DNA of 64,000 nucleotides from Candidatus Omnitrophota bacterium (lineage in GTDB: Bacteria > Omnitrophota > Gorgyraeia > Zapsychrales > Zapsychraceae). Of the stretch, positions 1 through 64,000 are shown one piece after another. Location: positions 894,361 to 958,360 of the forward strand of contig JBFWOS010000001.1 of the NCBI GenBank assembly GCA_050250375.1, written 5' to 3'. The translations under genes were made by a program, and so were the position numbers. The notes under the pieces were generated by a model. The model saw only the letters and a list, made by a program, of their open reading frames with translations. It did no database searches and was not told where the DNA came from. How positions within the stretch are numbered: the first letter of the stretch is position 1; each line of letters opens with the position of its first letter.

Positions 1-395
1 GCTACTGACGGTGAAATATATTTTTTCCCCCTGGCCAGGGTTTTGACGGCCATAATGAACTGCTCATAAGCGTCGTCTTTCAGCAAATATCCGCTGGCCC
101 CGTTTCCCATCGCATGCTTAAAATGTTCATGGTCCTTCAGCATCGTCAGAACCAGGATCTGAATCTTTGGTTTTTGTTTCTTGATCTGCCTGATTGCGGC
201 CAATCCATCCAGATGCGGCATGGAAAGGTCTGTGACGACCACATCACATTTATGTTTTTTGACCAGCTCCAACAGACGCCTTCCATCGCTGGCTTCCGCG
301 ATGATTTCTATCTCGGGATCTTTCCCCAAAAGACTTTTCAGTCCTTCCCGGAATATTTCATGGTCGTCCGCCAGGATAATTTTATACAGCGCCAT
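1..395 (-). CDS. NarL/FixJ-family response regulator, REC domain, 3' end outside window
   Basis: Minus-strand translation from ATG at 393-395 gives MALYKIILADDHEIFREGL...VVVTDLSMPHLDG..., a typical receiver domain. GGAGG lies 6 nt upstream. It overlaps the kinase stop by 14 nt. The LuxR HTH would lie beyond position 1. Confidence 0.8.
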   Translation of the reverse strand, partial: MALYKIILADDHEIFREGLKSLLGKDPEIEIIAEASDGRRLLELVKKHKCDVVVTDLSMPHLDGLAAIRQIKKQKPKIQILVLTMLKDHEHFKHAMGNGASGYLLKDDAYEQFIMAVKTLARGKKYISPSV

Positions 396-1458
396 CGTCC
401 CTCCTGATCGGCAAAGATACCATTATTTTTGTTCCCACGTTCTTTTTTGATTCAATCACGAGTTCCCCTTTCAGCAAAGATGCTCTTTCTCTCATGGTCG
501 ATAATCCCAGCCCCTCCATTTTCTGGCCGTCCGTATCAAATCCGCGCCCGTCATCAGCGATGGTTAACTGGAATCCGTCCTTGTTTTTTCGTAATTTGAT
601 CTCAACTTTCTTAGCCCCTGAGTGGCGGACTATATTATTTAAGGATTCTTGGACGATCCGGTAAAGATTGATACCGTCGGCATAATATCCCTGCGTCCCC
701 TGCTGGTTCAGTGAAAGTTTGATTTCAAGGCCATGGTATTTGCGGTAATCCTCCGTCAAGGCCTTAACCGCGGCCGGCAGCCCGAGGATCTGAAGGGTTG
801 CGGGACTTAAACCTGAAGACAACCGTCGCGTCTTCTCGATAACCGTATTTAAATAACCGATAATCTTGTCATACGATTTCTTAAATTCAATTTCATGCTG
901 GTCGAAGCCGGCCAGGGACGCCTGGATAATCATCTTCAGGGACGCCAGAGATTGTCCGAGGTCATCATGGATTTCCCGCGCGATATAGGCGCGTTCTCTT
1001 TCCTGGACCTGGATGATTTCCTGCGGAAGGGCCCTGATTTCAGCTTCCAGCCCCTTTAAGCGGGAGATGTCGTGCCGGATGGCAACATACTGGTATGGTT
1101 TACTGTCCGCGTCAAGAAACGGTACGATCGTCGTGTCCACCCAATAAAAACTTCCGTCCTTGGCTTTGTTTCGGATTTCTCCCTGCCAGACCGAACCGGA
1201 CGAGATCGTTTTCCATAAATCCTTAAAAAAATCCCGGGAATGATAACCGGAATTTATGATACGGTGATTCTTCCCGATCAGTTCCTGTCTTGAAAATTTG
1301 GATATTTCACAAAATTTATCATTAACTTCCGTGATCGTTCCTTTTTTGTCGGTGATGGCCACAATGGTGGATTGATCCAGGGCAAATTTAATATCGGTTA
1401 ACGACTTGGCCAGTGTTTGCTCAGTCTTTGAATAGTTTTCATGAATCGGCTGGGTCAT
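382..1458 (-). CDS. PAS-domain sensor histidine kinase, HisKA_3/NarX-DegS type
   Basis: PAS-like N-terminus, then H-box REIHDDLGQSL and a HATPase_c region (DDGRGF...GLGLSTMRERA). It is coupled to the downstream LuxR-type regulator. Confidence 0.85.
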   Translation of the reverse strand: MTQPIHENYSKTEQTLAKSLTDIKFALDQSTIVAITDKKGTITEVNDKFCEISKFSRQELIGKNHRIINSGYHSRDFFKDLWKTISSGSVWQGEIRNKAKDGSFYWVDTTIVPFLDADSKPYQYVAIRHDISRLKGLEAEIRALPQEIIQVQERERAYIAREIHDDLGQSLASLKMIIQASLAGFDQHEIEFKKSYDKIIGYLNTVIEKTRRLSSGLSPATLQILGLPAAVKALTEDYRKYHGLEIKLSLNQQGTQGYYADGINLYRIVQESLNNIVRHSGAKKVEIKLRKNKDGFQLTIADDGRGFDTDGQKMEGLGLSTMRERASLLKGELVIESKKNVGTKIMVSLPIRRDDGAV

Positions 1459-1561
1459 AAGGACAAACCTTTATCTCCAAAAATTTTTCAATAGTATCAT
1501 ACCATTTTTACCTTAAACCATAGAGCCATTTCTCAATGATTTTCGTGTTTCCATGGAATGT

Positions 1562-1999
1562 TCAGACAAAACTGTCCATACATCCCTTAATCTTCTTGAT
1601 CTGCCCCATCTTCATTTGCAACGCCATATCCAGGACCTCTTTTGACCGGTCAAACGTTACAATATCCCGCAAATTTTGATAGATCTTGAGCAACTCTTCT
1701 TCATAATCAAATATCTTTTCAAAAAAAGTTTTTGCGGTTACCGGTCCGTTGAGATCAATTCCGTGGACAATATTTTTGTATTCGGGCAGGTTCTTGTGAT
1801 ACTCCAGCTTTTCGTGATGGTTTTGGCTCACCTGGTCCAGGAACTTGATCATCTTCTCCTGATCAGAACTCAACAGAGTAACGGCTTGAACAGCCTCTTC
1901 CTCGGCCAACCGGCTCTTTATTTTCTTATAAAACTTCTGAAGATCTTTTTCCCAGGCCGTTATCATATCAATAATCTGATCCAAACTGTATACCGCCAT
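1562..1999 (-). CDS. hypothetical helical protein
   Basis: 145-aa ORF with an AGGAGA RBS 6 nt upstream of the ATG. I recognise no family. Confidence 0.5.
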   Translation of the reverse strand: MAVYSLDQIIDMITAWEKDLQKFYKKIKSRLAEEEAVQAVTLLSSDQEKMIKFLDQVSQNHHEKLEYHKNLPEYKNIVHGIDLNGPVTAKTFFEKIFDYEEELLKIYQNLRDIVTFDRSKEVLDMALQMKMGQIKKIKGCMDSFV

Positions 2000-2221
2000 A
2001 CCTGTCTCCTTTCCTCAAAAATTAAGTTTGCCTTTCCTTAATTATATAATGACTTTCCCGGTTCAACATCAGGCCATCTACGACGAAAATTACGTATAAA
2101 TACTGATCGGGTTAACCCTTTCTATTCGTCAATGGAGCAGATTAATTTTATGAACTGAACGTTTTTGATGGAAACTGTTTTGGCAGGGATTGTTGGTTCA
2201 CAGGCGGATAAGGAAGAAAGG

Positions 2222-3601
2222 CTAAAGCTTCTTGAATATTTCTTTAATTTTTTCACTTTCCCTGGCATGGTCAACCATCGGCGGCGGATAGTTTGGAGCA
2301 AAAAGCGACCCTGCGCCTCCGCTCCATTGATGAATTTCCTGAGGGGTTAAATCTTTTAATTCGGGGATCCATTTCTTGATATATTTACATTCCGGATCAA
2401 ACCGTTCCTGCTGCCGCCAGGGATTAAAGACCCGGAAATACGGCTGAACATCGCAGCCGGTCGAAGCCACCCATTGCCAGTTGCCGTTGTTGACAAACGG
2501 ATCATAATCAATCAGCTTTTGGGCGAAATACTTCTCTCCCCAGCGCCAATCGATCTGAAGGTCTTTGACCAAAAGCGAGGCCGTGACCATCCGCACCCGA
2601 TTGTGCATAAAACCGGTTGTGTTCAACTCACGCATCCCGGCGTCAACGATTGGAAACCCGGTCCGGCCTTCACACCAGGCCTTAAAATCAGCCTCGTCCT
2701 GACGCCATTTGATTCTGTTATATTTCTCGTGAAACGCGTTTCCCAAAACTTCCGGGTAATGGTACCCCACATGCACAAAAAAATCCCGCCAATACAACTG
2801 CTTAATCAGGGTGTGGATCTTTCCCAGTTTTTCACAAACGGCGTAATAGACCTCACGGATCGATAATGTCCCGAATTTATGGTGGGCGGACAGTCCTGTT
2901 GTTCCCGGGATTGACGGGATGTCGCGTTCGGTGTCATAATTTTTATACCGGGCGATTTCCTTAAGAATTTTCAAACCGTTATTCCGTCCTCCATGAATAA
3001 ATATATTCTCGTTTTCTACCGGCAATACTTTTGAAAATATGTCGTCCCCGGCCTCTTCCGCAACAGGTTTGGTGTAATAATTGGTGTACAGATTATCTAC
3101 GGGTTTCCTGACCTCATTATCCATAGACTTATTCTTGAAAGGGGTATAGACACTGTAAACACCCCCGTCATCCCGCAGGACGTCATAAGGTTCATTCAGC
3201 AGATAATCCGGATAGTCTTTAAAAACGATATGATTTGTTTCACATTCATTCTTGATATTCAAATCACGATGGATGCTGTAAGGAGTGTAATCGTGATTAA
3301 CAAATACCGCGTCGATTCCATGCTCTTTGATTAAAGCCCGTATAATGGCTTTCGTGTTTCCATAAAATAAATACAGCCGGCCTGCTTTCTCTTTTAATTG
3401 GTCATCGAGGTCTGTCAATGATTCAACCATAAATTGAACACAATTTTCACCACGGAAAGGGTTGTTTTCCAGCTGTTGACTGTCAAAAATAAAACTGGGG
3501 AGGACTTCTTCAGATATCTTTAGGGCTTCGATTAAACCGGTGTTGTCGTGTAACCGTAAATCCCTCCGGAATATAAACAATGACTTCTTAAATTGTTTCA
3601 T
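2222..3601 (-). CDS. deoxyribodipyrimidine photolyase / cryptochrome family
   Basis: N-terminal FIFRRDLRLHDN motif and a FAD-binding C-terminal region with WRDFF, WQWVASTG and FNP motifs. Confidence 0.9.
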   Translation of the reverse strand: MKQFKKSLFIFRRDLRLHDNTGLIEALKISEEVLPSFIFDSQQLENNPFRGENCVQFMVESLTDLDDQLKEKAGRLYLFYGNTKAIIRALIKEHGIDAVFVNHDYTPYSIHRDLNIKNECETNHIVFKDYPDYLLNEPYDVLRDDGGVYSVYTPFKNKSMDNEVRKPVDNLYTNYYTKPVAEEAGDDIFSKVLPVENENIFIHGGRNNGLKILKEIARYKNYDTERDIPSIPGTTGLSAHHKFGTLSIREVYYAVCEKLGKIHTLIKQLYWRDFFVHVGYHYPEVLGNAFHEKYNRIKWRQDEADFKAWCEGRTGFPIVDAGMRELNTTGFMHNRVRMVTASLLVKDLQIDWRWGEKYFAQKLIDYDPFVNNGNWQWVASTGCDVQPYFRVFNPWRQQERFDPECKYIKKWIPELKDLTPQEIHQWSGGAGSLFAPNYPPPMVDHARESEKIKEIFKKL

Positions 3602-3648
3602 ATAGATTCCTGATATCCGTTCGCTTCCGGAAGCCGTGCGAAAATCTT

Positions 3649-4920
3649 TCAGATTTCACAGCCGTATTCATCAAGAGATTGTGCAGAATTTTTCGTTTGG
3701 CGTCTATACTTGGAATGGGCCCGGGTAAAGTGTCCGGCCGCCATGGCTGCGGCAATTGAAATTTCCCCTGCCATTGCGACGACCGCGAAAATCTCGGCCA
3801 GCTTCCTGGCCTTATCCTGGCCGTAACACCCCATTAATTCCAGACATTCTTTTTGCGTCGGAAGATGTGTTCCGCCTCCGACCGTACCCACGATCATATT
3901 GGGCATGGATATGCTGACATATAAATCTCCTGTATCCGTCAGTTCTGCACGAGATGTTCCGATCGATGATTCAGCCACACACGCCACGTCCTGCCCGCAG
4001 GCCAGATAAAGCGCGGCCAGGGCGTTGGCAAAATGACCGTTGACTCCGATAGAGCCGCTCTGAATCCCGCCCTGCATGGCCATGAGTGAATATTGGACGA
4101 TATCCCGGGGAGTCACGTGCAGATACTTCTTCACAATTGATTTCTTAATACGCGCTTCAGCTAAAACTTTTTTCCCCCGTCCGGTCAAATGAGACAATGC
4201 CGTGGCTTTCTTGTCTCCGGACATATTCCCGTCGATGTACCATTTCCTGGGCTTGACCGGAGAATTGTCCAGGATGAATTGGCAGACTGCCTCCGTCGCG
4301 ATCGTGATCATATTTTGACCGGCCGCGTCACCGGTAAAATAATGAAAACTGATGAATACATAATTGCCTTCATGGGTTGACTGGATGTCCTGCAGACGGC
4401 CGTACCGGGTCATTGTGCCGACAATCTTCTTGAATGTCTCAAAATTTTCCGAACACCAGGCGATAAAACGGCTGGATTCCACGAGATCGTTAAAAATAAA
4501 ACCAGGAGACCGGGAAATGGAATCGCTGATACACATGACCGTCGCCCCTCCGCTCAGGCTGATCACTTTTGCCCCCCGGTTATAAGACGCGATTAAGGCC
4601 CCTTCCGTGGTCGCCATCGGTACATAAAAATCATTGTTAGCGTAGACCCCGTTTACGCGCAACGGACCGATGATCCCAACAGGAATTTGAAGGAGCCCGA
4701 TGAAGTTCTCAATATTCCCTTCATAGAGGGACGGATTATAGTTGTCGACCTTGCCCGATAAATTCGGCAACTTCTGTTTATCCTTAATCATTGATTTGTC
4801 TTTGGAGAGAGGAAATTCTTCAACCGGTTTTTCACCCAGACGTCCCGATACCCGGTCCAAAACTTCGGTGTCGATTACCGTGTTGATCAAGGTTTTGAAA
4901 TGAGGGTTCGGTGTTGGCAT
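3649..4920 (-). CDS. HMG-CoA reductase (probably class I)
   Basis: MATTEGALIAS and DAAGQNMIT motifs, with GTVGGGT near the C-terminus, characteristic of HMGR. Confidence 0.85.
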   Translation of the reverse strand: MPTPNPHFKTLINTVIDTEVLDRVSGRLGEKPVEEFPLSKDKSMIKDKQKLPNLSGKVDNYNPSLYEGNIENFIGLLQIPVGIIGPLRVNGVYANNDFYVPMATTEGALIASYNRGAKVISLSGGATVMCISDSISRSPGFIFNDLVESSRFIAWCSENFETFKKIVGTMTRYGRLQDIQSTHEGNYVFISFHYFTGDAAGQNMITIATEAVCQFILDNSPVKPRKWYIDGNMSGDKKATALSHLTGRGKKVLAEARIKKSIVKKYLHVTPRDIVQYSLMAMQGGIQSGSIGVNGHFANALAALYLACGQDVACVAESSIGTSRAELTDTGDLYVSISMPNMIVGTVGGGTHLPTQKECLELMGCYGQDKARKLAEIFAVVAMAGEISIAAAMAAGHFTRAHSKYRRQTKNSAQSLDEYGCEI

Positions 4921-4971
4921 ACGATTGATTCCGGCTTGTACGAAATAAACATATACTGATTTAAAAAACTT

Positions 4972-5796
4972 TCAGGTAATTTTTATTTTCCCGGGATTCC
5001 AGGTCGGGACCGGATACTTTAATTTTAGCTGTTTCATCCGGTTAACGATGACTTCGGAAATAATTAAATTGCGGTACCATTTTCCGTTCGCAGGAATGAC
5101 ATACCAGGGGGCGTGCGGACGGCTGGTCTTGGACAAAAGGGTTTCATAGGCCGCCTGATAATCCCCCCAGAATTTCCGTTCTTTCAGATCATCCGGATTG
5201 AACTTCCAGTGTTTTCGCGGGTTATCCACCCGTTCCTGAAGACGATTCTTTTGTTCTTCTTTGCTGATATGCAAATAAAATTTTAAAATGACCATACCTT
5301 CATCCGCCAGCATTTTCTCAAACTGAACAATATGATCATACCGTTTCTTGATTATATCGGCGGATACCAGTTTATGGACCCGGGGGACCAGCACATCTTC
5401 ATAATGACTGCGATTGAAAACGACAATCTTTCCCTTTTCCGGTAATTCCCGGTGGATGCGCCATAAATAATCATGGCTCAATTCACCTTCCGTCGGTTTT
5501 TTGAAAGAAGCCACGCGGACACCCTGGGGATTGACCCCTTCAAAAATATTGCGGATCGTCCCGTCTTTTCCACCGGTATCCAGCGCCTGAAATACAATCA
5601 GTAATTGGAATCGTCCATCCACGTAAAACATATTTTGAAGTTCGATCAACTGGTTTCTCAGGTCTTCGAATTTCTTGATGCCCTGGTCCTTATCCCCTTT
5701 AAAGCAGGCCCGGTCGTCAGGGTCAAAACGGGACAAGTTGATTCGTTTCTGACTTTTTATTAGATACTGGTTCATCATATTTTTTTGACTTATCAT
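4972..5796 (-). CDS. ppk2: polyphosphate kinase 2 (polyphosphate:nucleotide phosphotransferase)
   Basis: Walker A-like ALDTGGKDGTI, FNRSHYEDVLV and PWYVIPANGKWYRN, the classic PPK2 signature. Confidence 0.9.
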   Translation of the reverse strand: MISQKNMMNQYLIKSQKRINLSRFDPDDRACFKGDKDQGIKKFEDLRNQLIELQNMFYVDGRFQLLIVFQALDTGGKDGTIRNIFEGVNPQGVRVASFKKPTEGELSHDYLWRIHRELPEKGKIVVFNRSHYEDVLVPRVHKLVSADIIKKRYDHIVQFEKMLADEGMVILKFYLHISKEEQKNRLQERVDNPRKHWKFNPDDLKERKFWGDYQAAYETLLSKTSRPHAPWYVIPANGKWYRNLIISEVIVNRMKQLKLKYPVPTWNPGKIKIT

Positions 5797-5819
5797 TTTT
5801 TAACAACTAATCCAGTTGA

Positions 5820-6806
5820 TTAATTATTAAAAATGGATTTTAACCCGCCGCCCAATGCCTTTTTTAATCCATCACGGGTCGTATCCCGGATAGCATCTTC
5901 AACCGCGGCATCTGTTTCTTCTTTGATGATGCTGCCTGCCCGATCTGAAATATCTTCGGAATCAGCCGGAAGCGAAGCTGATTTCTTATACTTTTGAGCA
6001 TTCTGAGTTTTTTGGAGGGCATCGTTATATTGCGGATTATTTTGCAATTCCTGCATTTGTTTCATCGCATCCATAAATTCCGGATCATTTTGCAATTCCT
6101 GCATCTGTTTCATGGCCTCCTGAACTTCCGGATCATTTTGCATTTCCAGCATCTGTCCCCGGGCCGCCTGCAATTCCTCGGATGTCGGCATATCCTCAAC
6201 ATCCCCCTCTACGATCTGCGCCCCGGCCGGAAGGGTAAGTTTGGCCAGATCTACCCTGGTATTTTCTTTGAATTCAACCGCCTTAGACGTAAAACTCATT
6301 CCCATCATATTGACCTCTGACTTTAGAGGAACACCTTTATAAACCCACACTTTAAAGTCACCAAAATTCTTTAAATGATAAATGTCCGTATTCTTATTCA
6401 AGACATTTTCTGAACCGATTTTGACTCCGCCGAACGACTTGATCATCTCTTCACTAAAATCTTTTGGCTGCTGGGATTTATTCCCCGTCATTCGCTGCAT
6501 TAATTCTGCCTGATTGTACCGGGTAGCAATATTCGTTGCCGGATCGTAATGGTACGACCATTCTCCATCGATATAATCGACATTCCGGGATGCCTGCGTC
6601 ATACCAAAAACCGTAACGGAATGATCCGTGTATCGGGCTTCTTTTTCCCCATAACTATCCCAGAACAACTCTTCGGTCCCGTTATTGCTTTCATACTTTA
6701 TGTACCCCGACTTTATATCGTAACGCTTGGTGCTTGCCTGAGCCGTAACCGTTGATAGTACCATTAGAGGCAAAACGGCGATGATTATTTTCTTTAAACA
6801 GTTCAT
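5820..6806 (-). CDS. secreted protein with Q/M-rich tandem repeats
   Basis: Signal peptide MNCLKKIIIAVLPLMVLSTVTAQA. Repeats (Q)MQELQNDPE(F/V)..AMKQ occur three times. Confidence 0.6.
   Translation of the reverse strand: MNCLKKIIIAVLPLMVLSTVTAQASTKRYDIKSGYIKYESNNGTEELFWDSYGEKEARYTDHSVTVFGMTQASRNVDYIDGEWSYHYDPATNIATRYNQAELMQRMTGNKSQQPKDFSEEMIKSFGGVKIGSENVLNKNTDIYHLKNFGDFKVWVYKGVPLKSEVNMMGMSFTSKAVEFKENTRVDLAKLTLPAGAQIVEGDVEDMPTSEELQAARGQMLEMQNDPEVQEAMKQMQELQNDPEFMDAMKQMQELQNNPQYNDALQKTQNAQKYKKSASLPADSEDISDRAGSIIKEETDAAVEDAIRDTTRDGLKKALGGGLKSIFNN
6037..6140. repeat. intragenic tandem repeat of about 45 nt, about 2.3 copies
   Basis: ttgcaattcctgcatctgtttcat...ccggatcatt is repeated and encodes the QMQELQNDPE peptide repeats. 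Confidence 0.7.
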
Positions 6807-6893
6807 GAGTTATCCTTTCATAATGATTATTAATATAATTAGCCAATATTTACCCATAAATAAAAATGTCATTAATTTTACACATCAATTTTT

Positions 6894-7322
6894 TCAACAG
6901 CCGCCTTTTGAATCATGCGACGGGGTACAGCTCGGGCATGAATTATCCAGACAATGCGCCGCTACACCTTCATGGAAGTGAAGACTCCAGTCGTACAACG
7001 GTGATTTTGTCTCACAACGAAATGAAGTCCAGTCAAACCATCCGAAACACTGATAACCAAATACGTCATCCTTGATGGATAGCCCCAGTTTCGTATTAAC
7101 TTCCTCAGTCGTTCGCCATATTTCGCCATATTTTGGATAACTCCCGTTTTTTTGCTTGTATTTCTCCATGGCCAATTCGATAAGCCGCAAATTCCTCACC
7201 ACCCGCCTCTCATGATAAAACTGAATGGTTCTCAAATATCCGAAAAATATGACCGCAACCATGATCAACATAACCAGCACACGCAATATTCGTTTTAACA
7301 GAAAGCCCTCTTTAAAAAACAT
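6894..7322 (-). CDS. membrane-anchored Cys-rich protein with a pseudopilin-like helix, no prepilin motif
   Basis: N-terminal TM segment followed by RNLRLIELAMEKYKQKNGSYP, which is GspG-like, and a C-terminal region with 6 Cys (C..C...CPSC). It is a tandem paralogue of the next gene. Confidence 0.55.
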   Translation of the reverse strand: MFFKEGFLLKRILRVLVMLIMVAVIFFGYLRTIQFYHERRVVRNLRLIELAMEKYKQKNGSYPKYGEIWRTTEEVNTKLGLSIKDDVFGYQCFGWFDWTSFRCETKSPLYDWSLHFHEGVAAHCLDNSCPSCTPSHDSKGGC

Positions 7323-7329
7323 ATTTTAA

Positions 7330-7764
7330 TCACCTGCAGCCTTTTCTGGATTTTGGAAAACTAACACAGCTTGGGCAAAAATCGTCAATCGACGGTTGAT
7401 TACTGGCGCAGTGAACTGGTTTACCTTCATGCGCATGCAGTTTCCAGTCGTACAATGGAGACTTAGCTTCACACCGGAACGAAGCCCAGCCGGCATACCC
7501 CATACATTGATAATTGAATGTGTTGTCCTTAATCTTTGTCGCTAGATGATAATTCACGGAATCCGTATTGGCCCAAAGGAGTCCCTGGGCCGGGAAAAAA
7601 ATTATTTTTTTCCTGTATTCCTTCATTGCGGTTTCGAGGATGGTTAGCTGCCGAAATGCCTTTTGTTCATGATAATACTCTCTTATCTTTGTAAAACCAA
7701 AATAAATAATTACTGACAGAAGTAAAGCGCACCCGATACGGATTATCCGTATTTTAATTGTCAT
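7330..7764 (-). CDS. paralogue of the preceding Cys-rich pseudopilin-like membrane protein
   Basis: Same architecture (TM, FRQLTILETAMKEYRKK, then YQCMGYAGWASFRCEAKSPLYDW...HC...CPSC). It is clearly homologous to 6894-7322. Confidence 0.55.
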   Translation of the reverse strand: MTIKIRIIRIGCALLLSVIIYFGFTKIREYYHEQKAFRQLTILETAMKEYRKKIIFFPAQGLLWANTDSVNYHLATKIKDNTFNYQCMGYAGWASFRCEAKSPLYDWKLHAHEGKPVHCASNQPSIDDFCPSCVSFPKSRKGCR

Positions 7765-7843
7765 TATTCAAATGCTCCCGATATTTTCTAATGTGAACCT
7801 GGGATATTCTACAACGATACGCATCCAAATTGGAAAAATATTA

Positions 7844-8572
7844 TTAAGGACAGGCGCGGTTTTCCTTTTGACGAAAAGGCTGCCAATATTCCCGGGCGAA
7901 CTGTTCGGTGTCTTGTCCGATTAAATTTCTCCACCACATCCTGATATCAAAGGCCAATACCCGATAAATTCCACCACTCAAGAAGCGCCGGGCTGATGTC
8001 ACCATGGGTTTTTTGACCAAATATAACCGCCCTACCTTAGAAAGGGCCACGCAAAAATCTGAAGTCTCCATCAATCCAACGTCAGGATAACCTCCGATTT
8101 TAAAAAAGTCTTCCCTCCGAACAAATACTCCCTGATCTCCATAATACCTGGGCCAAATGCGATAACGAATCCGGTTGATGCATTCGACAACCCTGAGGCC
8201 GAATTGCGGTCCATCCAACTTAAACTCGAAAGCTCCTCCAGCGATGCCTTTCTTTGACAATGCTGTAATTATATCCTGATCAAAACCTTCCGGAACTTTG
8301 GAATCCGCATCAAGAAATAGAAATACTTGCCCTTGCGCTATCTTCGCAGCTTTATTCAACAAATAAGACCGTCCCGGAGGAGCTTCAGGGGAGTATATCG
8401 TCGTCACACCAGACCTCTTGGCAATTTCAAGCGTTCCGTCAACCGAACCTCCGTCAGCGACAATGATCTCTTTTAGAATCGAGGTCGTCCCGCACAAACT
8501 GATATTTTTTAGTAAAGCTTCCAAATTTGCAACTTCGTTTAATGCAGGAATGATAATAGATATTTCGGTCAC
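7844..8572 (-). CDS. family-2 glycosyltransferase (GT-A fold)
   Basis: IIIPALNE N-terminus and a DAD motif (FLFLDADS), typical of GT2. Confidence 0.8.
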   Translation of the reverse strand: MTEISIIIPALNEVANLEALLKNISLCGTTSILKEIIVADGGSVDGTLEIAKRSGVTTIYSPEAPPGRSYLLNKAAKIAQGQVFLFLDADSKVPEGFDQDIITALSKKGIAGGAFEFKLDGPQFGLRVVECINRIRYRIWPRYYGDQGVFVRREDFFKIGGYPDVGLMETSDFCVALSKVGRLYLVKKPMVTSARRFLSGGIYRVLAFDIRMWWRNLIGQDTEQFAREYWQPFRQKENRACP

Positions 8573-8695
8573 CTTATTTTCCGATCTATTCTTCTGTGGA
8601 GGTTATACGACAGGAATCTATGCGTCATACCAGTATTTCTGGCAAGAGTTGAAGAAAGCCATCACAATTGACTTAATAAAAAACACATATTAATT

Positions 8696-9436
8696 TTATT
8701 GATACAATTTATCAGGAAATATTTCTTCAATTAATTGGAATAATTCCGGATCGCCTTGTTTTAAAGTCTCACGGCTATTGAATGCGAATCCGCCTTCTTT
8801 AACCGTCTGCTGTTTATCCCACATATTATAATAGACTTCTAATCCGATCCCCAAGTAGGATACTTCCCAATATTTTCTCGGCTGCTCCGGATCAACCAAA
8901 TACGGATTAAACGTCCCTGCCGTAATCGCCCGGGACATCGATTTTCGTAGACGGCTTGACCAGCTTGGAAAGGCCTTATATATCCCGTATTGATAAACCA
9001 AATTAAGCATTTCTTCAATAGTGACATCTTTAACTCCCAACCTCTCCGCTTCGGTTCCCAATGGAATTATTTCCACAATCAAAAATTCCTGCATCGGACA
9101 ATTCTTTAAAATCCGTCCATAGTCCCTATACAATTCATCCAGGTCATCCCCATCTTCCATCAGAATGACCGTTGGGTTAGCTTTGACAATTTCTTGTCGG
9201 ATTTTGCCACCTCCCTTATCATCCCTGACCAAAAGACGATTATAAATATATTTAATATGATTTATAAAATTTTGTTCAGCTTCCGGGACAGCATACAGCA
9301 TAATGTCACCTAAACTCTCTTTTTTCTCAAACAATTCATTAATTTCAGGAGGCGGGCATTCGGCCCGAAGGTTTCGGGCAAAAAAAACAAAAGATATAAA
9401 TAAAAAGCATCCAAATATAGACGATAATTTCTTCAT
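8696..9436 (-). CDS. secreted hypothetical protein
   Basis: Signal peptide MKKLSSIFGCFLFISFVFFA. I recognise no domain. Confidence 0.5.
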   Translation of the reverse strand: MKKLSSIFGCFLFISFVFFARNLRAECPPPEINELFEKKESLGDIMLYAVPEAEQNFINHIKYIYNRLLVRDDKGGGKIRQEIVKANPTVILMEDGDDLDELYRDYGRILKNCPMQEFLIVEIIPLGTEAERLGVKDVTIEEMLNLVYQYGIYKAFPSWSSRLRKSMSRAITAGTFNPYLVDPEQPRKYWEVSYLGIGLEVYYNMWDKQQTVKEGGFAFNSRETLKQGDPELFQLIEEIFPDKLYQ

Positions 9437-9726
9437 AATTACACCTCTTAAAGGATTGATCAGATTTTTTTAATTATATCACAATCTATTTTATTTACAA
9501 AAACGGATAAATTTATCTCTGATCACTTTCGCAAACTATTTGATTTATTCAATAAATTTGATAACATTCTTATAGTTCATTGAATTATGACTGCGTTGGC
9601 TCTGCCATATATCAACTGCCCAGTAGATCGTTTATTTTTACCTTGGAAATTTTAAATCAAATAAGTTTTATTTTATAATAAAATTACTTATAATACGTAA
9701 AACATAGTTATAATATTCTTATTCTA

Positions 9727-10512
9727 ATGATCCAATCAATTCAAAAAATCGGCTCTTCTACGACTACACTAATTCGTGAAATAGGCAGTATGGGTTGTTT
9801 CTTCCTAACAGCCCTGTTTTATATTTTTACGCCCCCTTTATTATGGAACCGGTTAATCCGGCAGATATATTTTATTGGGGTGAAGACTATTTTGATTGTT
9901 TTATTGACCGGAATGTTTACCGGTATGGTTCTGACCCTGCAGTCCTACTATGTCCTTGTGACGTTCGGGGCAGAATCCAGTCTGGGATCCTTATTATCTT
10001 TATCATTGATTCGTGAAATCGCACCGGTCATCACCGCTCTGATGATCGTCGGTCGGGCCGGTTCGGCTCTGACCGCCGAATTAGGCATTATGAGGATGTC
10101 TGAGCAGATTGATGCCTTAGACGCGATGGCCCTGAATCCGTACAAATATTTGATCAATCCGAATTTAATCGCCGGCATCATCACTTTTCCGATATTGACC
10201 GCGTTCTTTATTATTTCAGGAGTTTGGGGAGGATTTTTGGTGGCTGTCAAATTAACCGGTTTATCCACCGGAATTTTTTTCGGAGCCATGGCTGATTCGA
10301 TCATGTTGAAAGACCTTCTACTGGGGTTATATAAATCCCTAAGCTTCGGATTGTTGGTCACGTCGATTTGTTGTTACAAAGGCTTTTTTGCGGGCATTGG
10401 TTCTGGATTCGGCGCCCAAGGTGTTAGCAAGGCCACAACGGATGCGGTCGTTCTTTCATCAGTCCTTATTCTGGTCTTGGATTACTTTATAACCTCCATT
10501 ATGTTATTTTAA
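9727..10512 (+). CDS. mlaE: MlaE phospholipid ABC transporter permease
   Basis: MlaE/Ttg2B-like permease sequence (IREIAPVITALMIVGRAGSALTAELG) and operon context. Confidence 0.9.
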   Translation: MIQSIQKIGSSTTTLIREIGSMGCFFLTALFYIFTPPLLWNRLIRQIYFIGVKTILIVLLTGMFTGMVLTLQSYYVLVTFGAESSLGSLLSLSLIREIAPVITALMIVGRAGSALTAELGIMRMSEQIDALDAMALNPYKYLINPNLIAGIITFPILTAFFIISGVWGGFLVAVKLTGLSTGIFFGAMADSIMLKDLLLGLYKSLSFGLLVTSICCYKGFFAGIGSGFGAQGVSKATTDAVVLSSVLILVLDYFITSIMLF

Positions 10513-10520
10513 TTCTATTT

Positions 10521-11249
10521 ATGATTGAAATTATAGAGCTTTGTAAAAATTTCGGTAAAAAACAGGTCCTTAACGGCGTTAACCTGAAAGTCAAAAAAGG
10601 TGAAACCTTTGCCCTTATCGGAGCCAGCGGCAAAGGCAAATCCGTCCTATTGAAACACATTATCGGTCTGATCAAACCGGATCAGGGTAAAATTCTCATT
10701 GATGGCCATGATATCAGCGGGATCCACGGCACAAAACTAAAAAAACTCAAAGATCGTTTTGGTGTCGTTTTTCAATTTGGCGCCTTGTTTGATTCGCTGA
10801 CGGTCTATGACAATGTGGCCTTCCCTTTAATTGAAAAAACCCGATTAAGCCCTGACGAAATCCATAAAAAGGTCCTGGAGGAATTAGCCACTGTTGGTCT
10901 ATCCGGTGAAGAAGACAAATATCCGGCTCAAATCAGCGGGGGAATGCGGAAAAGGGTTGCCGTGGCCAGATGTCTGGTGATGAACCCTGAAATTATCCTG
11001 TTTGACGAACCAACGACCGGTCTGGATCCTGTAATCGCCAATTCCATTTATCGCACAATCAAAAAACTTCAGGATCAGCGCAATTTGACCAGTTTTATCA
11101 TCAGCCATGAAATCCCGGGAATTTTCAAGATTGCCGATCGGGTAGCCATGCTGCATGACGGACAGATCATACAAGTGGGAACATCCGATGAGATCCAAAA
11201 CACACAAAACACCACAGTTAAAAAATTCCTCCAGGGGGAAATCGAATGA
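10521..11249 (+). CDS. mlaF: MlaF ABC transporter ATP-binding protein
   Basis: Walker A GASGKGKS, signature LSGGMRKR and Walker B ILFDEPTTGLD. Confidence 0.9.
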   Translation: MIEIIELCKNFGKKQVLNGVNLKVKKGETFALIGASGKGKSVLLKHIIGLIKPDQGKILIDGHDISGIHGTKLKKLKDRFGVVFQFGALFDSLTVYDNVAFPLIEKTRLSPDEIHKKVLEELATVGLSGEEDKYPAQISGGMRKRVAVARCLVMNPEIILFDEPTTGLDPVIANSIYRTIKKLQDQRNLTSFIISHEIPGIFKIADRVAMLHDGQIIQVGTSDEIQNTQNTTVKKFLQGEIE

Positions 11250-11304
11250 ACCCTGGACATGAATATATCATTCCGCAGTCAATTAGATCGAAAGGTAGGA
11301 TAAA

Positions 11305-11742
11305 ATGAAAAAAAGCACAATCGAGGTTATTGTTGGCCTTTTTATTATTACTGGTTTAATGGCTATGGGTTATATCTCCATAAAACTGGGAAAGGTCGAT
11401 TTTTTTAACCGAAATTATTATTCCTTGAATGCGACCTTTTCAACGGTCGCCGGTCTCAAAAAAGACACAAATATCGAAATTGCCGGAGTTCCGATAGGTA
11501 AAATCAAGGATATACAGCTTAAGGATTATCAAGCCATTGTAACACTCGACATCAAAAACGGTATCGTCATCCAGGATGACGCGATCGCCTCTGTCCGCAC
11601 GAAAGGGCTTTTAGGCGAAAAATATATCGAAATACTTCCTGGCGGTTCAAATGTTATACTTAAAGCAGGGGATGAAATCTTTGATACCGAGCCTCCGTTT
11701 GATCTGATGTTGGTGATCAAGAACCTGGCGGTTGGTGATTAA
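11305..11742 (+). CDS. mlaD: MlaD (MCE-domain) protein
   Basis: N-terminal TM segment plus an MCE domain. It sits in the mla operon. Confidence 0.85.
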   Translation: MKKSTIEVIVGLFIITGLMAMGYISIKLGKVDFFNRNYYSLNATFSTVAGLKKDTNIEIAGVPIGKIKDIQLKDYQAIVTLDIKNGIVIQDDAIASVRTKGLLGEKYIEILPGGSNVILKAGDEIFDTEPPFDLMLVIKNLAVGD

Positions 11743-11764
11743 AGTCAAAAAGGATTATCATAAT

Positions 11765-12373
11765 ATGAAAAAAACCACTTTTCTTCCCTTATTCACTTTG
11801 ATAGTTTTGAGTTTATGTTCCCCATCCATGTTATGGGCTGACGACACCCCAGGCCAATTGGTGATTAACACCATTAATCAAGGCATGCAAATTCTCAAGG
11901 ATCCGGAACTAAAAAATCCTGATCAGCTTGAAATACGCCGTCAAAAGCTGTGGGAAATCTTAGAACCGATATTTAGCTTTGAAGAGGTGTCTATGCTTGC
12001 GCTCGGTCGCCATTGGCTCGATTTAAATCCAAACCAGCAGAAAGAATTTACCGATTCATTCACAAATATCCTCAAAGATATATACTTGAAAAAATCTGAC
12101 GACTATCAGGACGGTGAAATCATTTATGTCCGGGAAATCGTCAAGGGAACTCGCAGTAAAGTACAAACAAATTTTGTCAAAGGCGGCAAGAAAATCGTCG
12201 TCGATTTCAGCATGAAGAAAATTGATAACGTCTGGAAAATTTACGATATCACGATTGAAACCGTTAGCGTTTTAACCAATTATCGGACACAGTTCAACAG
12301 CATCCTGGCAAAATCATCTTTTGATGAATTGATGGCAAAATTACGAAAAAAAGAAATCGAAGTTTCGAACTAA
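11765..12373 (+). CDS. mlaC: MlaC/Ttg2D periplasmic phospholipid-binding protein
   Basis: Signal peptide after the internal Met MKKTTFLPLF. The MlaC-like sequence ends ...WKIYDITIETVSVLTNYRTQF. The ORF track starts at 11732, overlapping mlaD. Confidence 0.8.
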   Translation: MKKTTFLPLFTLIVLSLCSPSMLWADDTPGQLVINTINQGMQILKDPELKNPDQLEIRRQKLWEILEPIFSFEEVSMLALGRHWLDLNPNQQKEFTDSFTNILKDIYLKKSDDYQDGEIIYVREIVKGTRSKVQTNFVKGGKKIVVDFSMKKIDNVWKIYDITIETVSVLTNYRTQFNSILAKSSFDELMAKLRKKEIEVSN

Positions 12374-12380
12374 GCGAGGT

Positions 12381-13175
12381 GTGATGATGAAAACGATGAT
12401 AATTTGGCTGGCAGCATCTTTCTCGATGGTTTTAATGGTGGAGCTTGGGCTCCTTGCAACCGCCCAAGCCGCGGAGTACGCAAAAACTTCCAAATCGGCT
12501 CCCCTTGATCATTTTGATGTTGATGAAGATATTGATTTCTACGAAGAGAATATAACCATTAACGACCCCTTTGAAGATTACAATCGTTTCATGTTTAAGG
12601 TCAACGACTGGGTCTACAGACGCCTTTTTAACCCCATCGCCAAAGGTTATGATTTTGTAGCCCCTAAACCCGTTCAGAAATGTTTCGACAATCTGTTTGA
12701 AAACGCCAAATCAACGATCCCTTTCTTTAATAATTTATTCCAAAAAAAATACAAAAACGCGGCAACGGTGTTCGGTCGTTTTACCGTCAACTCTACGATC
12801 GGAATCGGCGGGTTGTTTGATCCGGCTCAGAAATATCTGCACTGGTCGGCTTATGATGAAGACTTTGGACAAACCCTCGGATATTACGGAATGAAAACAG
12901 GCCCTTACATTATCCTTCCTCTTCTCGGTCCTTCAACCGGCCGTGATGTGCTTGGGTACATCGGGGACAGGGCGTTAAACCCGTTTACCTGGATTGGCGT
13001 TTATGATGTCTATCCGGAAGAAGTATTCGAACATCTGCCTTATCTGCAATACGTCAATGCCTACGCCTATAGACAACGGGAGAATTACGAAGCTGTAATG
13101 GACGGAGCCATTGCCCCATACGCAGCGCTTCAGAATTTTTATGTTCAAATCAGGGAAAGTAAAATAAAAGAATAG
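12381..13175 (+). CDS. mlaA: MlaA/VacJ outer-membrane lipoprotein
   Basis: VacJ-like core: NDPFEDYNRFMFKVND...GIGGLFDPA...GPYIILPLLGPSTGRD. Confidence 0.85.
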   Translation: MMMKTMIIWLAASFSMVLMVELGLLATAQAAEYAKTSKSAPLDHFDVDEDIDFYEENITINDPFEDYNRFMFKVNDWVYRRLFNPIAKGYDFVAPKPVQKCFDNLFENAKSTIPFFNNLFQKKYKNAATVFGRFTVNSTIGIGGLFDPAQKYLHWSAYDEDFGQTLGYYGMKTGPYIILPLLGPSTGRDVLGYIGDRALNPFTWIGVYDVYPEEVFEHLPYLQYVNAYAYRQRENYEAVMDGAIAPYAALQNFYVQIRESKIKE

Positions 13176-13177
13176 TA

Positions 13178-13855
13178 TTAGGGGGAAACCAATTCGGTGA
13201 CGTCTCCATCGGGAGATTTTCGCCGGATAAAAAGCCCGTCAGATTTGCGGTAATAATAAATTCGTTTGTAGTATTTTGACCATTTTCCAGCCGCCGAATA
13301 ATCAATTTTAACCGCCTCAACGTCCTTGCCGTTAATATTAATCGTCTCAACGCCTTCTTTATGGGCCTGCATAAGATACTCTTTTAGCTGGTCCTTGCGT
13401 AACATCCAGAATTCCATATCTGTTTCACCGGACAACACAAATTTTGTCAGATTGAATTTGGGCGTGAAATAAAAAGGTTTGTCATCAGGCAATACAATGG
13501 TTTCTTCTACCGGAGCCCCTTTGAGCATACCTTTAACCGTAATGATTTTTCCATCCTTTGTCCCGGTATAGTCGGTTTTCTCCCCTTCATCTGTTGAGGT
13601 CCATTCGACCGTCTGAAAATCTCCGTCCAAGACGAAATCTTCGTCTTCTTCCATTCTCTTACCCGTAAATTGGCGGGTATATTTTTTCTTACCGCCGGGA
13701 AGTTCATCTACCGTCAAGCTGTATTCATTGATGGTCTTTTTCGTCCGGGGGTTGTAGGTCTTATATAAATAAACCTGTGATTGGGAATAAGCACTGCTTA
13801 CACTCCATAACAAAGAAAGCAGCACACTTAACGTAGTTATAAAATATCTTTTCAT
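13178..13855 (-). CDS. secreted hypothetical protein
   Basis: Signal peptide MKRYFITTLSVLLSLLWSVSSAYSQ. No recognised domain. Confidence 0.5.
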   Translation of the reverse strand: MKRYFITTLSVLLSLLWSVSSAYSQSQVYLYKTYNPRTKKTINEYSLTVDELPGGKKKYTRQFTGKRMEEDEDFVLDGDFQTVEWTSTDEGEKTDYTGTKDGKIITVKGMLKGAPVEETIVLPDDKPFYFTPKFNLTKFVLSGETDMEFWMLRKDQLKEYLMQAHKEGVETININGKDVEAVKIDYSAAGKWSKYYKRIYYYRKSDGLFIRRKSPDGDVTELVSP

Positions 13856-13866
13856 GAGGGTTTTCT

Positions 13867-14628
13867 TTATTGTTTGGTTTGGATGGATAATACCGTATCT
13901 GAGAGGTCTTCAGTTACCATTCTTTTGGATATATATATGACATAATAAGTTAATCCGACCGAAGCCAATAAGCCGGCCCATAACATGACCCATTCAAATG
14001 TCACCCGCGTCTGGTTTGCTCCATCTATCCCGGATGTGTACCCGACCAGATAACCTAGATACACATAGAGGAATGTCGTCGGTAACCGTCCGATAAATGA
14101 AGCCAAGATAAAATCCTTGGATGACATCTTGGTCACACCGCAGATGTAGTTTAAAAACATGGCATTCGCTACCGGGATATTCCTGAGTAATAAAAGCATT
14201 TTCCATCCGTCTTTTTCAATCATTTCATCCAGCTTCTTCAATGACTCATTGTTTTGTATTTTCCTGTTAATTGCATCCTGGAACAGATATCTGGCCATCA
14301 GAAATTTAATAAATGATGAAATGGTCGCGCCAATGGATACCAGCAATACGCCTTGAAACACACCGAATATCGTACCGGCAAAAACCCGGAAGACAACAGA
14401 AGGAATAAATATACCCGACATAAAAATATAGAGAACAACAAAAAGAACCGAGGTCCAGAATCCGAGATGGTCAATTCTGTCAAATATCTGCTGGACGTAT
14501 ATATTCCCCTGGAAATGTTTCGCCAACCAAACAAACAATACAGAGAACACACCCACCGCCAAACACTTAAGGTTGATGTCCCCGTCGCCTCTAATTTTTG
14601 TTATTAAACTGTTTATTATCATTATCAA
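13867..14628 (-). CDS. TVP38/TMEM64 (DedA-like) family membrane protein
   Basis: Multi-TM protein with a VFAGTIFG...G..S.GA..S region typical of the SNARE-associated/DedA superfamily. Confidence 0.7.
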   Translation of the reverse strand: MIMIINSLITKIRGDGDINLKCLAVGVFSVLFVWLAKHFQGNIYVQQIFDRIDHLGFWTSVLFVVLYIFMSGIFIPSVVFRVFAGTIFGVFQGVLLVSIGATISSFIKFLMARYLFQDAINRKIQNNESLKKLDEMIEKDGWKMLLLLRNIPVANAMFLNYICGVTKMSSKDFILASFIGRLPTTFLYVYLGYLVGYTSGIDGANQTRVTFEWVMLWAGLLASVGLTYYVIYISKRMVTEDLSDTVLSIQTKQ

Positions 14629-15469
14629 AAACCTTGATCCCTAAGCGGTGCAACTCCGCATAGATTTTCTTCAACTCATCTTCTTTTGATCCGAATTCTT
14701 TTTTTCTCGATTCGTCTAACTCAATCTTCGCCAATTCATAGTCAATCGGTTTGTCCACATCAACTCCCATTTCGGCAAAAGGCGAAACAAAAATTTTCAC
14801 CTTTGTGTTCAATTTCTTAGACAAAACCTCCGCGATTCCGGGAAAATCTTTTCCTTTGCAGCCTATATGCTCCAAAATCTTAACAGGGTCTTTTCGATAA
14901 CTTCTTAAGATGACAATATCGCGAAGGACATTCTTTAAAACACGGAAATGTTTAACATAATAGATATTCGACCCGGTATATTTCTCGCCAGCCACAGGCA
15001 TATAACTGCGGTTTTCCACCGGGAATCCGGATTTCGCCAATGTCTCTTTTTGAACATAATGAAAAACCAATCCTGGGTTATGATGATCAATATTTTCTAT
15101 GGTCGAATCAATAATTTCGGTCGTTAGATAGGCCGCATCACAAAAGGAAATAAGATAACCATTATGCCGGTTAGAAAATTTATAAATCGCCGTCTTGACA
15201 TAAATAATTGCGCGTAAGAGATTCTGAATGAACGATTTCCCTTCCGGAATTCTTTTGTAAACATACTGCATGGAAGCCAGTTGATCCAATTCTTTTGATC
15301 CGACAACCACAATCTTGTCAATATATCGGCTTTTACGATAAGCGTCAATGACCCGTCCCAGCATCGGCTCACCATTGATCGGCAAAAAGGCCTTTCGGGT
15401 GTACCCGTACTGGTCACACCAATTTTCATTTTCTCCACCGGCTAATATAATTAGATTGTATTTTTTCAT
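14591..15469 (-). CDS. MobA-like / sugar-phosphate nucleotidyltransferase family protein
   Basis: N-terminal LIILAGGENE...FLPINGEPML, a nucleotidyltransferase motif. The C-terminal half is unassigned. Confidence 0.65.
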   Translation of the reverse strand: MKKYNLIILAGGENENWCDQYGYTRKAFLPINGEPMLGRVIDAYRKSRYIDKIVVVGSKELDQLASMQYVYKRIPEGKSFIQNLLRAIIYVKTAIYKFSNRHNGYLISFCDAAYLTTEIIDSTIENIDHHNPGLVFHYVQKETLAKSGFPVENRSYMPVAGEKYTGSNIYYVKHFRVLKNVLRDIVILRSYRKDPVKILEHIGCKGKDFPGIAEVLSKKLNTKVKIFVSPFAEMGVDVDKPIDYELAKIELDESRKKEFGSKEDELKKIYAELHRLGIKVFDNDNKQFNNKN

Positions 15470-15639
15470 AAATTATGCCTAATTTTTATGCAATTCAAGA
15501 TTTAATTGATTTACCCTAAATCGAAAAATGATTAAGGAATACTTATTTTAACTAAATTGTAAAAAAAATCAATATTAATTATTCCTATAGTTAAATTTTT
15601 CTATTTTTCTTAAGTCATTATATATCAATATATTATATT

Positions 15640-15655
15640 ATGTTGATATCAACAT
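15640..15655. promoter_or_regulatory. 16-nt perfect palindrome ATGTTGATATCAACAT in an AT-rich leader
   Basis: Perfect inverted repeat within a 380-bp AT-rich intergenic region upstream of the plus-strand gene at 15849. Confidence 0.3.
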
Positions 15656-15848
15656 ATATTAAGAACCTTGTGAAAAATGTGAATTTTTATTAATTAATTT
15701 CATAAACGAGGCAATTTATCGCTTAATTGCTTTCCCTAATTTGGTATAGTTAATAAGCCCTATAAAAGAACAAAATTTTAACAAGACAGAAATGCTCTGA
15801 TATGATACTGTCATTAAAACCACTTTCAATTCAAATTAAAGAGGCATA

Positions 15849-17717
15849 TTGCCAATTGTTTATATCATGCCTGGATCAACGATGAAAAGAAAGCAGTATC
15901 AAATTATTATCGCGATAGCCCTATTTACCATCTCCAGGGTCTCTTATATTTTCTTCCTTAAAGATACGGATATCGCATCAAACCAAAAAATCATTGAATC
16001 TCAGTATATCGGATTGGTCGCCAAACATCTACAGGAAGGCTTAATCATGCCGTTCTGGGATTATCAATTCAGCAGTTATGATGGCGGCACTCTTATAACT
16101 GGCCTGGTTTTAGCGCCGTTCTTCCATTTGTTCGGGCAAAGTTCCTTCACACTATCTTTCTATGCCCTGATTATTTCTTTGATTGTGTTCTTAATCTGGT
16201 GGCGTTTCTCCCATATATATTACGGTGAACGAATTGGACTGTTTGTGGCCATGCTCTTTATTTTCGCACCGCCGATTCATATAAAAGCTAACGGCGTTGC
16301 TTCCGGTAATCATATGGAAATCAATTTCTTCGTTTCCCTCGTAGTTTTCTTTTTCTATAAGATCTTTTTCTTCTTCCAATCCAAAAACAATCCACTCAAA
16401 AGATTTAAATCATTGGATTTTATTTTTCTGGGATTCATATCCGGTTTAGGCGTATATTTTTGCTATTCGTTAGGACTTGTCTTGTTGACTTGCTTTCTGT
16501 TTTGGATCACGATTGATAAACAGCCCTTTAAAAATTATCATTATCTTCTTCTAGGATGCTTTTATGTTTTAGGCTTCAGTTTTGCCTTTCCGCGCTTACC
16601 TGTTTTTAACTCTTTAATTATCGCCGATATATTCAGCCAATGGCCGTTGTCAAACTTCGCATCATTCGGCGAACGTTTTACCGGCGTAATAACCAAACAA
16701 CTTCCCCCATTAATTGCCGTGGCAAGCCCTCTTCATATTCTAACCTTTTACATTTTCTCAATTTCTTTCTTATTTTTACTCTTCAAAAACCTAAAAACTC
16801 TGGGTCGACAGCTGATTGTTTTGGCCCAGCCGAAATTCCAAAGACTAAATTTCGACCATTCCATCAAAAATAACTTTATCCTGCTATTTCTAATGATCTA
16901 TATCCTCACATATACTCTGAGTAATTTTAATACTTATCTGGAATTTGAAAGCCCCATACGGCACCGTTATCTTCTCCTCTTGTATCCGTTCATTTTTATT
17001 GTTATAGCCGAATCCTTAAATAGCCTGTATCTATGGAAAAATCCTCTCGGAAAGCGTTTAACTGTTTTGTTATTTATCTATTTCTTTATCGCGTCAATTC
17101 ACGGCACACTAAGACAACTTGACTTTAACAACGCCAAACAAAAAATTATCCGGCGTTTTACCGAAGACGGGTTTTCCCATGAAATGCTGGGAACAGTTAT
17201 ATGTTCCAGATTTGGAGGTTTCCCGGAAAAAAGTCTCCCATTATTGAATAGCGTCAAAAATATATACATACCCGAAATGTATCGGGGTTTCGGTTATGAA
17301 TTTTCCATGATGGATTATCACAATCTAAAAGAGTATAAGAAACTAATCGTGTCAAAACCCTATCAAAAAGAATTTTTAAAGGGAATTGATTTGGGAAGAG
17401 TCACAAATGAATATTTCAAAGGAACCGATGTTGACCGCGCGTATTTAGCCGATGTTATGGGTTACGGAGCCTGCCAGGAACCGGAAATGATCGGCAACAG
17501 GCTGCTTTCATTACTGGATCCGGTAACCGTTACTGACAAATCTCAGTACTATAAAGGGATCGGGATGATTTTAGCCATTCAGTGTGATATACTAGATGAT
17601 ACCGAGTTTAAGTTTATTAAAAAAATCGATTCAAAATATTACCAGGCCTTTTATGAAGGTGTTGGTGAGGGCCGCAAGTACAATCTCAACATTTTATCTA
17701 TATTAGGCACCCCTTGA
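15849..17717 (+). CDS. polytopic membrane protein, possibly GT-C/ArnT-PMT-like
   Basis: About 12 predicted TM helices followed by a soluble C-terminal domain of about 200 aa. No firm family call. Confidence 0.55.
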   Translation: MPIVYIMPGSTMKRKQYQIIIAIALFTISRVSYIFFLKDTDIASNQKIIESQYIGLVAKHLQEGLIMPFWDYQFSSYDGGTLITGLVLAPFFHLFGQSSFTLSFYALIISLIVFLIWWRFSHIYYGERIGLFVAMLFIFAPPIHIKANGVASGNHMEINFFVSLVVFFFYKIFFFFQSKNNPLKRFKSLDFIFLGFISGLGVYFCYSLGLVLLTCFLFWITIDKQPFKNYHYLLLGCFYVLGFSFAFPRLPVFNSLIIADIFSQWPLSNFASFGERFTGVITKQLPPLIAVASPLHILTFYIFSISFLFLLFKNLKTLGRQLIVLAQPKFQRLNFDHSIKNNFILLFLMIYILTYTLSNFNTYLEFESPIRHRYLLLLYPFIFIVIAESLNSLYLWKNPLGKRLTVLLFIYFFIASIHGTLRQLDFNNAKQKIIRRFTEDGFSHEMLGTVICSRFGGFPEKSLPLLNSVKNIYIPEMYRGFGYEFSMMDYHNLKEYKKLIVSKPYQKEFLKGIDLGRVTNEYFKGTDVDRAYLADVMGYGACQEPEMIGNRLLSLLDPVTVTDKSQYYKGIGMILAIQCDILDDTEFKFIKKIDSKYYQAFYEGVGEGRKYNLNILSILGTP

Positions 17718-17733
17718 TTTGAGAGGATGACGA

Positions 17734-19344
17734 ATGAAAGTAACATTTGTATACACGGAAGATGAAAGCCTTGGGCTACAATATCTTTCCGGCATCCTGA
17801 AAAAACATGGTCACCAAACCGAATTAATTTTCGATCCCGCCCTTTTTAATGACAATATCCTTCCTATTAAACCATTAAGTAAATTCTTCAATTTTGAAGA
17901 CCAGATTGTTGAAGACATTATTGATTCCAAACCTGACATCATCGGTTTTTCTCTTCTAACGGATATCTATCCCTGGTTTCGCCGTATTGCCAGTAAAATA
18001 AAAAAAATGACAAACATACCCATTGTTGTCGGCGGGATTCATGCGACCAGCGTTCCAGATATCGTTATTCAAGAAAACTTTGTTGATTTTCTAATTGTAG
18101 GAGAGGGCGAGTTTCCTCTTTTAGAACTCATAAACCGTTTGGAAGGGGATCGCGACTTTGAAATGGTCCCGTCGCTTTGGTACAAAAAAAATGATGAGGT
18201 CAAAAGGACAGCCATTCTCCCTAAAATAACGAATCTTGATGAGATTCCTGTCCCTGATAAAGATTTGTTTTATGATAAAGCCCCAATGTTTCAGAAAAAT
18301 TATTTTATTGAAGCCGCACGGGGTTGCGTTTTTAAATGCACCTTTTGCCACCACTCCATATCTAAAGATATTCCGCAAACAAAACGCAGTTACCGCATGC
18401 GCAGCGTCAAAAGTGTTATTGATGAATTAAAGATGGCAAAACAAAAGTATAATATCCATAGCGTCTATTTTACGGATGAATTATTTGCTCTTGATATGGA
18501 TTGGATGCGGGAATTTGTTCCGGCTTACCGAGAACAGGTTGGACTTCCTTACAGCTGTTCGGTCTACCCATCGATGATGGATGAAGAACGAGTCATTCTC
18601 CTTAAGAATTCCTTCTGTTTTGGAGTCGAAATGGGCGTTCAGACAATTAACACAGATTTAAAAAAGCAGCTCAATCGCTTTGAAACAAATGCCCGTGTCG
18701 AAAAAATTATTGGACTTCTAAAGAAACACGGAATACGGGTCTATACCCAAAATATCATGGCTTTGCCGGGGGAACGAGAGGAACACCTGAAGGAAATGCT
18801 TGAATTTTATACTCGCGTCAAACCGACCGTTTCTTTCTTTTTTTGGCTGCGTTACTATCCCCGGACCGCTGTGGTGTCAGATGCGCTAAAAATGGGAATT
18901 CTGACCCAGGATCAGGTTCTTCAGATTGAAAAAGGTGAAATAACGGGCGGCATTAATACCGGTGGCACTTTTTTAGGCAAATATGCGGATAAATATTTCC
19001 TTGTTCTTAACTTATCAAAATATTTACCCCTGGGTTTTGTCCGTTTCCTGATCCACAGAAACCTAATCCGCTTTATTCCTGTGCTCCCCCTGCGCTCAAT
19101 CAATATGGTTTTTATTTTCTTTGCCCAGCGATTTACCGAATTTCTGCCCTCGAAATACGGATCAAAAATCTACCGGTTTAATCGTGATATCGCCCGTTAT
19201 CAACATTATATCTTCCGCAAAATTTTCTCGTTGGGAAGGAAGAAAAGAAACAATCCGGAAACAAAAATTTCAGAGATGAATACGCTTTTAGAACCGAAGG
19301 TGTATGTGGGGCCTCCTGAAAACATCCTGCGGGTCAAAGCTTAA
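17734..19344 (+). CDS. B12-binding-domain radical SAM enzyme
   Basis: N-terminal cobalamin-binding-like region (PDIIGFSLLTD...VVGGIHAT) and a radical-SAM cysteine triad ARGCVFKCTFC (Cx3Cx2C). Confidence 0.85.
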   Translation: MKVTFVYTEDESLGLQYLSGILKKHGHQTELIFDPALFNDNILPIKPLSKFFNFEDQIVEDIIDSKPDIIGFSLLTDIYPWFRRIASKIKKMTNIPIVVGGIHATSVPDIVIQENFVDFLIVGEGEFPLLELINRLEGDRDFEMVPSLWYKKNDEVKRTAILPKITNLDEIPVPDKDLFYDKAPMFQKNYFIEAARGCVFKCTFCHHSISKDIPQTKRSYRMRSVKSVIDELKMAKQKYNIHSVYFTDELFALDMDWMREFVPAYREQVGLPYSCSVYPSMMDEERVILLKNSFCFGVEMGVQTINTDLKKQLNRFETNARVEKIIGLLKKHGIRVYTQNIMALPGEREEHLKEMLEFYTRVKPTVSFFFWLRYYPRTAVVSDALKMGILTQDQVLQIEKGEITGGINTGGTFLGKYADKYFLVLNLSKYLPLGFVRFLIHRNLIRFIPVLPLRSINMVFIFFAQRFTEFLPSKYGSKIYRFNRDIARYQHYIFRKIFSLGRKKRNNPETKISEMNTLLEPKVYVGPPENILRVKA

Positions 19345-19587
19345 TCCCGCTCTTTTCTGCCGGATTTTAAACTTTCTAGAATTGTGTAATAGCCTGAAAA
19401 AAAATACTTGCGGCGCCAGAAAAGTAGCAAAAAAATCCGGCCATCCTCTTTTTCAAAACATCCTGTTTCTCCCTAATGCTAGAAAAAATTATACTTGTTT
19501 ATTGCCACCGTTACGTCTGTTCCCAGAAAGTATTTTCTTGGGATATTACCGAATTCTCATGATTATGTGATAATATAAAAAAATATT

Positions 19588-20832
19588 ATGACTGAACATT
19601 CCCCATCCCATCAATCGTTAATTAAGAAGTCCGTTTTTACAATCCTCCTTTTGTTGTTAATCCTTCTTTTGGTGGAAGGGATTTCAGCCGTTGGCATCGT
19701 TTACTTGAGAAAAAAGAAAAACCAGGAATACCGTCCGGCTATAAAAAACAAACTTACCAGCCTGCAAAAAGAAAACTTATTAAAGCTAATCAATCATGAG
19801 GAAAAGTATGTGACGCACAGCCCGATCCTCGGATGGACCATCAAACCCAACGGGACAGCCGACCTCTATCAGGCGAATTCCCAAGGTATCCGGGCGGATT
19901 CGGATTATAGCGCATACCCTGCGTCTGATAAGATACGAATCGCCACCTTCGGGGATTCATTCGTCCATTGTGATGAAGTCAAAAACGAGGAAACCTGGCA
20001 AGTACACCTTGACAGCTTTGATCGTCATCTGGAAACGATTAATTTCGGTGTTGGCGGGTACGGGACAGACCAGGCCTATTTGCGATATCTTGAAGACGGA
20101 CGGAAATTCCACCCCGATATAGTTCTCATCGGATTTATGACAGAAAACCCTATCCGAAACCTTAATACATTCCGGCCCTTTTATCTAGCGGCAACGGGAA
20201 TGCCGTTATCCAAACCGCGATTTCAGTTGGCTGGTGATCACATCCGCCTAATTAATAACCCTTTGAACAGTCTCAACGAGTATCAAAAGCTCCTGAACAA
20301 TGAAAGCAAAGTATTGTTGGAGTTAAGCAAAAATGATTACTTCTATAATTACCATTATGCGGAACATCCTATGGACTTTTTTCTGGCGGTCCGCCTTACA
20401 AAAATTCTCAGATATATTTATCTTAAACCAAAAGAAAAGATATTCAACAAGCTGGAATACAACACGAATTCTGAAGTCTATACCGTTACAGCCGCGATCG
20501 TCGAAGAATTTTATAACTCAGTAAAGAACGACGGTGCGACCCCCGTCCTTGTCTTTATCCCGAACAGCGGTGACTTTGGCCGGCTTAAGGACCACCAAGC
20601 CAAAAATTATAAACCGTTCATGGATAGGATGGACCGTAAAGGAATAAAATATATCGATTTTACCGCCGATCTGCTGAACGACATCCTTACCGATGAACAC
20701 CCTGAATCTTTTTTTGCTCCGGATTATCATTTTTCATCCAAAGGCAACAAATACGTAGCCAAATACATTTATCAATATCTGAAAGAAAATCATTACTTAG
20801 ACCGGCCCAAAACACCTCCCGCCAGTCCATGA
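19588..20832 (+). CDS. membrane-anchored SGNH/GDSL-like hydrolase or acyltransferase family protein
   Basis: N-terminal TM segment, FGDSF (block I Ser), GVGGYGTDQ (block II) and a C-terminal D.H. It is a paralogue of the next gene. Confidence 0.65.
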   Translation: MTEHSPSHQSLIKKSVFTILLLLLILLLVEGISAVGIVYLRKKKNQEYRPAIKNKLTSLQKENLLKLINHEEKYVTHSPILGWTIKPNGTADLYQANSQGIRADSDYSAYPASDKIRIATFGDSFVHCDEVKNEETWQVHLDSFDRHLETINFGVGGYGTDQAYLRYLEDGRKFHPDIVLIGFMTENPIRNLNTFRPFYLAATGMPLSKPRFQLAGDHIRLINNPLNSLNEYQKLLNNESKVLLELSKNDYFYNYHYAEHPMDFFLAVRLTKILRYIYLKPKEKIFNKLEYNTNSEVYTVTAAIVEEFYNSVKNDGATPVLVFIPNSGDFGRLKDHQAKNYKPFMDRMDRKGIKYIDFTADLLNDILTDEHPESFFAPDYHFSSKGNKYVAKYIYQYLKENHYLDRPKTPPASP

Positions 20833-22028
20833 AACAAAAAATCTTTATATTTATTCTGATTTTAATCACTCTGTTTATTCTTGAGGCCTTTTCATTCACC
20901 GGCCTGGAATTAATCCGGAGAAAAAAACATTTTGTTTACCTGCCCACGACAGAAAACATTTTCTCGGATCTGCAAAAACAGCGCATTCAGAAACTGTTAA
21001 ACCATACCGAACAATACATCACCTATCACCCCGTCCTGGGATGGACGATCAAACCTAACGGGGCTGATCCCTATCACCGGTCAAATTCACAGGGTTTCAG
21101 GGCCGATCAAGATGTGCAACCGTACCCTTCGGATAAAAAAATTCGTATATCCGCTTATGGTGATTCTTATATGCACAGCGATGATGTACAAAATGACGCG
21201 ACCTGGCTGAAGTATCTGTCAGACATTGATCCGACGTTGGAGCCTCTCAATTTCGGGGTCCCCGGATATGGGACGGACCAGTCTTTTCTGCGTTACCAGG
21301 AAACCGGGATTAAATTTCATCCTGATATCGTCATGATCGGTTTCATGAGCGAAAACCCCCGCCGAAATGTCAACGCGTTCCGCCCGTTTTATAACCGCAA
21401 GACGCAGATCCCCCTTTCCAAACCGCGATTTATCCTGGAAGGAACAAACCTGACTTTAATCGACAATCCACTCTCCGAATTAAAAGATTACCAGGAATTA
21501 CTCGACAACCCGAACGAGAATTTATTACGCCTTAGTCGTAATGATTATTATTATCAGTCGAATTACAAAAGAAGTCCGTTTGATATTTCTCAGACAGTCC
21601 GATTATTTAAAGTTCTGAAAATATTATATATTGACCGGTCAGATAAAATAATGAAACGCGGCATATATAATCCGGATTCCAACGCCTTTAAAATCACACT
21701 ATCAATCCTTGAACGTTTCTATAACACTGTCAAGAATGACGGGGCACGACCTCTCATCGTAGTGATCCCAAACAGGTATGATCTCAAGGATCTGATCGGC
21801 CATCCGGGCCGGCGTAGAATTTATAAACCTTATATTGATATGTTCAGAAAGAAAGAATGGTTATACGTCGATTTGACCGATTATTTTCTTGAAGATCCGA
21901 GAAACGATAATGTCGACCAACTTTTTGGTTCGGGAGAACATTTTTCTGCGGAAGGAAACCGCCGGGTGGCGGAATACATTTATCAATTCATAAAGGAGAA
22001 TGGACTCCTTACGAAACGAACAAATTAA
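20829..22028 (+). CDS. membrane-anchored SGNH/GDSL-like protein, tandem paralogue
   Basis: YGDSYMHSDDV, GVPGYGTDQ and GSGEHFS motifs, collinear with 19588-20832. The two genes share a 4-nt ATGA overlap. Confidence 0.65.
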   Translation: MKQKIFIFILILITLFILEAFSFTGLELIRRKKHFVYLPTTENIFSDLQKQRIQKLLNHTEQYITYHPVLGWTIKPNGADPYHRSNSQGFRADQDVQPYPSDKKIRISAYGDSYMHSDDVQNDATWLKYLSDIDPTLEPLNFGVPGYGTDQSFLRYQETGIKFHPDIVMIGFMSENPRRNVNAFRPFYNRKTQIPLSKPRFILEGTNLTLIDNPLSELKDYQELLDNPNENLLRLSRNDYYYQSNYKRSPFDISQTVRLFKVLKILYIDRSDKIMKRGIYNPDSNAFKITLSILERFYNTVKNDGARPLIVVIPNRYDLKDLIGHPGRRRIYKPYIDMFRKKEWLYVDLTDYFLEDPRNDNVDQLFGSGEHFSAEGNRRVAEYIYQFIKENGLLTKRTN

Positions 22029-23212
22029 TCTTTATACGGATCAAATTCATCTTCTCCGGCCATCGCCACGCCGATTGGCTTTAATGTATGCAGAATCCGA
22101 ATGGTATTTTTATGATACGCCAGGACTTCCGGAAGGCGTTTATAACAATGAGGAGATTCATCCGTTCCGGCCCCTCTTAACTCTACTCCCTGCTGATTAA
22201 CCCAGCTCATCATCATCTGGCGTGAAATCTGCCCGCCGGCCCTTTTTCGGCGGATCAAGCGTCCGGCCGCGGCGGTACGCGACATGACGCGCCCGGCCCC
22301 GTGGACCGTGGAATAAAAAGATTTCTGACTCTCATTTGATTCCACCCCCTCAATGATGACCGAAACATCCCCCATGCTGCCGCCGACAAATCCTTTCTGC
22401 CCTACAAAGGCCGGGGTTGCGCCTTTTCGCACAACCCAAAACTTTTCCCCCTGGTGTTCTTCCTGCCAGGCATAGTTGTGATGATTGTGGATCTCTTCCT
22501 GAATATTGGCCCCGATGATTCTGGCAACCCGCCGACAGACCCAGTCGCGTCCGGCATACGCGTAACGGCCGGCCAGTTTCATACAGGCAATATATTCCTG
22601 GCCGAGATTGCTTTTGATGTCCAGTAACACCGGATCGACGTTCATTCCGTCTTTCCCGCCGCCGGCTTTTATAAAATGGGTGGCCAACCGGTGTCCCAAT
22701 CCGCGTGACCCAAAGTGCACCCCAATCCAGACTCTGTCCTGCTCATCCAGAAATATATCAACATAATGGTTGCCGCTGCCTACGGTACCCAGCTGCTCCT
22801 GGGCTAATTTCTTCAGTTTTAATTCTCTGGTCACATCAATGCTCCAGGCCGGATCATCATTGAGCAGGGGATGATCGACGTATTCATTGTTCTTCATACC
22901 CACACCAAAAGAGATGATCCGGTAAATATCATCCATGATCTTCTTGATATGCCGCCGCACCTCTTTGGCCGGGGCATCAAGACGGACAGCCTTATTCCCG
23001 CAGGCGATATCATATCCCACACCGGAAGGACTGACTTTATGGCGATACGCAACAACCCCGCCGATCGGGACTGCGTAACCGGGATGATGGTCAGCCATCA
23101 AGGCGCAATAATCGGCGTCTTTCGAACAGTTCCTGATCTGGGCCAGCGCTTCATCAATAGGTTCACCCCAAACAGGAATATTGTGAATATATTGAACAGT
23201 TTTATCAGCCAT
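22025..23212 (-). CDS. rtcB: RtcB-family RNA ligase
   Basis: Metal and GTP-binding motifs GSGNHY, HNHHNY and HGAGR. Length 395 aa. Confidence 0.9.
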   Translation of the reverse strand: MADKTVQYIHNIPVWGEPIDEALAQIRNCSKDADYCALMADHHPGYAVPIGGVVAYRHKVSPSGVGYDIACGNKAVRLDAPAKEVRRHIKKIMDDIYRIISFGVGMKNNEYVDHPLLNDDPAWSIDVTRELKLKKLAQEQLGTVGSGNHYVDIFLDEQDRVWIGVHFGSRGLGHRLATHFIKAGGGKDGMNVDPVLLDIKSNLGQEYIACMKLAGRYAYAGRDWVCRRVARIIGANIQEEIHNHHNYAWQEEHQGEKFWVVRKGATPAFVGQKGFVGGSMGDVSVIIEGVESNESQKSFYSTVHGAGRVMSRTAAAGRLIRRKRAGGQISRQMMMSWVNQQGVELRGAGTDESPHCYKRLPEVLAYHKNTIRILHTLKPIGVAMAGEDEFDPYKD

Positions 23213-23227
23213 AGAGTTTTTCCTGAT

Positions 23228-23884
23228 TTAAAAACTAAATACAAAACCTGTAACCAGGACATCGCGGCCGAACCATTTTTCTCCGGCTTTTTGCCTCAGC
23301 CATCTGTATCCCGTCTTGATTCTGACATTCTTATTTACTTGATACTGTAGTCCGGCGGAGATCCAGTTGGCATTAATTTCTTCGGCGTTAAAACTATAAA
23401 AGAACTCTTCTTCCAAATAAGGTTTCAATTTCATTTTTGTCAGTTCAACCGGAAACACAATCCGGATCTCATTGCGAAAACGCACATCATCTTTCAAATC
23501 ATAATTAAATTGTCTGAACTCAAAACGAGCGAGATTGCTGATAAAATATTGATGCAGATTTTTTGAGGCATAAATATTAATCATGGGCCTGTTTTCATAC
23601 CCATATTCATTATTCCTTAAAAGTGACCATGCCCCCCGGTAAGCTCCCCCGATCTTCAACCAATCATTCAGTCTATAGTCAAAACCCAGATCCGCCAATC
23701 CAAGAAAAATTTCACGCATATCGTCTCGGGAATTAAATTGCGACTTGGAAACTATAGACCATCGATCATTTATTTTTTTTTGAATAAGAAAATTATGGCT
23801 GTATCCCCAGTCTTCACTGGCGGATGCATGGGCACAAAGAACAAAAACAATTAAAAAGGAAATCGCGTAACGCAGGAAAGACAA
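23228..23884 (-). CDS. outer-membrane beta-barrel protein
   Basis: A likely TTG start gives the signal peptide (M)SFLRYAISFLIVFVLCAHASA. Alternating amphipathic strands end in a C-terminal aromatic (...VTGFVFSF). The ORF track extends to 24118 with no plausible signal peptide. Confidence 0.5.
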   Translation of the reverse strand: MSFLRYAISFLIVFVLCAHASASEDWGYSHNFLIQKKINDRWSIVSKSQFNSRDDMREIFLGLADLGFDYRLNDWLKIGGAYRGAWSLLRNNEYGYENRPMINIYASKNLHQYFISNLARFEFRQFNYDLKDDVRFRNEIRIVFPVELTKMKLKPYLEEEFFYSFNAEEINANWISAGLQYQVNKNVRIKTGYRWLRQKAGEKWFGRDVLVTGFVFSF

Positions 23885-23888
23885 TTGA

Positions 23889-24188
23889 TTATCTCTTAAA
23901 TAAGTTTGCGGTGATCCGTTTATGATCACGCTGGCGTCTTTTATAAGAATCAACAAGGCTTTTGTGGTCCTTACGGATACCCTCGGCCTTTTGGCTCCAC
24001 TCTTTTCGGTCCTTATATGGCTTGGATTGGTCCGGGTCTGACTCTTCCGCTTGTTTCTGCAGAACTTCAATCTCGACATGGCTGTGTAAAAATTGCTTAT
24101 ATAGCGCAAGTCCCGCATACGCTGCTGAAAAAATCCAGATTAATGAAACAATAAAAAATAGATCAATCTTTTCACCCATGTGATTCAT
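23889..24188 (-). CDS. small membrane protein (hypothetical)
   Basis: 99-aa ORF with one TM helix and a charged tail, immediately upstream of the beta-barrel gene on the same strand. Confidence 0.3.
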   Translation of the reverse strand: MNHMGEKIDLFFIVSLIWIFSAAYAGLALYKQFLHSHVEIEVLQKQAEESDPDQSKPYKDRKEWSQKAEGIRKDHKSLVDSYKRRQRDHKRITANLFKR

Positions 24189-24375
24189 TATAGGGGAAGC
24201 CTATACTCCAGGCAATGACAATTTCATCCATACCCCATATAATTTATAAGCGATTGGTATTAAAGCACCTAAAGAGAATTCTAATTACTGATTACCTCAC
24301 AAGAGAGGGTATTCATTGATGCGTATCGTGCTATAATGATGCCGTCATTTTAGAATTAACAATAAATTATTAAAA

Positions 24376-24948
24376 ATGCCCAGAACTTTTATTGCCTTTG
24401 AAATTGATCCAGTTAATCAAAAATATCTGGCTAATCTAAAAGACCGTTTAAATTGGGGGAATGCCTCCATCAAATGGGTCAAAGCAGACAATATTCATTT
24501 AACCCTGAAATTCCTGGGTGATCTTTCTCAAAGTCAAATTGACTTAATTAAAGGAACTTTTCCAAAATTATTTACTGATTTTAATCCTGTGGCTGCTGAA
24601 ATTAACCGACTTGGTGCATTTCCGAATAGCAAACACCCGAAAGTCCTCTGGGCAGGGTTAACAGGAAAAATTGAAGCAATATCAGTAATCGTCGCCCGCC
24701 TCGAACAAGAGCTGGAATTGTTAGGTTTTCCAAAAGAACAAAAAAAATTTTCTTCTCATATCACCATCGGCCGGGTCAGATTTGAAAATAAATCGAAGAA
24801 AATCGGAGAAACGCTCCAGTCATTCTGTTTTACGCCGCCATTGCGGCAAAACTTAAATATCATCACGCTTTATGAAAGCACCTTAACCCCGCAGGGTCCG
24901 ATCTATGTCCCGCTGGTTAAAACTGAACTTGCCGATACCTCCCGTTAA
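24376..24948 (+). CDS. thpR: RNA 2',3'-cyclic phosphodiesterase (ThpR/LigT, 2H family)
   Basis: Two H-x-T-x motifs (HLTLKFLGD and HITIGR) in a protein of about 190 aa. Confidence 0.85.
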   Translation: MPRTFIAFEIDPVNQKYLANLKDRLNWGNASIKWVKADNIHLTLKFLGDLSQSQIDLIKGTFPKLFTDFNPVAAEINRLGAFPNSKHPKVLWAGLTGKIEAISVIVARLEQELELLGFPKEQKKFSSHITIGRVRFENKSKKIGETLQSFCFTPPLRQNLNIITLYESTLTPQGPIYVPLVKTELADTSR

Positions 24949-25429
24949 GGCCTTTCCTCAAATACATAGGTATAACGTCCGTTTGGTGTCTGACGAAATT
25001 TTCCGGAGGCCAGATTTCCGTCATCAATCTTGCGGTCCAGAAGGATTAATTCTTTCATCGATGCCGTTGTCCCAAAGAGGGAAATACCGGCATATTCATA
25101 GCCGCCCTTTTCCCCCCAATACGGGCCTTCCCAGTTGTAATGCCCGCCTAACGCGTCTGAATTCCAATCATCCGGATCAATATAGGCCGCCATTCCGGCC
25201 GGCAAAAATTATGTGTGTCCGCCGGAAGCAAACCATTATCTTGTTCATACTTCTTAAAACCACTGGAAAACGAGAGAAGATTATCCGCGGCACGGATAAT
25301 CCGAATTTTCGTCTGTACCTTTAACAACGCGTAAGCTGAAATCCCTACGACACACACGGATATAAATATAAAAACAAAAATTACGACAATCTTAACCAAA
25401 ACATGGATAAAAAAAATTTTCATAGTCAA
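24945..25429 (-). pseudogene. pseudopilin-like membrane protein interrupted by a 1-nt frameshift in an A5/T5 run
   Basis: ORFs 25148-25429 and 24945-25205 are N- and C-terminal parts of one GspG-like protein. The N-terminal part has a TM segment and IRAADNLLSFSSGFKKYEQDNGLLPA. The C-terminal part has YIDPDDW...NWEGPYWGE. Adding one T to the T5 run (plus-strand 25204-25208) restores ...THNFLPAGMAAYIDPDDW.... Confidence 0.55.
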
Positions 25430-25514
25430 TTGATTATATCTTAAACGATGTTAATTTTATAAAAATCAGGTTAATTTAATCCGGTTAATATTTTCTAGGA
25501 CAAATTATTATTGT

Positions 25515-26324
25515 ATGATATTTTACTACTGTAAAATGAAAATATCATCCGGACAAAAACATATCACCGTATGCCCGGTCTGTGATCATTCCGCCTGGAA
25601 GAATATATATAAAATTGATCAATGGACCATTGACGAATGCCTGCATTGCAAATTCGCCCGCATTGATCCCCTGCCCGTCCGCACTGACCGGCCGGACATG
25701 TATACGGAAAACAAAATCACGGAACGGAATACAAAAAAAAGAGGCCTTGTCAGGCGATTGGCCCATCGTCTTAAATTCTTTTTTAACGGCATCTCCGGCC
25801 GGAATAAAAACTCAATTTTTATTAAGAAACTTCACCGTTATGTACCCCCAGGCGGTACGGTCCTTGATGGCGGCTGCGGAGCCGGCGGGATACTGCTTCA
25901 TGCACGGGACCGCTATGAGTGCCATGGAATAGAGATATCCTCTTACCTGGTGGACCTGGCCAACCGCAATGAAGGTTTGGACGTAAAACTAGGCGACCTG
26001 CAATCTTATAACTTTGGTCAACAGAAATTCGACGCGATCACGCTCGTTTCCATCATTGAACATTTGGACGATCCGCTCGGTGTTATCCAAAGGTGTTTTG
26101 AACTGTTAAAACCCAACGGTGTTTTTTTACTCAAAACACCCAATTATCAGTGCTGGAACCGATTTTTTAAACAAGACAAATGGGTCGGGTTGAGACCGCC
26201 TGACCACATTGTTTATTTTTCCCCGGCCAATTTGACTCAAATTCTGAAAAAAGCCGGCTTCAGCAAAATCCAAATAACCTCTTACCCCATGAACGACAAT
26301 ATGTACTGCGACGCCTGGAAATAA
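25515..26324 (+). CDS. class I SAM-dependent methyltransferase with an N-terminal zinc ribbon
   Basis: CPVCDH...CLHC zinc ribbon, then SAM motif I VLDGGCGAGG. Confidence 0.75.
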   Translation: MIFYYCKMKISSGQKHITVCPVCDHSAWKNIYKIDQWTIDECLHCKFARIDPLPVRTDRPDMYTENKITERNTKKRGLVRRLAHRLKFFFNGISGRNKNSIFIKKLHRYVPPGGTVLDGGCGAGGILLHARDRYECHGIEISSYLVDLANRNEGLDVKLGDLQSYNFGQQKFDAITLVSIIEHLDDPLGVIQRCFELLKPNGVFLLKTPNYQCWNRFFKQDKWVGLRPPDHIVYFSPANLTQILKKAGFSKIQITSYPMNDNMYCDAWK

Positions 26325-26399
26325 TCCCTTCACTCCTATTTGTATTTATTTCACCCGCAGGATGATTTATAATACCAATCAACACAAAATTTAAATCTT

Positions 26400-26909
26400 T
26401 TGATCACCACCATGACTTATAGAGATAAAATTATAAAGGTCAAACAAACCATCCTTATTTCCATCTTCTGCCTGATCATTTTTACCGCCCATCCAACCCC
26501 TTTGACTTATCCGGTTTCATATGTTTTCTGGTCATACCTGCATATGATGGGATTGAATGTTTTTATGAAACCTTTCACCAGCGACATGATCTTTATGTAT
26601 GATGCCCAATTAAAAAAGACCATTTACCGTTATGATCTAAGTGTTATTTATTTTACCGGAGAAGGGCAAAAAAAAATCGATGTGCGTGATTTGTCATTTC
26701 ACCGCTGGCGGGTCCCCTTTACCTGGTTTGCCATATCCTCCATAAACGGCGAAGATGTTGCGCCGATCGTCCATACCTTATGCACGGAGTTAAAGCGGGC
26801 CCAGGGGCCGGGTTCAGGATTCATGATCAAATCTAACGCCGAAAAAGACATCTCATTAAAATACGGCATGAATAAGTTATTTGCATGTGATGAAAATGAC
26901 ACACGCTAA
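26400..26909 (+). CDS. hypothetical protein with an N-terminal TM segment
   Basis: ORF only. No recognised domain. Confidence 0.4.
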   Translation: MITTMTYRDKIIKVKQTILISIFCLIIFTAHPTPLTYPVSYVFWSYLHMMGLNVFMKPFTSDMIFMYDAQLKKTIYRYDLSVIYFTGEGQKKIDVRDLSFHRWRVPFTWFAISSINGEDVAPIVHTLCTELKRAQGPGSGFMIKSNAEKDISLKYGMNKLFACDENDTR

Positions 26910-27750
26910 AACCGCTAAATACAAAACACCATTGCTTGAAATCGGTCTGTTCAGGATCACTCTGGGCGTTTACCTGCTGTATTACAATTTATTATTGTTG
27001 CCTCATGTGTCGCTGTACTTTGGACTGGAGGGAATGTTGCCGAAATATTTTCTGCCGAAATTCCTGATGGTCGCGCCTGATTTCTTCCCCTGGCCGGAAT
27101 ATTGGTTTATCGTCCTATTTTATTCAATGATGATCCTGCTCATCTGTTTTATTCTGGGATGGCTGAATAAACTGACTTTGATTCCGCTTTTTCTCCTGCA
27201 GTTATATTTCTATCACGCTAATCCGCTGATCATCCATGAACCGCAGCCGCTGGCTAACCTGTTTCTGTTCTTATTTTTCTTTTTACCGCCCAACAGTCCG
27301 CCTTTATTGTTGAATAAAAACTCATTCGAGTTTACAGAAGACAATATCAAAGAATTAAAAAGCCTTTTAAGAATAATCATCTTCTTTTTCGGGGTGTATT
27401 ATTTATTTGTAGGATTAAAAAAGCTTCCTGATCCTTTGTGGAGGCAGGGGCTTGCGATAAAACATATCCTGCTCTGGCCGGGCATTGCGCGTCAAAACTT
27501 CATCACCGCCTTCATCACCCAGACACCGGGCGTATCCCAAGTGATATCATATGGAACTCTGCTGTTTGAGATCGGTTTTATCTTTCTGGTCTTTACCCCG
27601 TTGCGGTTTTTACTGATCGTCGGAGGGATACTTCTTCATGGGGGAATCTTCTGTACGATGGAAGTCGGCACCTTGTCCCAGGTGCTGCTGGTCTGGTACG
27701 CCTTATTGCTGGATGAACCCACCCGGGCAAAGTTTAGATGGAGAAACTAA
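26881..27750 (+). CDS. polytopic membrane protein, possibly HTTM/VKGC-like
   Basis: Multiple TM helices and N-terminal LLEIGLFRITLGVYLLYYNL resembling an HTTM-domain start. Weak call. Confidence 0.4.
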   Translation: MHVMKMTHAKTAKYKTPLLEIGLFRITLGVYLLYYNLLLLPHVSLYFGLEGMLPKYFLPKFLMVAPDFFPWPEYWFIVLFYSMMILLICFILGWLNKLTLIPLFLLQLYFYHANPLIIHEPQPLANLFLFLFFFLPPNSPPLLLNKNSFEFTEDNIKELKSLLRIIIFFFGVYYLFVGLKKLPDPLWRQGLAIKHILLWPGIARQNFITAFITQTPGVSQVISYGTLLFEIGFIFLVFTPLRFLLIVGGILLHGGIFCTMEVGTLSQVLLVWYALLLDEPTRAKFRWRN

Positions 27751-27763
27751 CGTCTGCTTTGAA

Positions 27764-28846
27764 TTATTTTGATTCAACTGTGTTCGGAGAATAAACCGTC
27801 CTGGCCTCGTGGTGCGTGCCTTTCCAGATATAAGCGTCCCAGACAAAATGACAAAATAACGGCGTCAACACAACTCCCGTCAAAAAGGCCTGCGTACTGG
27901 TGGTTTCTTTATAGCGGTAAGCCTGGTTCAACGTGGTTAAAAAACTGATCGTAAAATCTTCAAAAACCGAAAAAATAACCGCCGTAAAAACTAAAAGGCC
28001 GAACACGGTCGCGAATGTTTTAAATATATGCGGGTTTAAACGCCTCAGGCTAATATCCATAATCGCAATATACGGGATCCCGTGCGCCAGCAAGATCGGG
28101 AATAAAACCTCGGCCAAGGTGTCCCCCAGCGTAAAACCGATCCCGTAAATCGAGATCGGGACGAGCATGGCCAAGAACCGGTTGAGTTCATAAATACCCT
28201 TTCTGATCAGACTTAACTCAAAGACAATCCACGCCGCTATCGTTATCAGGTAGACCGGCACACCCCAGCGGAATAACATTTGTGACGGATATAAAAACAA
28301 TTCGTCCTGTGAATAAAGGATAATCCAGTCAATCCCCCGGAAATGAAAAAGGACAAACGGCATGACCAGCAATGTGTACAAAAATCGATTGGATATCCGG
28401 CAGAAACGCCCGTTGAGTTTCTGATACCAGCGGACAACTCCGTAATATTGGCGGATCTGATGAAATATCGCGTTATACACAACCACTGACCAGAGGTAGG
28501 GTATCTTCAATTTAATCCAGGCAAACACAACAATGACAATAAGCAACGGTGTCAGCCAATACGTGACATGGGTTTGCCGTTCTTCTTTACGGAAAATCGT
28601 GCGCCACCAGGTCGTGTACGTATGCCCGGTGTCCACAAAAACAACCGCAAAAAAAGCGTACGCCGCCATCCATAGTGAATTCTCAGGAAAATTCCAGGCC
28701 AGCACCACGCCGATCCAGCCCGGCAAAAGAATCAATAAAAAATCCAGGACGGAATTCTCTAATATCCAGTTTTTAGGGTGAAATATTTTCATTAAACCTC
28801 TGTATGTTCCAATTATAACACTTATCTCCGATTTGAGAGAACTCAT
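27764..28846 (-). CDS. polytopic membrane protein (hypothetical)
   Basis: 360 aa with about 9 TM helices. No family recognised. Confidence 0.5.
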   Translation of the reverse strand: MSSLKSEISVIIGTYRGLMKIFHPKNWILENSVLDFLLILLPGWIGVVLAWNFPENSLWMAAYAFFAVVFVDTGHTYTTWWRTIFRKEERQTHVTYWLTPLLIVIVVFAWIKLKIPYLWSVVVYNAIFHQIRQYYGVVRWYQKLNGRFCRISNRFLYTLLVMPFVLFHFRGIDWIILYSQDELFLYPSQMLFRWGVPVYLITIAAWIVFELSLIRKGIYELNRFLAMLVPISIYGIGFTLGDTLAEVLFPILLAHGIPYIAIMDISLRRLNPHIFKTFATVFGLLVFTAVIFSVFEDFTISFLTTLNQAYRYKETTSTQAFLTGVVLTPLFCHFVWDAYIWKGTHHEARTVYSPNTVESK

Positions 28847-29003
28847 GTTAAAACTTTGGATTTACAAAAAAAGAGGACAGCTCTTTTTTCAAGAACTGTC
28901 CTCTTACCAACATTGATGAGGCATAATAATTTTTCTCCCGTTCATTTTCAATGGGTTTCATTTAAAAAATGAACGCGGCTCGCCATTGAATATGGCGGCT
29001 CTT

Positions 29004-29276
29004 TTAGAAACTCAAACGGGCTCTCTCCTTGGCTGAGGCCTCGTAAACAAGACCTTTTTTCAGTCTAAGGACATGACGGGAAATAATCTTCTGAATTTCG
29101 TCCTGTTCAACACCGTAACGTTTGGCTACTTCAATCAATTCAGGGCATTCTTCATATTTCTCTTTATAAAGGGCCTCTTTCAAATAAAGTAACGCCGTTA
29201 CTTTCAACAGATTTTCCCGTGAGTTTAAGTTTCGATTGGTTTTGTTTTCTTGATTTATGAATCTGTTTTTCATCAT
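29004..29276 (-). CDS. hypothetical small protein
   Basis: 90-aa ORF directly downstream of the 30-codon ORF. Confidence 0.35.
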   Translation of the reverse strand: MMKNRFINQENKTNRNLNSRENLLKVTALLYLKEALYKEKYEECPELIEVAKRYGVEQDEIQKIISRHVLRLKKGLVYEASAKERARLSF

Positions 29277-29306
29277 CTTCTCCTTTTGTATTTTCTTGTG
29301 AAACCG

Positions 29307-29399
29307 TCAGCTTTTCTCTTTGTTTTCCGAATTGTCCAGCCTTCTCTGGTTGGACATCCACTTAACCAGCGTGATGACAAATAATACGTCCATCGCCAT
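29307..29399 (-). CDS. 30-codon small ORF (MAMDVLFVITLVKWMSNQRRLDNSENKEKS) with a near-consensus RBS
   Basis: AAAGGAGGTGATCAAT precedes the ATG. The peptide has a hydrophobic N-terminal half and a charged tail. It lies just downstream of a strong terminator on the same strand. Confidence 0.35.
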   Translation of the reverse strand: MAMDVLFVITLVKWMSNQRRLDNSENKEKS

Positions 29400-29451
29400 A
29401 TTGATCACCTCCTTTGTTTATTTAATTATGTTCACTTACGCACCTTAAAAT

Positions 29452-29489
29452 AAAAAAGCCACCTGACTCACTGAAGAGTAGGTGGCTTT
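29452..29489 (-). terminator. rho-independent terminator (hairpin GCCACCT..AGGTGGC, minus-strand U-tract)
   Basis: Interrupted stem of 11 bp (29458-29486) flanked by A6 upstream and T3 downstream on the plus strand. That reads as TTTTTTATTTT on the minus strand, downstream of ribD. Confidence 0.6.
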
Positions 29490-29673
29490 AGAAATTTCCA
29501 ATCAAATTATTTAATTAATGACCTAAAACACACCTCTCTCCGCCGGCTTTCTCCAGACCGGAAAAAGCTTAATACAGACGGCATGCATGTTTTGAGTCAT
29601 TAATGTTTTCATAACGTCAAGAGTCTATCACAACTTATCAGGCTTGTCAAATTGTGGGCTTCAACAACGATGT

Positions 29674-30123
29674 TCATTGTCGCAAATTTCTCATCCGTTC
29701 GTTAAATTCCTTGTTTAAACGTGTGCACTCGGCTTCCAGAACGCCGGTCCTGACAGTAATCCCGGCCTTCTTTAAAATGTCGATCCCCCGTCCCTGATGG
29801 GCCGGATTTGGATCAACCGCTCCCAGGACAACCGTTGAGACGCCGGATTTAATTACAGCCTCCGTACACGCCCCGGTCCGGCCATGGGTCGAACAGGGTT
29901 CCAGGGTTACATATAAAACGGCTCCGGGCTGAGGCTTTCGTCCCAGTTGGTCCAAAACGACAATTTCCGCGTGCGGGCCGCCGTCCCGATAATAATGGCC
30001 GATGGATACCGCCTGATCGCCTTCAACGATGACCGCCCCGACCATCGGGCTGGGCTCAACCTTACCCCGCCCTTTTTCCGCTTCCTTCAGGGCAACAGCC
30101 ATCCATTGTTCGTCTTTGGTCAT
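29674..30123 (-). CDS. RibD-type pyrimidine deaminase domain protein, no reductase domain
   Basis: HAEIVVL and TLEPCSTHGRTGACTEA zinc-binding motifs of riboflavin-pathway deaminases. The protein is only 149 aa. Confidence 0.75.
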   Translation of the reverse strand: MTKDEQWMAVALKEAEKGRGKVEPSPMVGAVIVEGDQAVSIGHYYRDGGPHAEIVVLDQLGRKPQPGAVLYVTLEPCSTHGRTGACTEAVIKSGVSTVVLGAVDPNPAHQGRGIDILKKAGITVRTGVLEAECTRLNKEFNERMRNLRQ

Positions 30124-30126
30124 GGT

Positions 30127-31593
30127 TCATTCCCCCACCTTCACCCGCCATACCGTTCCAGCGGGTGTGTCCTTCACTTCAATCCCCATGGAATCTAACT
30201 CATCCCTGATCGCGTCGGATCGTCCAAAATCTTTATTCGTCCTGGCCGCTGTCCGGTCATCGATCAACGTCCGGATCTTATGTTCATCCAGACCCTTCTC
30301 TTTGATCAGGATCTTGTCTAACGCCGTCAGAAATTCTTCCGCAGGCTCTTCGAACAAACTCATCATTTTTCCGAATTTATTTACAAAATCCTTGAACAAA
30401 CCGGCGTTGGCTTTTAAGGCCGGTGTGATTTTTTTATTAAGGGCCATGTCATTAAACAAACGGACCAGATCGAATATCGCGGCAAATGTTTTGGGTGTGT
30501 TAAAATCATCATTCAAGGCCTGGTCAATTTCTTGCCCGGCCTGGTCAATTCTGGACATAAAATCTTTATCCGCCGTTGGCCCTGTCGTTACTTTACCAAA
30601 AGATAAAATACCGTCAGCCAGACTGATGGCTGCATATATGCGTGCCAATCCCTGCATCTTTTGGTGAATGCTCTCGGAACTCATTTGCAAAGGAGAACGG
30701 TAATGAGCGCTGAGTATAACAAATTTGAGGATTTCCGGGTGGAACTGGTCCATAAAATCCCTGGCCTTGATCACATTGCCCAGGGATTTGGACATTTTCT
30801 GGTCGCCGAACTGGATAAAATTATTATGCATCCAGTATTTCGCGAACGTCTTTCCGGTCAGTCCCTGAGTCTGGGCGATTTCATTCTCATGATGCGGAAA
30901 AATCAGGTCAATGCCGCCGCCGTGAATATCAATCTGATCGCCGAAAAAACTGTGATTCATCGCCGAACACTCAATATGCCACCCCGGGCGTCCCGGCCCC
31001 CAAGGTGAATCCCACGACGGCTCGCCTGCCTTGGACGGTTTCCACAGGATAAAGTCCAAGGGGTTTCGTTTCCGCGGGTCAGGATCGACCCGGTGACCGG
31101 CCTGAAGCTCTTCAATATTCTTCCCGCTCAGCTTTCCGTAGTCCTTAAAACTGTCGATGGAATAAAAGACCGATCCTTCAATCGCGTACGCATGTTCTTG
31201 TCCGATTAAATTAGAAATAAATTTTACCATGTCTTCCATATGGTCGGAACACTTCGGATTGTGCGTATGCGCCGGCAGTTTAAGCGCGGCGTAATCTTTT
31301 TTAAATTCTTCTATATAATGACTGGAGACGTCCAGGGCATCTTTGCCCTGTTCATTTGCTTTGTTGATAATCTTGTCATCAATATCCGTGTAATTGTAAA
31401 CAAAGGTAACCGCATATCCCAGATGTTCCAGCCAGCGGCGAACCAGGTTAAAAAAGATAGCCCCGCGGAAATTGCCGACATGCAGCAGGTCATAAACGGT
31501 CGGTCCGCAGACGTACATCCTGACTTTTCCTGGTTCAACCGGATCAAAAACCTCTTTTTGGTGGGACAGGGAATTATAGATTCTCAACGGCAT
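30127..31593 (-). CDS. cysS: cysteinyl-tRNA synthetase
   Basis: HVGN (HIGH-like) motif, KMSKS, and Zn-binding Cys residues in a class I synthetase of CysS length. Confidence 0.95.
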   Translation of the reverse strand: MPLRIYNSLSHQKEVFDPVEPGKVRMYVCGPTVYDLLHVGNFRGAIFFNLVRRWLEHLGYAVTFVYNYTDIDDKIINKANEQGKDALDVSSHYIEEFKKDYAALKLPAHTHNPKCSDHMEDMVKFISNLIGQEHAYAIEGSVFYSIDSFKDYGKLSGKNIEELQAGHRVDPDPRKRNPLDFILWKPSKAGEPSWDSPWGPGRPGWHIECSAMNHSFFGDQIDIHGGGIDLIFPHHENEIAQTQGLTGKTFAKYWMHNNFIQFGDQKMSKSLGNVIKARDFMDQFHPEILKFVILSAHYRSPLQMSSESIHQKMQGLARIYAAISLADGILSFGKVTTGPTADKDFMSRIDQAGQEIDQALNDDFNTPKTFAAIFDLVRLFNDMALNKKITPALKANAGLFKDFVNKFGKMMSLFEEPAEEFLTALDKILIKEKGLDEHKIRTLIDDRTAARTNKDFGRSDAIRDELDSMGIEVKDTPAGTVWRVKVGE

Positions 31594-31858
31594 GATGTTT
31601 GTCTTTCATGGGCAACGGGTCATATCCGTGCGTACCCAGTGGATGGCATTTGAGTATCCGCCCGGCGGCCAGACGAAAGCCCTTAAAGGGACCGTAAACA
31701 GCAATGGCCTCTATGGCATAATTTGAGCAGGACGGGATGTGGCGGCAGGACGGCAGAAACAATTTCGATAATGTCACCTGATATGCCCTGATCGCCCCGA
31801 TCATCATAAATTTCAGAATACGGATGATTATGTTCATATGGGGAACTATTATAGGCAA
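31574..31858 (-). CDS. yidD: membrane protein insertion efficiency factor YidD
   Basis: CRHIPSCSNYAIEAI...GRILKCHPLGTHGYDPLP, matching the YidD signature. Confidence 0.8.
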   Translation of the reverse strand: MPIIVPHMNIIIRILKFMMIGAIRAYQVTLSKLFLPSCRHIPSCSNYAIEAIAVYGPFKGFRLAAGRILKCHPLGTHGYDPLPMKDKHHAVENL

Positions 31859-31941
31859 ACTTTATCGATTTAACAAATAAATCTTATCGGCCCTGTTCAA
31901 TGCCGATTCAAATCAACTTAAGAAGTGTCCGATTCTTTAGA

Positions 31942-32628
31942 TTAATGCTGATGTTCTTCACTCATCACATTTTTATGGCGGCAATGGACATGAGAACAAG
32001 CCAGCGGAAAAACAATGTCGCTCAGGCAGCATGGGATCATGACGGCAAATATCGTGACCATAAAAACCCCGCCTAACTGGTGCACCCAGTGGTCCAGCCC
32101 AAAGGCCAGCAAATACAATATCGAAGCCACACTGCTGACAAACACATGCATTGAATGTGAATACTCGGTGGCTTTCTCAAAACTTCTCGGCGCCGTTAAC
32201 CCGGCGATCGTGCCGATCACCGCGAAAGGAAGGACGATCCCGGGATGTTGCAGAATGTCCACATGAAAATCCATTTTTGCACCGATCATCAATCCGCCGA
32301 CAAAAGGAAAGATGGCGTCACTCAACGTACAGATGATGATGGATCCCAGAAATCCGATCATTACAGCTTTAAAAATACTTTTGTCATGTTTGGTGAACAT
32401 GGCGGTCGTGGCTACAGCACTGATAAAAATATGGCTCGGATGGAATACGTGATATAAGTCTTCCAGGGCATTCGGCATTGCCTCGTGACTTCCGGCAATC
32501 TCAGCGAGGAAAGTCAGCACCCCCATCATCAACAGGGCGACCATCACCCCGAACGTTGAGAACGGAATATGATGCATCAGTTCCGTCAGTATATATTGTC
32601 CTTTCGTTTGCTGTTTTGTCATAATCAA
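31942..32628 (-). CDS. His-rich polytopic membrane protein, putative metal transporter
   Basis: Six TM helices and many His residues (HEAMP, HVFHPSH, HSMH, C-terminal HVHCRHK...EEHQH). It is immediately downstream of a Fur-family regulator. Confidence 0.5.
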   Translation of the reverse strand: MIMTKQQTKGQYILTELMHHIPFSTFGVMVALLMMGVLTFLAEIAGSHEAMPNALEDLYHVFHPSHIFISAVATTAMFTKHDKSIFKAVMIGFLGSIIICTLSDAIFPFVGGLMIGAKMDFHVDILQHPGIVLPFAVIGTIAGLTAPRSFEKATEYSHSMHVFVSSVASILYLLAFGLDHWVHQLGGVFMVTIFAVMIPCCLSDIVFPLACSHVHCRHKNVMSEEHQH

Positions 32629-32632
32629 TCCT

Positions 32633-33046
32633 TTATGGTTGGCAGTCTGTGCAAAGGCCTTCCAACTGAACGAAATGCCTTAACACCTTAAATCCTTTGA
32701 TCTTTTTAATCTCAGTCAATTGACACCCTTCAAATTCACCCACTTTACCGCAGGTTGTGCAGACGATATGGTGATGATGGTGGGTGTGGTCAGGCGCGTG
32801 GCACAAGCCGTAATACCGTTTATTATCAAATTGGTGAATCTTGGTTAACACCCCGCACTCGACCAAGGATTCAAGATTCCTATAAACACTCGGCAACCCG
32901 AGCTGGCCGAAATCTTTTTTTAGAGGAACCCACACCTCATCCGGTGTCAGCACCCGGTTTTCTTTTAAGAATAATTCGATGATCGCCAGGCGTTTCGGTG
33001 TGATCTTAAATCCGCTGTTTTTGAGTGAATCAATATATTGGTCCAT
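32633..33046 (-). CDS. Fur-family metalloregulator, possibly Zur
   Basis: Winged-helix N-terminus, HHHHH plus CxxC...CxxC metal sites. ATG at 33044-33046; the ORF track begins at an upstream TTG. Confidence 0.8.
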   Translation of the reverse strand: MDQYIDSLKNSGFKITPKRLAIIELFLKENRVLTPDEVWVPLKKDFGQLGLPSVYRNLESLVECGVLTKIHQFDNKRYYGLCHAPDHTHHHHHIVCTTCGKVGEFEGCQLTEIKKIKGFKVLRHFVQLEGLCTDCQP

Positions 33047-33050
33047 AGAC

Positions 33051-33071
33051 AAATGAAAAGTATTTTCATTT
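33051..33071. promoter_or_regulatory. 9-3-9 inverted repeat AAATGAAAAgtaTTTTCATTT (Fur/Zur-box-like operator)
   Basis: Perfect palindrome 5 nt upstream of the Fur start codon. A second AAATGAAAAA copy lies at 33098-33107 in the divergent promoter region. Confidence 0.45.
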
Positions 33072-33230
33072 ATTATCTACATTTCCATATATTTGTCAAA
33101 TGAAAAAGTTTTCTATCTATGAATGGCCAAGAATTGATTGCCTTTAACTTAACCTTCTATGTATAATGGGAATGTTTTTGATCATAAAATAACTTTTCCG
33201 ATTTAATTCCGGTTATCTGGCCTGGATATC

Positions 33231-34883
33231 ATGAATATAATTTCCTTTAAAAAATGGTTTTCGGAACATCCCGCCCTGTTTGCTGTCATTCTGCTTTTAG
33301 CCGTTTGCGGGACCGCTTTTTTTAATAGCCTGGACAACGGGTTTTTGATGGATGACAACCCATTGTTGATCGGAAACAGAAACACCAACATACTGGAATT
33401 TCTGCATCTGGATTTTTCCGACCATGAGAAATCCGCGTATTTCCGACCGATTAATCATTTTTTTATATTAACCACCCTAACGGCTTTCGGCCATGATCCT
33501 TTCGGTTACAACCTCGTCAATTTGATTATGCATTTCCTTGCGTGTTTGTCTGTGTATTATCTATTTCGCATTCTTTTTAAAGATCCCACGATTGCCCTTT
33601 TGACAAGCTTAATCTATAGCCTACACCCTATTAACGGAATTCTGATCAATTACAAAACCTGCACATCACAGTCATTCCTGGTCATCGCAACCAATCTTTG
33701 CCTGATAAATTATCTTTCGGCCATCGAAGAAAAAAACAATTTCTCAAATTATGTATTAAGCCTCATCTGGTTTTTATTAGCCCTCATGTGTCACGAGGTA
33801 GGAATCCTGACACCCTTTTTCTTAATGAATATTCTATTTGTACTCAAAAAATACAATTTAAGAGAAACTCTTTTTAAGAGTATCCCCATACTGACGACCC
33901 TTATCTGTTATCTCTTATTTCGAATGTATTTCTTCAGTCTAAAAAAGAATGTCCTTGATAATATAACTTTCTTTCGACTATCTTTCCTCGAATATATCGC
34001 TTCATATACCAAACTGGCCTCCTGGTACATCTCCAAACTGATATTCCCGGATGGCATTGTCCTGGCCTGGGAAGTCCATCATTTGTCAAATCCATTCTAT
34101 CAGGGGGTCTCTGTTGTTTGTCTCTCTCTCAGTATCATTTTTTTAATCTTCATACTGTTCCGGAAACAAAGCGCTGAAACATTTGCCCTGATATGGCTGA
34201 TGAGCGGAATTGCCCTGGTGGCTATTGTTTGTTTCGCAAGACCGGCGTTGGGGTTTGTGATTGAGCCTCATTGGCTGTGCGCCTCTTCGATAGGTTTTTT
34301 TCTTCTCGTCGCCCTTTGTCTGACCTCCTTACGAAAAATCCTACCGTATAGTGTCTGGTTATCTATTATCGTGGGCTTGCTCGTTTTCCTTTTTGCCAAA
34401 ACCAACTGGTACAATCAACAATGGAACAGCCAGAAACAATATTGCCAGTACTGGTTAACCATTTCTCCGAATAGTTACTGGCCAAATTTTTGGCTGGGTT
34501 ATACTTATTTTGAAGAAAAAAATTATTTGAAAGCCAAACAGCACTATGAAAAGAATCTCGGTAAAGGTGTCCGTATTTTTGAAGTGTATGGAAACCTGGG
34601 GATCGTCGAATACAACCTTGAAAACTATGAAGCATCCATTTCCCGATTGAATAAGTCCCTGAGCATTGAACCGGACATCGCCGATACCCATTATTATTTA
34701 GGACTGAATTATGTCGTAAAGAAGGATTTTGACACGGCAGAAGAATATTTTTTGGAAGCGGTTAGACTGGATCCTTATTTTCTATCACCTTTGGAACAAT
34801 TATTACGATTATACGAAATCCAGGGACAGGTGGAAAAAGCAGTCTTGGTAAAAAGACAACTGCAAAAACTCAAGACCAAATAA
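33231..34883 (+). CDS. polytopic membrane protein with a C-terminal TPR domain (GT-C/PMT-ArnT-like)
   Basis: About 11 TM helices, then TPR repeats (YYLGLNYVVKKDFDTAEEYFLEAVRLDP). Confidence 0.6.
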   Translation: MNIISFKKWFSEHPALFAVILLLAVCGTAFFNSLDNGFLMDDNPLLIGNRNTNILEFLHLDFSDHEKSAYFRPINHFFILTTLTAFGHDPFGYNLVNLIMHFLACLSVYYLFRILFKDPTIALLTSLIYSLHPINGILINYKTCTSQSFLVIATNLCLINYLSAIEEKNNFSNYVLSLIWFLLALMCHEVGILTPFFLMNILFVLKKYNLRETLFKSIPILTTLICYLLFRMYFFSLKKNVLDNITFFRLSFLEYIASYTKLASWYISKLIFPDGIVLAWEVHHLSNPFYQGVSVVCLSLSIIFLIFILFRKQSAETFALIWLMSGIALVAIVCFARPALGFVIEPHWLCASSIGFFLLVALCLTSLRKILPYSVWLSIIVGLLVFLFAKTNWYNQQWNSQKQYCQYWLTISPNSYWPNFWLGYTYFEEKNYLKAKQHYEKNLGKGVRIFEVYGNLGIVEYNLENYEASISRLNKSLSIEPDIADTHYYLGLNYVVKKDFDTAEEYFLEAVRLDPYFLSPLEQLLRLYEIQGQVEKAVLVKRQLQKLKTK

Positions 34884-34930
34884 GAATAGGTCCGGCCCAG
34901 AATCATTTAAATATTCTCAGCATGAATATT

Positions 34931-36580
34931 TTAGGTACAATCCCCTTTGCGGGGACCGGTAATCCCTTGTTCAATCTGCCGGTAACAGCCTTCAATAAAA
35001 TCGGAATACGCTGAACATTTGCCCTGGGTTTCAATTCCTTCTGCGGCACCGTAAACAATGCAATACGCCTGGCACTGGGATGAATCGATGCAGTCATTGG
35101 TCGAATCCGTCGTGGTCAGTTTACAGACCCCTTCGATCATTTCGCCTTTCAGCGCCTTGCAAAAATCAGCATGCTGAACAAGTTTTGCCTTTTTATAAAT
35201 ACTCGCCTCTTCTGATTTATCAAGTTCGCCGCTTTCTTTATAAGATTCATAATAAATTTTATCGGTTCCGGACCATTTGGCCTCAAACTGCAAACCGCCG
35301 TTCTCATAATAGACCCGCTCAAAAACCGCACCGTTTTTCTTCATTTCTAATTCCAGTTTCAAGTTCCCGTTACCATAATACTCCTGAAGGTCCGCCACCA
35401 AGAAATAATCCGCCAGAACCAGATCCACGCCTTTTTCTTCTTCCAGCTTAACTTCCCGGATAATTTTCTGTTTCTCGATAAGCTCTTCAATCGTTTTTAA
35501 GACACCGTTCTCATAAACGAACCGCTGCAGTCTGAGCATTTTCCCGTTTGTAAATATTTTCCTGGCCAGAAGCACGCCGTTTTCATAATAATATTCCTGC
35601 AAGCCGTCCATTACTCCTTTAACATAATTCTCTTTGGACCTTAACACGCCGTTCTTGAAAAAATAGCGCTGCACCCCGTTAAAGACATCATCCTTATAAA
35701 ACAATTTGCTCTCGACATTTCCGTTGTCGTAATAAACGATTTCAACCCCGTCTTTTAACCCTTCTATATAATGCGAGATGCTCCTGACCCCGCCGTTGGC
35801 ATAGTACTCTTTTAACAACCCATGCAGCACTCCGTTCTTAAATTGGGCAATGGATTTTAACTGACCCGTATCCCAGAACGATTTTTTGACCGACAGGGCA
35901 TTATCAATCGATTTTAAACTGTCCATTTCCCTTAATACTTCTTTCTCTTCGACAAATTTCTCTGTTGGAGCTCCGTTCTTGTAATAGCTTGTTTTTAAGA
36001 TTTTTCCTTCCGGTGAATAAGTGTTAAATTCACCGTGCAATTTTCCATTTTGGTACCTTGAGATGACAGAGATCTGTCCGTTGACCCAATAATCTTTCTG
36101 GGTGCCGCTTAGTTTGCCATTCTTGTAGTTGCGTTCTCTTTGCAAAAGGCCGTTCTGCCGGAAGACCTCCTGCAGACCATCCAGCCGGTCATTTTTGTAC
36201 CGGTTCTTTTTATTCACCTTTCCGTCACTAAAATAAATCGTTTCTACGTCCTGGATATTCCCCTGGCGCATGGTGTATTCCCGCTTGATGTTTCCGTTCT
36301 CAAAATAATCCAGCTGGGGACCGTCCTGAAGGTCTTGGGAAAAGTTATGCTCAAATTTCAAATTCCCGTTTTCATAATAGAATTTATAAGGCCCTTCTTT
36401 CTTGCCCCGCTTAATATTAGTAATTTGTTTCATGCGGCCGTTCTTGTAATATTCCTTGTGCTCCCCGTCGGCCAAAGTCTCCTGGGCATTCAATGGATAA
36501 TTCATCGTAAATAACACCATTGCTATAATAAGAAAAACCTTAAAGAATGACATTTCAGTTTTCATCTTGGATTTAAACAC
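34931..36580 (-). CDS. secreted MORN/YwqK-type repeat protein
   Basis: Signal peptide and about 15 repeats of the Y(Y/F)ENG.L...Y.NG.L.G type. Confidence 0.7.
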   Translation of the reverse strand: MFKSKMKTEMSFFKVFLIIAMVLFTMNYPLNAQETLADGEHKEYYKNGRMKQITNIKRGKKEGPYKFYYENGNLKFEHNFSQDLQDGPQLDYFENGNIKREYTMRQGNIQDVETIYFSDGKVNKKNRYKNDRLDGLQEVFRQNGLLQRERNYKNGKLSGTQKDYWVNGQISVISRYQNGKLHGEFNTYSPEGKILKTSYYKNGAPTEKFVEEKEVLREMDSLKSIDNALSVKKSFWDTGQLKSIAQFKNGVLHGLLKEYYANGGVRSISHYIEGLKDGVEIVYYDNGNVESKLFYKDDVFNGVQRYFFKNGVLRSKENYVKGVMDGLQEYYYENGVLLARKIFTNGKMLRLQRFVYENGVLKTIEELIEKQKIIREVKLEEEKGVDLVLADYFLVADLQEYYGNGNLKLELEMKKNGAVFERVYYENGGLQFEAKWSGTDKIYYESYKESGELDKSEEASIYKKAKLVQHADFCKALKGEMIEGVCKLTTTDSTNDCIDSSQCQAYCIVYGAAEGIETQGKCSAYSDFIEGCYRQIEQGITGPRKGDCT

Positions 36581-37360
36581 TTAACTCCCTTCACCTGTTT
36601 CTTGTTTGCGGCCTCTGGATTCCTGCCGTTTTTTCTCCCGCAGGGATTCCGCCGGTATGCCGAACCAGACATCCCGCGGTTCAACGTTGGTGTCTTTCAG
36701 CAGGACCGCGCTAGCCCCGATGATCGCCCGGTCTCCGATGGTGCAGCCCGGCATGATCGTTGAATGTGAACCGACCGTGACATTCTCCCCGATCTTGACT
36801 TTCCTGAGAACCAGCTTTCCCCGTTCAACGATATGCCCGTTGATGATCGCCCCGCCGCCGATGACCGTGTTGTCCCCGATCTCGAGCAGGGAAGCGTCAA
36901 AAACATATTTTGAGTTAAACTGTACATTCTTACCCAGTTTTGCCCCCAGCATCCTGAATAACAAATTGGCAAACGGTGTCAGCAACACAAAGTCGATAAA
37001 GGTATAATGGATCATTAAATATAAAGAACCGGTAAAAGCCCATTTCATCGCTTCAAAGGACTGCAACGGGTGCGTCCCTTCTTTTAAACGGATACGGAAC
37101 ACCGTTCGAAAAATACCGACAACCAGGATTAAAGTCAACCCGAATAAAAAATATCCCAATGCCATTGTAAAACCCAGGCAAAACAACCGCGGAAAGAGAT
37201 TAAAATCAGCCGTTAAATTCCAAACCTTCATCAACAGGCCTAATCCCGGGACCATGGCCAGCCCGAAAAAAACCGATCCCATCAAGTACATAAATAATGT
37301 GAACAGCAGTTGAATCAGGGTGACCCATAACCATTTCATAAGCCCTCTCCCAATGAACAA
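36581..37360 (-). CDS. membrane-anchored hexapeptide-repeat (LbH) acyltransferase
   Basis: Four N-terminal TM helices, then hexapeptide repeats IGDNTVIGGGAIINGH...IGENVTVGSHSTIMPGCTIGDRAIIGASAV. Confidence 0.7.
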   Translation of the reverse strand: MFIGRGLMKWLWVTLIQLLFTLFMYLMGSVFFGLAMVPGLGLLMKVWNLTADFNLFPRLFCLGFTMALGYFLFGLTLILVVGIFRTVFRIRLKEGTHPLQSFEAMKWAFTGSLYLMIHYTFIDFVLLTPFANLLFRMLGAKLGKNVQFNSKYVFDASLLEIGDNTVIGGGAIINGHIVERGKLVLRKVKIGENVTVGSHSTIMPGCTIGDRAIIGASAVLLKDTNVEPRDVWFGIPAESLREKKRQESRGRKQETGEGS

Positions 37361-37461
37361 ATTTTAATTATTCTAACACACCTGATTTACGGCAAAACTA
37401 ATTTTAAGATTAATCTTTGGACCTATTATCTATTGACATATCCGCGCCCGTTTCTTAAACT

Positions 37462-37986
37462 ATGTTTATTATGCCGGACAAGAAAAACAACCCCGTTGAA
37501 AAAATCTTTGAAGAAATCCTCTGGAAATCACGGCTCATCACCATCCTGGTCGTTATCTTTTCATTTATGGCCGCTCTTGTCTTATTCATCGCCGGAAGCC
37601 ATCAATGCGTACAGGCCTCCATCAATTTTATCTCTTCCCTTTCAGGAAAAGTGGATTATAATGCGCTGGTCGCCAACATTATCAACGCCATCGACCTTTA
37701 CCTGATCGGTATCGTCTTATTGATATTTAGTTTTGGGGTCTATGAACTCTTTATCTCCAAGATTGACCCGGCCAAACTGGATAAAGAAATCAACATCCTT
37801 GAAATAACGACCCTGGACAGTTTGAAAAATAAACTGTTAAAAGTGATCATCATGGTTATGGTGGTCTACTTCTTTAAATCCATCCTTACATCCCACTTCG
37901 AAGAACCGCTGGAATTGCTGTATTTAGGCGGGGCCATACTCGCTGTCTCGACTTGTTCTTTCTTTATACGTAAAATTGAAGAATAA
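37462..37986 (+). CDS. YqhA/UPF0114 family membrane protein
   Basis: Size, TM layout and the WKSRLITILVV sequence resemble YqhA. Confidence 0.6.
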   Translation: MFIMPDKKNNPVEKIFEEILWKSRLITILVVIFSFMAALVLFIAGSHQCVQASINFISSLSGKVDYNALVANIINAIDLYLIGIVLLIFSFGVYELFISKIDPAKLDKEINILEITTLDSLKNKLLKVIIMVMVVYFFKSILTSHFEEPLELLYLGGAILAVSTCSFFIRKIEE

Positions 37987-38030
37987 GTCCGCTGAAGCAG
38001 CCGAATATCAGGTTAACAATAAAAATTCAT

Positions 38031-38426
38031 TCAGGTTTTCTTGCCGTCGTTTGATTCCAGCTCATCATTCAGCTTGATATAAGCGCTTCTTAAAGTAAAT
38101 TTATTCAGCCGTTTTAACGTAAAAAGATCTGCCTTCGTTTCCACCCGCTTTTCCCGGTCAAAATATTCGGAATAACCCGTCAATAGAATAACCTTAACTT
38201 TATCATCCAACTCTTTTATTTTCTGGCATGTCTCATAACCATCAATCCCTGTCAGATTGATATCAAGCAGGACCAGATGCGGCCGGAAGCTCTTAACGGC
38301 TTCAATGGCCTCTTCACCTGATTCTGCCTCCTGAAACTCCTCGATCAGAGGAATTTCCGAAAGTATTTCTTTGATTAACACCCTGTCTCCCGCATTATCA
38401 TCGACAATTAACACTTTTTTAATCAT
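38031..38426 (-). CDS. single-domain response regulator (CheY-like)
   Basis: VLIVDDNAGD...LVLLDINLTGIDG...LLTGY receiver motifs. It overlaps the upstream kinase by 4 nt. Confidence 0.85.
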   Translation of the reverse strand: MIKKVLIVDDNAGDRVLIKEILSEIPLIEEFQEAESGEEAIEAVKSFRPHLVLLDINLTGIDGYETCQKIKELDDKVKVILLTGYSEYFDREKRVETKADLFTLKRLNKFTLRSAYIKLNDELESNDGKKT

Positions 38427-38438
38427 ATAGGCTCCTCT

Positions 38439-40268
38439 CTATTTCTGTACAATCGTAAAATGAAATATACTTCCCTTCCCGGGTTCAGATTCAATCCAAA
38501 TCCTTCCTTTGTAATTCTCGACGATCTTTTTGCACAGGGACAATCCAATCCCGGTTCCCGGATACTTTTTATTTGAATGTAAGCGTTGAAATATGACAAA
38601 AATTTTATCTGAAAACCTGGGATCAATCCCGATCCCGTTGTCTTTGACGCTGAATTGCCAATGCTCCGTTTTCTTTTGACAGGCCACCGCTATGACCGGC
38701 GCTTTGTCCTGTTCCCTGAATTTCAAGGCATTAAGGATCAAATTCTGAAACAGCTGCACCATCTGCGCCCGGTTGACAGTCAACACCGGAAGCGGATCGA
38801 CTTTTATGTCCGCGTGTGTTTCCTTAATCGAAAAATCCAGATCCGCCAGCACCTGCGCCATCACGCCGTTTAAATCAACCTCCTCAAAAGCCGTATCTTT
38901 CTTCCCGACCCGGGAATATTGCAAGAGGGCTTCAATCAAAGTCTGCATCCGCAATGCGCCGTCGTTCGCGAAATGGATATATTCCCTGGCTTTGTCATCA
39001 AGCTGGTCTTTGTATTTCTTTTCCAGCAACTGAGTGAAACCGGACACCATCCGTAACGGTTCCTGCAGGTCATGCGAAGCAACATACGCAAATTCTTCAA
39101 GCTCTTTATTTGACCGCTCCAACTCCGCCTTGGCGAATTGTGTTTCCTTAAGGGATTTCTCCAACCGGTCCGCGTATTCAACGGCGTCTTTTCTGGCTTT
39201 CTCGGCCACGCTGGTCATATACTTTAATTCTTCATTCTGGACTAAAACCAAGCCTTGATGCTCTTTTTCTATCTGTTTCAGGTTAAAATTGATCGCGATG
39301 ACAAGGGTAACAAGAAATCCGCAGAACAATAACATGAACGGCTGTTGGTTGTTCTTCGACAACAGGTATTCACTCGTCGGCTCTATGATCAATGTCCATG
39401 TACGTCCGGCAAAAAATAAGGTTTCAGTGGCCGTATACCTTTTGTCGGTGTTCACCTTTCCTTTTTCAAAAACACTTGCATAGACCGGGCCATTGTCTTT
39501 TTCATCCGCCGATTCATCTGTGATCCTTAGAGTTAACTTCTTAGCGAGTAAATCCCGCTGAATCGCCTCAAAGGTTCGATCGAGATTAAAAATACCCACC
39601 ATATATCCGGCCGGATGACCTTCATTCCGAGTCGTTCCCTCACCCTTGAAAACCGGGACATAGATGACAAAATCGGTATTGTTACCCTTCTTCCGTGATA
39701 CGGACAAAGGATCCCCGGCAGGCCCCTGCCTTCCGGAGTTAATGACGGTCTGCAGCCTGGTGTCACTTGAAGCCGCATCATAACCCAAGACCTCTTTGTT
39801 GCTTTCAAAAGGCTCGACATAATGGACAGGAAAATATCCCGTCCTGTTTGCGGCGGAAATTATCCGATCCTGCGAGTCTCTTTCCGTTATTTGAAAGTTT
39901 ATAAAACCTTCTTGCCGAATTTCTGATTCATAAGCGCTTCTCTGACCAGAATCGACAAAAGGCGCCCATTGCAGCGCCTGAATATTATTAAATTTTTTTA
40001 AAAAATGCCCGGCAAATGTCTTAAATTCATCCCGCGTAACAACCATTGACGAAAGATAAAAAACCTTGAGCGTGTCCAGGACTCCAAGATTTTGGTATAA
40101 CGCATCTTCAACATCCTGAAAAATCTTCCGGCTCTCCTGATAAATGTCCTGTTTGACCTGGAGGCGCTCCATTCTTTTAGTCACAAAAAACAAAACAAGA
40201 CTGAGAAACACCCCCACCACAATCAAAACCATTAACCGTATAAAATTTTTCTTATTGGGCAGAGTCAT
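38439..40268 (-). CDS. CHASE-domain sensor histidine kinase
   Basis: TM segment, a periplasmic CHASE-like domain (YFPVHYVEPFESNKEVLGYD), a second TM segment, a coiled coil, HisKA ASHDLQEPLR and HATPase_c. Confidence 0.8.
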   Translation of the reverse strand: MTLPNKKNFIRLMVLIVVGVFLSLVLFFVTKRMERLQVKQDIYQESRKIFQDVEDALYQNLGVLDTLKVFYLSSMVVTRDEFKTFAGHFLKKFNNIQALQWAPFVDSGQRSAYESEIRQEGFINFQITERDSQDRIISAANRTGYFPVHYVEPFESNKEVLGYDAASSDTRLQTVINSGRQGPAGDPLSVSRKKGNNTDFVIYVPVFKGEGTTRNEGHPAGYMVGIFNLDRTFEAIQRDLLAKKLTLRITDESADEKDNGPVYASVFEKGKVNTDKRYTATETLFFAGRTWTLIIEPTSEYLLSKNNQQPFMLLFCGFLVTLVIAINFNLKQIEKEHQGLVLVQNEELKYMTSVAEKARKDAVEYADRLEKSLKETQFAKAELERSNKELEEFAYVASHDLQEPLRMVSGFTQLLEKKYKDQLDDKAREYIHFANDGALRMQTLIEALLQYSRVGKKDTAFEEVDLNGVMAQVLADLDFSIKETHADIKVDPLPVLTVNRAQMVQLFQNLILNALKFREQDKAPVIAVACQKKTEHWQFSVKDNGIGIDPRFSDKIFVIFQRLHSNKKYPGTGIGLSLCKKIVENYKGRIWIESEPGKGSIFHFTIVQK

Positions 40269-40569
40269 TCTCGATATAAATATTTACATTCAATTAAAAT
40301 ATTTTTTCTGATTTTTCATGCATTCCCTGTCCCGGGGATAAAAACATATGGATGAATGGACAAAACTTAATCAATGCTGTTGGGCGGGTTTACGAGTTAG
40401 CCATAACAAAATTCCGATGAAATACCCGTTTTTACCTGTAATGCTGAGATGTCAATTTCATTATAATCATTAGTATATATCAACCGTGTGAACTTGGGAT
40501 ATTTCTTTTTTTTGTTTTCTTAAATACAACAGATAAAATTAAATTCACGGATTATTCTCGGCCATAGAA

Positions 40570-41184
40570 CTACGGATTCTTCCTGGGTATTTTAATCACC
40601 AGACGGCCTGTTTCTTTTTCCGTTTTAATTTTTGTTACATCCGCATCTTCCGGCAGCGGAACAGTCTTCATGAAACTGCCGTATGCCTGCGATTGTGAAT
40701 ACCCATTGGGATTTTTCTGTTCATTTCTCAAGGTTTGTTCACCTTTGAGCGTGATGGAATGTTCGTTAATCTGGACATCAATTTTGTCCTGGTCTAATCC
40801 GGTCATATTGAACGTAATAATATACCCGTCTTCATTTTCTCTGAAGTCAAGGTTGGTATCAAAGTTCATCATGCTGCTGACTATACCTGACCCGGGCTGA
40901 TTGGAAAGATTAAGGGATTTCTGAAAGGTCTGGTCCATTTCTTCCTGAAAGCGTTCCATATCAACGAACGGATCTTCATCAACCGTGTCGGACGGATTCA
41001 TCCGAACACGGCTGATCCCGACAACCGGCCGGGTCTTAATTGCTTCCAGTTCCTCCACTCTTTTCTTTAAGACTTCAATCTGCCTTTTTAATTCATTGAC
41101 ATCTTCTTCCGGGTACGCCGAAAGACCGGAAGACAAAAGCAGCCACCCGCTCAGCATGGCGGTATAAATAACTTTCTTCCCCAT
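40570..41184 (-). CDS. periplasmic Hsp20/alpha-crystallin family protein
   Basis: Internal Met MGKKVIYTAMLSGWLLLSSGLSA forms a signal peptide. A coiled coil follows, then an alpha-crystallin domain with the C-terminal GRLVIKIP motif. Confidence 0.65.
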   Translation of the reverse strand: MGKKVIYTAMLSGWLLLSSGLSAYPEEDVNELKRQIEVLKKRVEELEAIKTRPVVGISRVRMNPSDTVDEDPFVDMERFQEEMDQTFQKSLNLSNQPGSGIVSSMMNFDTNLDFRENEDGYIITFNMTGLDQDKIDVQINEHSITLKGEQTLRNEQKNPNGYSQSQAYGSFMKTVPLPEDADVTKIKTEKETGRLVIKIPRKNP

Positions 41185-41393
41185 ATAATTGTCTCCTCTC
41201 GATTTTAAAAAAATATAGAATTTCCTGCGGTTACAAATATTTATCATCCCCTGGTATTTTATGTCAATTCATTTTTAATTCCGGTCGCTGTCTTTCAAAA
41301 AAACATCAAAAACTTTATACTTGACGATCGGGTGTTTTTAAATTAAATTCTGTTAAATAGCTTTTATTAACTTTCTAACAAAGGATGGACCAA

Positions 41394-41603
41394 ATGGCCA
41401 AGGGTAAAGAAAAAGAAATGTTATTAGTTGGTTCCAAGACCAAAGAAGCCCTGAAAGCAGGCGGAAAAGAAACTTATAATGTTTCCTCTGATGCATTGGA
41501 TGCATTAAATGAATACGTGTACTGGCTGGTTGACCAGGCCCAGAAAAAATGTACCGCCAACGGAAGAAAAACGATCCGGTCATATGATATCCTAGCGTGC
41601 TAA
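41394..41603 (+). CDS. small histone-fold protein (DUF1931/HBb-like bacterial histone)
   Basis: MAKGKEKEMLLVGSKTKEALK...NVSSDALDALNEYV...ANGRKTIRSYDI matches the bacterial histone-fold pattern (LVV.SK.K...; ADGRKTV..RD). AAGGATGG lies 6 nt before the ATG at 41394. A strong terminator follows. Confidence 0.55.
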   Translation: MAKGKEKEMLLVGSKTKEALKAGGKETYNVSSDALDALNEYVYWLVDQAQKKCTANGRKTIRSYDILAC

Positions 41604-41621
41604 TTTCTTGAACGTGAAAAA

Positions 41622-41650
41622 GCCCGGCTGGTTTCAGCCGGGCTTTTTTT
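41622..41650. terminator. bidirectional rho-independent terminator (GCCCGGCTG-gttt-CAGCCGGGC + T7)
   Basis: 9-bp GC-rich stem and 4-nt loop, flanked by A5 upstream and T7 downstream. It sits between the convergent histone-fold and glycosidase genes. Confidence 0.8.
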
Positions 41651-43640
41651 ATTTCCGGGACCAGTGCTCCTTAAACATAAAATAAGCCTCGCGTAATCTC
41701 CGTTCAAAAGGGCTGTGGCGGCCGCTCCCCTGTCCGATAATACCGAACCATTCCTCATGGTCATATCCGTCAAAAAAGGCGGCCGGAAACTGCGGGGCCG
41801 TCTGCTGTTCATCAACCGGGTGATTATGCGTGTCTTTCCACCATTCATCCAGATATTCAAAAATAACTCCCCCGATCGAATTTCCGGCGTAGGGACCGCC
41901 CGCCTGGTTTAAAACGATATCCCTTAAATTGCCGAAATAATAATCCCGCTGGGCTTCCTCATTGGTTCGGCCCAGATTCTTGTCATAAACATCCGCCCCG
42001 TATTCCGTCACCAGGACCGGCCGGTCAAATGTCCGCTTGACCTCTTCCCACATCGTTCCAAAACCGCCCTGCCCCGGATAGGCATTGACCCCGAGAATAT
42101 CAATCGCCGGGGCATATTGGTTGTAAAAGTCAATCAAGCCCAGCCGGACATTGCCGACAGCCACCGGATGGTTGGAGTCCAATTCATGGATCATCAAAGC
42201 CACCTCATTCAAAAATTCAGCATAAGCTTGTGGATGAAGGGCCGCTTTAGTCCTGGTCGCATTGACGCCCATATAATCAAGCGGCATATTATTCTCATTT
42301 CCAAGAAGCCACATCAAAATAAACGGTTCATCTTTTAAATCCATCACCTTTTGGCGGACAATCTCCTTCATCGATGCGCGTTGGGCTGGATCCTCATAAT
42401 CAGTCCCGACCATCCAATCTGCTCCGGAACCAAGCGTGTAGGCCCCGAGGAAATCTCCGGCAATAACCCGGATGCCGTACCGCTGGTGCATATCCCTCAA
42501 CAATTCTTTATTGATCAATTGCGGATCGTACTCCGTGCGGGATTTATTGGGGATGTATAAACGCACCGCGTTTACGCCCATCTCTTTCATGATCTGAAAA
42601 TCACCAACCGGCAATTCATCAGCATCCTGAATTTCGTTACCATTCCGGTCAACCCAGGCTTCATAAGGGGCATCAATAACGCCGTTGTTATTTTTATCCC
42701 TGAACATCCAGCGCTGGTCAAAATTCGGGTCATTTTGCGGACCGATGCCGATTTCCGTCGGTCCGTAGGTTACACCATTCACCGTAAACGGTTTATCATC
42801 CACCAGCAATTGCCAGTGACCATTGCCGTATTTTACAAGCTTAACTGCTCCGTTCCCTCTTTGTTCGGCAATCTCTTCAACCGTGAGATCAGGCAGGGAC
42901 ATTATTTTCTCTTTAAAAGTTTTTTTGATAAACCGGCCCGGGTTAATTTCAATGATGTCATTCGCCAGATTCGTGTCTTCCCCATTAGTCACTTTGAAAT
43001 ACGAATCGCTGTATTCCAAATTTAATGACGGATAATCCCGGCATAGCCGGCTAATGGCGCCGATGGCGGCTGGAGCAATGTACCAAACAAAACTCTGGTC
43101 CCGGGCCCAGCCGGCTGATCGTGGAAAATGCACGACCGCTGAATAATAAGCCTTGATGGCCTGTAATATATGCCCTGATCTCTCCAAAACAACCCCGGTA
43201 AAATAAGCTTTGACCCCCGGGTCATCCGAAACGGTGGCCCATTTATAGAAGGCGAGTTTCTTATTGTCAGAGTCCAGTAATTTCCAATGGGATTCGTTTA
43301 ACAATCCCTGGTCCGACATACTTTTAAAATCAGGTTCGGCGCGGACTGCGTTCTGGTTCGGGTATATCCCCGCGCCGACATCTCGTTTCAACGTCTCTTT
43401 ATCCCGGATTCGGTATTCGTAATCGGCTTTTCCCAAATGTAGAAATTCGCCATATTCGGCATAGTCCAATCCGTCGTTTTTTCCCGTGTCCGAAATAACA
43501 AACTCTTGATCCGGAAGGGAGAATCCTTCAAGCATTTTATTTAACAATGGATCATTTGAATTCAGACGCGGTTCCCGGCAGGCAAGGCAACTGGCAAGAA
43601 TCAAAAATATAAATAACCTTTTAGGGATAAACTGATCCAT
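41649..43640 (-). CDS. secreted TIM-barrel glycoside hydrolase (GH2/GH5-like)
   Basis: Signal or lipoprotein-like N-terminus (LILASCLAC). GVNAVRLY, WLLGNENN (acid/base-like) and VTEYG (nucleophile-like) motifs. Confidence 0.65.
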   Translation of the reverse strand: MDQFIPKRLFIFLILASCLACREPRLNSNDPLLNKMLEGFSLPDQEFVISDTGKNDGLDYAEYGEFLHLGKADYEYRIRDKETLKRDVGAGIYPNQNAVRAEPDFKSMSDQGLLNESHWKLLDSDNKKLAFYKWATVSDDPGVKAYFTGVVLERSGHILQAIKAYYSAVVHFPRSAGWARDQSFVWYIAPAAIGAISRLCRDYPSLNLEYSDSYFKVTNGEDTNLANDIIEINPGRFIKKTFKEKIMSLPDLTVEEIAEQRGNGAVKLVKYGNGHWQLLVDDKPFTVNGVTYGPTEIGIGPQNDPNFDQRWMFRDKNNNGVIDAPYEAWVDRNGNEIQDADELPVGDFQIMKEMGVNAVRLYIPNKSRTEYDPQLINKELLRDMHQRYGIRVIAGDFLGAYTLGSGADWMVGTDYEDPAQRASMKEIVRQKVMDLKDEPFILMWLLGNENNMPLDYMGVNATRTKAALHPQAYAEFLNEVALMIHELDSNHPVAVGNVRLGLIDFYNQYAPAIDILGVNAYPGQGGFGTMWEEVKRTFDRPVLVTEYGADVYDKNLGRTNEEAQRDYYFGNLRDIVLNQAGGPYAGNSIGGVIFEYLDEWWKDTHNHPVDEQQTAPQFPAAFFDGYDHEEWFGIIGQGSGRHSPFERRLREAYFMFKEHWSRK

Positions 43641-43724
43641 CAGGATGATTATAGCGGAAAACCCTTTGCATAGTAAATCTTAAATGCAACCCGGGAACAG
43701 GTCACAGGGTTAAGGAAAATCAGG

Positions 43725-44138
43725 TTAATACCGGTAGTTGATATTCGTCAGACAACGTTTGCCCTGAAAAAACTTTTGCGCGAATTTTTTCACCACTTCA
43801 AGGTCATACGCTTTGCAACTGAACACATCAAGATACACAGTATTTGTGAGGTTAGCAAAATGAGCCGATATGAGGGAAGTTTCGATCAGCTGAACCATTG
43901 AAAATCCGGCCACCCGTTCTTCTTCTCCAAAATGGACAACTTGTGTTTCACCGAACCGTTTCATCTCGATCAATTCGCACAGTTCTTTCACAAATTGTTT
44001 GATCTTGCCCGCATCACGGATGGTCTGGGGATCGCATTCATAAATATCAATGCTGCTGGCAATGCCCCAGACATTCTGCTGTTTTGCTTTTTTTAATATT
44101 TCTTTTTTAGTCGGGATTGTTTCTTGGACTAGGTTCAA
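43725..44138 (-). CDS. S-adenosylmethionine decarboxylase proenzyme (SpeH/class 1B-like)
   Basis: Size and the IETSLISAHF motif resemble the L.ESHIS.HTWPE self-cleavage region. Confidence 0.55.
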   Translation of the reverse strand: MNLVQETIPTKKEILKKAKQQNVWGIASSIDIYECDPQTIRDAGKIKQFVKELCELIEMKRFGETQVVHFGEEERVAGFSMVQLIETSLISAHFANLTNTVYLDVFSCKAYDLEVVKKFAQKFFQGKRCLTNINYRY

Positions 44139-44652
44139 TTATGGTTCCTCCTTATTTGTTAGCACAGAGCGTGCAGACAACAGTTATGGTTAGGTTAATC
44201 CCAAGCCGGTTCAGGCTGAACAACTCTAGATCTTTGGAAATTTATTTCTATTTCTTTAACACATTCCAGCCCAAATGTAAACCATTAATAAATTTGGAAT
44301 TTAAAAAAATCATCAACCTACAACCAAAACACATTCGCATACATTTCGCGCATATAATCCTGTCAGACAAAGAACCCGATTCAACGCAACGGACCATAAT
44401 TGACTGATGTATGAATTTCAAATTTTCTTCGAATAAACAAATTCATCTTATAATCTTTATGAACAATTAACCATCTTTTTTTAAGATAATTTAATCACTG
44501 CTTTGACATGAAAATATCGGCCGTTATATCTTTTACGTCGCTATCCCCATTAAATTTACCGACGAGGCGTACAGGAAAAAGATTGGACGATCCCCGGCCA
44601 GATGCGCCCGCCGCATCCTCCCCTCTTTTCCGTAATGTCCGCTTTGACTCCG

Positions 44653-44988
44653 CTACCATTTTTTAAACACAAAAAATACAGCCATAACCATAAACGCGAA
44701 CCCAACGATATAATTCCATTTCAAGTCTTCCTTGAGGTACAACACGGAGAAAACACAAAACACGATCAGCGTGATCACCTCCTGAATGGTTTTCAACTGG
44801 GCCGCGGTAAACTGCCCGTGACCGATGCGGTTGGCCGGCACCTGAAAACAATATTCCGCAAACGCAATCACCCAGCTGATTAAAATCACCTTGAATAAAG
44901 GGGAATCCTTGTATTTCAAATGCCCGTACCAGGCAAACGTCATAAAAATATTCGAGATGGTCAGTAATATGATGGTTTTCATTGCCAC
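44653..44988 (-). CDS. small DMT-superfamily (EamA/DUF486-like) membrane protein
   Basis: 111 aa with 4 TM helices. Confidence 0.55.
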   Translation of the reverse strand: MAMKTIILLTISNIFMTFAWYGHLKYKDSPLFKVILISWVIAFAEYCFQVPANRIGHGQFTAAQLKTIQEVITLIVFCVFSVLYLKEDLKWNYIVGFAFMVMAVFFVFKKW

Positions 44989-45047
44989 TTGTATCCTTTT
45001 AATTTAACATCGGCCGGATAAATATACTTGCTGGTTACAAGCACACG

Positions 45048-46547
45048 TCATTCTGTTAATGGTGTTATCCTTAAAAGATCGTTCTGGACAACAACCTGTT
45101 TAAGACAGCCCAAATGCCAGTCCTCAATCATTCTGCTGCCGACTATTTCCAAACGATAGTTCTTAACCATAAATTTTCGGAAAAGATCTTTTCTGTCCAA
45201 TAATCCGTATTTCGTGACATACACCGGGATACCTTGTCTCAGCAAGTTGTCCAAATCATTTTTAAAAACATCCAGTGTTTCCGGAGTTAATTGAGAATAC
45301 CCTACCGCGGGTCCGAAGGGTTTGCGTTTGGCATAATAATAAATCCAGATTGAATGGTCCCGTTCAATGATGAGCGAATTTTCTTCCGTAGCAACATTAA
45401 CCCATTGAAAAAATTCGGGCAAAAGGGCATTCTGATGACGAAAAAGAAACATCGGATAATACCGGTTCAAATTGATCAATACAAACAATAATATGACCGG
45501 AATACTCAATTTCGCCCACCTATTGTTTGTTTTCAATAAAATGTTTATACAATAAGACTCCATGATGATCAATGGTATAAAACTTATAATCATCAAGCGG
45601 AATACAAAAAAACTGAGAAAACTGAAGATGACGGCCGGAATAATGATCCATAACAACAAAAATAAAATTTTCTTCCGTTCGATTTGAATAATCAAAAACA
45701 CCAACCCTCCTGCCATCAAAACCCACTCTAGCGGAGAAAATACGGTCAGCACATCCGTAAAAATATTGATCAATGCTGTAAATGTCAAACCTTTTATATG
45801 ATTCGTAAAATTAGCCTGTACATAGCCAATGAAAGAACTGTCTCCCGTAGGGAGATTAGGGATCACAAATTTTGGGACGTAAGCAATCAAAATAACACCC
45901 AAACAGGAGAAAAGCGGAACGGTGATATATTTCAACAGGGTCTGTTTGTCCGATCGAATGGAATTCACTTTGGATAGCCCCAAATAAAGCAGAGGGATAC
46001 TCATGACCATTAAATCTTGTATGCGCGCTGCACCCATACACCCCAGCCACAAGCCGGAAAAGAACAAGTGAGACGTACGACGGCTTTCAGGAAACCGCAG
46101 CAGATAATATATTCCTGTTAATAGAAAGAATACAGCCGGCATGTGGCTGTTACCGAAACTGGATAAACCAATAAAGAATGGGTTAAGGGTTAAAAATACC
46201 GCGCTGATCAGAGCCGTCCGGATGTCAGTAAGTTGCTTCACACAAAAAAACATCGCTACGACGCACATTGATCCAAACCATACGCTCATAAAATTAACGG
46301 CAAAGACAGGAGCATTGACGGAAAAAATCTGGAACAACCACACGAAAGACGCCCCGAGAACAACCGTTAACGGAAGTCCCGAACTCTGCAGATAGTGCAT
46401 CTGATGCGTCCTGACGATTTTTTCAGATTGAATAGCCAGATACAGACAATCGGAAGTATAGGGACCAAGGCTGATAAAAAACAATCTGAGCAAAAAACTG
46501 AAAATAAAAAGAATGGCAAGCCACAGCAGAATTTTTTGATTGGCCAT
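45048..46547 (-). CDS. polytopic membrane protein, GT-C/ArnT-PMT-like
   Basis: About 13 TM helices with an N-terminal loop pattern typical of 4-amino-arabinose/mannosyl-transferase-like proteins. It is the third such protein in the window. Confidence 0.55.
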   Translation of the reverse strand: MANQKILLWLAILFIFSFLLRLFFISLGPYTSDCLYLAIQSEKIVRTHQMHYLQSSGLPLTVVLGASFVWLFQIFSVNAPVFAVNFMSVWFGSMCVVAMFFCVKQLTDIRTALISAVFLTLNPFFIGLSSFGNSHMPAVFFLLTGIYYLLRFPESRRTSHLFFSGLWLGCMGAARIQDLMVMSIPLLYLGLSKVNSIRSDKQTLLKYITVPLFSCLGVILIAYVPKFVIPNLPTGDSSFIGYVQANFTNHIKGLTFTALINIFTDVLTVFSPLEWVLMAGGLVFLIIQIERKKILFLLLWIIIPAVIFSFLSFFVFRLMIISFIPLIIMESYCINILLKTNNRWAKLSIPVILLFVLINLNRYYPMFLFRHQNALLPEFFQWVNVATEENSLIIERDHSIWIYYYAKRKPFGPAVGYSQLTPETLDVFKNDLDNLLRQGIPVYVTKYGLLDRKDLFRKFMVKNYRLEIVGSRMIEDWHLGCLKQVVVQNDLLRITPLTE

Positions 46548-46617
46548 AGTTAAAATGTTTTCTTCAGATGGACATGGTGCTCATTAACTATATCTCTCCC
46601 CTTACCGGTCGAAAGGG

Positions 46618-47025
46618 TTACTTGCAATTTTTCCAAATCAAGTGGTCCAGACTGAATCTCCCCGGCCCCAGAAAGATAACGGATCCGGAAACAGCCCAAT
46701 ACGCCAGCGCCAATTCTTTCTTTTTAAACGGATCAGGCCCGTGTTTAATAAACGCGGCCACCGTCATGGTAAAGAAAACCATTAAAGCCGCCGTCCGGGT
46801 GAAAAGCCCCAATACAATAAATATTCCCCCTAAAAATTCAGAAAGCGCCGCGGCCCACGCGAACACTTCCGGCATGGGAAAACCCATCGCCGCAACACCC
46901 TCTGTAAACTGCCCGATTTTTCCGCCGAAAACTTTTCCATAACCGTGATAAGCGATACCGCTCCCCGCCAAAACCCTCAGCCATAATATACCGAAATCCG
47001 TCAATAATTCTTTATTCATTCTCAT
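46618..47025 (-). CDS. DoxX family membrane protein
   Basis: The ILWLRVLAGSGIAYHGYGKVFGG start is characteristic of DoxX. Confidence 0.8.
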   Translation of the reverse strand: MRMNKELLTDFGILWLRVLAGSGIAYHGYGKVFGGKIGQFTEGVAAMGFPMPEVFAWAAALSEFLGGIFIVLGLFTRTAALMVFFTMTVAAFIKHGPDPFKKKELALAYWAVSGSVIFLGPGRFSLDHLIWKNCK

Positions 47026-47045
47026 TTATTCCCCTTAAATTCAAC

Positions 47046-47360
47046 TTACAATTTCAAACCGTATGTATTATTAATATACTGCGTAATACTTTGAGCTGTC
47101 TGAGACGGCATCTTGACTTCTTCAACACAATTAATCTTCCAACCCTGTGCGACCGCGACCGCTTTTCCCAACAATCGGTAATGGAATTCAAACCGGTTCA
47201 TCTCCGTGACCGTGCTCAAGTCTTCGCCGGCGAGCGCAAAATCAAGAATAATCCGGGACAATGACTCCAGGTCAACGACATGATAGCGGTCTTTATTGCT
47301 GAACAGATCTTTGACGGCCTGGGTTATGCTCGCGCGGGTGCTGCTCTCAAATTCGTTCAT
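47046..47360 (-). CDS. hypothetical cytoplasmic protein
   Basis: 104-aa ORF at the distal end of the pilus-like cluster. Confidence 0.4.
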   Translation of the reverse strand: MNEFESSTRASITQAVKDLFSNKDRYHVVDLESLSRIILDFALAGEDLSTVTEMNRFEFHYRLLGKAVAVAQGWKINCVEEVKMPSQTAQSITQYINNTYGLKL

Positions 47361-47493
47361 TCAACAATACCCCCATTAATATTTTGTTATTATCTGCTTC
47401 TTCCGCAATCGGAAAGCTTAAACATTCTAACATTCATCCGGTGACAAGTCTTTTATTTTCTGCGTAAGGGAAAAATCGACAGGAAAATCTATA

Positions 47494-47964
47494 CTAATAC
47501 AAACCGGTTCTCAGTTCGATATGATCCATCCCGTCACTGAGGACAACCACATTTTTCCGGATGGCCATCACAGTATATTCACCGAATGTGTCGTTAACGG
47601 CGACATACCGGTTGTTGATGACGGCGCTGGGATTCTGGTCGTCCCAGAAAATCCCGTTCAAGACCGGATCGGAATCCACGGCTTTATCCTGAGCCAAGGC
47701 GTTATTCGTTTTGAACTCTTCACCGTAATAAAAAGGGTTCCTGCCCCAGCCTTCATCCAATTCCTGCGAAAAGCTCAGAACCGTTACCTTTTTAAGTTGT
47801 TTGGCCAGGACGGTCAATTCGTTTTTCAATAAATCAGCTTCTTTGGTTTCTTTAGTCTTTTTAAAGGGAACCGTGCCCGGGGTATTTGACGCCTTAAACC
47901 ATATCCCCAGCGATATAAATATCAATAGGGGCAGCATTAACTGCAACACTTTATTTTTTTCCAC
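47494..47964 (-). CDS. PilP/GspC-like periplasmic assembly protein
   Basis: N-terminal TM or signal anchor with a small periplasmic beta-rich domain. Position in the cluster supports the call. Confidence 0.45.
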   Translation of the reverse strand: MEKNKVLQLMLPLLIFISLGIWFKASNTPGTVPFKKTKETKEADLLKNELTVLAKQLKKVTVLSFSQELDEGWGRNPFYYGEEFKTNNALAQDKAVDSDPVLNGIFWDDQNPSAVINNRYVAVNDTFGEYTVMAIRKNVVVLSDGMDHIELRTGLY

Positions 47965-48484
47965 GTTTAACGCCTTTGAGATAAATATCCACGTTCAAAC
48001 TGGCCTTGACCGTCGGTTGTATTGTTTCATCTCTGACAATATCAAAACTGCGCACCCGTACGGCCCCCCTTTCCAGATGGTTCAACGCGTCCAGAAATTC
48101 ACCCAGATTAGAATAATCCGACTGTATGTTGAGGTCCAGGGATTGATAAGGAAATTTAACCCGCTTTCTGTCGGTTTTTTCATCAAGACTGATCGTAATG
48201 AATGTTATGCCGTTTTCTTCTCCCAGCCGCATGATTTCATGGATGACCCCGGTGACTTCTTCCTTTGTCACCGGAGCGCCGGCCATTAATTCATTTTTTG
48301 TTTCGTGAAGGACTCCCCTGACCAGGGCCATATCATTTTTAATCCGGAATGTTTCTTGTTCGAGAAGGATAATTTCCTTTTCCTTGGGACGATAGACAAA
48401 GACGAACAATAAAAATAAGGCGCACAGAAAAACGGTCATGGCCGCAACTTTTAATAAACTTTGTTCCCCGTTGAATAATTTCAT
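47951..48484 (-). CDS. PilO/GspM-like inner-membrane assembly protein
   Basis: Single TM segment, coiled coil and periplasmic domain. Size and position are those of PilO or GspM. Confidence 0.55.
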   Translation of the reverse strand: MKLFNGEQSLLKVAAMTVFLCALFLLFVFVYRPKEKEIILLEQETFRIKNDMALVRGVLHETKNELMAGAPVTKEEVTGVIHEIMRLGEENGITFITISLDEKTDRKRVKFPYQSLDLNIQSDYSNLGEFLDALNHLERGAVRVRSFDIVRDETIQPTVKASLNVDIYLKGVKRGKK

Positions 48485-50172
48485 TCTGATTCTCCGGTCG
48501 ACACATCGCAGATGATCTCAAACTGGGCCAAATTGATATCATCCGTGTCTTTCTTCGCTTCAACCAGCCCGACATTCGGGCAAATCCCGTCCTGCAGATT
48601 CCGCATGAACTCAGACAACGCGGCCCCGCTGTCCTGCCCTTCTTCCGGCGTAATATATCCTTTCAGCCTGACCTGATGATCGGCCATACTCATCTGATGC
48701 AAATACATCCGGGGCAAAACCTGATGGCTTAACCCTCTTAAGAATGCTCCCCAGGATGGACGCTGGGCCAGGTGCTTGGAAAAAATCAGTTCTTCCTTGA
48801 ACCTCTTCATTTCCGGAACAAGGCGCTGATAGTCCCTTGTTACGGTCATATGGTTTTTTCTGGATTTATTTAACCGCCATGAAACGTTCACCAGCATAAA
48901 AATGACTAAAGAAAAAACACACAGCACGCTGACCGCCGTGAATATTTTTCCCGGCAGGCCCCCTTGCGTCTGGCGTGCCTTGTTCGGAAGAAAATTGATG
49001 TCATCCGGACCATGCAGGACAGCGCCAATCGCGAGGTCTAACCGGTGCGAAGGGCTTTTTTTAATATCTGACGTGATCCCTGACAGACCGGGCACATTGT
49101 CGACGATTTCCTCTACACGGATGTCAACATCCAGCTCCTGGGATAAATGCTGTTCAAGGCCTTTCATCCGGGCCAGTCCGCCCCGCAGGATTACTTTATG
49201 GATTCGTTCTCCCCGCTCCCCCTGATAAAATTCGAGCGAGCGGTCAATTTCATTCACCAGCAATTCAAGTTTAGGCCGCATCATGGATAACAGCTGGTTC
49301 GGCGTAATTCTCTCTTCGGCCCAGGAAACCTGGCCGACCTCGGGGATGCCATATTTAATTTTCATCTGTTCGGCTTCCCCAAACGTCAACTCCACCTTGC
49401 CCTTGGGGGTAACCAGGGCTTTGGTCAGACTGAGCGTGATATCGTTTCCGCAGAAAGGAAGCTTGCGGGAAAATTCAATCTTTCCATTTTTATAAACGTT
49501 AAACTCCGTGATCGTCCGTTCCATTTCAATAACGGCAAAAATTCCGGCGGAGGCACCGACGGAATTCATAAATATATTTTCCAGGGCTAATGAAGAAGGA
49601 ATAACCGCTGTCAACCGGCAGTCCGCCAAATAACCGCGATGACCGTCAGAGGAATTAAAAAAGGCGTTAATCAGGTTAATATTTTCCCGGGTGGTCGTGG
49701 CCGCTAATACATTGAGCTTGAGGTGTTCTCCATCCATACTCTTATCCAGGACTTTATAATCCATCACGGCTTCATCAAGAGAAAACGGAAACTGGTTCTT
49801 GGCCCCCCAACGGACCGCCTGGGCCAGTTCTTCTTCCGGCATGACCGGCAGGCGAATCTTGGCCACGGATGTCCTCGGGCAATTGACCACACAGATCACA
49901 TCCGCATTTTTCTCCGTGACGCCTTTAAAAACTTCTTTCAGTCCTTTTATGACATTGACTTTATAATCGATCTTTTCGATGTCCGTCATCTCTGCGCACG
50001 CGCTATAAACCAAATGCAGATTGTCTTTTTCTGAAACAAACTGGACCAGCTTGATTGAACCGGATCCGATGCTGACACCGATCAATGACCGGTTCTTTTT
50101 ATTTATAAATTTTCTCTTTTCCATCTCTTTAACCTTGTAACTCTTTCCAGGAGCCGCCCACCGAACTGACAA
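48481..50172 (-). CDS. PilM-PilN fusion (GspL-like) assembly protein
   Basis: N-terminal actin-like PilM domain (IGVSIGSGSIKLV), a mid-protein TM helix (IFTAVSVLCVFSLVIFMLV) and a PilN-like periplasmic tail. Confidence 0.7.
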   Translation of the reverse strand: MSVRWAAPGKSYKVKEMEKRKFINKKNRSLIGVSIGSGSIKLVQFVSEKDNLHLVYSACAEMTDIEKIDYKVNVIKGLKEVFKGVTEKNADVICVVNCPRTSVAKIRLPVMPEEELAQAVRWGAKNQFPFSLDEAVMDYKVLDKSMDGEHLKLNVLAATTTRENINLINAFFNSSDGHRGYLADCRLTAVIPSSLALENIFMNSVGASAGIFAVIEMERTITEFNVYKNGKIEFSRKLPFCGNDITLSLTKALVTPKGKVELTFGEAEQMKIKYGIPEVGQVSWAEERITPNQLLSMMRPKLELLVNEIDRSLEFYQGERGERIHKVILRGGLARMKGLEQHLSQELDVDIRVEEIVDNVPGLSGITSDIKKSPSHRLDLAIGAVLHGPDDINFLPNKARQTQGGLPGKIFTAVSVLCVFSLVIFMLVNVSWRLNKSRKNHMTVTRDYQRLVPEMKRFKEELIFSKHLAQRPSWGAFLRGLSHQVLPRMYLHQMSMADHQVRLKGYITPEEGQDSGAALSEFMRNLQDGICPNVGLVEAKKDTDDINLAQFEIICDVSTGESE

Positions 50173-50602
50173 TATTAGGCGGTCCCGCCGTCAGCGAAAC
50201 TTCCTGCTGAATTTCTCTTTCGGAATTATGGCTTACTCCTCTGGCCGTGATCAGAATATTTGCCCCTGAAGTTTCAACCCAGACCGTGTACCGGCCGTCT
50301 CCCAGTGTTTCTTCTTGAGGATCGTTCGAACCGGGCCCGGGATCAGCCGGATAAGCCGACGTCCGCCAGCTCCCGTCCGTCGAACCGTCGGGGGCCGTTG
50401 TTTGCAGGTACCAGACCGCCTTATTCAGCCCGGCCTCGGCAAAATAAAATGCCCTGACCGTATCTGTCTGGGCATCCAGCAATTTTGTATTGCTCATCAC
50501 CAGGCTTATATAAGCCGAAGCGACCACCGTCAGAAAAACCATAAAAATCAGCGTCAGCAGCATGGTTGCCGCCCGCTTGCGTGATAGTCTGTATAATTTC
50601 AT
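50129..50602 (-). CDS. PilX/GspK-like minor pilin
   Basis: Hydrophobic N-terminal helix followed by the AEAGL motif of PilX_N. Confidence 0.55.
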   Translation of the reverse strand: MKLYRLSRKRAATMLLTLIFMVFLTVVASAYISLVMSNTKLLDAQTDTVRAFYFAEAGLNKAVWYLQTTAPDGSTDGSWRTSAYPADPGPGSNDPQEETLGDGRYTVWVETSGANILITARGVSHNSEREIQQEVSLTAGPPNIVSSVGGSWKELQG

Positions 50603-51117
50603 TATAAATTTCTCGGCCTCACATTAGTCCGCATTCTTACCGTTGAGTCATTCCGGCTTAAGGTCCAATCCAAAGTAATTAAATTATTGTTCCGGTCAAA
50701 AGGAAAATTAACCGGAGATATTAAATTTCTGACAAGGACTTTTCCGGCCCCGTAACTGAGATCTCCCTCGGCAAACTTAATCTGATAATTGTCTTCTGAA
50801 TAAGGTGGATTTGGTTCAGGGTCGTCCGGGCTGTACAGATAAACCCTGAAATTCACATCGCCGCTTCCCATGTCCGCGGTAAAGGAAAGGCTGCTTTCTG
50901 AAATATCATCAATGCTCTTTGCCTGGACAAGATAACGCGTAACCTGATCAATCGCCTGGGCCGCGTCTGTCCTGTTTGAAATCCGGTCGTAACCGTTTTC
51001 AAAGATACTTGTTCCGGTCGTATAAATCAAACCGATCGTAAAAATCAGAACCCCGGTAACCAGGACGCTCATGATCAGCTCGGTAATCGTAAATCCATGC
51101 TGGGTCGATATCCTCAT
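50602..51117 (-). CDS. minor (pseudo)pilin with class III signal peptide
   Basis: MRISTQHG|FTITELIMSVLV, a prepilin cleavage and methylation motif. Confidence 0.75.
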   Translation of the reverse strand: MRISTQHGFTITELIMSVLVTGVLIFTIGLIYTTGTSIFENGYDRISNRTDAAQAIDQVTRYLVQAKSIDDISESSLSFTADMGSGDVNFRVYLYSPDDPEPNPPYSEDNYQIKFAEGDLSYGAGKVLVRNLISPVNFPFDRNNNLITLDWTLSRNDSTVRMRTNVRPRNL

Positions 51118-51138
51118 AACTTTCCTCGCCGGGGCTAT

Positions 51139-51522
51139 TTAATAATCATAATCCGCCAACAACGTGACCAGTTCTACATTATGATCGACCCCTTTATCTG
51201 TCCAGTACACCTTCACATTAACCTGCTTGGGATCACCGGCAACGGTCACTTCCCGGTCAAAATCGCTAAAATCGCCCCCTACATTGGTCCGGGCCGCAGA
51301 CATTGAATCAATATCCGCATATGATCCCGCATCCTTGATTTCCTCCATCGCTTCCTGACCTAAACTGATGGCTATCGCCGTATATTCATTGTCTGAATCC
51401 AGCGTCGTTGTCATGCTGAACAGACTGAACACGGCGGTCACTCCGGTTGCCAACAGAACCATCGTGATCATCGCCTCCAGGAGGGTGAAACCTTTTCGGT
51501 CACTACGACTCAATCTGTTCAT
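51139..51522 (-). CDS. minor (pseudo)pilin
   Basis: Internal start MNRLSRSDRKG|FTLLEAMITMVLL, a prepilin motif. The ORF track extends to 51579. Confidence 0.7.
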   Translation of the reverse strand: MNRLSRSDRKGFTLLEAMITMVLLATGVTAVFSLFSMTTTLDSDNEYTAIAISLGQEAMEEIKDAGSYADIDSMSAARTNVGGDFSDFDREVTVAGDPKQVNVKVYWTDKGVDHNVELVTLLADYDY

Positions 51523-51544
51523 CGGATCAAAACACTTTCCTGTC

Positions 51545-51994
51545 TTACCATCCCAATCCATTGGTGACAAAAGGATCATCGGCCTGATCCCCTAATAGCT
51601 GGCCCGTTTCGTCTTCGATACCCGTGATGTCATAGACCCGGTTGACCCCGGCGCTGAATATGACATAAAATTGTTCGTCATCCGACAAAATGTAGTTGTA
51701 CTCCTGCTGCGGTAAAAACGGATCATAAAGGATTTCGTTAACGATCTTCGGAGTCGCGTCCAGAAGCTGGTCCGCGATGACTGAATCCGAAGTGTTCGGG
51801 TACTCTTTGGGAACCTGGTTCACATAAAAAGATTCAATCGCGGCCTGGACTGTCCTGAGTTCCATCTGGGCCTTTGAAACATTGGCCTGGTCCTGCATCC
51901 CCTTAAACCTTGGAATCGCAATCCCGATTAAAATGGAAATGACAACCATGACCACCATAAGTTCAATCAGCGTAAAACCTTTTTTGTTCTTCAT
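51545..51994 (-). CDS. major pilin / GspG-like pseudopilin
   Basis: MKNKKG|FTLIELMVVMVVISILIGIAIP, the canonical type IV pilin N-terminus. Confidence 0.8.
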   Translation of the reverse strand: MKNKKGFTLIELMVVMVVISILIGIAIPRFKGMQDQANVSKAQMELRTVQAAIESFYVNQVPKEYPNTSDSVIADQLLDATPKIVNEILYDPFLPQQEYNYILSDDEQFYVIFSAGVNRVYDITGIEDETGQLLGDQADDPFVTNGLGW

Positions 51995-52024
51995 ACTTCC
52001 CCCCGGATTTTGTTAATAAACATT

Positions 52025-53239
52025 TTATCTTTGTATCGTCTTGACCATATCAAACAAGGGCAGCAACATTGATGCCATAATAAAACCGGCAAGGCCGCCC
52101 ATAATAATGATGAGAACCGGCTCTATCAGCGTCAGCAGCCGCCGGATCGAATGTTCAATCGATTTATCGTAAAAATCAGCGATCTTGTCCAGCATGTCAT
52201 GCAGCCGGCCGGTCTGTTCTCCGACGGCGATCATCTGGGTGACATCCGGCGGGAACCGTCCGCTTTTAACCAACGGTTCTGTGACCGTGGCCCCTTCTTC
52301 TACACTTTTGCGGGTGTCGTTCACCACTTTGGCCATGACGACATTCCCGATGGTGTCCCGCGTGATGCTGAGCGCATAAAGCATTGAAACCCCGCTTTTC
52401 AAAAGCGTGGCCAGCGTACGGCAAAAGCGGGCGATCACCGTCTTGTAAATAAGATCACCGATGACGGGAATTCTAAGCTTGAGATCGTCAAATTGCGCTC
52501 TTCCTTGTTTCGTTTCGATATAAAATTTGACCAGCCCGACAACAAAAGAGACCACCAAAATCAAAAGAAACCAATACTTCCGAATTCCCACCCCGAGAGA
52601 ATGCAGGATGAGTGTGGGTAAAGGTATAGTTACATCAGCCCTTGTGAATATTTCCATAAACTTTGGTATTACAAAACTTATGATAATTATTATGACCGCA
52701 ATGCTGACAAAAAGCAATATGGACGGATAAAATATTGCATTCTTTATTTTTTGCCGGATGTCCTCTTCGTGTTCGATATAAATCGCGTAACGATTGAGGG
52801 TCGGGCTTAATGTCCCGCTGACCTCGCCGCTTTTAACCATATTAATGAACAGAGCGGAAAAAACCCGCGGAAACTTCGCCATGGATTCCGATAAAGAGGT
52901 CCCCGACGCAATCAATTCACTGACATCATGGATTACTTTCTTGAAACCGGTATTTTTAATCTGCCGGTTCAACGTCTTCAGGCTGGTCAATATCGGCACT
53001 CCCGCTTCCAGCATATTCGCCAGCTGGATGCTGAAAAATATCATCTCCAGGGTTTTGACCTTTTTTACAACCCCGCCGGGATTGACGGCACCGTTTCCAT
53101 TCTCGGCCTCCTGAATAAACGTCGGGACATATCCCATGGTGTGTAATCGTTTGGCCAGGGCATCCTGCGTAGGGGCTTCCATCGTTCCCCGGATCAGGTT
53201 TCCGTTATCTTCTCTCGCTTTATAAAGGTATGTGGGCAT
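52025..53239 (-). CDS. GspF/PilC platform protein
   Basis: Two T2SSF-type repeats and three TM helices. Confidence 0.9.
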   Translation of the reverse strand: MPTYLYKAREDNGNLIRGTMEAPTQDALAKRLHTMGYVPTFIQEAENGNGAVNPGGVVKKVKTLEMIFFSIQLANMLEAGVPILTSLKTLNRQIKNTGFKKVIHDVSELIASGTSLSESMAKFPRVFSALFINMVKSGEVSGTLSPTLNRYAIYIEHEEDIRQKIKNAIFYPSILLFVSIAVIIIIISFVIPKFMEIFTRADVTIPLPTLILHSLGVGIRKYWFLLILVVSFVVGLVKFYIETKQGRAQFDDLKLRIPVIGDLIYKTVIARFCRTLATLLKSGVSMLYALSITRDTIGNVVMAKVVNDTRKSVEEGATVTEPLVKSGRFPPDVTQMIAVGEQTGRLHDMLDKIADFYDKSIEHSIRRLLTLIEPVLIIIMGGLAGFIMASMLLPLFDMVKTIQR

Positions 53240-53242
53240 GTC

Positions 53243-54859
53243 TTATGCTTCCTCTTGCGTAACCCGCAAAATTTCTTCTCGGGTCGTGATTCCCTGGTCG
53301 ACTTTTTTCATCCCGTCTTCACGCAGCGTAATCATCCCGGAATTAACCGCTTCCTGATTTATATCTTCCGATGAGGCCTTCTTGATGATTAACTGACGCA
53401 ACGGATCAGTAACGCGCATCAGCTCATAAATGCCTGTCCTGGTTTTATAACCGGATTGATGACATTTGGGACATCCCTTTCCGGAACAATCCTGACAAAT
53501 CCGGCGGACCAGCCGCTGGGCGAGCACGCCCGTCAGCGATGATGAAATCAAAAAAGGCTCAATGCCCATATCGATCAACCGGGCAACGGCCCCGGCCGCG
53601 TTATTGGTATGCAGGGTGGCCAAAACCAGATGTCCGGTCAGCGCCGCCTGCACGGCAATCTCGGCCGTTTCCAGATCCCTAATTTCCCCGACCATGATGA
53701 TGTCCGGATCCTGCCTGAGGATAGAACGCAGGCCGGTGGCGAATGTCAGGTCAACGCTCGGGTTGATCTGGATCTGACGGATTCCCTTTAATCTATATTC
53801 GACCGGGTCTTCAATGGTGACAATATTTTTCTCCGGGGTATTGATCTCGTTCAATGAGGCGTACAAAGTCGTCGTTTTACCGCTTCCCGTCGGACCGGTG
53901 ACCAGGATAATCCCGTTTGGCTGGTACAATAATTTAATATATTTTTCGAGAACCTCTTTCTGAAATCCGGTCTCTTTTAAATGTAAAAGCATGCTCCCCT
54001 GATCGAGAAGACGCATCACGATATTTTCCCCGTAAATGGTCGGCATGCAGGAAACACGGATATCAATCTGACGGCGCCCTATCTGTAACTGGAAACGGCC
54101 GTCCTGGGGTTTACGCCTCTCGGCAATATTCATATTAGACAAAATTTTTATGCGGGAAATAATCGCCGACTGCAGGTGCCGGGGAAAATCACTCTGTTCA
54201 CTTAAAACACCGTCGACCCGATAACGGACTTTCAGGGCGTCTTCATCCGGCTCAATATGGATATCCGACACCCCTTCGGAAACAGCCTGCATAATGGTCA
54301 TGTTGACCAGTTTAATCACCGGCGGTTCTTCACCGATATTTTTAAGCTGGTCCGCTTCCAAGTCGTCCTCTCTGAACAAGGGCTTTTGCTCTTCCAGACT
54401 CCGGATGACTTCCTGCATCGTGCCTTTCACCGTATAATGTTCATCAATCGCCTTTTGAATCTCTTTCTCCGTCGCGATGGCCTGTTCCACCGTCAGCCCG
54501 GTCCTGAGCATGACCTCATCAAGGGCCAATAGATTAAAAACATCCGCCATCACGCAGGTCAGCGTACTGCCGATTTTTAAAACCGGGATGATCTGGTGTT
54601 TCCGGGCCAGATCTTCCGGGACGAGTTCGATCAGTTTCGGATCGATCAAGTGGCTGTTAAGATCAATCCGCGGAATGCTCATTTGTTCCGCCAGAAAATT
54701 CACCATATCCTCTTCTGACACAAACCCCGTCTTGATCAGCGATTTACGGACCGATTCACCGGACTTCACGGCACTCTGGACCTTCATCCATTGATCATCC
54801 GTGATGATGTTATGCTCCAGGAGCATTTCCCCGAGCGATTTTTTAATTTTTCTGGACAC
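53243..54859 (-). CDS. GspE/PilB/MshE-type assembly ATPase with an MshEN-like N-terminal domain
   Basis: Walker A GPTGSGKTTTL and the tetracysteine motif CQDCSGKGCPKC. The N-terminal 150 aa carries two LGxxLxxxG(I/V)(I/V)...Q-like motifs (SLGEMLLEHNIITDDQ; SLIKTGFVSEED). Confidence 0.9.
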   Translation of the reverse strand: MSRKIKKSLGEMLLEHNIITDDQWMKVQSAVKSGESVRKSLIKTGFVSEEDMVNFLAEQMSIPRIDLNSHLIDPKLIELVPEDLARKHQIIPVLKIGSTLTCVMADVFNLLALDEVMLRTGLTVEQAIATEKEIQKAIDEHYTVKGTMQEVIRSLEEQKPLFREDDLEADQLKNIGEEPPVIKLVNMTIMQAVSEGVSDIHIEPDEDALKVRYRVDGVLSEQSDFPRHLQSAIISRIKILSNMNIAERRKPQDGRFQLQIGRRQIDIRVSCMPTIYGENIVMRLLDQGSMLLHLKETGFQKEVLEKYIKLLYQPNGIILVTGPTGSGKTTTLYASLNEINTPEKNIVTIEDPVEYRLKGIRQIQINPSVDLTFATGLRSILRQDPDIIMVGEIRDLETAEIAVQAALTGHLVLATLHTNNAAGAVARLIDMGIEPFLISSSLTGVLAQRLVRRICQDCSGKGCPKCHQSGYKTRTGIYELMRVTDPLRQLIIKKASSEDINQEAVNSGMITLREDGMKKVDQGITTREEILRVTQEEA

Positions 54860-54874
54860 GGTTCACCCTTTGTT

Positions 54875-55249
54875 TCAATTCTTTACGGTTAACCCTTTGA
54901 TTTTTTCCAACAGATCTTCAAAATCGATGAGCTTGTTCACGTAATCATCAAATCCCACTTCCCTGGCCATGGTTGTATCGATCTCGTCCTGTGAACGGGC
55001 CGTAAACATGACAATGGGAATTTTCTGAAACCGGCTGTCCGCCTTCAGCAGGGCGCACACCTTGAACCCGTTCATCTTCGGCATCATCTCATCCATGATA
55101 ATAATATCGGGAACCACTTCTTTCGCTTTGGTCAATCCTTCCTGCCCGTCGAAAGCAAGGGACACATCAAATCCGGCCTTCTGAAACCTGATGGCCAGCG
55201 TCTCGGAAATATCGCTCTCATCATCGACAATCAAAATTTTTTGGGGCAT
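54875..55249 (-). CDS. single-domain response regulator (CheY-like)
   Basis: ILIVDDE...IIIMDEMMPKMNG...FTAR...NK receiver motifs. Confidence 0.85.
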   Translation of the reverse strand: MPQKILIVDDESDISETLAIRFQKAGFDVSLAFDGQEGLTKAKEVVPDIIIMDEMMPKMNGFKVCALLKADSRFQKIPIVMFTARSQDEIDTTMAREVGFDDYVNKLIDFEDLLEKIKGLTVKN

Positions 55250-55271
55250 GTTTGGCTCCTGTATTTTATAA

Positions 55272-56105
55272 TCATTGTCCGTCCGGCTTCCCGGAATTAT
55301 TATTTTGCCGGTCTTTATTTTTATCTTTCTCCCGTTTCAACAACATGGTCACTTCTTCCAGCAATAACTTTGGGTCATTGGCGTTGATATATCCGTCCGC
55401 CTGGGTTTTATTTTGTATCTTCTCAAAAATGGGAATATTTTCGGCCTCTCCGTTTGGAAAATATAAGAAAAACTTTACAAACTTCAACCGCGGCATTTTC
55501 TTTAACTTAAGGATGACTTCATCCCCGCCCAAATCAGGCAGGGTCATCTTGACAACAACGGCATCGGGTAAGTTGGTCATCACCTTTTCAATGGCCTTCC
55601 CTCCGTTCGGCGCCAATGAAACAATGTGTCCGTCGTTCAGGAAAGCCATGCTGATCTGGCCCCCGGACAACGGATCGTCTTCAACTATCAATATATTGTG
55701 CGGGGGTATCGTTTCTTTCTTAAACTCATCAAAATCTTTGTTCGTAATGACCTTGATTTCCCTCAACAACTCGTCAAATTCATATGGTTTGTTCATAAAT
55801 CCGTCAACGTATAGCTGCCGGAATAACCCTTCCATATTCGCCCTGGCCGTCAGGACTAAAATCGGATATTTTGGTTTGTCATTGGCCTCCAAGATCTTTT
55901 CGTAAAATTCGATCCCGCCCATGACCGGCATGTTAATATCCAAGATGATCAAATCGGGGATAAAATGCTCCAATTTTTCTAATCCTTCCAGCCCGTTACA
56001 AGCCGTCTCCACGCTGTATCCGGCTTTCCTGATTCTGTAAGCCGCCATCTCGGTCAGATCGGCCTCATCATCAATGATTAATATTTTCTTTTGGGGGTCA
56101 CTCAT
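55272..56105 (-). CDS. tandem REC - degenerate REC protein
   Basis: The first REC is canonical (ILIIDDE...LIILDINMP...LTAR...NKP). In the second the phospho-acceptor Asp is replaced (VVVKMTLPD). Confidence 0.75.
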   Translation of the reverse strand: MSDPQKKILIIDDEADLTEMAAYRIRKAGYSVETACNGLEGLEKLEHFIPDLIILDINMPVMGGIEFYEKILEANDKPKYPILVLTARANMEGLFRQLYVDGFMNKPYEFDELLREIKVITNKDFDEFKKETIPPHNILIVEDDPLSGGQISMAFLNDGHIVSLAPNGGKAIEKVMTNLPDAVVVKMTLPDLGGDEVILKLKKMPRLKFVKFFLYFPNGEAENIPIFEKIQNKTQADGYINANDPKLLLEEVTMLLKREKDKNKDRQNNNSGKPDGQ

Positions 56106-56126
56106 TGTTCATTACTCCCTGGACAA

Positions 56127-56516
56127 TTAAATCTGAAATAATTTTTCCGTCGCCGATTTCACTCTTTTCAACAAATCTTCCAGTTCAAAAGGTTTGGTAA
56201 TATATCCTTCAATGCTCAGTCCGCTTAAGACATTATCCAGGTAAGCCCTGGCCGTCAGAATCAGCACTGGAAATTTTGGTTTTTTGTTTTCATCCAGGAT
56301 ATGCTGATAAAATTCCAGGCCGCCCATGACCGGCATATTCAAATCCAGAATGATCAGGTGCGGCGTAAATGTCTGCAGTTTATCCAAACCCTCCTGGCCG
56401 TTTGAGGCCAGTTCAACCTTGAAGCCTTTGGCCTTAAGCTGGTACGCCGTCATTTCCGCCAAATCAATCTCATCGTCAATGAGCAAAATATTGATTTCTT
56501 TATCATTTTGTGTCAT
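56127..56516 (-). CDS. single-domain response regulator (CheY-like)
   Basis: Start at an internal ATG (MTQNDKEINILLIDDE). It shares a 14-nt overlap with the upstream hybrid kinase and is paralogous to REC1 of 55272-56105. Confidence 0.8.
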   Translation of the reverse strand: MTQNDKEINILLIDDEIDLAEMTAYQLKAKGFKVELASNGQEGLDKLQTFTPHLIILDLNMPVMGGLEFYQHILDENKKPKFPVLILTARAYLDNVLSGLSIEGYITKPFELEDLLKRVKSATEKLFQI

Positions 56517-57681
56517 GCGTAGTTCCCCCATTGCTGCCTGAGATCGGCACCCAAAAACAGAACCGGCTGCCCTTGGTGATTTCCGACTCAACCCAGATCT
56601 TTCCTTTATGCTGGTGGATGATCTCTTTGCAGATGGCCAGTCCCAGGCCCGTTCCGCCCTTCTCGCATTTCGCGGCATCTTCCAGCTGCTGGAATTTTTC
56701 AAAAAGTTTGGGGATATCCGATTTCTCAATACCCGGTCCTGTGTCTTCAACAATGACTTCCAGTTTATGGTCATGATTAACCGCCCGGATGACAATCCCT
56801 CCTGTTTTTGTAAACTTGATGGCGTTGTTCACGAGATTATTTAAGACCTGGCTGATACGGTCTGTATCAAAAACCGCTTCCGGCACATTCGGGTCTATCT
56901 CTGACTTCAAGAATAAATTTTCTTTCTGGGCGGCGGGGCTGTTCACCTGAATGACTTCCTGGACCAATTTATTCACGTCGTTTGGCTGCGGTTTCATTTC
57001 AATCCGGCCTGATTCCAGTTTGGACAGGTCGAGGATATCATTGATCAGCCGCTTTAACCGGTCAACATTGACTTTGGCTTTGTTTAAAAAATTATTCTGG
57101 TCCGCGCTTAAGGTCCCGGACGTTTCGCTCATGACGATATCAATCGCGGCCTTGATGGAGGCCAAGGGTGTACGCAGCTCATGCGAAACAACGGAAGTGA
57201 ATTCACGCTGTTTCTCAAACATGGCGGATAACTTCATGTTTAACCCTTCGAGCTCTTTATTCTTTTTCTCGGTGATTTCAATCAGGTCTTTATTTTCGAT
57301 CATCAAATTATAATGATTGATCGCTTCCTGGACAGATGTCTTGAGGTCAGGACCGTTCCAGGGCTTGTTGATAAAACGATAGACTTCCCCGATATTGATC
57401 GCGTCCTCGGCCGCCTGAAGATCGGTGTATCCGGTAAATAAGATGCGCATAATGTCCGGATTTTTCGCTTTGACCTTCGTCAAAAACTCGACACCGGTTA
57501 TATGCGGCATCCGCTGGTCGCTGATCACGACTTTGATTTTTTCCCGGCCAATGATATCCAGGGCTTCCTCAGCGTTTGTTGTCACGACGACCCCGTAAGA
57601 TTCGCTGATAAAAAGCCGTTTCAGCGAATTCAATATGTTTTCTTCATCATCCAGAAACAAGACATTTATTTCTTTACTCAT
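56503..57681 (-). CDS. REC-HisKA-HATPase hybrid (response-regulator histidine kinase), paralogue 1
   Basis: N-terminal REC (VLFLDDE...VVISDQRMP...FTGY), H-box VSHELRTPLASIKAA, and a G-box/HATPase_c region. Confidence 0.85.
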   Translation of the reverse strand: MSKEINVLFLDDEENILNSLKRLFISESYGVVVTTNAEEALDIIGREKIKVVISDQRMPHITGVEFLTKVKAKNPDIMRILFTGYTDLQAAEDAINIGEVYRFINKPWNGPDLKTSVQEAINHYNLMIENKDLIEITEKKNKELEGLNMKLSAMFEKQREFTSVVSHELRTPLASIKAAIDIVMSETSGTLSADQNNFLNKAKVNVDRLKRLINDILDLSKLESGRIEMKPQPNDVNKLVQEVIQVNSPAAQKENLFLKSEIDPNVPEAVFDTDRISQVLNNLVNNAIKFTKTGGIVIRAVNHDHKLEVIVEDTGPGIEKSDIPKLFEKFQQLEDAAKCEKGGTGLGLAICKEIIHQHKGKIWVESEITKGSRFCFWVPISGSNGGTTHDTK

Positions 57682-58861
57682 GATTTTCTACCCCGTTTTT
57701 CGGACGATTGCCTTTCAGCGGCAGTGTAAAATAAAAATGGCTCCATTCATTTAAGGAGGATTCAGCCCAAATGCTTCCCCCGTGAAGCCGGATAATGTCA
57801 CGGCAGATGGCCAGACCGATCCCGGCTCCCCCCGCCATTCTTTTTTCAGGACTGCCGATTTGATGGAATTTATTAAACACTTTGCTCAAATCAGTTTCCG
57901 GGATCCCGACGCCTGTATCCTTGACACACACCTGCACCTCATCCTTGTCCTGGATGATCCGGCTGGTAATCAGAACCCCGCCTTTTTCCGTGAACACAAT
58001 CGCGTTGTCAATCAGGTTGCTCATCACCGTCTTGATGCGCTCCCCATCCATGGATATCAACGGAATCCCCTCTTGGAGATCAGCGTTAATGGACAATTTT
58101 TTATTGGCAGCTTCAGGCATAAACCACTTTAACTCTTGTTTGATGATATCGTTGATATCATTGGGTTTAATATCCAGATCCAGCGTTCCCGATTCAAGCG
58201 AGTTCATATCAAGCACGTCATCACTCAAACTTTTAAGACGATCAATATTTTTCTGGGCTGTATGAACAAAGACTTTCTGATCTTTATTCAGCGGACCGGG
58301 GGCTTCACTCGCCAATATTTCGACAGCACTTTTGATGGAAGCCAGGGGGGTGCGCAATTCATGCGATACCGTAGAAATAAATTCCTGCTGAATCTTTTGC
58401 AATGCCCTCAATTCCCGGTTAATTGCCTCCAGTTCCTGCGATTTTCGGCGCATATCTTCAAAAAGCCGTTCATTCTCTTCACACAAATTATAATGCTGGA
58501 GCGACTGCCGGATGGCCGCCTTGAATTCGGCCGTGTTAAACGGTTTGGTTAAAAAGCGGTATACCTCACCCATATTGATCGCCTGTTCCGCGATTTCAAA
58601 TTCTTCGTGCCCGGTCAGCAGGATCCTGACAATATTCGGGAACCTGTTTTTTACTTCTCTTAAAAAATGAATGCCGGGTATGACCGGCATAAACTGGTCG
58701 CTGACAACCACCTTGATCTTTTCTTTTCTCAAAATTTCAAAGGCCTCTTCCGTTGATTTGGTCGTGATAACCCCGAACGGCCAGTCTAAAAATATTTTCT
58801 CAAACAGATAAAGGTCGCTGTCTTCGTCATCGATAAATAGAATATTAATTTCTTTGGACAC
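57674..58861 (-). CDS. REC-HisKA-HATPase hybrid, paralogue 2
   Basis: Same architecture (ILFIDDE...VVVSDQFMP; VSHELRTPLASIKSA; GGAGIGLAICR). Confidence 0.85.
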   Translation of the reverse strand: MSKEINILFIDDEDSDLYLFEKIFLDWPFGVITTKSTEEAFEILRKEKIKVVVSDQFMPVIPGIHFLREVKNRFPNIVRILLTGHEEFEIAEQAINMGEVYRFLTKPFNTAEFKAAIRQSLQHYNLCEENERLFEDMRRKSQELEAINRELRALQKIQQEFISTVSHELRTPLASIKSAVEILASEAPGPLNKDQKVFVHTAQKNIDRLKSLSDDVLDMNSLESGTLDLDIKPNDINDIIKQELKWFMPEAANKKLSINADLQEGIPLISMDGERIKTVMSNLIDNAIVFTEKGGVLITSRIIQDKDEVQVCVKDTGVGIPETDLSKVFNKFHQIGSPEKRMAGGAGIGLAICRDIIRLHGGSIWAESSLNEWSHFYFTLPLKGNRPKNGVENHE

Positions 58862-58893
58862 CTTAGAACTCCATCCCTACCGTCTTGCCGGTT

Positions 58894-59961
58894 TTAATTA
58901 TCCTTATGATTGATGGGCAACATGATGATAAATGTTGTCCCTTTACCCAGCACGGACTCCACACTGATTTCTCCGCCGTGTTTTTTAATAATATCGTAAC
59001 TGATGCTCAGGCCTAAACCTGTGCCTTGCCCAACCGGTTTGGTGGTAAAAAACGGGTCGAACATCTTCTTTAAATTCTCTTCGGCAATGCCGACCCCGGT
59101 ATCGCTGATCTCGGCATAAATATATTCATCTTTTCTATAAACCTTGACGAATATTTCACCTTTTTCTTTGATGGCCTGCGCGGCATTGACCAGCAAGTTT
59201 AAGAAGACCTGCTGAAGCCGTTGTTTCCTCCCTTTTATTAAAGGCAGATCCGGATCAAATTCTTTATTCAGGCCCGCTTTGTATTTGATTTCATTAAACG
59301 CCAGCCGGATCGTCTCTTCAATGATCGCTTTCAGGTCAACATCTTCCAGGCCTTCTTCATCCGCTTTGGAAAACACCCTCAAATCCGCAACGATATTTTT
59401 AACGCGCCTGACCCCGTCTTTGGTTTCTTTAAACAAATTTGTGATATCACTGAGGATATAATCGATTTCCGCTGTTTCCTGGGCGTTCAGTATTTTTTCT
59501 ATAGCCGGCCCGATTAAATCCGTTTGCGTTTTTACTTTCTTTTCCTTTAATTCCTGGACTGCGTGAATCACGGTCAGAAATTGCTTAACGTAACCTTCCA
59601 GGACTTCAATATTGCTTTCAATAAACCCGACCGGGTTATTGATTTCATGGGCCACCCCGGCGGCCAATTGACCGATCGAGGCCATTTTCTCCGATTGAAA
59701 CAACTGCATTTTCATATTCTTGAGGTCATTGTGAGTCTTTTGAAGATCCTGCAGCATTGTTTTCATCTTCTGGTTCGATTCGAATAATTCTTTGGAACTA
59801 AGCTCAATCGAATGTTCCAGTAATTCACGGTCACTGTCAAACGAACAATACGCATCACTGACGGCATCAATAAACCCTTTCCATTCATCTGAGAGCTGGA
59901 TATCAGCACCGTGATACTTCTTCAACTGCCGTCTAACTAACGTGTGTAACTCTTTCGCCAT
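58894..59961 (-). CDS. cytoplasmic orphan histidine kinase (HisKA + HATPase_c, unknown N-terminal domain)
   Basis: H-box [16 protein letters not shown] and HATPase_c. No TM segment. Start at an internal ATG so that it overlaps the FIST gene stop by 1 nt (TGATG). Confidence 0.8.
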
Positions 59962-61106
59962 CAAACTTTCTCCGAGAATGTTGTAATGGTCATCGTCTGG
60001 TTGTGGAGCTGGCATTCCTTAAAATCTGCTCCGAACGGGGCGATTTCCCCGTAAGAATAAAATCCGGTTAAGATGCTCTGGCCCCCGACAACATCCCGGA
60101 CCCCTTCGACTTCCTCTTCAGTCCTTTGCTTGAGGATCAGTTTTCGTCCGACACAGCTGATCAGGATCGAAAGTTCCGCATTCATTGAATCCAGCGGAAC
60201 CAGGCTGTTCTTGGCCGCTCCGACCGCTCCGTCAACCAACCGGTTAAAATTCGCTTTCATCAACCGGACCGTACTATTTTCCGGAATGTCCCCGGCGAAT
60301 GTCATACTCTGTTCTTTCTCATCCACCGCCAAGATGGTGCGGACCACTTCTTTTTCACCGCTTTTTGTCGACAGGCTCAACGGAAACAATAAACCGGTTG
60401 CCGGCAATCCCTTGGCATGTTCACCCAAATATTGTTTGTAGAGATTTAAAGCCAGCTGGCCGTCCAGTTCATATAATTTATTACACCTTGATTTTGTCAC
60501 GACCCGTTCAGGACCAAAAGAATCCCATCCTCCAAGAGAACCGTACCCCACCTTGATGTTATTTCCATAAAATCCGACCGCGACCGCCCCTTCTTTATAT
60601 ACTTCTCCATCAGAAATAATGAACGTTTCTTTAAACCGGGCGGCATCTCCTGACAAGCCTCCCGAGACGGATATTTTCCCCAGCAGTTTATGGTTAAAGC
60701 CCCGCACCAGTTCACTGCCGTTCACGTTAATCCCCTCAGAGAGGACAAAAATATGCTTAAGATCATCCGCGTTTAATTGCTGCGCCAGGTTCCCGCCGGC
60801 CTCATAACTGTTATTAATATTGGTTATCTGCTGATGGACACACTTAATCTTTGTTTTCTCAAAATGAACAGCCGTCAGGACCAATGAATCATCATGAACC
60901 TGGGTGCCGTAAATCTCACCGGCCGTTGAACACCCAATCCAACTGGCGTTGGGATATATTTTCTTTATTTCTTGAAACTGTTGTTTCTCTTTTATAAGGG
61001 CCGTGCTGCCGAATAAGATAACTAGTTCAACACCGGAGCCGTCCGGGCTGGATAACGCGGGAGACCAACCTTTTTCTTTCGTCCAGATTCTTTGTTCTAT
61101 TTTCAT
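59961..61106 (-). CDS. FIST-domain sensor protein
   Basis: FIST_N signature WIGCSTAGEI and FIST_C FYSYGEIAP, in a protein of about 380 aa. Confidence 0.75.
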   Translation of the reverse strand: MKIEQRIWTKEKGWSPALSSPDGSGVELVILFGSTALIKEKQQFQEIKKIYPNASWIGCSTAGEIYGTQVHDDSLVLTAVHFEKTKIKCVHQQITNINNSYEAGGNLAQQLNADDLKHIFVLSEGINVNGSELVRGFNHKLLGKISVSGGLSGDAARFKETFIISDGEVYKEGAVAVGFYGNNIKVGYGSLGGWDSFGPERVVTKSRCNKLYELDGQLALNLYKQYLGEHAKGLPATGLLFPLSLSTKSGEKEVVRTILAVDEKEQSMTFAGDIPENSTVRLMKANFNRLVDGAVGAAKNSLVPLDSMNAELSILISCVGRKLILKQRTEEEVEGVRDVVGGQSILTGFYSYGEIAPFGADFKECQLHNQTMTITTFSEKV

Positions 61107-61138
61107 GATCGCACCCCTTTAATAAATGTAAGCCGCCA

Positions 61139-61723
61139 TTATCGGCCTGTCTTCTGGGTCAGCAGCTGGTTAATTTTTTGTAATAAAGCTTCATTGGTAA
61201 ACGGCTTTTGCAGAAAATCATCCGCCCCCATCTTCAAAATCTTTTTAATTCTTTCTTCATCCTGGATACCGGATATGATCAAAATCCTGACGTCTTTGTT
61301 TTCCTTGTCATTGCGGATCGCCTGGCAGAGGCTGTCCCCGTCAACCCGCGGCATCCTTAAATCCAGAATGAGCAGGTCCGGTTTTTTCTGGATAAATTTC
61401 TGGCCGGCCATAAATCCGTCATACGCCACATCGACTTCAAATTGGGGGTCTGGCAACAACAGCCTTTTAATCAGATTAACGATCCCCTGTTCATCGTCCA
61501 CAATCAAAATATGCTTTTTGGAGTCTTTCGGCATTAAATCAGATGGAATAGGCATTTGAAATTTATTCAGAAAATGAATAAGTTCGGACTGTTTAACCCG
61601 GCTGTGGTTCCCCGGGGTGCGAAAAGCGGTGATCTTCCCTTCATTAATCCATTGGTTAACGGTACGCGGCGTGACATCACAATACTTGGCAATTTCGTGG
61701 GTTGTAAATGCTTTTTCAATCAT
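61139..61723 (-). CDS. excisionase/MerR-type HTH - REC response regulator, reversed domain order
   Basis: N-terminal HTH_17-like FTTHEIAKYCDVTPRTVNQWINEGKI, then REC (ILIVDDE...LLILDLRMP...ISG...QKP). Confidence 0.8.
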   Translation of the reverse strand: MIEKAFTTHEIAKYCDVTPRTVNQWINEGKITAFRTPGNHSRVKQSELIHFLNKFQMPIPSDLMPKDSKKHILIVDDEQGIVNLIKRLLLPDPQFEVDVAYDGFMAGQKFIQKKPDLLILDLRMPRVDGDSLCQAIRNDKENKDVRILIISGIQDEERIKKILKMGADDFLQKPFTNEALLQKINQLLTQKTGR

Positions 61724-61939
61724 AGTGACCTCGGGTTTCGTTGTGAATTATTTTCTCTAATTTCCTATTTTTCCTATTTCTCTGATTTCTCTTCAAGTAT
61801 AGCCCAAAATCTTAAGCTGTCAATGTCCGCCAAACAGTATTTTCATAAAAAAAGGAGAACGGCTTTTTAAGCGGTTCTCCCTGTAGAATATTTTCCAGAT
61901 GGTATTAATATTTATTATAACTAATTAAAATACAATAAT

Positions 61940-63097
61940 TTATGATATATTTAACATAAAATTGAAGCTGCTCCCCTTGCCTAATTCGGATTCTACCCAA
62001 ATCTTCCCCTTATGCTGGTTAATAATTTCCTTACAAATGGCCAGCCCGAGCCCTGTCCCATCTTTGGATTTTGCGTCTAATTGCTGAAATTTCTTGAATA
62101 ATTTGGGGATGTCATCAGGACCTATCCCGGCCCCGGTATCCCGGGTGCTCACAACTAATTTGCCACCATCCCGTTTGGCGGTAATCAGGACGCCGCCTTG
62201 TTTCGTAAATTTGATTGAGTTCGTTACCAGATTATTCAAAACCTGACTGATCCGGTCCGCGTCAAAATTAAAACTGGGCAATCCCGGATCCACTTCCGCT
62301 TTTAAATATAATCCTGTTTTCTGCGCGCCGGGCTGGTTGACCTCAACGACTTCCTCAATGATCTTCCCTATATTATTCGGCTGCAACTTAATATCCATCT
62401 TGCCCGATTCCAGTTTTGAAATATCGAGCACATCATCAATCAAGCGCCGCAGACGGTCGACATTCAATTTGGCCTTGTTTAAAAATTTATTCTGTTCTTC
62501 GTTCAGGACCCCGGACGTTTCGCTGATGACAATATCAATCGCTGTTTTTATGGAGGCCAGCGGCGTGCGTAACTCGTGAGATACGACCGTTGAAAATTCT
62601 TTTTGTTTTTCATACATCGTGGACAGCCGCATATTGATTTCTTCCAGCTCGGCATTGCGTTCTTTGGCTATTTTCAGCAACAGTCTGTTTTTCTGGACCA
62701 AATCATAATGATAAAGGGACTCTTTGACGACTTTTCTTAAATATTCCGGCTCACAGGGTTTGTGGATAAACCGGTAAATGCCGCTGACATTAATCGCGTC
62801 CTCAACATCCTGGATGTCGGCCTGTCCCGACAGCAAAATTCTCAACGATTCCGGTTTTTTTTCCTTCACCTGCCCCAAAAATTTAACCCCGGTAATATCC
62901 GGCATGCACTGGTCGCTGACGACGAGTTTAATGTTGTTTTCATCGACTACTTTCAAAGCCTCATTAAAATCAGTCGTGGCCAGAACGCCGAAATCTTCCC
63001 TTTTAAACATTTTATTCATCGCGTAGACGATGTCTTCTTCGTCATCCAGGAACAGGACATTGAGTTCTTTTTCAGTTTTGTCAGGATCAATTGTCAT
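61940..63097 (-). CDS. REC-HisKA-HATPase hybrid, paralogue 3
   Basis: VLFLDDE...LVVSDQCMP; VSHELRTPLASIKTA; GTGLGLAICK. Confidence 0.85.
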   Translation of the reverse strand: MTIDPDKTEKELNVLFLDDEEDIVYAMNKMFKREDFGVLATTDFNEALKVVDENNIKLVVSDQCMPDITGVKFLGQVKEKKPESLRILLSGQADIQDVEDAINVSGIYRFIHKPCEPEYLRKVVKESLYHYDLVQKNRLLLKIAKERNAELEEINMRLSTMYEKQKEFSTVVSHELRTPLASIKTAIDIVISETSGVLNEEQNKFLNKAKLNVDRLRRLIDDVLDISKLESGKMDIKLQPNNIGKIIEEVVEVNQPGAQKTGLYLKAEVDPGLPSFNFDADRISQVLNNLVTNSIKFTKQGGVLITAKRDGGKLVVSTRDTGAGIGPDDIPKLFKKFQQLDAKSKDGTGLGLAICKEIINQHKGKIWVESELGKGSSFNFMLNIS

Positions 63098-63125
63098 AAT
63101 GGTTTAATTCAAGTTTACCACCCGG

Positions 63126-64000
<875 letters not shown>

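Follow-up and report, generated by a model that had tools for sequence, protein, structure and literature searches.

Duplicated pilin homologues without a class III signal peptide in an uncultivated Omnitrophota bacterium

Two adjacent genes of an uncultivated Omnitrophota bacterium, here named A and B, encode proteins that are homologous to bona fide pilins along their whole length and that belong to a small clade lacking the prepilin signal. In the reading that we consider likely, they are duplicated type IV pilin homologues in which the class III signal has degenerated to a plain signal-anchor, and their products would be held in the inner membrane. The window referred to below is the whole stretch of DNA that was analysed, 64,000 nucleotides long; its features relevant to this work are the following.

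6894..7322, minus strand: gene A, 142 aa, pilin-derived, without class III signal peptide, the downstream paralogue (ORF).
7330..7764, minus strand: gene B, 144 aa, pilin-derived, without class III signal peptide, the upstream paralogue (ORF).
7233..7322, minus strand: residues 1-30 of A, basic N-terminal tail MFFKEGFLLKR and hydrophobic helix, a putative degenerate remnant of the prepilin signal (alignment A2, hydropathy).
7690..7764, minus strand: residues 1-25 of B, very short basic N-terminal tail MTIKIR and hydrophobic helix, leader peptide absent (alignment, hydropathy).
6897..7049, minus strand: residues 92-142 of A, Cys/His-rich part of the head, with C92, C103, H115, H117, H123, C124, C129-P-S-C132 and C142 (alignment).
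7333..7506, minus strand: residues 87-144 of B, Cys/His-rich part of the head equivalent to A 92-142 (alignment).
24945..25429, minus strand: second, unrelated pilin-family gene in which the prepilin signal is also lost, split by a frameshift in the T5 run at 25204-25208.
47494..54859, minus strand: type IV filament (T4P/T2SS-like) cluster with T2SSE, T2SSF, N_methyl pilins, a PilM-PilN fusion and PilO, given only as context for A and B.

The initial annotation described A and B as tandem paralogues, and both ORFs are indeed present at exactly the positions given, on the minus strand, separated by 7 nt. A Shine-Dalgarno-like sequence (AGGTGA) overlaps the 3' end of B and could be the ribosome-binding site for A. 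Each ATG is preceded, one or two codons upstream, by an in-frame stop, and therefore neither protein has a longer N-terminus. A scan for promoters and terminators between 5700 and 8800 gave counts that were not informatively above those of shuffled sequences. The A protein is identical to NCBI entry AB7S78_09695, a 'hypothetical protein' on a 1.2-Mb contig of a Candidatus Omnitrophota MAG. The two proteins share 43% identity over 138 residues (BLASTP, E 3e-47), a likeness far beyond chance. Both contain the proposed N-terminal hydrophobic helix, with a mean Kyte-Doolittle value of 2.8 (A) and 2.2 (B) for the hydrophobic 17-mer that follows the basic tail, and both carry the helix motif and the six-cysteine C...CPSC motif that had been quoted for them. 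The six conserved C-terminal cysteines (C92, C103, C124, C129, C132 and C142 in A) are embedded in the motif YQC.G...W.SFRCE.KSPLYDW.LH.HEG...HC...CPSC...GC, and B has a seventh cysteine inside the membrane helix.

According to a 2023 review, prepilins 'invariably display' a class III signal peptide (PMC10191384), whose leader 'invariably ends with' Gly or Ala and is followed by 20-25 hydrophobic residues, 'often' with a Glu5 that forms a salt bridge to the N-terminal amine of the next subunit (PMC10191384). The absence of a prepilin cleavage motif, claimed from the start, agreed with our searches: A and B matched no Pfam family, N_methyl (PF07963, IPR012902) included, even at E<=10. In alignment A2 (see below), Gly6-Phe7 of the window A protein fall on the -1/+1 positions, and Lys10/Arg11 stand in place of Glu5, Lys10 being the residue aligned to it. 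Among the A orthologues, the residue aligned to -1 is Gly in the window, Asn in locus L001, Ser in locus L009, and Arg or Phe elsewhere. The N-termini of P0005 and P0004 (MTSQKQNRLAQRTPRM... and MTNLKFFPAT...) have no Gly/Ala-Phe junction, and the B-type proteins, all of them leaderless, begin at about position +2. Every clade member has two to four Lys/Arg within the N-terminal 11-16 residues, as well as a conserved Arg in the first turn of the hydrophobic helix, which interrupts the hydrophobic stretch. Thus, A and B carry no recognisable class III signal, given the lack of a PF07963 match, the variable residue at -1 (G, N, S, R or F) and the Lys/Arg at Glu5. These sequence features argue against cleavage by prepilin peptidase and against polymerisation into a filament; A and B would have their N-terminus on the inner side of the membrane, would escape the peptidase, and would be unfit for the hydrophobic core of a filament. 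B was also considered as a lipoprotein and this was rejected: in 'RIG|C' the Cys lies before, not after, the hydrophobic stretch, and L009 does not share this Cys.

A and B could still be genuine minor pilins whose non-canonical signal is recognised, or for which cleavage is unneeded, for example as a tip-capping subunit. The Gly6-Phe7 retained by the window A protein at the aligned cleavage position would suit such a role, as would the minor pilin-like behaviour of the canonical relatives in filament clusters, and the tip-capping subunit normally lacks Glu5, as does a PilX-like protein encoded in the filament cluster of the window. This explanation is rather unlikely, however, since the leader 'invariably ends with' Gly/Ala (PMC10191384), whereas A orthologues have N, S, R or F there and B is leaderless; moreover, two to four Lys/Arg would lie inside the buried alpha1N core, no N_methyl match was obtained, and the pair was not beside pilus genes in the loci recovered. 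The tip-capping minor pilins of the GspK/PilK/PilX type resemble A and B in lacking Glu5, on which the salt bridge between subunits depends (PMC10191384), but they keep a Gly/Ala-ended leader and are processed, in contrast to the absent conserved cleavage residue and the basic residues in alpha1N of A and B.

The pilin ancestry of the pair was revealed by remote homology. Profile A1, made from five signal-less clade sequences only, was scanned with HMMER against 1.84 billion cluster representatives and matched 118 proteins at E<=1e-3, nearly all of them 125-160 aa long and aligned over almost the whole profile; a repetitive outlier of 558 aa (P0098) was removed. About 110 relatives of ~140 aa lie outside the window clade, and nearly all have a canonical G/A|FTLxE signal. 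The best canonical match was P0007 (E 7.7e-16, query 5-132 to target 12-139), and the best ten prepilin matches had E values from 7.7e-16 to 1e-10 in this library of 1.8 billion proteins. Among the retrieved sequences are N-termini of the textbook prepilin type (KAFTIIEVLVV, RGFTLMEIMIV and SAFTLVEIIVV, for example), and these sequences have in common with A and B the ER at the alpha1 position of E38 and the head motifs INxxLGL, Y.C...C, GW.LH.H and HC...CP[ST]C...C. Alignment A2 comprises 40 sequences, 35 of them outside the window clade; PF07963 was matched by 31 of these 35, and ComP_DUS (PF16732) by 7 of the 40. The view of A and B as pilin-like proteins without a processing site is therefore sustained both by the prepilin matches of A1 over residues 5-132 and by the N_methyl domains of most of the other A2 members.

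The canonical Cys/His-rich prepilins of uncultivated Omnitrophota/PVC-type bacteria, such as P0007, P0008, P0016 and P0043, are similar to A and B in length (~140-150 aa), are 26-35% identical to them over the full length, and share with them the alpha1C motif 'ER..(A)..NL..I..A...Y' together with INxxLxL, Y.C...C, GW.LH.H and HC...CP.C...C. They differ in having a normal class III signal and in being usually encoded in or beside E-F-pilin clusters, while the window clade has neither. The motif [GAS][FVLIMY][TSA]..E was found in 93 of the 122 family sequences, and most of the others were called from the internal Met of 'FTLME' onwards and retain Glu5. Glu5 is absent only from the window clade and from two isolated sequences, P0055, which lacks the motif, and P0097, which reads G|FSYSQ. 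In a midpoint-rooted neighbour-joining tree made from residues >=29 only, leaving out the signal region, the seven signal-less sequences form one clade that lies ten nodes from the root and has 17 canonical prepilins as its sister group. Because this clade is nested among canonical prepilins, the absence of the signal is a derived loss.

Profile comparison with solved pilins, which the initial annotation had proposed for GspG and PilE, depended on the breadth of the profile. The A2 profile matched Geobacter PilA-N (E 2e-11), GspG (5wda, 1.6e-10), Neisseria PilE (1.2e-8, aligned to position 110) and Thermus PilA4 (4.5e-8), while the clade-only profile gave only noise against PDB sequences, GspG 5wda having an E of 1.9. 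The narrower claim that the helix is specifically GspG-like was not upheld. A and B had nothing significant in NCBIfam, where the GspG model TIGR01710 reached residues 6-64 of A at a sub-threshold 15.1 bits (cut-off 88.85, E 0.018), and the relatives are pilins of type IV pilus-like clusters, some of them matching ComP_DUS. The general alpha1 pattern is thus common to GspG and A/B, as reflected in the weak matches to residues 6-64, but the T2SSG family (PF08334) was not matched and the head domain is different.

The predicted structure is consistent with this ancestry. An AlphaFold2 model of full-length A, obtained with a five-sequence alignment, had a pLDDT of 88.7 and a pTM of 0.78, and a model of residues 29-142 based on 13 sequences showed the same elements with a pLDDT of 92.6 and a pTM of 0.86. 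The model of A consists of a continuous helix (3-59), a second helix (72-79), strands at 89-94, 101-106, 113-117 and 120-124, and then a Cys-rich tail. This predicted order of elements is that expected of a pilin: alpha1, alpha-beta loop, antiparallel sheet and disulfide-bonded C-terminal region. The pilin fold that the initial annotation proposed to look for was thus recovered as a long alpha1 helix plus a four-stranded antiparallel sheet, but the pilin 'lollipop' (alpha1 helix of ~50 residues plus antiparallel-sheet head) is seen at the level of topology only, because Foldseek gave neither the full-length nor the 29-142 model a match in the PDB at E<1e-3. Among the Foldseek matches listed, the best superpositions were with pilins, namely Clostridioides difficile PilA1 (4tsm_A; TMq 0.46, rmsd 4.0, 83 columns) and Thermus TTHA1221 (4bhr_A; TMt 0.57, rmsd 3.3, 74 columns), and the Neisseria meningitidis pilus 8p3b was listed with an E of 0.65.

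The cysteines of the 122 family members, in counts that ignore shared ancestry, are distributed in a clear pattern. Cys92 and Cys103 were both present in 109 members and both absent from 11 (1+1 discordant), and Cys132 and Cys142 were both present in 82 and both absent from 29 (2+9 discordant). Cys124 and Cys129 are near-invariant and persist in short four-cysteine variants ending in '...C....CP'. This pattern of presence and absence suggests three sequential disulfides, C92-C103, C124-C129 and C132-C142, and appears easier to reconcile with a head in the periplasm than with a CPxC pair active in redox chemistry. His115, His117 and His123 are likewise linked in their occurrence across the family (H115 and H123: 45 both, 61 neither, 16 one, again ignoring shared ancestry), and none of the three varies in the window clade, nor does Glu118, so that this cluster may be a candidate binding site, possibly for a metal.

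The same residues could be read in another way, in which a Sec signal peptide is removed by signal peptidase I, so that a soluble protein rich in disulfides, with no relation to filaments, is released into the periplasm or secreted, its pilin head having been recruited as a metal-binding or redox (CPxC) module. A basic n-region and a hydrophobic h-region are present, the three histidines co-vary, linkage to pilus genes is lacking, and CP[ST]C resembles redox-active CxxC motifs. Signal peptidase I cleavage was nevertheless judged unlikely, since no small residue is conserved at -1/-3, V or L being found at -1 of the candidate sites, and AlphaFold gives one continuous pilin-like helix from 3 to 59. 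Structural disulfides also fit better than a redox role, given that Cys132 and Cys142 come and go together while Cys124 and Cys129 persist, and that the fold does not resemble thioredoxin: CPSC follows the pilin-type beta-sheet, in the C-terminal tail, and no thioredoxin-family Pfam model was matched. This explanation is, therefore, unlikely, and both it and the minor-pilin explanation are less likely than degeneration of the signal to a membrane anchor.

Close relatives of the pair are few. A word-indexed search of 5.8 billion proteins returned only three other close relatives (82%, 68% and 50% identity), without names or Pfam domains, and the window clade amounts to seven sequences from at least five assemblies. 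Neither the A1 profile nor P0043 extended the family in the GTDB species-representative genomes, where A1 found no relative and P0043 returned its own contig alone. The gene order glycosyltransferase-2, B, A, a 328-aa secreted protein and PPK2 is common to the window, L001 (a 57-kb contig) and L009 (a 3.8-kb contig), and the neighbours in these loci are the GT2, the secreted protein, PPK2 and Mla genes. Orthologues of B were found in L001, in L009 and as P0006; the latter (B-type) and P0005 (A-type), both cluster representatives, share one 1656-bp contig, so the pair is kept in three syntenic loci and a fourth short contig. The most distant clade member, P0004, stands alone, flanked by genes on the opposite strand.

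Nei-Gojobori comparison of the window, L001 and L009 orthologues gave a pN of 0.07-0.21 and a pS of 0.57-0.90. The synonymous sites are near saturation; wherever dS could be corrected, dN/dS was 0.07-0.12, with values of 0.07 for B against L001 and 0.08-0.09 for A. A dN/dS of about 0.1 and the conservation of the pair indicate that both genes are functional and kept by selection. This bears directly on the idea that A and B are functionless former pilin genes in decay, on their way to becoming pseudogenes, as the frameshift in the other signal-less pilin-like gene of the window (24945-25429) might suggest. The A and B ORFs are intact in every assembly examined, and 36 columns, including those of all six cysteines, are invariant across five clade members. 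Decay is extremely improbable, being contradicted by the selection analysis and effectively refuted.

The initial annotation asked whether homologues of A and B flank T2SS/T4P loci. This is so for the canonical relatives, which lie in or adjoining type IV filament clusters in three of the four loci examined, but not for the A/B pair, beside which no pilus genes were found in any of the four loci recovered. In L003, the four-cysteine relative P0126 is the third pilin gene, preceded by genes for a secretin, GspE, GspF, a TPR protein and two major-pilin-like proteins, and followed by two more minor pilins. In L014/L015, five pilin genes follow those for PilM(N), PilO, secretin, GspE and GspF, and P0148 is the third of the five. 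In L006-L008, an E-F-TPR-pilin cluster with a four-cysteine paralogue has at its end, in convergent orientation, P0043, a relative with the full set of six cysteines and the histidines. The six-cysteine member P0133 is an orphan adjoining acetolactate synthase. Several of the pilins that neighbour the canonical relatives match PF16732. From these loci it follows that, in its behaviour, the ancestral family resembles the minor pilins of T4P/T2SS-like machines; the A/B pair, without the signal, has left the filament-cluster context. Being encoded with type IV filament machinery is a typical, not an obligatory, feature of pilins, and it distinguishes the canonical relatives from A and B.

The type IV filament cluster of the window itself, to whose machine the initial annotation suggested that A and B are possibly accessory, is 40 kb from the pair. 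It encodes three canonical prepilin N-termini, KKG|FTLIE, RKG|FTLLE and QHG|FTITE, and the presence of canonical prepilins in the same window shows that prepilin processing still exists in this organism. Pilins of the window are encoded at 51545-51994 (a canonical prepilin), 51139-51579, 50602-51117 and 50129-50602, and none of the pilins of this cluster has the six-cysteine motif.

The gene at 24945-25429 had been proposed as a third, Cys-less relative with the same N-terminal design. It was found to be instead a frameshifted gene of another pilin family, in which two ORFs (25148-25429 and 24945-25205) overlap in different frames. One added T fuses the frames into a protein of 161 aa, and full-length homologues have 155-161 aa and up to 64% identity. 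Intact syntenic orthologues are present in L016 and L017, in the same context between a methyltransferase gene and LigT; it follows that either the window copy became a pseudogene recently or the frameshift is an assembly error in the homopolymer. The family of this gene is characterised by the motif NWEGP...YAGISLFG...DDGNL.G.FRQT.NGRYTY. A third A/B paralogue was rejected because the A1 clade profile did not detect the protein, and because hhalign aligned the A/B family with this one over the alpha1 helix only (88% probability, 48 columns).

In alignment A5, 13 of the 16 members of this second family carry the canonical G/A|F[TS]LVE, and in the window copy and its two closest relatives an unrelated hydrophobic helix replaces the prepilin signal. 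Judging from these alignments, signal loss is independent in two pilin families of this lineage, which strengthens the view that it is a selected conversion and not an annotation artefact.

On this basis, the following course of events may be proposed for the signal-anchor reading. The ancestry of A and B would lie in a Cys/His-rich (minor-)pilin family of Omnitrophota/PVC-type uncultivated bacteria. Both proteins would be inserted with the N-terminus in and the C-terminus out, uncut by prepilin peptidase, and the Lys/Arg at Glu5 and the extra Arg in alpha1N would keep them from being extracted or polymerised like normal pilins, so that they would stay in the inner membrane, where their sequences indicate that they most likely remain anchored. 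In the periplasm they would display a head stabilised by three probable disulfides and bearing the cluster of His115, His117 and His123. A complex between A and B is probable because their genes appear to be translationally coupled. More speculatively, the alpha1 helix and the head could dock onto a type IV filament machine, at its pilins or its platform, and A and B might be its static, non-polymerising partner, acting as an anchor, a stopper or a sensor.

The archaeal proteins ArlF and ArlG (FlaF/FlaG) contain the archaellin domain without a class III signal (PMC10117864), and they resemble A and B in combining a filament-subunit domain with the absence of this signal, which is an analogy and not membership of one sequence family. 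Their archaellin domain is a beta-sandwich with no homology to A and B, which have the head of a bacterial pilin, and they are encoded inside the arl cluster, while 40 kb separates A and B from the filament genes. In the functional class that they define, the proteins are also needed for the machine to work and form a heteromer (PMC10117864). A bolder proposal can be built on this parallel, namely that one Omnitrophota lineage turned pilins of at least two unrelated families into signal-less, membrane-anchored periplasmic proteins, and that A and B form a heterodimeric, non-polymerising partner of a filament machine, the bacterial counterpart of the ArlF/ArlG stator or anchor, with a His cluster that might bind metal or sense a periplasmic signal. 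We regard this proposal as doubtful.

The pilin superfamily is well known, and so are pilin-like proteins without Glu5. Literature searches on Omnitrophota pili or uncleaved pilin-like proteins found nothing on the A/B family, and in the literature searched there was no account of bacterial pilins that form a clade devoid of the entire class III signal and are conserved as a tandem pair. A and B are a clear, somewhat unexpected evolutionary observation in a tiny, uncultivated clade: a prepilin-homologous group without the signal that is nonetheless under strong purifying selection and retained as a tandem pair, to be set against the statement that prepilins 'invariably display' it (PMC10191384). 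That a second, unrelated pilin family shows the same loss in the same lineage adds to its significance. If the signal-anchor reading is true, this would be a bacterial case of a pilin head re-used outside the filament, for which the archaeal ArlF/ArlG are the only well-described parallel that we found. The practical impact is limited for now, with a clade this small and found only in metagenomes.

The minor pilins of the Neisseria ComP type (PF16732) also have small, disulfide-bonded heads, and some A2 sequences match their family as stated above; A and B, however, do not match it, their Cys pattern differs, and nothing indicates DNA binding. The canonical relatives are annotated at most as 'prepilin-type N-terminal cleavage/methylation domain-containing protein', and neither a Pfam/NCBIfam model nor a literature description of the Cys/His-rich head was found. 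The profile searches thus define a previously unnamed Cys/His-rich pilin family of ~120 cluster representatives from poorly known ultra-small or uncultivated bacteria.

Loss of the canonical prepilin signal extends to a pilin-like gene of the window that is unrelated in family to the tandem Cys-rich genes A and B:
24945-25429, minus strand: pilin-like gene of a family other than that of A and B, with the motif NWEGP...YAGISLFG...DDGNL.
The canonical signal is present in 13 of the 16 members of its family, and has been lost in the small subclade of the window gene, as in the A/B clade. The window copy consists of two ORFs, with a frameshift within a T5 run (25204-25208), while its syntenic orthologues at two other loci, L016 and L017, are both intact.

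Non-canonical N-termini were also found in two Cys-rich pilin family members outside the window clade, namely P0055, which lacks the G/A|F..E motif, and P0097, which reads G|FSYSQ, with Gln replacing Glu5. These sequences hint at further independent degenerations of the prepilin signal. Related uncultivated bacteria carry two paralogous Cys-rich subfamilies within or adjoining a single pilus cluster:
L006, 5008-8625, and L014, 6975-9495: two Cys-rich pilin subfamilies.
The first is short, has four Cys and lies within the pilin operon; the second is a long 6-Cys/His form (P0043), convergent at the cluster end.

The window has its own filament genes, preceded by a set of regulators:
47494-54859, minus strand: type IV filament cluster with GspE, GspF, prepilins, PilX-like, PilM-PilN fusion and PilO.
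54875-60015, minus strand: five response-regulator or hybrid histidine-kinase genes in a row, directly upstream of GspE.
The pilin-type genes of the cluster encode three canonical prepilins and one PilX-like protein; the PilM-PilN fusion has 563 aa, and an uncharacterised 156-aa protein is also encoded. Neither secretin nor prepilin peptidase genes were found among the window ORFs scanned against Pfam, whereas a secretin is present in the related clusters L003 and L014. Of the regulators, one protein has a single receiver and another a double receiver; two more are receiver-HisKA-HATPase hybrids, and the fifth is a further histidine kinase. The set may control the filament cluster.

Several other genes surround A and B:
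8696-9436, minus strand: 246-aa ORF with a signal-peptide-like N-terminus, adjoining a GT2 gene.
5820-6806, minus strand: 328-aa protein with a signal peptide, directly downstream of the pair.
2222-3601, 4972-5796 and 3649-4920, minus strand: DNA photolyase, polyphosphate kinase 2 and HMG-CoA reductase.
The last three (HMG-CoA reductase match, E 1.6e-117) lie close downstream of A/B, in a gene order identical in L001, a contig with A/B orthologues. The 246-aa ORF had no Pfam match, and neither did a 250-aa gene at the matching position in L001. The 328-aa protein, also without a Pfam match, contains about three tandem repeats of ~16 residues, MQELQNDPE..(E/D)AMKQ, close to its C-terminus, and its position immediately downstream of A/B is kept in both L001 and L009, a second contig with the orthologous pair.

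Follow-up and report, generated by a model that had tools for sequence, protein, structure and literature searches.

The locus analyzed here encodes relatives of several described enzyme classes. (i) GT-C glycosyltransferases of the PMT_2/ArnT/PMT type (GT39/GT83-like) are polytopic membrane proteins, usually with an α/β periplasmic domain. One of them, ArnT, belongs to the DedA-dependent Arn pathway, whose three components are the DegT aminotransferase ArnB, the GT2 enzyme ArnC, and the GT-C enzyme ArnT. None of the Arn, PMT, and OST systems is known to include a radical-SAM partner. (ii) Class B (cobalamin-dependent) radical-SAM enzymes include the sugar C-methylases GenK, GenD1, and MoeK5, as well as HpnJ, BchE, and ladderane-type enzymes; radical-SAM modification of the hydrocarbon tails of membrane lipids is known for Grs, Gmm/Hgm, HpnP/R, and the ladderane enzymes. 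(iii) SGNH hydrolases, such as TesA/TAP, acetyl-xylan esterases, CgnD, and LA_2490, share the SGNH fold and the GDS serine, Gly, Asn, and His blocks, and a membrane-anchored SGNH-type domain is found in an envelope context in AlgI/AlgJ/AlgX, PatA/PatB, and DltB/DltD. The present locus comes from Omnitrophota, a group of very small bacteria that have not been cultured and may depend on hosts; its sequence matches the Omnitrophota metagenome-assembled genome GCA_050181705.1.

Organization of the gene row

The window, i.e., the whole stretch of 64,000 nucleotides that was analyzed, has a GC content of 43% and gave no matches in Rfam and tRNA scans. Four co-directional genes on the forward strand encode a GT-C-like, 611-aa polytopic membrane protein (15882–17717), a 536-aa radical-SAM enzyme with a B12-binding domain (17734–19344), and two SGNH/GDSL hydrolases, SGNH1 (19588–20832, 414 aa) and SGNH2 (20829–22028, 399 aa), the latter two overlapping by ATGA, with the start codon at 20829 lying inside SGNH1. 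Only 16 nt, carrying a Shine-Dalgarno-like GAGAGG, separate the GT-C-like stop codon from the radical-SAM start, while the gap between the radical-SAM gene and SGNH1 measures 243 nt; this gap is not conserved, and a search of it for a conserved element found none.

On the reverse strand, divergent from the GT-C-like gene, lies a MobA-like nucleotidyltransferase gene of the NTP_transf_3 family (14591–15469), overlapped by a gene for a DedA/VTT-domain membrane protein (13867–14628, reverse strand; PF09335, 115 bits) whose DedA and UptA matches in NCBIfam are weak. A GT2 gene (7844–8572, opposite strand) is found 7 kb off, past an MlaEFDCA operon. The sequence features listed in the preliminary description, among them the four genes, the ATGA overlap, and the three opposite-strand neighbors, are all confirmed to be present. 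Its proposal that the four products form one pathway tailoring a surface glycan or lipid fared less well. We favor, tentatively and at somewhat below an even chance, reading the region as a mosaic envelope-tailoring locus of three units: an intergenic spacer, a GT-C-like/radical-SAM module, and an independent SGNH pair.

The GT-C-like membrane protein

The description of the first gene product as GT-C-like is borne out by its fold. An AF2 model (pLDDT 82, pTM 0.83) searched against the PDB with Foldseek gave top matches that are all GT-C enzymes (AglB, STT3, ArnT, Pmt4, PglB, and AftB), with probability 1.0 and E-values between 4e-4 and 5e-3, although TM-scores reach only ~0.39. Like PMT_2/ArnT/PMT-type enzymes, the protein is polytopic, with ~11 hydrophobic peaks. 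It differs from them in a PMT_2 score of 21.4 bits, under the gathering score of 26.1, and in having no match in NCBIfam, including its ArnT and PMT models. Remoter members of the family do clear the PMT_2 gathering score (33–37 bits), and in two of these the protein carries a fused PIG-L sugar deacetylase domain. Residues E39, H144, and R362-Y363 are invariant in the family, and E39 may be the counterpart of the conserved acidic catalytic residue that PMT_2-type enzymes have in the first external loop; D60, in the WDYQ motif of that loop, is kept in close members and replaced by Tyr in the distant P0131 and P0252. At the C terminus, in place of the usual α/β periplasmic domain of GT-C enzymes, lies an all-helical repeat domain with Y-x-G-x-G motifs. 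The protein is a candidate divergent PMT_2/ArnT-like glycosyltransferase; the fold and the scores of its remoter relatives speak for this reading, the low PMT_2 score and the variable D60 against it.

The resemblance to the Arn pathway extends to gene context: relatives of the GT-C-like gene adjoin DegT aminotransferases or SDRs or carry the PIG-L fusion, and a DedA gene neighbors the locus in the window. Membership in the Arn pathway was considered and rejected because the locus holds no ArnT, ArnB, or ArnC equivalog.

The B12-domain radical-SAM enzyme

The second gene product was correctly recognized as a B12-domain radical-SAM enzyme: it matches PF02310 at 64.8 bits (cutoff 32.1, residues 12–132) and PF04055 at 81.7 bits, and its cluster motif C198-x3-C202-x2-C205 is invariant in 35 homologues. 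Its relatives in the PDB are AprD4, QCMT, CysS, TsrM, OxsB, and TokK, and, as in the OxsB/TsrM/TokK/QCMT class, a Rossmann domain (PF02310) at the N terminus precedes a CxxxCxxC core and a C-terminal domain. Cobalamin binding is suggested by the Pfam domain; some enzymes with a related domain, AprD4 among them, bind no cobalamin (PMC12931638).

Length and architecture are similar to those of class B enzymes such as GenK/GenD1/MoeK5, HpnJ, BchE, and the ladderane type. What sets the enzyme apart from them is that it reaches no cutoff among the curated NCBIfam equivalogs, QCMT and BzaD included, and that its orthologues at 65% identity or more are restricted to Omnitrophota. The best NCBIfam score is for ApyD (121 bits against a cutoff of 750), followed by TIGR04072 (116 against 360) and PhpK (107 against 600). 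The preliminary description had named membership in a housekeeping subfamily, such as bacteriochlorophyll or hopanoid methylases, as a result that would refute its proposal; the corresponding scores are 97 against 481 bits for BchE, 92 against 578 for HpnJ, and 40 against 650 for HpnR. By profile comparison, the enzyme belongs to no housekeeping or otherwise characterized subfamily, be it BchE, HpnJ, HpnR, or another of the NCBIfam equivalogs.

A lipid substrate has points in its favor. Here the radical-SAM enzyme would methylate, cyclize, or cross-link membrane-lipid tails, with the GT-C-like protein as its membrane partner or as a head-group transferase and no longer as an enzyme of a glycan. 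The second-best family match, TIGR04072, is a ladderane-type lipid B12-radical-SAM enzyme, the C-terminal segment is moderately hydrophobic, and relatives at 35–40% identity occur in arrays with Tes/TrsS-like lipid-type radical-SAM genes. The neighbors include Mla and DedA genes and, beside the orthologue in locus L003, AsmA-like lipid-transport genes; homologues of Mss and Hbs have been reported in Omnitrophota (10.1101/2023.10.20.563219). With regard to these arrays and the Mla/DedA/AsmA-type neighbors, a lipid substrate fits equally well. Yet the score for the ladderane-type family, like that for every other, falls far under the cutoff, the arrays with Tes-like genes are devoid of the GT-C-like family, and the contexts of that family hold sugar enzymes (DegT, SDR, and PIG-L fusions). 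The orthologue in L003 (65% identical), for its part, is divergent from a gene encoding a GT2-FkbM methyltransferase fusion. We consider modification of lipid tails quite improbable.

A recurring GT-C-like/radical-SAM pair

The gene association that recurs elsewhere, as judged from the loci compared, is only that between the rare GT-C-like family and radical-SAM enzymes. For the GT-C-like gene, about five independent contexts could be compared, most of them from related Omnitrophota; radical-SAM genes lie nearby in four of the five and are directly adjacent in three. In the window and in L095, the B12-domain radical-SAM gene starts 16 nt downstream of the GT-C-like gene. In L012, a GT-C-like protein with 48% identity is followed by a different B12-domain radical-SAM enzyme (33% identical). 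The order in L094/L099 is DegT aminotransferase, GT-C-like gene, and two radical-SAM-SPASM genes, with two more B12-type radical-SAM genes in L094 alone, and L010 has two B12-domain radical-SAM genes within 5 kb. The sole context free of a radical-SAM gene is L013. As a background, matches to the B12-radical-SAM profile were found for 11 of 924 ORFs in control loci. Roughly 440 representative clusters belong to the GT-C-like family at E < 1e-30. A metagenome scan for this family returned one locus only, and a search of the published literature for a system joining a GT-C protein with a B12-domain radical-SAM enzyme found nothing relevant.

These counts bear on the possibility that four functionally unrelated genes lie together by chance, with the palindrome described below as a random feature of AT-rich DNA. 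The variation of synteny among relatives agrees with chance adjacency, and so do promoter and terminator counts at the level of shuffled sequence. Against it are the three independent direct adjacencies, to be compared with a background of ~1%, and the presence of the Shine-Dalgarno-like GAGAGG in the 16-nt gap. Pure chance is given little credence here, about as little as the lipid-tail proposal.

Within the favored mosaic, the likeliest role is that an envelope glycoconjugate is tailored by way of a sugar bound to polyprenyl phosphate, while the SGNH pair would act on its own. The analysis shows folds, domains, motifs, and synteny patterns; the substrates and the order of steps given next are inferred, as is a regulatory role for the palindrome. 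The GT-C-like protein would be tightly coupled to the B12-domain radical-SAM enzyme. In the cytoplasm, the latter would alter a sugar, either as such or linked to polyprenyl phosphate, through C-methylation or some other radical rearrangement. The GT-C-like enzyme, working on the outward-facing side of the inner membrane, would then pass this sugar on to an envelope acceptor, for instance LPS or a different glycoconjugate. The activated precursor could come from the neighboring nucleotidyltransferase, and recycling of the carrier lipid could fall to the DedA protein.

A bolder proposal, which we hold to be unlikely, is that the GT-C-like protein and B12- or SPASM-type radical-SAM enzymes form an undescribed module that installs a radical-tailored, carrier-lipid-linked sugar or glycolipid in the envelope of Omnitrophota and other uncultured bacteria, the GT-C-like protein being the one that installs it, or else that the GT-C-like protein is a non-transferase membrane partner presenting lipids to the radical-SAM enzyme. 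A pairing that recurs would be a sign of glycoconjugates or glycolipids in the envelope that bear radical-installed changes such as C-methyl, deoxy, or rearranged sugars, and would suggest a function for one of the many orphan subfamilies of B12-domain radical-SAM enzymes.

The tandem SGNH pair

The third and fourth genes do encode two membrane-anchored SGNH/GDSL paralogues, as had been proposed, with 48% identity between them. SGNH1 matches Lipase_GDSL_2 at 37.7 bits, over the gathering score. Its AF2 model (pLDDT 90) confirms the SGNH fold, with CgnD as the best structural match in the PDB (E = 2e-10), followed by generic GDSL esterases. Blocks I (GDS Ser), II (Gly), III (Asn), and V (His) are all present: G122-D123-S124, N152-F153-G154, and H381 are invariant in 29 homologues, and most homologues keep the E-N of block III. 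In these features, the pair is like TesA/TAP, the acetyl-xylan esterases, CgnD, and LA_2490. It differs from known SGNH hydrolases in its length of ~400 aa, a transmembrane anchor with a near-invariant Glu, and a conserved β-hairpin extension; compared with LA_2490 in NCBIfam, the window protein scores just 24 bits against a cutoff of 325. A further difference concerns the catalytic site, since no Asp ahead of H381, as in a DxxH triad, is conserved. The residues around the block V His read DYH in SGNH1, GEH in SGNH2, and GHY or xHY in most homologues, and a Ser-His dyad is the likely catalytic arrangement on this alignment. The anchor of SGNH1 is N-terminal, and the charge bias around it is ambiguous as to topology.

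A comparison with the O-acyltransferase systems that join an MBOAT protein to an SGNH protein (AlgI/AlgJ/AlgX, PatA/PatB, and DltB/DltD) gives a mixed picture. The membrane-anchored SGNH-type domain and the envelope context are shared, and the window protein has a weak Pfam match (21 bits) to AlgX. Its structural matches, in contrast, are to generic esterases and not to AlgX, PatB, or DltD. No MBOAT partner occurs among the genes scanned beside the pair in the window. Similarly, MBOAT is absent from the 25 commonest families among 101 immediate neighbors of SGNH homologues at 65 loci, where every family is found at most five times. Across 80 species-level loci, no conserved partner (MBOAT, radical-SAM, or GT-C) emerged: a GT-C-like protein accompanies the SGNH homologue in 0/80 and a weak radical-SAM match lies within 8 kb in 6/80. 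The pair would consist of membrane-anchored serine esterases or acyltransferases of a widespread stand-alone family, and it probably acts independently.

Synteny of the four genes in relatives

The preliminary description had the GT-C enzyme, the B12-domain radical-SAM enzyme, and both SGNH acyl-esterases or acyltransferases build one surface glycan or lipid, and it suggested checking the conservation of the block, naming a lack of synteny elsewhere as a result that would refute the idea. This is largely the result obtained. All four genes are found together only in the same lineage (L001/L002). In L006/L007, with a radical-SAM enzyme 76% identical to that of the window and the same flanks, the radical-SAM gene and the SGNH pair are present and the GT-C-like gene is absent; the NTP_transf_3 gene is kept beside the locus in L006, and no remnant of a GT-C-like pseudogene was found in the L006 spacer. 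In the metagenome-assembled genome JACKFL01, the radical-SAM orthologue (L003) and the SGNH orthologue (L014) sit on different contigs, and in L016 the SGNH pair is followed by RtcB, with no radical-SAM gene. L095 has the GT-C-like and radical-SAM genes, with SGNH1 and SGNH2 probably adjacent too. The SGNH genes are syntenic with a downstream RtcB/LigT/methyltransferase block in Omnitrophota, and it is with this block, not with the radical-SAM gene, that the pair appears to travel.

A single pathway would accord with four co-directional, closely spaced genes whose products are all membrane-associated or envelope-type enzymes. The radical-SAM gene also adjoins SGNH1 and SGNH2 in the window as well as in L006/L007 and, probably, L095, and the three may be functionally linked within the lineage. 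But the GT-C-like gene is missing in L006, the radical-SAM and SGNH genes are unlinked in JACKFL01, the SGNH pair stands apart from a radical-SAM gene in L016, the counts over 80 SGNH loci are those given above, and the 243-nt gap is unconserved while the synteny of the SGNH genes is with the downstream block. One pathway for all four genes is improbable, and the row, by this comparison, is a lineage-specific juxtaposition rather than a conserved pathway. As a broad theme, tailoring of surface glycans or lipids still agrees with the gene contexts; the broken synteny speaks against assigning all four genes to it. Neat gene rows in metagenome-assembled genomes can be such juxtapositions, and the unit that merits experiment here is the gene pair, not the four-gene block.

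The AT-rich spacer and its palindrome

The first unit of the favored mosaic is the AT-rich divergent spacer (15470–15881) between the NTP_transf_3 and GT-C-like genes, with a GC content of 23%. Described earlier as a 380-bp AT-rich region, it measures 379 bp between the nucleotidyltransferase start at 15469 and TTG 15849, where the first ORF begins, or 412 bp if the GT-C-like gene starts at ATG 15882, the codon preferred by gene callers and by the family alignment. Apart from the palindrome, a scan for repeats showed weak inverted repeats only. The palindrome had been given as a perfect 16-nt element, ATGTTGATATCAACAT at 15640–15655; that sequence is there, but its true length is 18 nt, TATGTTGATATCAACATA at 15639–15656, which makes it the longest palindrome in the window. 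Palindromes of at least 18 nt occurred in 60 of 200 Markov-1 random 64-kb sequences, i.e., in 30%, in line with a random feature; within the AT-rich spacer alone, the probability is 0.056 for at least 16 nt and 0.02 for at least 18 nt. Taken by itself, the palindrome is only marginally past chance level.

Conservation argues against a random feature. Homology to the L006 spacer is confined to 15532–15662 (80% identity over 133 nt), and the 12-nt core of the palindrome, GTTGATATCAAC, is kept in L006/L007 at a nearly equal distance from the start codon of the nucleotidyltransferase gene (171 nt in L006 and 173 nt in the window). This figure, too, is marginal: all 12 core positions are kept, but within a stretch that is 80% identical overall, so that the chance expectation is ~0.07.

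The spacer holds two promoter-like sites, though sites of this kind are no more numerous in the region than chance predicts. On the reverse strand, TCAACA-18-TATAAT (15617–15646) has its −35 hexamer within the palindrome and faces the NTP_transf_3/DedA operon; it is a match to the consensus only. On the forward strand, TTAACA-17-TATGAT with an upstream TG (15778–15806) stands ~75 nt before the GT-C-like start codon, and the same segment precedes the orthologous gene in L095, with 87% conservation over 39 nt. The palindrome had been taken for a leader element of the four genes; its position does not favor this, as it lies nearer to the divergent operon and overlaps the promoter-like site of that operon. 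If active at all, it would most plausibly serve the divergent NTP-transferase/DedA genes as an operator or promoter element. No further exact copy of the palindrome was found in the window or in 99 fetched loci except at orthologous positions, and the same holds for the exact 12-mer core, which has a single copy in the window and is confined to orthologous positions in the fetched loci. Matches with up to two mismatches are enriched, with 12 found against 3.3 expected, and are mostly intragenic.

Gene Organization and Conservation of the Locus

The four genes, encoding a GT-C-like membrane protein (15882–17717, +), a radical-SAM enzyme (17734–19344, +), and two SGNH proteins, SGNH1 (19588–20832, +) and SGNH2 (20829–22028, +), all run in the same direction. 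The mechanical ORF start of the first gene is a TTG at 15849; the ATG at 15882 is preferred by gene callers and the family alignment, giving a protein of 611 aa. Its stop codon lies 16 nt from the radical-SAM ATG, with a GAGAGG motif in between, while 243 nt separate the radical-SAM gene from SGNH1, and the SGNH genes overlap by ATGA. The co-directionality and the overlap agree with the preliminary description, which suggested that all four genes serve one surface glycan or lipid tailoring pathway, a reading we consider unlikely given the following locus comparisons.

In two fetched loci (L006 and L007; radical-SAM protein 76% identical), the radical-SAM gene and both SGNH genes are kept, and the flanks match those in the window: MlaC, MlaA, a 225-aa gene, DedA, and NTP_transf_3 to one side; RtcB, DUF2490, LigT, and a methyltransferase to the other. 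Both loci lack the GT-C gene; a 520-bp AT-rich spacer occupies its position, and no remnant was found there. In locus L095, a GT-C-like gene (82%) adjoins the radical-SAM gene (88%). In loci L003 and L004 (65%), the radical-SAM gene is solitary, divergent from a GT2–FkbM methyltransferase fusion, and has an AsmA-like gene after it; in the corresponding MAG JACKFL01, an SGNH1 orthologue (58%) sits on a separate contig with downstream Band_7, LigT, and methyltransferase genes and no radical-SAM gene beside it. In locus L016, VWA/PEP-CTERM and AraC genes precede a tandem SGNH pair, followed by RtcB and LigT. Finally, the GT-C-like family occurs in 0 of 80 species-level loci with SGNH homologues. 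These comparisons show that the four-gene block is not a conserved unit, contrary to the synteny expected of it; gene order groups the SGNH genes with the block downstream of them. The RtcB RNA ligase gene (22025–23212, −) has 51.5% GC versus ~42% in its neighbors, and a LigT-like 2′,5′ RNA ligase lies at 24376–24948 (+). RtcB, LigT-like, DUF2490, and class I methyltransferase genes form a block syntenic with SGNH gene(s) in L006 and L014–L016.

The SGNH Pair

SGNH1 and SGNH2 are 48% identical, in line with their description as tandem SGNH/GDSL paralogues. Their family, ~400 residues long with more than 841 matches in many phyla, has an N-terminal TM anchor and invariant GDS, N-F-G, and His elements; the Asp is not conserved. 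The SGNH1 model (pLDDT 90) best matches CgnD, then generic GDSL esterases, and its structural search returned no match to AlgX, PatB, or DltD. The charge bias flanking the anchor helix is ambiguous as to membrane side. A near-invariant Glu, E30 in SGNH1 (about 19675–19677), lies mid-anchor and is also found in homologues. A weak radical-SAM match falls within 8 kb in 6 of the 80 SGNH loci. Among 101 immediate neighbors, Epimerase is the commonest Pfam family (five occurrences), radical-SAM, PMT_2, and GT2 occur twice each, and the 25 commonest families include no MBOAT family. SGNH1 and SGNH2 probably act independently.

The GT-C-Like Protein and the Radical-SAM Enzyme

Each of the four proteins can be placed in a known superfamily but not in a characterized family. 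The GT-C-like protein matches PMT_2 below threshold (21.4 bits versus a cutoff of 26.1). Its AlphaFold model, made with 11 homologues, is confident (pLDDT 82, pTM 0.83), and all significant Foldseek PDB matches are GT-C enzymes (AglB, STT3, ArnT, Pmt4, PglB, AftB, and ALG9; probability 1.0, TM-score ~0.39), upholding the initial assignment. The first external loop carries an invariant E39 and a WDYQ motif, other invariant residues include H144 and R362-Y363, and all-helical repeats make up the last 180 residues. Just 11 relatives came from a word-indexed search; the full profile search gave 2075 representative clusters, 441 below 1e-30, some members of which exceed the PMT_2 threshold. Two members of the broader family (P0278 and P0287) are fusions with a C-terminal PIG-L (GlcNAc deacetylase, sugar deacetylase) domain, which points to a putative amino-sugar substrate for the family.

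A Candidatus Omnitrophota MAG (GCA_050181705.1, contig JBFXCX010000003.1) encodes a protein 100% identical to the radical-SAM enzyme. Both domains of the proposed B12-radical-SAM enzyme were detected (B12-binding, 64.8 bits; radical-SAM core, 81.7 bits), with an invariant CxxxCxxC. Comparison with known subfamilies, also suggested in the preliminary description, left it below every NCBIfam cutoff (score/cutoff: ApyD 121/750, ladderane-type 116/360, PhpK 107/600, BchE 97/481, HpnJ 92/578, HpnR 40/650). Distant PDB relatives are AprD4, QCMT (9CCB), CysS, TsrM, OxsB, and TokK. Orthologues (65–88% identity) are confined to Omnitrophota, and the next relatives fall to ~40%. Remote relatives (35–40%) sit in arrays of 4–9 B12-radical-SAM genes that include GT2, Wzx, Caps_synth, YfhO, LPG_synthase_TM, and Tes/TrsS-like radical-SAM (PF23545) genes, and from which the GT-C-like family is absent. 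These large clusters, from a metagenome contig (L009), a Muirbacterium MAG (L096), a contig whose radical-SAM protein NCBI names Herbinix sp. (L097), and another MAG (L098), appear uncharacterized. The Tes-like genes, together with nearby lipid-transport genes and the Mss/Hbs homologues reported in Omnitrophota (10.1101/2023.10.20.563219), would favor a lipid tail as the radical-SAM substrate, which we nonetheless judge distinctly unlikely.

Recurrent Pairing of the Two Genes

The GT-C-like family adjoins radical-SAM genes in several independent settings, including the window and L095. In locus L012, a GT-C-like gene (48% identical) precedes a B12-radical-SAM gene (only 33% identical to that of the window) in a different neighborhood. 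Loci L094 and L099 share a DegT aminotransferase, a GT-C-like gene, and two radical-SAM–SPASM genes; L094 adds an SDR and two more B12-type radical-SAM genes, and in L099 a DUF3108-like gene separates the GT-C-like gene from the first radical-SAM gene. Locus L010, from the MAG with the identical radical-SAM protein (contig JBFXCX010000004.1), encodes a GT-C-like paralogue (46% identical) with two B12-radical-SAM genes 1.8–4.8 kb away on the opposite strand; other neighbors are a Phenol_MetA_deg outer-membrane protein, a CsoR-like repressor, and an RND efflux system. At L013, which carries the orthologue of this paralogue, radical-SAM genes are absent and glycan genes are found instead. In control loci, 11 of 924 ORFs (1.2%) match the B12-radical-SAM profile, so direct adjacency in three of five contexts is unlikely by chance (rough binomial estimate, about 1e-4). 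As a reading of the locus, fortuitous adjacency seems quite improbable. No description of the pairing was found in the literature searched.

We tentatively propose, at somewhat under even confidence, a mosaic locus in which the GT-C-like/radical-SAM pair forms a functional unit that would tailor a carrier-lipid-linked sugar and install the tailored sugar on an envelope acceptor. Contexts with sugar enzymes (DegT, SDR, the PIG-L fusions, and the GT2–methyltransferase fusion) favor this reading, and the adjacent NTP-transferase (14591–15469, −) and DedA (13867–14628, −) genes fit it. DedA proteins have been linked to the recycling of undecaprenyl phosphate; the NCBIfam UptA model, whose name bears on this role, matches weakly here.

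The AT-Rich Spacer and Its Palindrome

The reported AT-rich leader, extending from the divergent NTP_transf_3 start codon (15469) to the first gene, has 23% GC versus 43% for the window. Its palindrome, ATGTTGATATCAACAT at 15640–15655, is present and grows to a perfect 18-mer (15639–15656), the longest in the window. Palindromes of at least 18 nt arise in 60 of 200 Markov-1 random sequences of window length; within the spacer by itself, the probabilities are 0.056 for at least 16 nt and 0.02 for at least 18 nt, so that significance against chance is marginal. Homology to the L006 spacer is limited to 15532–15662 (80% identity), where the 12-nt core GTTGATATCAAC is intact at an equal distance from the NTP-transferase start. 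Besides orthologous positions, no further copies of the core occur in the window or the 99 fetched loci. Two promoter-like sites, TCAACA-18-TATAAT on the − strand, with its −35 hexamer overlapped by the palindrome, and one at 15778–15806 (+), conserved upstream of the L095 orthologue, are leads only because such sites are at shuffle level overall. The window holds 12 matches to the core with two mismatches versus 3.3 expected from shuffles, three of them clustered within 160 bp inside one gene (58050–58213).

Other Genes in the Window

A complete MlaE-MlaF-MlaD-MlaC-MlaA phospholipid-transport operon (9727–13175, +) lies immediately upstream, and an unannotated 225-aa signal-peptide protein (13178–13855, −) is encoded between it and DedA. 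HMG-CoA reductase, an enzyme of the mevalonate pathway, is also encoded in this Omnitrophota genome (3649–4920, −; PF00368, 393 bits), with PPK2 (4972–5796) and photolyase (2222–3601) genes next to it.

Follow-up and report, generated by a model that had tools for sequence, protein, structure and literature searches.

In the alpha3-truncated histones (Schwab et al. 2024), the histone fold (alpha1-L1-alpha2-L2-alpha3) retains only a few residues of alpha3, and alpha2 is 4-5 residues shorter than its nucleosomal counterpart. [quoted passage not shown] In the canonical FtF arrangement, described for D4GZE0, the chain stops about one residue after the clamp Asp, which allows its C-terminal carboxylate to pair with R48 in the other dimer; this feature is not stated to be obligatory. 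For HLp from Leptospira perolatii (PDB 9QT0, 9QT1 and 9QT2; Hu et al. 2025, PMC12701072), a stable tetramer has been described around which about 60 bp of DNA are wrapped, and its interface and DNA-contact residues have been given; the FtF histone of L. interrogans is both abundant and essential. [quoted passage not shown] The Bacteriovoracia histones have been assigned to FtF and those of Bdellovibrionia to the dimer class (Schwab 2024). Hocher 2023 (Supp. Table 1) includes singlet histones from Bacteriovoracia, and Schwab 2024 (Supp. Fig. 19) names E1WYC3 of Halobacteriovorax marinus SJ as a tailed histone. The DUF1931 proteins (PF09123), e.g. Aquifex aeolicus Aq_328 (1R4V) and a Thermus thermophilus protein (1WWI), belong to the same histone-fold superfamily; DUF1931 proper consists of pseudodimeric doublets of ~140 aa that lack DNA-binding residues. 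It was not until 2023-2025 that bacterial histones were accepted as genuine chromatin proteins, and they have been studied in few lineages.

Here we describe a small gene in a 64,000-nucleotide stretch of DNA (the window) from a genome labelled Candidatus Omnitrophota at NCBI. The gene is real and strongly conserved, and we judge that its product is probably a bacterial histone that belongs to the alpha3-truncated family and, within it, to the FtF subfamily, i.e. that of Leptospira HLp and the Bacteriovoracia singlets. Neither the protein nor its mechanism is of a new kind: its family, fold and likely mode of action have been published, near-identical Halobacteriovorax histones are already in the surveys, and the sole new point is the label of the source genome. 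The locus adds a well-supported FtF-type histone to a lineage labelled Candidatus Omnitrophota.

The histone gene and its expression signals

The open reading frame occupies positions 41394-41603 on the + strand, including the TAA stop codon at 41601-41603, and its 69-residue product (MAKGKEKEMLLVGSKTKEALKAGGKETYNVSSDALDALNEYVYWLVDQAQKKCTANGRKTIRSYDILAC) is exactly the one quoted in the original prediction. An alternative in-frame ATG at 41385 was considered and rejected; it lies inside the ribosome-binding site and is absent in the two related loci L003 and L004 (AAAGGAAAG and AAAGGAAGG, respectively). Because of this, and since all homologues begin with MAK, 41394 was taken as the start codon. 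The upstream neighbour, an HSP20 gene (40570-41247), is divergent from the histone gene and the downstream neighbour, a GH2-like gene (41649-43640), is convergent with it; both are on the - strand and the histone gene is therefore necessarily monocistronic, as had been proposed. No obvious functional relation to the neighbouring genes was apparent, with HSP20, the GH2-like gene, a CHASE kinase gene and a response regulator gene all on the other strand, and the locus differs from that of HLp in having no SMC, MAP or DUF350 neighbours. Gene order is shared within the close clade only; no synteny with Bacteriovoracia loci was detected. The histone gene has no paralogue within the window, where a tblastn search returned only the gene itself, and nothing credible was found there using Escherichia coli HU as query.

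Upstream of the gene a putative sigma-70-type promoter was identified at 41321-41349 (+ strand; 9 of 12 matches in a pattern scan), with the -35 element TTGACG at 41321-41326, a 17-nt spacer and the -10 element TAAATT at 41344-41349, preceded by an A-rich stretch and giving a predicted 5' UTR of ~38 nt. We infer that this region functions as the promoter of the histone gene, as TTGACG, the spacing and the -10 element (TAAATT or TACATT) are kept in 8 of 9 related loci while the intergenic DNA around them diverges. The ribosome-binding site predicted earlier could be located as AAAGGA (41380-41385, + strand), 8 nt before the ATG, and is conserved in every related locus that aligns at this site. 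The strong terminator with a GC-rich hairpin and seven T residues was likewise borne out. It spans 41617-41650 and consists of A5 (41617-41621), a 9-bp GC-rich stem with the arms GCCCGGCUG (41622-41630) and CAGCCGGGC (41635-41643), a GUUU loop and T7 (41644-41650). The 61-nt terminator region has a predicted folding energy of -30.1 kcal/mol (z = -5.7), none of 200 shuffled sequences folds equally well, and the hairpin was also found in the pattern scan. Moreover, it is kept across seven related loci with compensatory changes at three pairs. The T run shares positions with the stop codon of the convergent GH2-like gene (41649-41651, - strand), and on the - strand the hairpin is followed by U5; with A and T runs flanking the hairpin and the convergent stop codon placed there, the terminator is probably bidirectional and serves the GH2-like gene as well. 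As read from the sequence, the histone gene forms a transcription unit of its own, and its expression signals are close to consensus.

With just 69 codons, and with a 76-codon shadow ORF opposite to it on the other strand in the ORF list, the reading frame could in principle have arisen by chance or through faulty annotation and have no protein product. The database search, on the other hand, returned more than 550 homologues, and 18 public contigs code for an identical protein; samples with the identical gene include SRR27751816, SRR23004073, SRR17347198 and ERR14821854. Comparison of related genomes, in which the flanking genes are just 74-87% identical in DNA, revealed 11-31 synonymous codon changes, compared with only 0-1 non-synonymous ones. 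Selection on the histone gene is very strongly purifying. This conservation pattern already refutes a chance origin, and together with the conserved promoter, ribosome-binding site and terminator, and the confident fold (see below), it leaves that explanation with practically no probability. The near-consensus and conserved promoter, the strong ribosome-binding site, the strong terminator and the extreme purifying selection are also indirect signs of a possible nucleoid-associated protein, a class characterised by high abundance and by DNA binding across the genome irrespective of sequence.

Fold and relation to the alpha3-truncated histone classes

The AlphaFold2 single-chain model (pLDDT 84.9) has three helices, comprising residues 13-21 (alpha1), 32-55 (alpha2; 24 residues) and 63-67 (alpha3; 5 residues), preceded by a short basic tail (residues 1-8) and with N56-G-R58-K59-T60 in loop L2 and a clamp between R58 and D65. 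The shortened alpha2 and the 5-residue alpha3 are those of an alpha3-truncated fold. The RxTxxxxD motif reads R58-K-T60-I-R-S-Y-D65, and R58, T60 and D65 are present in all 44 family members over which residue invariance was counted. Foldseek against PDB returned as top matches the bacterial and archaeal alpha3 histones HLp (rmsd 1.3-1.4 Å, TM 0.88-0.89, 42% identity), HBb (rmsd 1.8 Å, TM 0.82-0.85, 33% identity) and HTkC (rmsd 1.7-1.8 Å, 40% identity), whereas the nucleosomal HMfA/B matched much worse (rmsd 4.3-4.5 Å). As modelled, the product is a histone fold of the alpha3-truncated class, and the histone fold proposed from the sequence is in keeping also with the sequence matches in PDB.

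In these matches (phmmer), HLp (9qt0) was found with an E-value of 3.4e-9 (39.8 bits, residues 1-65), HBb with 2.4e-4 (24.5 bits) and HTkC with 2.6e-4. A profile built from 44 family members gave the same order, with HLp at 2.1e-15 (59.6 bits), HBb at 1.5e-7 (34.4 bits) and HTkC at 2.1e-7. When the query and its 140 representatives at 50% identity were each assigned to the best-scoring reference, 124 of the 141 sequences matched HLp best, 8 HBb and 9 HTkC, and in the NJ tree the family groups with HLp and away from HBb. By bit scores, by this tally and by the tree the family is hence closer to FtF than to other alpha3 classes. The original prediction of a Bdellovibrio-type, HBb-like histone was not upheld in this respect, as the nearest characterised relative in sequence, profile and fold is HLp, an FtF tetrameric histone, and the FtF Asn that HBb-type dimers lack is present (Asn56), with a basic residue (Lys or Arg) at position 52.

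The protein was also predicted to be a DUF1931 member, which the Pfam search did not substantiate: PF09123 reached 12.7 bits (E = 0.15), short of its cut-off of 21.8 bits, and aligned over 33 of 138 profile positions only (positions 21-53), corresponding to a weak local similarity in alpha2. The match to CBFD_NFYB_HMF (PF00808) was just below its cut-off (20.4 bits vs 21.4; E = 6e-4) and that to NCBIfam archaea_histone well below (19.1 bits vs 50). At E < 0.01, 31 of the 44 family members match CBFD_NFYB_HMF and six match DUF1931. These six, the weak match of the protein itself and the automatic name "DUF1931 domain-containing protein" on some database relatives, which is also the PDB molecule name of 9qt0, would be the grounds for a histone fold with a non-chromatin role, e.g. 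a protein resembling DUF1931 or one that acts as a specific co-factor in transcription. However, DUF1931 proper are doublets without DNA-binding residues while the window protein is a singlet of 69 residues that keeps all of them, and the protein that goes by the "DUF1931" name in 9qt0 is none other than HLp, for which DNA binding and wrapping are known. We therefore consider a role outside chromatin to be very improbable.

Signature residues and proposed mode of DNA binding

By homology and by the residues described in this section, the product is very likely a DNA-binding histone that acts as a nucleoid protein. Eleven positions show no variation among the 44 family members: G13, S14, K15, K17, K21, N56, G57, R58, K59, T60 and D65. 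K15, K17 and K21 align to the DNA contacts K15, K17 and K21 of HLp and provide the alpha1 Lys of FtF histones (K16 in the logo; also 12, 14 and 20). Residues that match backbone contacts in the HLp-DNA crystal are kept at the paired helix ends (G13-S14-K15), in alpha1 (K17 and K21) and in L2 (K59-T60). N56 aligns to N53 of HLp (N52 in the logo) and is invariant not only in the 44 members but also in all 120 close homologues, i.e. the FtF Asn is present. Position 52 (R48 in the logo, R49 in HLp) is Lys in the window protein; it is always basic in the family and never the Ser of HBb. The combination at positions 52 and 56 is R/N in 63 and K/N in 57 of the 120 close homologues, and R/N in 88 of 102 singlet representatives, none of which has the S/D pattern of HBb.

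Overall, the window protein is about 42-45% identical to HLp over residues 1-65, and HLp is its best match in sequence, profile and fold. The two have the same helix lengths, a truncated alpha3, a short basic N-terminal tail (MAK... here, MAQ... in HLp) and the RD clamp in common, and they share the DNA contacts S14, K15, K17, K21 and T60 (T57 in HLp) as well as two interface residues, an Asn (N56, corresponding to N53 of HLp) and an Arg (R58, corresponding to R55 of HLp). They differ at the positions corresponding to R49, S52, T61 and F63 of HLp, which are Lys52, Ala55, Tyr64 and Ile66, respectively, in the window protein. Moreover, the window protein has three extra residues in L1, which leave no clear counterpart for T27 and G29, two contact residues of HLp, and three extra residues at the C-terminus, RKT instead of RTT in L2, and a conserved Cys53. 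The chain continues with four residues (ILAC) after the clamp Asp D65, and with 3-5 in the close homologues, while HLp and 43 of the 102 representatives have one. The L2 sequence RKT is as in HBb and nucleosomal histones, and the FtF logo has no conserved Lys there. Lys52 in place of the logo Arg, the exchanges of the HLp interface residues S52, T61 and F63, the DILAC extension, RKT in L2, the L1 insertion and the CBFD_NFYB_HMF score just below its cut-off are all points against the favoured reading.

Several of these features speak for a dimer-only histone working like HBb, in which a single dimer would bind about 15-20 bp and bend the DNA in an HU/IHF-like manner with no tetramer or wrapping. 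HBb and the window protein have in common the alpha3-truncated fold, Ser-Lys at the start of alpha1, GRKT in L2, the RD clamp and a C-terminus that runs beyond the clamp Asp and does not end one residue on as in HLp, the interface Arg is replaced by Lys at position 52, and the HBb fold match is good as well. Against this, HBb is only about 33% identical, it scores 15-25 bits below HLp (25 bits in the profile search), and it has Ser and Asp where the window protein has Lys52 and the invariant Asn56. GRKT is in addition present in HTkC, which is a crystallographic FtF tetramer, and the published classes put Bacteriovoracia in FtF and Bdellovibrionia in the dimer class. HTkC itself shares the alpha3-truncated fold and has KR at the interface Arg position, but it is archaeal, lacks an N-terminal tail, has Glu at the N52 position and scores lower in sequence (21.7-24.4 bits). 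Taken together, we find a dimer-only histone unlikely, and tetrameric wrapping is somewhat favoured over dimeric bending.

For an FtF histone, homology to HLp suggests that two chains would form the usual head-to-tail histone dimer, and that contacts through L2, alpha3 and the C-terminal part of alpha2 would unite two such dimers in a closed, basic-rimmed tetramer. This assembly would bind DNA without sequence specificity and wrap about 60 bp, and the histone would thereby be an abundant nucleoid-organising protein. Tetramer formation and wrapping are established for HLp, to which the window protein is likened from its sequence and a single-chain model. Given Lys52, the conserved Cys53, which would lie next to the dimer-dimer interface, and the C-terminal extension of 3-5 residues, the subfamily may assemble unlike HLp, e.g. 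as a redox-sensitive or otherwise altered tetramer. With Lys at the position of the interface Arg, RKT in L2, the extended C-terminus and the conserved Cys, the protein is a natural variant with respect to the determinants of tetrameric wrapping and dimeric bending.

Relation to Bacteriovoracia histones and the host lineage

Close relatives among known histones are the Bacteriovoracia singlets, e.g. H. marinus OUR96845.1, which are 75-87% identical to the window protein over the fold. They share the blocks MLLVGSKTKEALK and ANGRKTIR, the KKC/KRC motif and the DIL(A) C-terminus, and they form one orthologous family with the window protein. Many Halobacteriovorax proteins, however, have an N-terminal tail of 15-30 residues rich in Lys, Ala and Thr, compared with eight residues in the window protein, and the three-residue insertion in L1 (GKET) is found in just some Bacteriovoracaceae. 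The host also differs, being labelled Candidatus Omnitrophota and not Bdellovibrionota. The histone is conserved across at least six species-level genomes (wastewater/groundwater) of the lineage so labelled. In the searchable published surveys an FtF-type histone is not listed for Omnitrophota; only a different, IHF-linked type is given. The significance for the lineage claimed in the original prediction is smaller than implied, since the Halobacteriovorax/Bacteriovoracaceae family was already in the 2023-2025 surveys.

Rfam and tRNA scans of the window were both empty, leaving no rRNA or tRNA gene there to place the organism. A literature search for a link between Bacteriovorax marinus and the mevalonate pathway, a lineage hint from an HMG-CoA reductase gene, gave nothing usable, and no relative was found when the family alignment was scanned against viral contigs for a phage origin. 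The sole universal marker found in the window is CysS, for which the best named matches are labelled Omnitrophota (100, 71, 63, 58 and 57% identity), followed by Marinamargulisbacteria (59%) and Bacteriovorax/Halobacteriovorax (55%). These matches are compatible with the Omnitrophota label, though not decisive. Identity to the Bacteriovoracia counterparts is 82-87% for the histone, to be compared with only ~55% for CysS, and Omnitrophota-labelled and Bacteriovoracia histones are intermixed in the NJ tree. One tentative scenario, which we regard as doubtful, is that an Omnitrophota lineage gained a Bacteriovoracia-type FtF histone by horizontal transfer and uses it as a main chromatin protein, with the subfamily perhaps assembling differently. 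Alternatives to transfer are that the Omnitrophota label is wrong, that the clade is related to Bdellovibrionota, or that the similarity reflects constraint on a 60-residue fold. Omnitrophota and Bacteriovoracia are both thought to be predators or parasites of other cells.

Gene structure, constraint and a probable shared terminator

The original prediction of a bacterial histone gene, monocistronic and with a strong terminator, is correct in substance. The open reading frame (41394-41603, + strand, TAA stop codon at 41601-41603; read from the sequence and the ORF list) translates to exactly the 69-aa protein that had been quoted, and the proposed ribosome-binding site corresponds to AAAGGA (41380-41385, + strand), 8 nt 5' of the start codon. 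We also considered an in-frame ATG at 41385, within the ribosome-binding site; this ATG is missing from the related loci L003 and L004 and all homologues begin with MAK, and we therefore place the start at 41394. A putative sigma-70-like promoter, TTGACG-17 nt-TAAATT (41321-41349, + strand), was found by pattern scan and is kept in 8 of 9 related loci, with the rest of the spacer divergent. Since the upstream HSP20 gene (40570-41247) is located on the - strand, the histone gene forms a unit of its own, and downstream it is followed by a convergent gene for a 663-aa GH2-like protein (41649-43640, - strand). The 225-aa product of the divergent HSP20 gene has a long N-terminal extension with a hydrophobic signal-like segment; gene callers give 195-225 aa in related contigs, and the HSP20 protein is 62-68% identical between genomes in which the histone is 100% identical.

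The identical histone is present on 18 public contigs, and all 11 genes compared are identical between the window and both JBFXCX010000003.1 (GCA_050181705.1) and a Logan contig. Relative to related genomes, the histone gene carries 11-31 synonymous and 0-1 non-synonymous codon changes, and in the same comparison the neighbouring HSP20 and GH2 genes show 74-87% DNA identity. The ORF is thus a real gene under strong constraint. A large protein collection holds more than 550 homologues, some of them named 'histone H3/H4' (JGI) or 'DUF1931 domain-containing protein' (NCBI).

The terminator consists of a 9-bp GC stem (41622-41630/41635-41643) with the loop GUUU, followed by seven T (41644-41650). 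The fold energy of the region is -30.1 kcal/mol (z = -5.7 versus shuffles) and seven related loci retain the hairpin, three of its pairs showing compensatory changes. Because an A5 run precedes the stem (hairpin and flanks span 41617-41651) and the GH2-like stop codon (41649-41651) overlaps the T run, one hairpin probably ends both transcripts. In the relatives L001, L003 and L004 the GH2-like gene is absent and the same hairpin faces a convergent S-adenosylmethionine decarboxylase gene (polyamine synthesis), which in the window is located beyond the GH2-like gene (43725-44138, - strand) and which is found near the histone gene throughout the Omnitrophota-labelled clade. Histones and polyamines both bear on DNA charge neutralisation; the linkage may merely reflect shared ancestry.

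Histone fold and relation to face-to-face histones

Library profiles gave marginal matches: 20.4 bits for Pfam CBFD_NFYB_HMF (cut-off 21.4), 19.1 bits for NCBIfam archaea_histone (cut-off 50) and 12.7 bits for Pfam DUF1931 (cut-off 21.8), so the predicted DUF1931 membership is not upheld. Comparison with solved structures is decisive in identifying the protein as a histone. The AlphaFold2 model (pLDDT 84.9) has helices at residues 13-21, 32-55 and 63-67, i.e. a histone fold with truncated alpha3. The top Foldseek match in PDB is the Leptospira perolatii histone HLp (rmsd 1.3-1.4 Å, TM 0.88-0.89), followed by Bdellovibrio bacteriovorus HBb (1.8 Å) and Thermococcus kodakarensis HTkC (1.7-1.8 Å), while nucleosomal archaeal histones fit poorly. 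Likewise, phmmer against PDB matched HLp (9qt0) over residues 1-65 with E = 3.4e-9 and both HBb and HTkC near 2.5e-4, and a profile built from 44 family members matched HLp at 2.1e-15 (59.6 bits) and the other two near 34 bits.

In the classification of Schwab et al. 2024 (PMC11390915), the defining features of face-to-face (FtF) histones are a closed tetramer and conserved R48, N52, RxTxxxxD and K16, whereas the "bacterial dimers" (HBb type, class Bdellovibrionia) are without R48 and N52. HLp is stably tetrameric and wraps about 60 bp, with interface residues R49, S52, N53, R55, T61 and F63, a clamp R55-D62, and DNA contacts at A13, S14, K15, K17, K21, T27, G29, T56 and T57 (Hu et al. 2025, PMC12701072). 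Mapped through the phmmer alignment, G13/S14/K15/K17/K21 (A13 to K21 in HLp), Asn56 (N53), the clamp R58/D65 and T60 (T57) are invariant in the family. The remaining interface positions carry variants, Lys52 for R49 (Arg itself occurs in 26 of the 44 sequences aligned and in 63 of the 120 close homologues), A55 for S52, Y64 for T61 and I66 for F63. Of the 102 singlet representatives (50% identity), 88 have R/N at both interface positions and none has the S/D of HBb; HLp is the best-scoring reference for 124 of 141 sequences (the query and its 140 representatives). On these scores and residues we file the protein with the HLp-like FtF histones, with a tetramer as the predicted state. The original prediction had favoured the Bdellovibrio type. 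An HBb-like dimer that bends DNA is the main rival and shares the RKT of loop L2 with our protein (as does HTkC, unlike HLp), but with Asn56 present and HLp outscoring HBb we regard it as unlikely. Other differences from HLp are a 3-residue insertion in loop L1 and a C-terminus that runs four residues, not one, past the clamp Asp. The family is already catalogued and structurally characterised, and the modest value of this member rests on its Omnitrophota label and variant interface residues.

By homology to HLp, two chains would form a dimer and two dimers would close into a tetramer via the C-terminal end of alpha2, L2 and alpha3. A basic rim comprising S14/K15 (paired helix ends), K17 and K21 (alpha1), K59/T60 (L2) and the short MAKGKEKE tail could then bind the DNA backbone in a sequence-independent manner and wrap about 60 bp; high abundance would likewise be expected by analogy.

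Cys53 (41550-41552), at the C-terminal end of alpha2 and adjoining the presumed dimer-dimer residue 52, is kept in 37 of 44 family members and is Thr in HLp. Its placement recalls that of Cys110 in H3, which lies at the H3-H3' interface, and any redox role is purely speculative. Many Halobacteriovorax/Bacteriovorax orthologues (L009, L015-L017, L019, L020, L022-L025 and L028, with histone genes at about 5001) carry Lys/Ala/Thr-rich N-terminal tails of 15-30 residues, e.g. MAKKKATKKAATKKKSSAKKK, whereas our protein and its clade have merely MAKGKEKE. Many of the best-scoring 50%-identity representatives (P0241-P0262; L040) are tandem doublets of the same fold (118-132 aa), so singlet and doublet forms coexist in one subfamily; L040, of 118 aa, comes from a contig that bears the label Methanobacteriota archaeon.

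Distribution and lineage

The nearest genomes (JAGOSC01, HKST-UBA08/13, HK-STAS-OMNI-3/4 and JAUIER01; histones 85-100% identical) are labelled Candidatus Omnitrophota or plain "bacterium" at NCBI. Many Bacteriovoracaceae and Halobacteriovorax genomes follow (75-87%), and then Acidobacteriota, Verrucomicrobiales and Planctomycetia (56-62%). Rfam and tRNA scans found no rRNA or tRNA in the 64-kb window, and its sole universal marker is CysS (30127-31593), for which the best named matches are Omnitrophota-labelled (100, 71, 63, 58 and 57%), with Bacteriovorax and Halobacteriovorax at 55%; this is consistent with the Omnitrophota label, not decisive. In an NJ tree, Omnitrophota-labelled histones are interspersed among Bacteriovoracia ones, and a search for synteny between the two sets of histone loci found none. 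The intermixing could reflect horizontal transfer, relatedness or plain constraint. Bacteriovoracia-type histones (76-91% identical) also occur on contigs labelled Lysobacterales, Sulfitobacter sp. (2.0 Mb) and Flavobacteriaceae (L007, L012, L029); we suspect errors of binning or naming behind these labels, and the Omnitrophota label is therefore taken with some caution. The only Omnitrophica entry that we found in published histone surveys is a different, 113-aa type, and the surveys already include OUR96845.1, the orthologue from Halobacteriovorax marinus, whose sequence is the same as that of L019.

Other genes in the window

A gene at 3649-4920 (- strand) matches class I (NADPH) HMG-CoA reductase (TIGR00533, 363 bits, under the equivalog cut-off of 441.8) and is suggestive of a mevalonate pathway, uncommon among bacteria. 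A type IV pilus/type II secretion-like cluster (48481-54859, - strand) encodes a 563-aa PilM-like protein, a homologue of PilC/GspF and an ATPase of the PilB/GspE type whose N-terminus is MshE-like (c-di-GMP-binding type), with several small ORFs interspersed. The products of a row of signalling genes (57674-63097, - strand) are a NosP-like protein (nitric-oxide-sensing), hybrid histidine kinases that include NosR/NahK-like portions, and one member of the T2SS-associated histidine kinase family. Finally, genes for an RtcB-family RNA ligase (22025-23212, - strand) and a LigT-like 2',5' RNA ligase/phosphoesterase (24376-24948, + strand), approximately 1.2 kb apart, form a possible RNA-repair pair.

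Follow-up and report, generated by a model that had tools for sequence, protein, structure and literature searches.

A well-conserved, ordinary type IV pilus/type II secretion-like locus in an uncultured Omnitrophota bacterium

Scattered type IV pilus genes are normal in model organisms; in Pseudomonas, pilBCD, pilMNOPQ and pilTU form separate loci. In Omnitrophota, gene sets for type IVa pili (T4aP) are reported to be common in all classes, and V. archaeovorus expresses pili (Seymour et al. 2023, PMC10066038). Both this study and the preprint of West-Roberts et al. (2023) report on T4aP- and type II secretion system (T2SS)-like loci in terms of presence or absence and of neighbouring F-type ATPases or giant genes. 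The cluster described here comes from the same phylum but differs in having neither an F-type ATPase nor a giant gene beside it, and its PilM-PilN fusion, its PilP-like protein and the variable position of the secretin gene are undescribed in these two reports. Another pilus-like cluster of the PVC superphylum, Amuc_1098-1102 of Akkermansia muciniphila, also includes a long PilM-like protein; the PilM-PilN fusion matches the Amuc_1101 family (NF045709) with an E-value of 2.2e-22, but at 80 bits, far under the cut-off of 650, which makes the relation one at superfamily level only.

Gene content and conservation of the cluster

The cluster lies on the minus strand at 54859-47494 of the window, i.e. 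of the whole 64-kb stretch of DNA that was analysed, and encodes PilB, PilC, four pilins, a PilM-PilN fusion, PilO and a 156-aa protein. With its neighbours it reads, from 5′ to 3′ (RR, response regulator; HK, histidine kinase; a slash in a motif marks the cleavage site):

55272..63097, minus strand: two-component block (RR-RR, RR, two RR-HK hybrids, HK, FIST protein, HTH-RR and RR-HK, from Pfam domains of the called genes)
54875..55249, minus strand: CheY-like single-domain response regulator, 124 aa (Pfam Response_reg), 15 bp 5′ of pilB
53243..54859, minus strand: PilB/GspE-type assembly ATPase, 538 aa (T2SSE 1.4e-138, MshEN 4.8e-19)
52025..53239, minus strand: PilC/GspF inner-membrane platform, 404 aa (T2SSF 1.5e-62, two repeats)
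51545..51994, minus strand: major pilin, 149 aa (N_methyl 6.8e-11; T2SSG weak, 9e-4)
51139..51522, minus strand: minor pilin, 127 aa (N_methyl 1.9e-7, PilV 5.7e-7; cleavage motif RKG/FTLLE)
50602..51117, minus strand: minor pilin, 171 aa (weak N_methyl, 0.018; cleavage motif QHG/FTITE read from the sequence)
50129..50602, minus strand: PilX/GspK-like minor pilin, 157 aa (PilX_N faint here, weak in orthologues)
48481..50124, minus strand: PilM-PilN fusion, 547 aa (PilM_2 3.2e-28, PilN 1.2e-3)
47951..48484, minus strand: PilO, 177 aa (Pfam PilO 9.9e-8, over the cut-off)
47494..47964, minus strand: PilP/GspC-like protein, 156 aa (family profile against PilP, Pfam matches, AlphaFold2 and Foldseek)
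45048..47360, minus strand: 104-aa protein without assigned function, DoxX, and GT-C (PMT_2, 3e-10) membrane glycosyltransferase

Pfam and NCBIfam matches confirm the identities that the original prediction had given to the ATPase, the platform, the pilins, the PilM-PilN protein and PilO. The ATPase combines an MshEN-type N-terminal domain with a CxxC...CxxC zinc motif. Against NCBIfam it scores 615 bits with GspE and 604 bits with PilB, each slightly under the equivalog cut-off; in the PDB, its top matches are the T4aP PilB proteins of Geobacter and Myxococcus (~510 bits, residues 8-459), whereas GspE reaches 428 bits and is restricted to residues 171-459. The platform protein scores 371 bits with GspF and 352 bits with PilC. 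The major pilin has the leader MKNKKG/FTLIE and a cysteine-free, GspG-like globular part; it matches NCBIfam GspG at 55 bits (under the cut-off) and E. coli GspG at 5e-10, and its orthologues in the related loci L007 and L008 match T2SSG. As read from the sequence, three pilins carry the canonical G/F..xE cleavage motif. The smallest minor pilin is 127 aa long according to the gene callers, its 146-aa open reading frame being over-extended, and the position of the 171-aa minor pilin is kept in all orthologous clusters. The PilX-like protein has a hydrophobic N-terminus without the G/F..E motif, and its position is taken in relatives by larger modular proteins, of 286 aa with a discoidin domain in L007 and of 360-398 aa in L006, L008 and L011. 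The PilM-PilN fusion, common to all orthologues, consists of an actin-like PilM (NCBIfam pilM 2.7e-31), an 'INFLP' peptide (PilN motif), a transmembrane helix and a periplasmic PilN domain, in this order.

The gene order RR-PilB-PilC-four pilins-PilMN-PilO-HR protein, in which the last is the 156-aa protein, is found in at least 11 lineages, and PilB homologues at 58-67% identity come nearly all from Omnitrophota MAGs. All cluster genes are under purifying selection (dN/dS 0.03-0.22 at dS 0.5-2.2). None of the ten genes is disrupted, neighbours overlap or follow each other closely, and synteny extends to genomes with as little as 63% identity. These observations contradict the extremely improbable reading of the locus as a decaying remnant, non-functional after loss of the secretin, for which the sole support is that secretin, PilD and PilT are missing locally. 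A diderm envelope, as had been proposed, is supported by MlaA (1e-58) together with MlaC, MlaD, MlaE and MlaF.

Regulators 5′ of the cluster and DoxX and a GT-C protein 3′ of it had also been predicted, and both are borne out. The two-component block probably comprises regulators outside the core machine; it is syntenic in L002 and L004, and the HK/RR sets at this position differ in other Omnitrophota. Nearly all related loci have one or more genes for single-domain response regulators directly 5′ of PilB, with the exception that in L008 a GAF histidine kinase separates the regulators from PilB; the regulator studied here is 96% identical to its L004 counterpart. The downstream genes are retained only in L002, there without DoxX, and L004; they are not beside the cluster in other Omnitrophota (L006, L007, L008, L011), and their tie to the pilus is uncertain.

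Type IVa pilus and type II secretion features

The locus resembles the T4aP systems of Myxococcus xanthus, Geobacter and Pseudomonas in its PilB-type ATPase with an MshEN-like N-terminus, its PilC platform, the canonical order of PilM, PilN, PilO and a PilP-like HR protein, its short-leader pilins with the G/FTLIE motif and the presence of a PilX-like protein among the minor pilins. It differs from them in the fusion of PilM with PilN, in a GspG-like major pilin that lacks a disulfide loop, in a PilP-like protein with a transmembrane helix instead of a lipoprotein anchor, in a PilB score that stays under the equivalog cut-off, and in the lack of PilQ, PilT and PilD at the locus.

Other features recall the T2SS (Gsp/Pul/Out/Eps), and a T2SS exporting folded proteins (e.g. 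hydrolases or giant surface proteins) via a short pseudopilus is an unlikely, though not far-fetched, reading of the cluster. With the GspE model the ATPase scores marginally higher than with the PilB model, but its N-terminus aligns to T4aP PilB and not to GspE; the platform is GspF-like and the major pilin matches GspG best, but every T2SS equivalog cut-off is missed. PilM and PilN form a single polypeptide that mimics the topology of GspL and has a PilO/GspM-like partner; however, the fusion keeps the 'INLLP'-type motif of PilN, and E. coli GspL, GspM and GspC find no match, so that the original label 'GspL-like' holds as an analogy only. The HR protein shares the fold of the GspC and GspB HR domains but lacks PDZ and coiled-coil domains. 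There is no retraction ATPase (PilT) in the operon or nearby, as in T2SS operons, and Omnitrophota T2SS-like loci adjoin giant genes (10.1101/2023.11.21.568195); on the other side, gspD lies outside the operon here, GspH is not recognisable, signatures of GspI, GspJ and GspK were not found, and the adhesin-like modules at the PilX position in relatives, such as the discoidin domain of L007, fit a surface pilus. We infer that an adhesive pilus, rather than protein secretion, is the function of the cluster.

The PilP/GspC-like protein and the position of the secretin gene

The 156-aa protein carries a transmembrane helix at its N-terminus, the motif 'WGRNPF' and, at its C-terminus, an HR domain of six strands (residues ~100-155). 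The profile of its family (150 members) aligns to Pfam-verified PilP with an hhalign probability of 91% (E 1.1e-6) and found nothing among PDB sequences; Pfam matches among the 150 members are to T2SSB (48), CdsD_C (36) and T2SSC (29). For the AlphaFold2 model of the HR domain (pLDDT ~97), the top Foldseek matches in the PDB are the HR domains of GspB (4wfw, rmsd 1.5 Å) and GspC (3oss_C, TM 0.72), the latter solved in complex with GspD N0-N1; for this small domain the E-values are weak (0.09-0.18), but the matches have top ranks and probabilities. Constraint within the cluster is strongest on the HR domain, with 98% identity to L004 over the last 56 aa of the protein and a dN/dS of ~0.008. By profile and modelled fold, the protein is PilP/GspC-like, as originally called, with a predicted secretin-docking HR module. 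To our knowledge, the sole role of a PilP/GspC-type HR domain is binding of the secretin N0 domain.

We confirmed that secretin, PilT and PilD are missing from the 64 kb. None of the three was detected when all large or membrane ORFs of the window were scanned with Pfam; in the six-frame set of all ORFs 60 aa or longer, a PilB HMM and a secretin HMM built on 120 Omnitrophota secretins detected one PilB-like ORF, zero secretins and zero PilT-like ORFs; and phmmer --max searches with E. coli GspD and GspO, queries that do recover secretins and peptidases when applied to loci of other phyla, gave no match at E <= 1 among ORFs of at least 40 aa in the window and its two flanks. The gene tables of the flanks, i.e. 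~9 kb of the same contig past the right window end (L012) and 10 kb past the left end, taken from L121, a 111-kb Logan contig that stems from another sample and has an identical first window gene, are likewise without secretin, PilT or peptidase. Thus, no secretin is found within ~84 kb (the 64-kb window and ~10 kb past each end).

The orthologous clusters of L006 and L011, with PilB 60-67% identical to that of the cluster, have a secretin directly 5′, in the order MerR-secretin-RR-PilB. In the distant relatives L014 and L015 a secretin lies just 3′ of the cluster; the homologue of the HR protein is found within 1-3 kb 5′ of the secretin there and directly 5′ of the secretin in L016 (PilMN-HR-secretin-PilT-like) and L023. 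In seven of the 11 related lineages, the source lineage included, there is no secretin nearby, and none of the related clusters has PilD or PilT beside it or a peptidase near it. The unusualness of the missing genes that the original prediction implied was therefore overstated. The secretin family of L006 and L011 has 2044 homologues at E <= 1e-10 in a protein collection; among the best 120 of these, all the named ones are from Omnitrophota and none was traced to the source genome.

An endopilus or piston mode has been proposed for some T2SS-like pseudopili, and the original prediction considered such an endopilus or another non-canonical function beside a secretin encoded elsewhere. A secretin-free machine of this kind, periplasmic or with a filament passing the outer membrane in another way, would be consistent with the ~84 kb devoid of a secretin, with the seven lineages and with the pseudopilin-like, GspG-like major pilin. 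We consider it very unlikely: the HR domain is kept under very strong constraint, orthologous clusters with 60-67% identical PilB do have a secretin, gene scattering is normal for such systems, and there is no positive evidence of another conduit. Positive support is likewise lacking for a non-canonical function. The secretin-adjacent loci L006, L011, L014 and L015 and the conserved HR domain favour a secretin encoded elsewhere.

As a special case, the secretin might be undedicated and shared with a paralogous 'type 2' pilus-like system of the same genome (MerR-(ParA)-PilM-PilN-PilO-secretin-PilC-pilins-PilB), which we regard as possible but doubtful. The secretins next to the clusters of L006 and L011 are 62-66% identical to those embedded in the type-2 clusters of L009 and L123/L124, and 50% identical to those of L125/L126. 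In L009, a secretin-less PilMN-type cluster directly adjoins a secretin-bearing type-2 cluster, and the same conserved small MerR-like gene that in L006 and L011 lies 5′ of the secretin is found 5′ of the type-2 cluster in L009; a MerR_1 gene is also found 5′ of the type-2 cluster in L125. However, no type-2 cluster is seen in the window or flanks of the source genome, sharing is unproven in any Omnitrophota, and type-2 PilO has its own HR-like C-terminus, so that the type-2 secretin would already be partnered.

Proposed architecture

The cluster is best read as the inner-membrane and periplasmic half of a T4aP-like machine with a GspG-like major pilin. The PilB ATPase, seated on the PilC platform, would polymerise the major pilin into a filament primed and capped by a complex of the two minor pilins and the PilX-like protein. 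The PilM-PilN fusion and PilO would form the alignment ring, which the HR domain of the PilP-like protein would couple to the N0 domain of a secretin in the outer membrane, and the CheY-like regulator and the adjacent kinase block may control the machine.

Since the conserved secretin-docking protein is kept and the secretin of close relatives adjoins the same cluster, it is likely that this is a functional, envelope-spanning type IV filament machine for which the secretin, the prepilin peptidase PilD and any retraction ATPase (PilT) are supplied from other sites of the genome. Given the seven lineages without an adjacent secretin, some lineages of the type could do without a secretin, or the HR partner may differ. 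Because pilins with canonical cleavage motifs occur here and yet a peptidase is absent near every related cluster, partners in trans are already required, and help in trans is the norm for clusters of this kind.

Composition of the pilus cluster

The cluster comprises ten genes, packed tightly or overlapping, whose identities were assigned with Pfam and NCBIfam. Both agree with the original prediction on the ATPase, the platform, the pilins, the PilM-PilN fusion and the PilO-like gene.

55249-47494, minus strand: pilus cluster, in the order 124-aa CheY-like regulator, PilB/GspE ATPase, PilC/GspF platform, GspG-like major pilin, two minor pilins with G|F..xE motifs, PilX-like protein, PilM-PilN fusion, PilO, 156-aa protein (47494-47964)
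55272-63989 and on into the right flank (L012), minus strand: unusually dense two-component block upstream of the pilus operon

The ATPase combines a T2SSE match (1.4e-138) with an MshEN domain, as in PilB-type extension ATPases. In NCBIfam it scores 604 bits against the PilB cut-off of 676 and 615 against the GspE cut-off of 630, an assignment at the level of the family and not of the equivalog. We placed it by family-model and PDB scores: the full length, including the N-terminal domain, aligns to Geobacter and Myxococcus T4aP PilB (~510 bits), whereas matches to GspE structures start only at residue 109-171 (~425 bits). Binding of c-di-GMP by the PilB N-terminus was considered but we do not claim it, the MshE-type motif model scoring 32.9 against a cut-off of 38 and key Arg and Gly positions being replaced.

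The platform protein PilC carries two T2SSF repeats (1.5e-62). N_methyl matches (6.8e-11 and 1.9e-7) mark the pilins, three of which have class III signal peptide motifs (G|F...E5) that read, from the sequence, KKG|FTLIE, RKG|FTLLE and QHG|FTITE. The minor pilins give weak N-terminal matches only, with PilV and PilX_N as the best families, and GspH, GspI, GspJ and GspK minor pseudopilins were not recognised among the cluster pilins. PilM_2 (3.2e-28) and PilN (1.2e-3) fall on one fused protein, in which an 'INFLP' peptide follows the PilM part and precedes the transmembrane helix; such a peptide is the hallmark of a PilN N-terminus. Together with PilO (9.9e-8) and a PilP-like part recognised through hhalign and the HR fold, the fusion supplies the components of a PilM-PilN-PilO-PilP alignment subcomplex. 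Promoter and terminator scans gave signal at background level.

Overall, it is T4aP that the ATPase and the alignment complex of the cluster most resemble, while its likeness to T2SS lies in the GspG-like major pilin. Locally the cluster has the PilB, PilC, PilM-N-O-P and class III pilins of a T4aP but lacks PilQ, PilT and PilD. On the T2SS side, GspD is not encoded with the cluster, and the GspE, GspF (371 bits on PilC, cut-off 424) and GspG (55 bits on the major pilin, cut-off 89) equivalog cut-offs are all missed. The fusion had been called GspL-like: the topology is indeed similar, yet it is the PilM and PilN models that the protein matches, and with GspL or GspM of E. coli as query the cluster gave no match. 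T4aP gene sets are reported to be common in all Omnitrophota classes (PMC10066038), and T2SS-like loci adjoining giant genes have also been reported in the phylum (10.1101/2023.11.21.568195).

The two-component block, which is syntenic in family relatives, holds three near-paralogous RR-HisKA-HATPase hybrids (385-395 aa), two receiver-less kinases, a FIST-domain protein, an HTH_17-receiver fusion, a double-receiver protein and single receivers.

The last gene of the cluster and its PilP/GspC-like family

Pfam gives no match for the 156-aa protein itself, and neither phmmer nor profile searches of PDB sequences returned a PilP or GspC. The protein belongs, however, to a family of at least 570 representative clusters (E <= 1e-3 in 1.84 billion proteins), mostly of 140-160 aa and sharing the motifs 'WGRxPF' and 'L.GI.WD..P.AIIN...V..GD.IG...V..I..D.VIL.DG'. 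Among 150 family members, Pfam recognises T2SSB in 48, CdsD_C in 36, T2SSC in 29 and Y4YQ_C in 18. As PilP references we took proteins encoded directly 5' of secretins in canonical pilMNOPQ operons, three of which score above the Pfam PilP cut-off; hhalign of the 150-member profile against these sequences gave a probability of 91% (E 1.1e-6) over the C-terminal 61 columns. The 150-sequence profile was required, since 11 sequences gave a weak result (P 0.007), and comparisons with single E. coli GspC or GspB sequences were uninformative.

AlphaFold with the single sequence reached a pLDDT of 40; AlphaFold2 with the family alignment yields a six-stranded C-terminal domain at pLDDT ~97. A Foldseek search of the PDB ranks two structures highest: the Dickeya GspB HR domain (4wfw; rmsd 1.5 A over 57 columns) and the ETEC GspC HR domain in complex with GspD N0-N1 (3oss_C; TM 0.72). 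The PulC HR domain is also among the matches. Their E-values are weak, which a domain of 55 residues would lead one to expect. When the window is compared with a relative at dS ~1, the final 56 residues show 98% identity and a dN/dS of ~0.008, a degree of constraint that no other segment of the cluster reaches; for the protein as a whole, dN/dS is 0.19.

Because the family's Pfam matches, hhalign, the predicted fold and the constraint concur, we assign the 156-aa protein by sequence and model as a PilP/GspC-type connector whose HR domain is homologous to those of PilP, GspC and GspB. This bears out its earlier description as PilP-like. It has the GspC/GspB fold but no PDZ domain of the T2SS GspC type. 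HR domains bind the secretin N0 domain in the PilP-PilQ, GspC-GspD and GspB-GspD complexes and, by analogy with this established role, the HR domain described here would bind the N0 domain of a secretin.

Secretin, PilT and prepilin peptidase

The original prediction had noted that no secretin, PilT or PilD is encoded locally. Four lines of evidence confirm this: Pfam, HMMs, E. coli queries and the gene content of the flanks. None of the three turned up when the window's large ORFs and membrane ORFs were all scanned with Pfam. HMMs built from 120 Omnitrophota secretins and from 120 PilB homologues, run on all six-frame ORFs, detected neither a secretin nor a PilT-like ORF in the window, the PilB model recovering exactly one PilB-like ORF. 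E. coli K-12 GspD and GspO, run with filters off, gave zero matches in the window and both flank extensions; in loci from other phyla these queries do recover both secretins and peptidases. A PilQ/GspD secretin was not found in the window or within ~10 kb beyond each end; PilT was not found in the window and flanks, where the PilB-family ORF is single, and neither was a Peptidase_A24 or GspO-like ORF. The flanks hold two-component and housekeeping genes only. The presence of MlaA, C, D, E and F indicates a diderm envelope, as had been proposed.

The best 120 PilB homologues are nearly all from Omnitrophota and, outside the window family, 58-67% identical. Close homologues of the PilMN fusion number only four; synteny of their loci with the window is complete and extends to the kinase block as well as to the 104-aa and GT-C genes downstream. 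More distant Omnitrophota keep the core order RR-PilB-PilC-pilinA-pilin2-pilin3-PilX-PilMN-PilO-small protein. The PilM-PilN fusion is kept in every orthologue, and a broad alignment of it contains no stretch with the conservation that a genome scan requires.

Across these loci the secretin gene moves in and out. In two relatives, L006 (GCA_029261055.1) and L011 (Ca. Zapsychrus exili), a small MerR gene and a 561-565-aa secretin lie immediately 5' of RR-PilB. L014 and L015, which are more distant, have it just downstream of the small protein, and L016 has the order PilMN-small protein-secretin-PilT-like. The secretin is absent from the available flanks in seven lineages (the window family, L007, L008, L041, L042, L045 and L049), the upstream flank of L049 being too short for this to be judged. 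No peptidase lies beside any related cluster, and the same holds for PilT, apart from the PilT-like gene of L016. Secretins of the L006/L011 family also occur in a second kind of cluster (type 2) with the order (MerR)-(ParA)-PilM-PilN-PilO-secretin-PilC-pilins-PilB, which encodes a PilO of ~300 aa, HR-like at its C-terminus in L009, and a PilB of 567-602 aa.

L009:6050-15435: type-2 cluster
L123:2245-11543 (L123/L124): type-2 cluster
L125:4990-14892 (L125/L126): type-2 cluster
L006:7662-7907, L011:5738-5983, L009:6050-6319: MerR-like gene, always 5' of the secretin or the secretin-containing cluster

The type-2 cluster of L009 is followed by a 1714-aa DUF2341 protein. The MerR-like protein (81-89 aa) is highly conserved ('VSKATVNYYTNIGLI...KKNKRLY...GYTLRLIQREF') and may act as a regulator dedicated to the expression of the secretin. 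A window HTH-receiver protein (61139-61723) was rejected as its fused counterpart, the similarity being just 25-30% and of a generic HTH kind.

We consider it likely that the cluster encodes a working type IV filament machine with its secretin, PilD and possibly PilT encoded elsewhere. The secretin would then come in trans, possibly belonging to, or common with, a second pilus-like cluster. Three observations argue for such partners: canonical prepilin motifs need a peptidase and none lies near any related cluster, so that the three motif-bearing pilins point to a prepilin peptidase elsewhere; close orthologues have a secretin at the locus; and the secretin-docking domain is kept under very strong constraint. 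The original prediction had listed a secretin encoded elsewhere among its options, and the orthologues and the conserved HR domain favour it, but none was located in this genome: among the best 120 of 2044 homologues of the L006 secretin, none is traceable to GCA_050181705.1, the Omnitrophota assembly whose contig JBFXCX010000003.1 carries the window PilB protein. Secretin candidates P0179, P0188 and P0183 belong to other genomes, and a literature search under the assembly accession found nothing.

Alternatively, the PilMN-type machine might have no secretin of its own, perhaps none at all, and work as a periplasmic endopilus or dock its HR domain to another outer-membrane conduit; we regard this as very improbable, and a secretin-free endopilus has no positive support. 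In a milder form, the machine may time-share the secretin of a second, paralogous pilus system, as is suggested by L009, where the type-2 cluster with its secretin directly adjoins a secretin-less PilMN-type cluster. A decayed remnant is ruled out by selection analysis, dN/dS ranging from 0.03 to 0.22 across the other cluster genes.

Pilins, neighbouring genes and implications

Several related loci have enlarged genes (286-398 aa) at the PilX position, with adhesin-like modules that include a discoidin F5/8 type C domain (L007) and a bactofilin-like beta-helix (L008); the window counterpart is minimal (157 aa). This points to modular tip pilins in Omnitrophota.

L007:14731-15591, L008:14256-15452, L006:14599-15681: enlarged PilX-position genes
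45048-46547, minus strand: GT-C (PMT_2/TMEM260-like) membrane glycosyltransferase, downstream of the cluster and kept in two family relatives
L015:13069-15060: 655-aa GT-C protein, inside the cluster between the pilin genes and the secretin
6894-7322 and 7330-7764, minus strand: two paralogous proteins (142 and 144 aa, 43% identical)
3649-4920, 4972-5796 and 2222-3601, minus strand: HMG-CoA reductase (mevalonate pathway), PPK2 and DNA photolyase, together near the window start

By analogy with TfpW of Pseudomonas, a GT-C enzyme, the glycosyltransferase near the cluster may serve pilin O-glycosylation. The 142/144-aa paralogues have a hydrophobic N-terminal helix, a GspG-like 'L..A.E.Y...NG.YP' (E. 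coli GspG E 0.034) and a Cys-rich C-terminus, with no G|F..E cleavage motif and no Pfam match. A protein weakly similar to them (E 5e-4) lies directly 5' of the secretin in L014 and L015, and they may be non-canonical pilin-like proteins. Farther left, a syntenic Logan contig from another sample (L121) carries PPK1, Ppx and a second Ppx/HD-domain gene; with the genes near the window start these form a polyphosphate gene neighbourhood.

The adhesin-like modules that relatives carry at the PilX position, together with what has been published on Omnitrophota pili (PMC10066038), lead us to favour, tentatively, a surface pilus for adhesion or motility over protein secretion. The original prediction had implied that the missing secretin, PilD and PilT are unusual; a pilus cluster locally without secretin, peptidase and retraction ATPase is normal for such systems, the peptidase being missing beside all related clusters, and no concept is overturned. 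What we add is the conserved PilM-PilN fusion, the assignment of the small protein to a PilP/GspC-like family and the observation that the secretin gene varies in position.

The Omnitrophota, for which a predatory or parasitic way of life is suspected, are uncultured bacteria and for the most part ultra-small; type IV pili have been proposed to mediate their attachment to hosts. The cluster provides a phylum-wide template for one Omnitrophota pilus machine, consisting of a PilM-PilN fusion, a GspG-like pilin and a PilP/GspC-like family, and can help with annotation and with genome-mining rules in which co-localised secretins are demanded.
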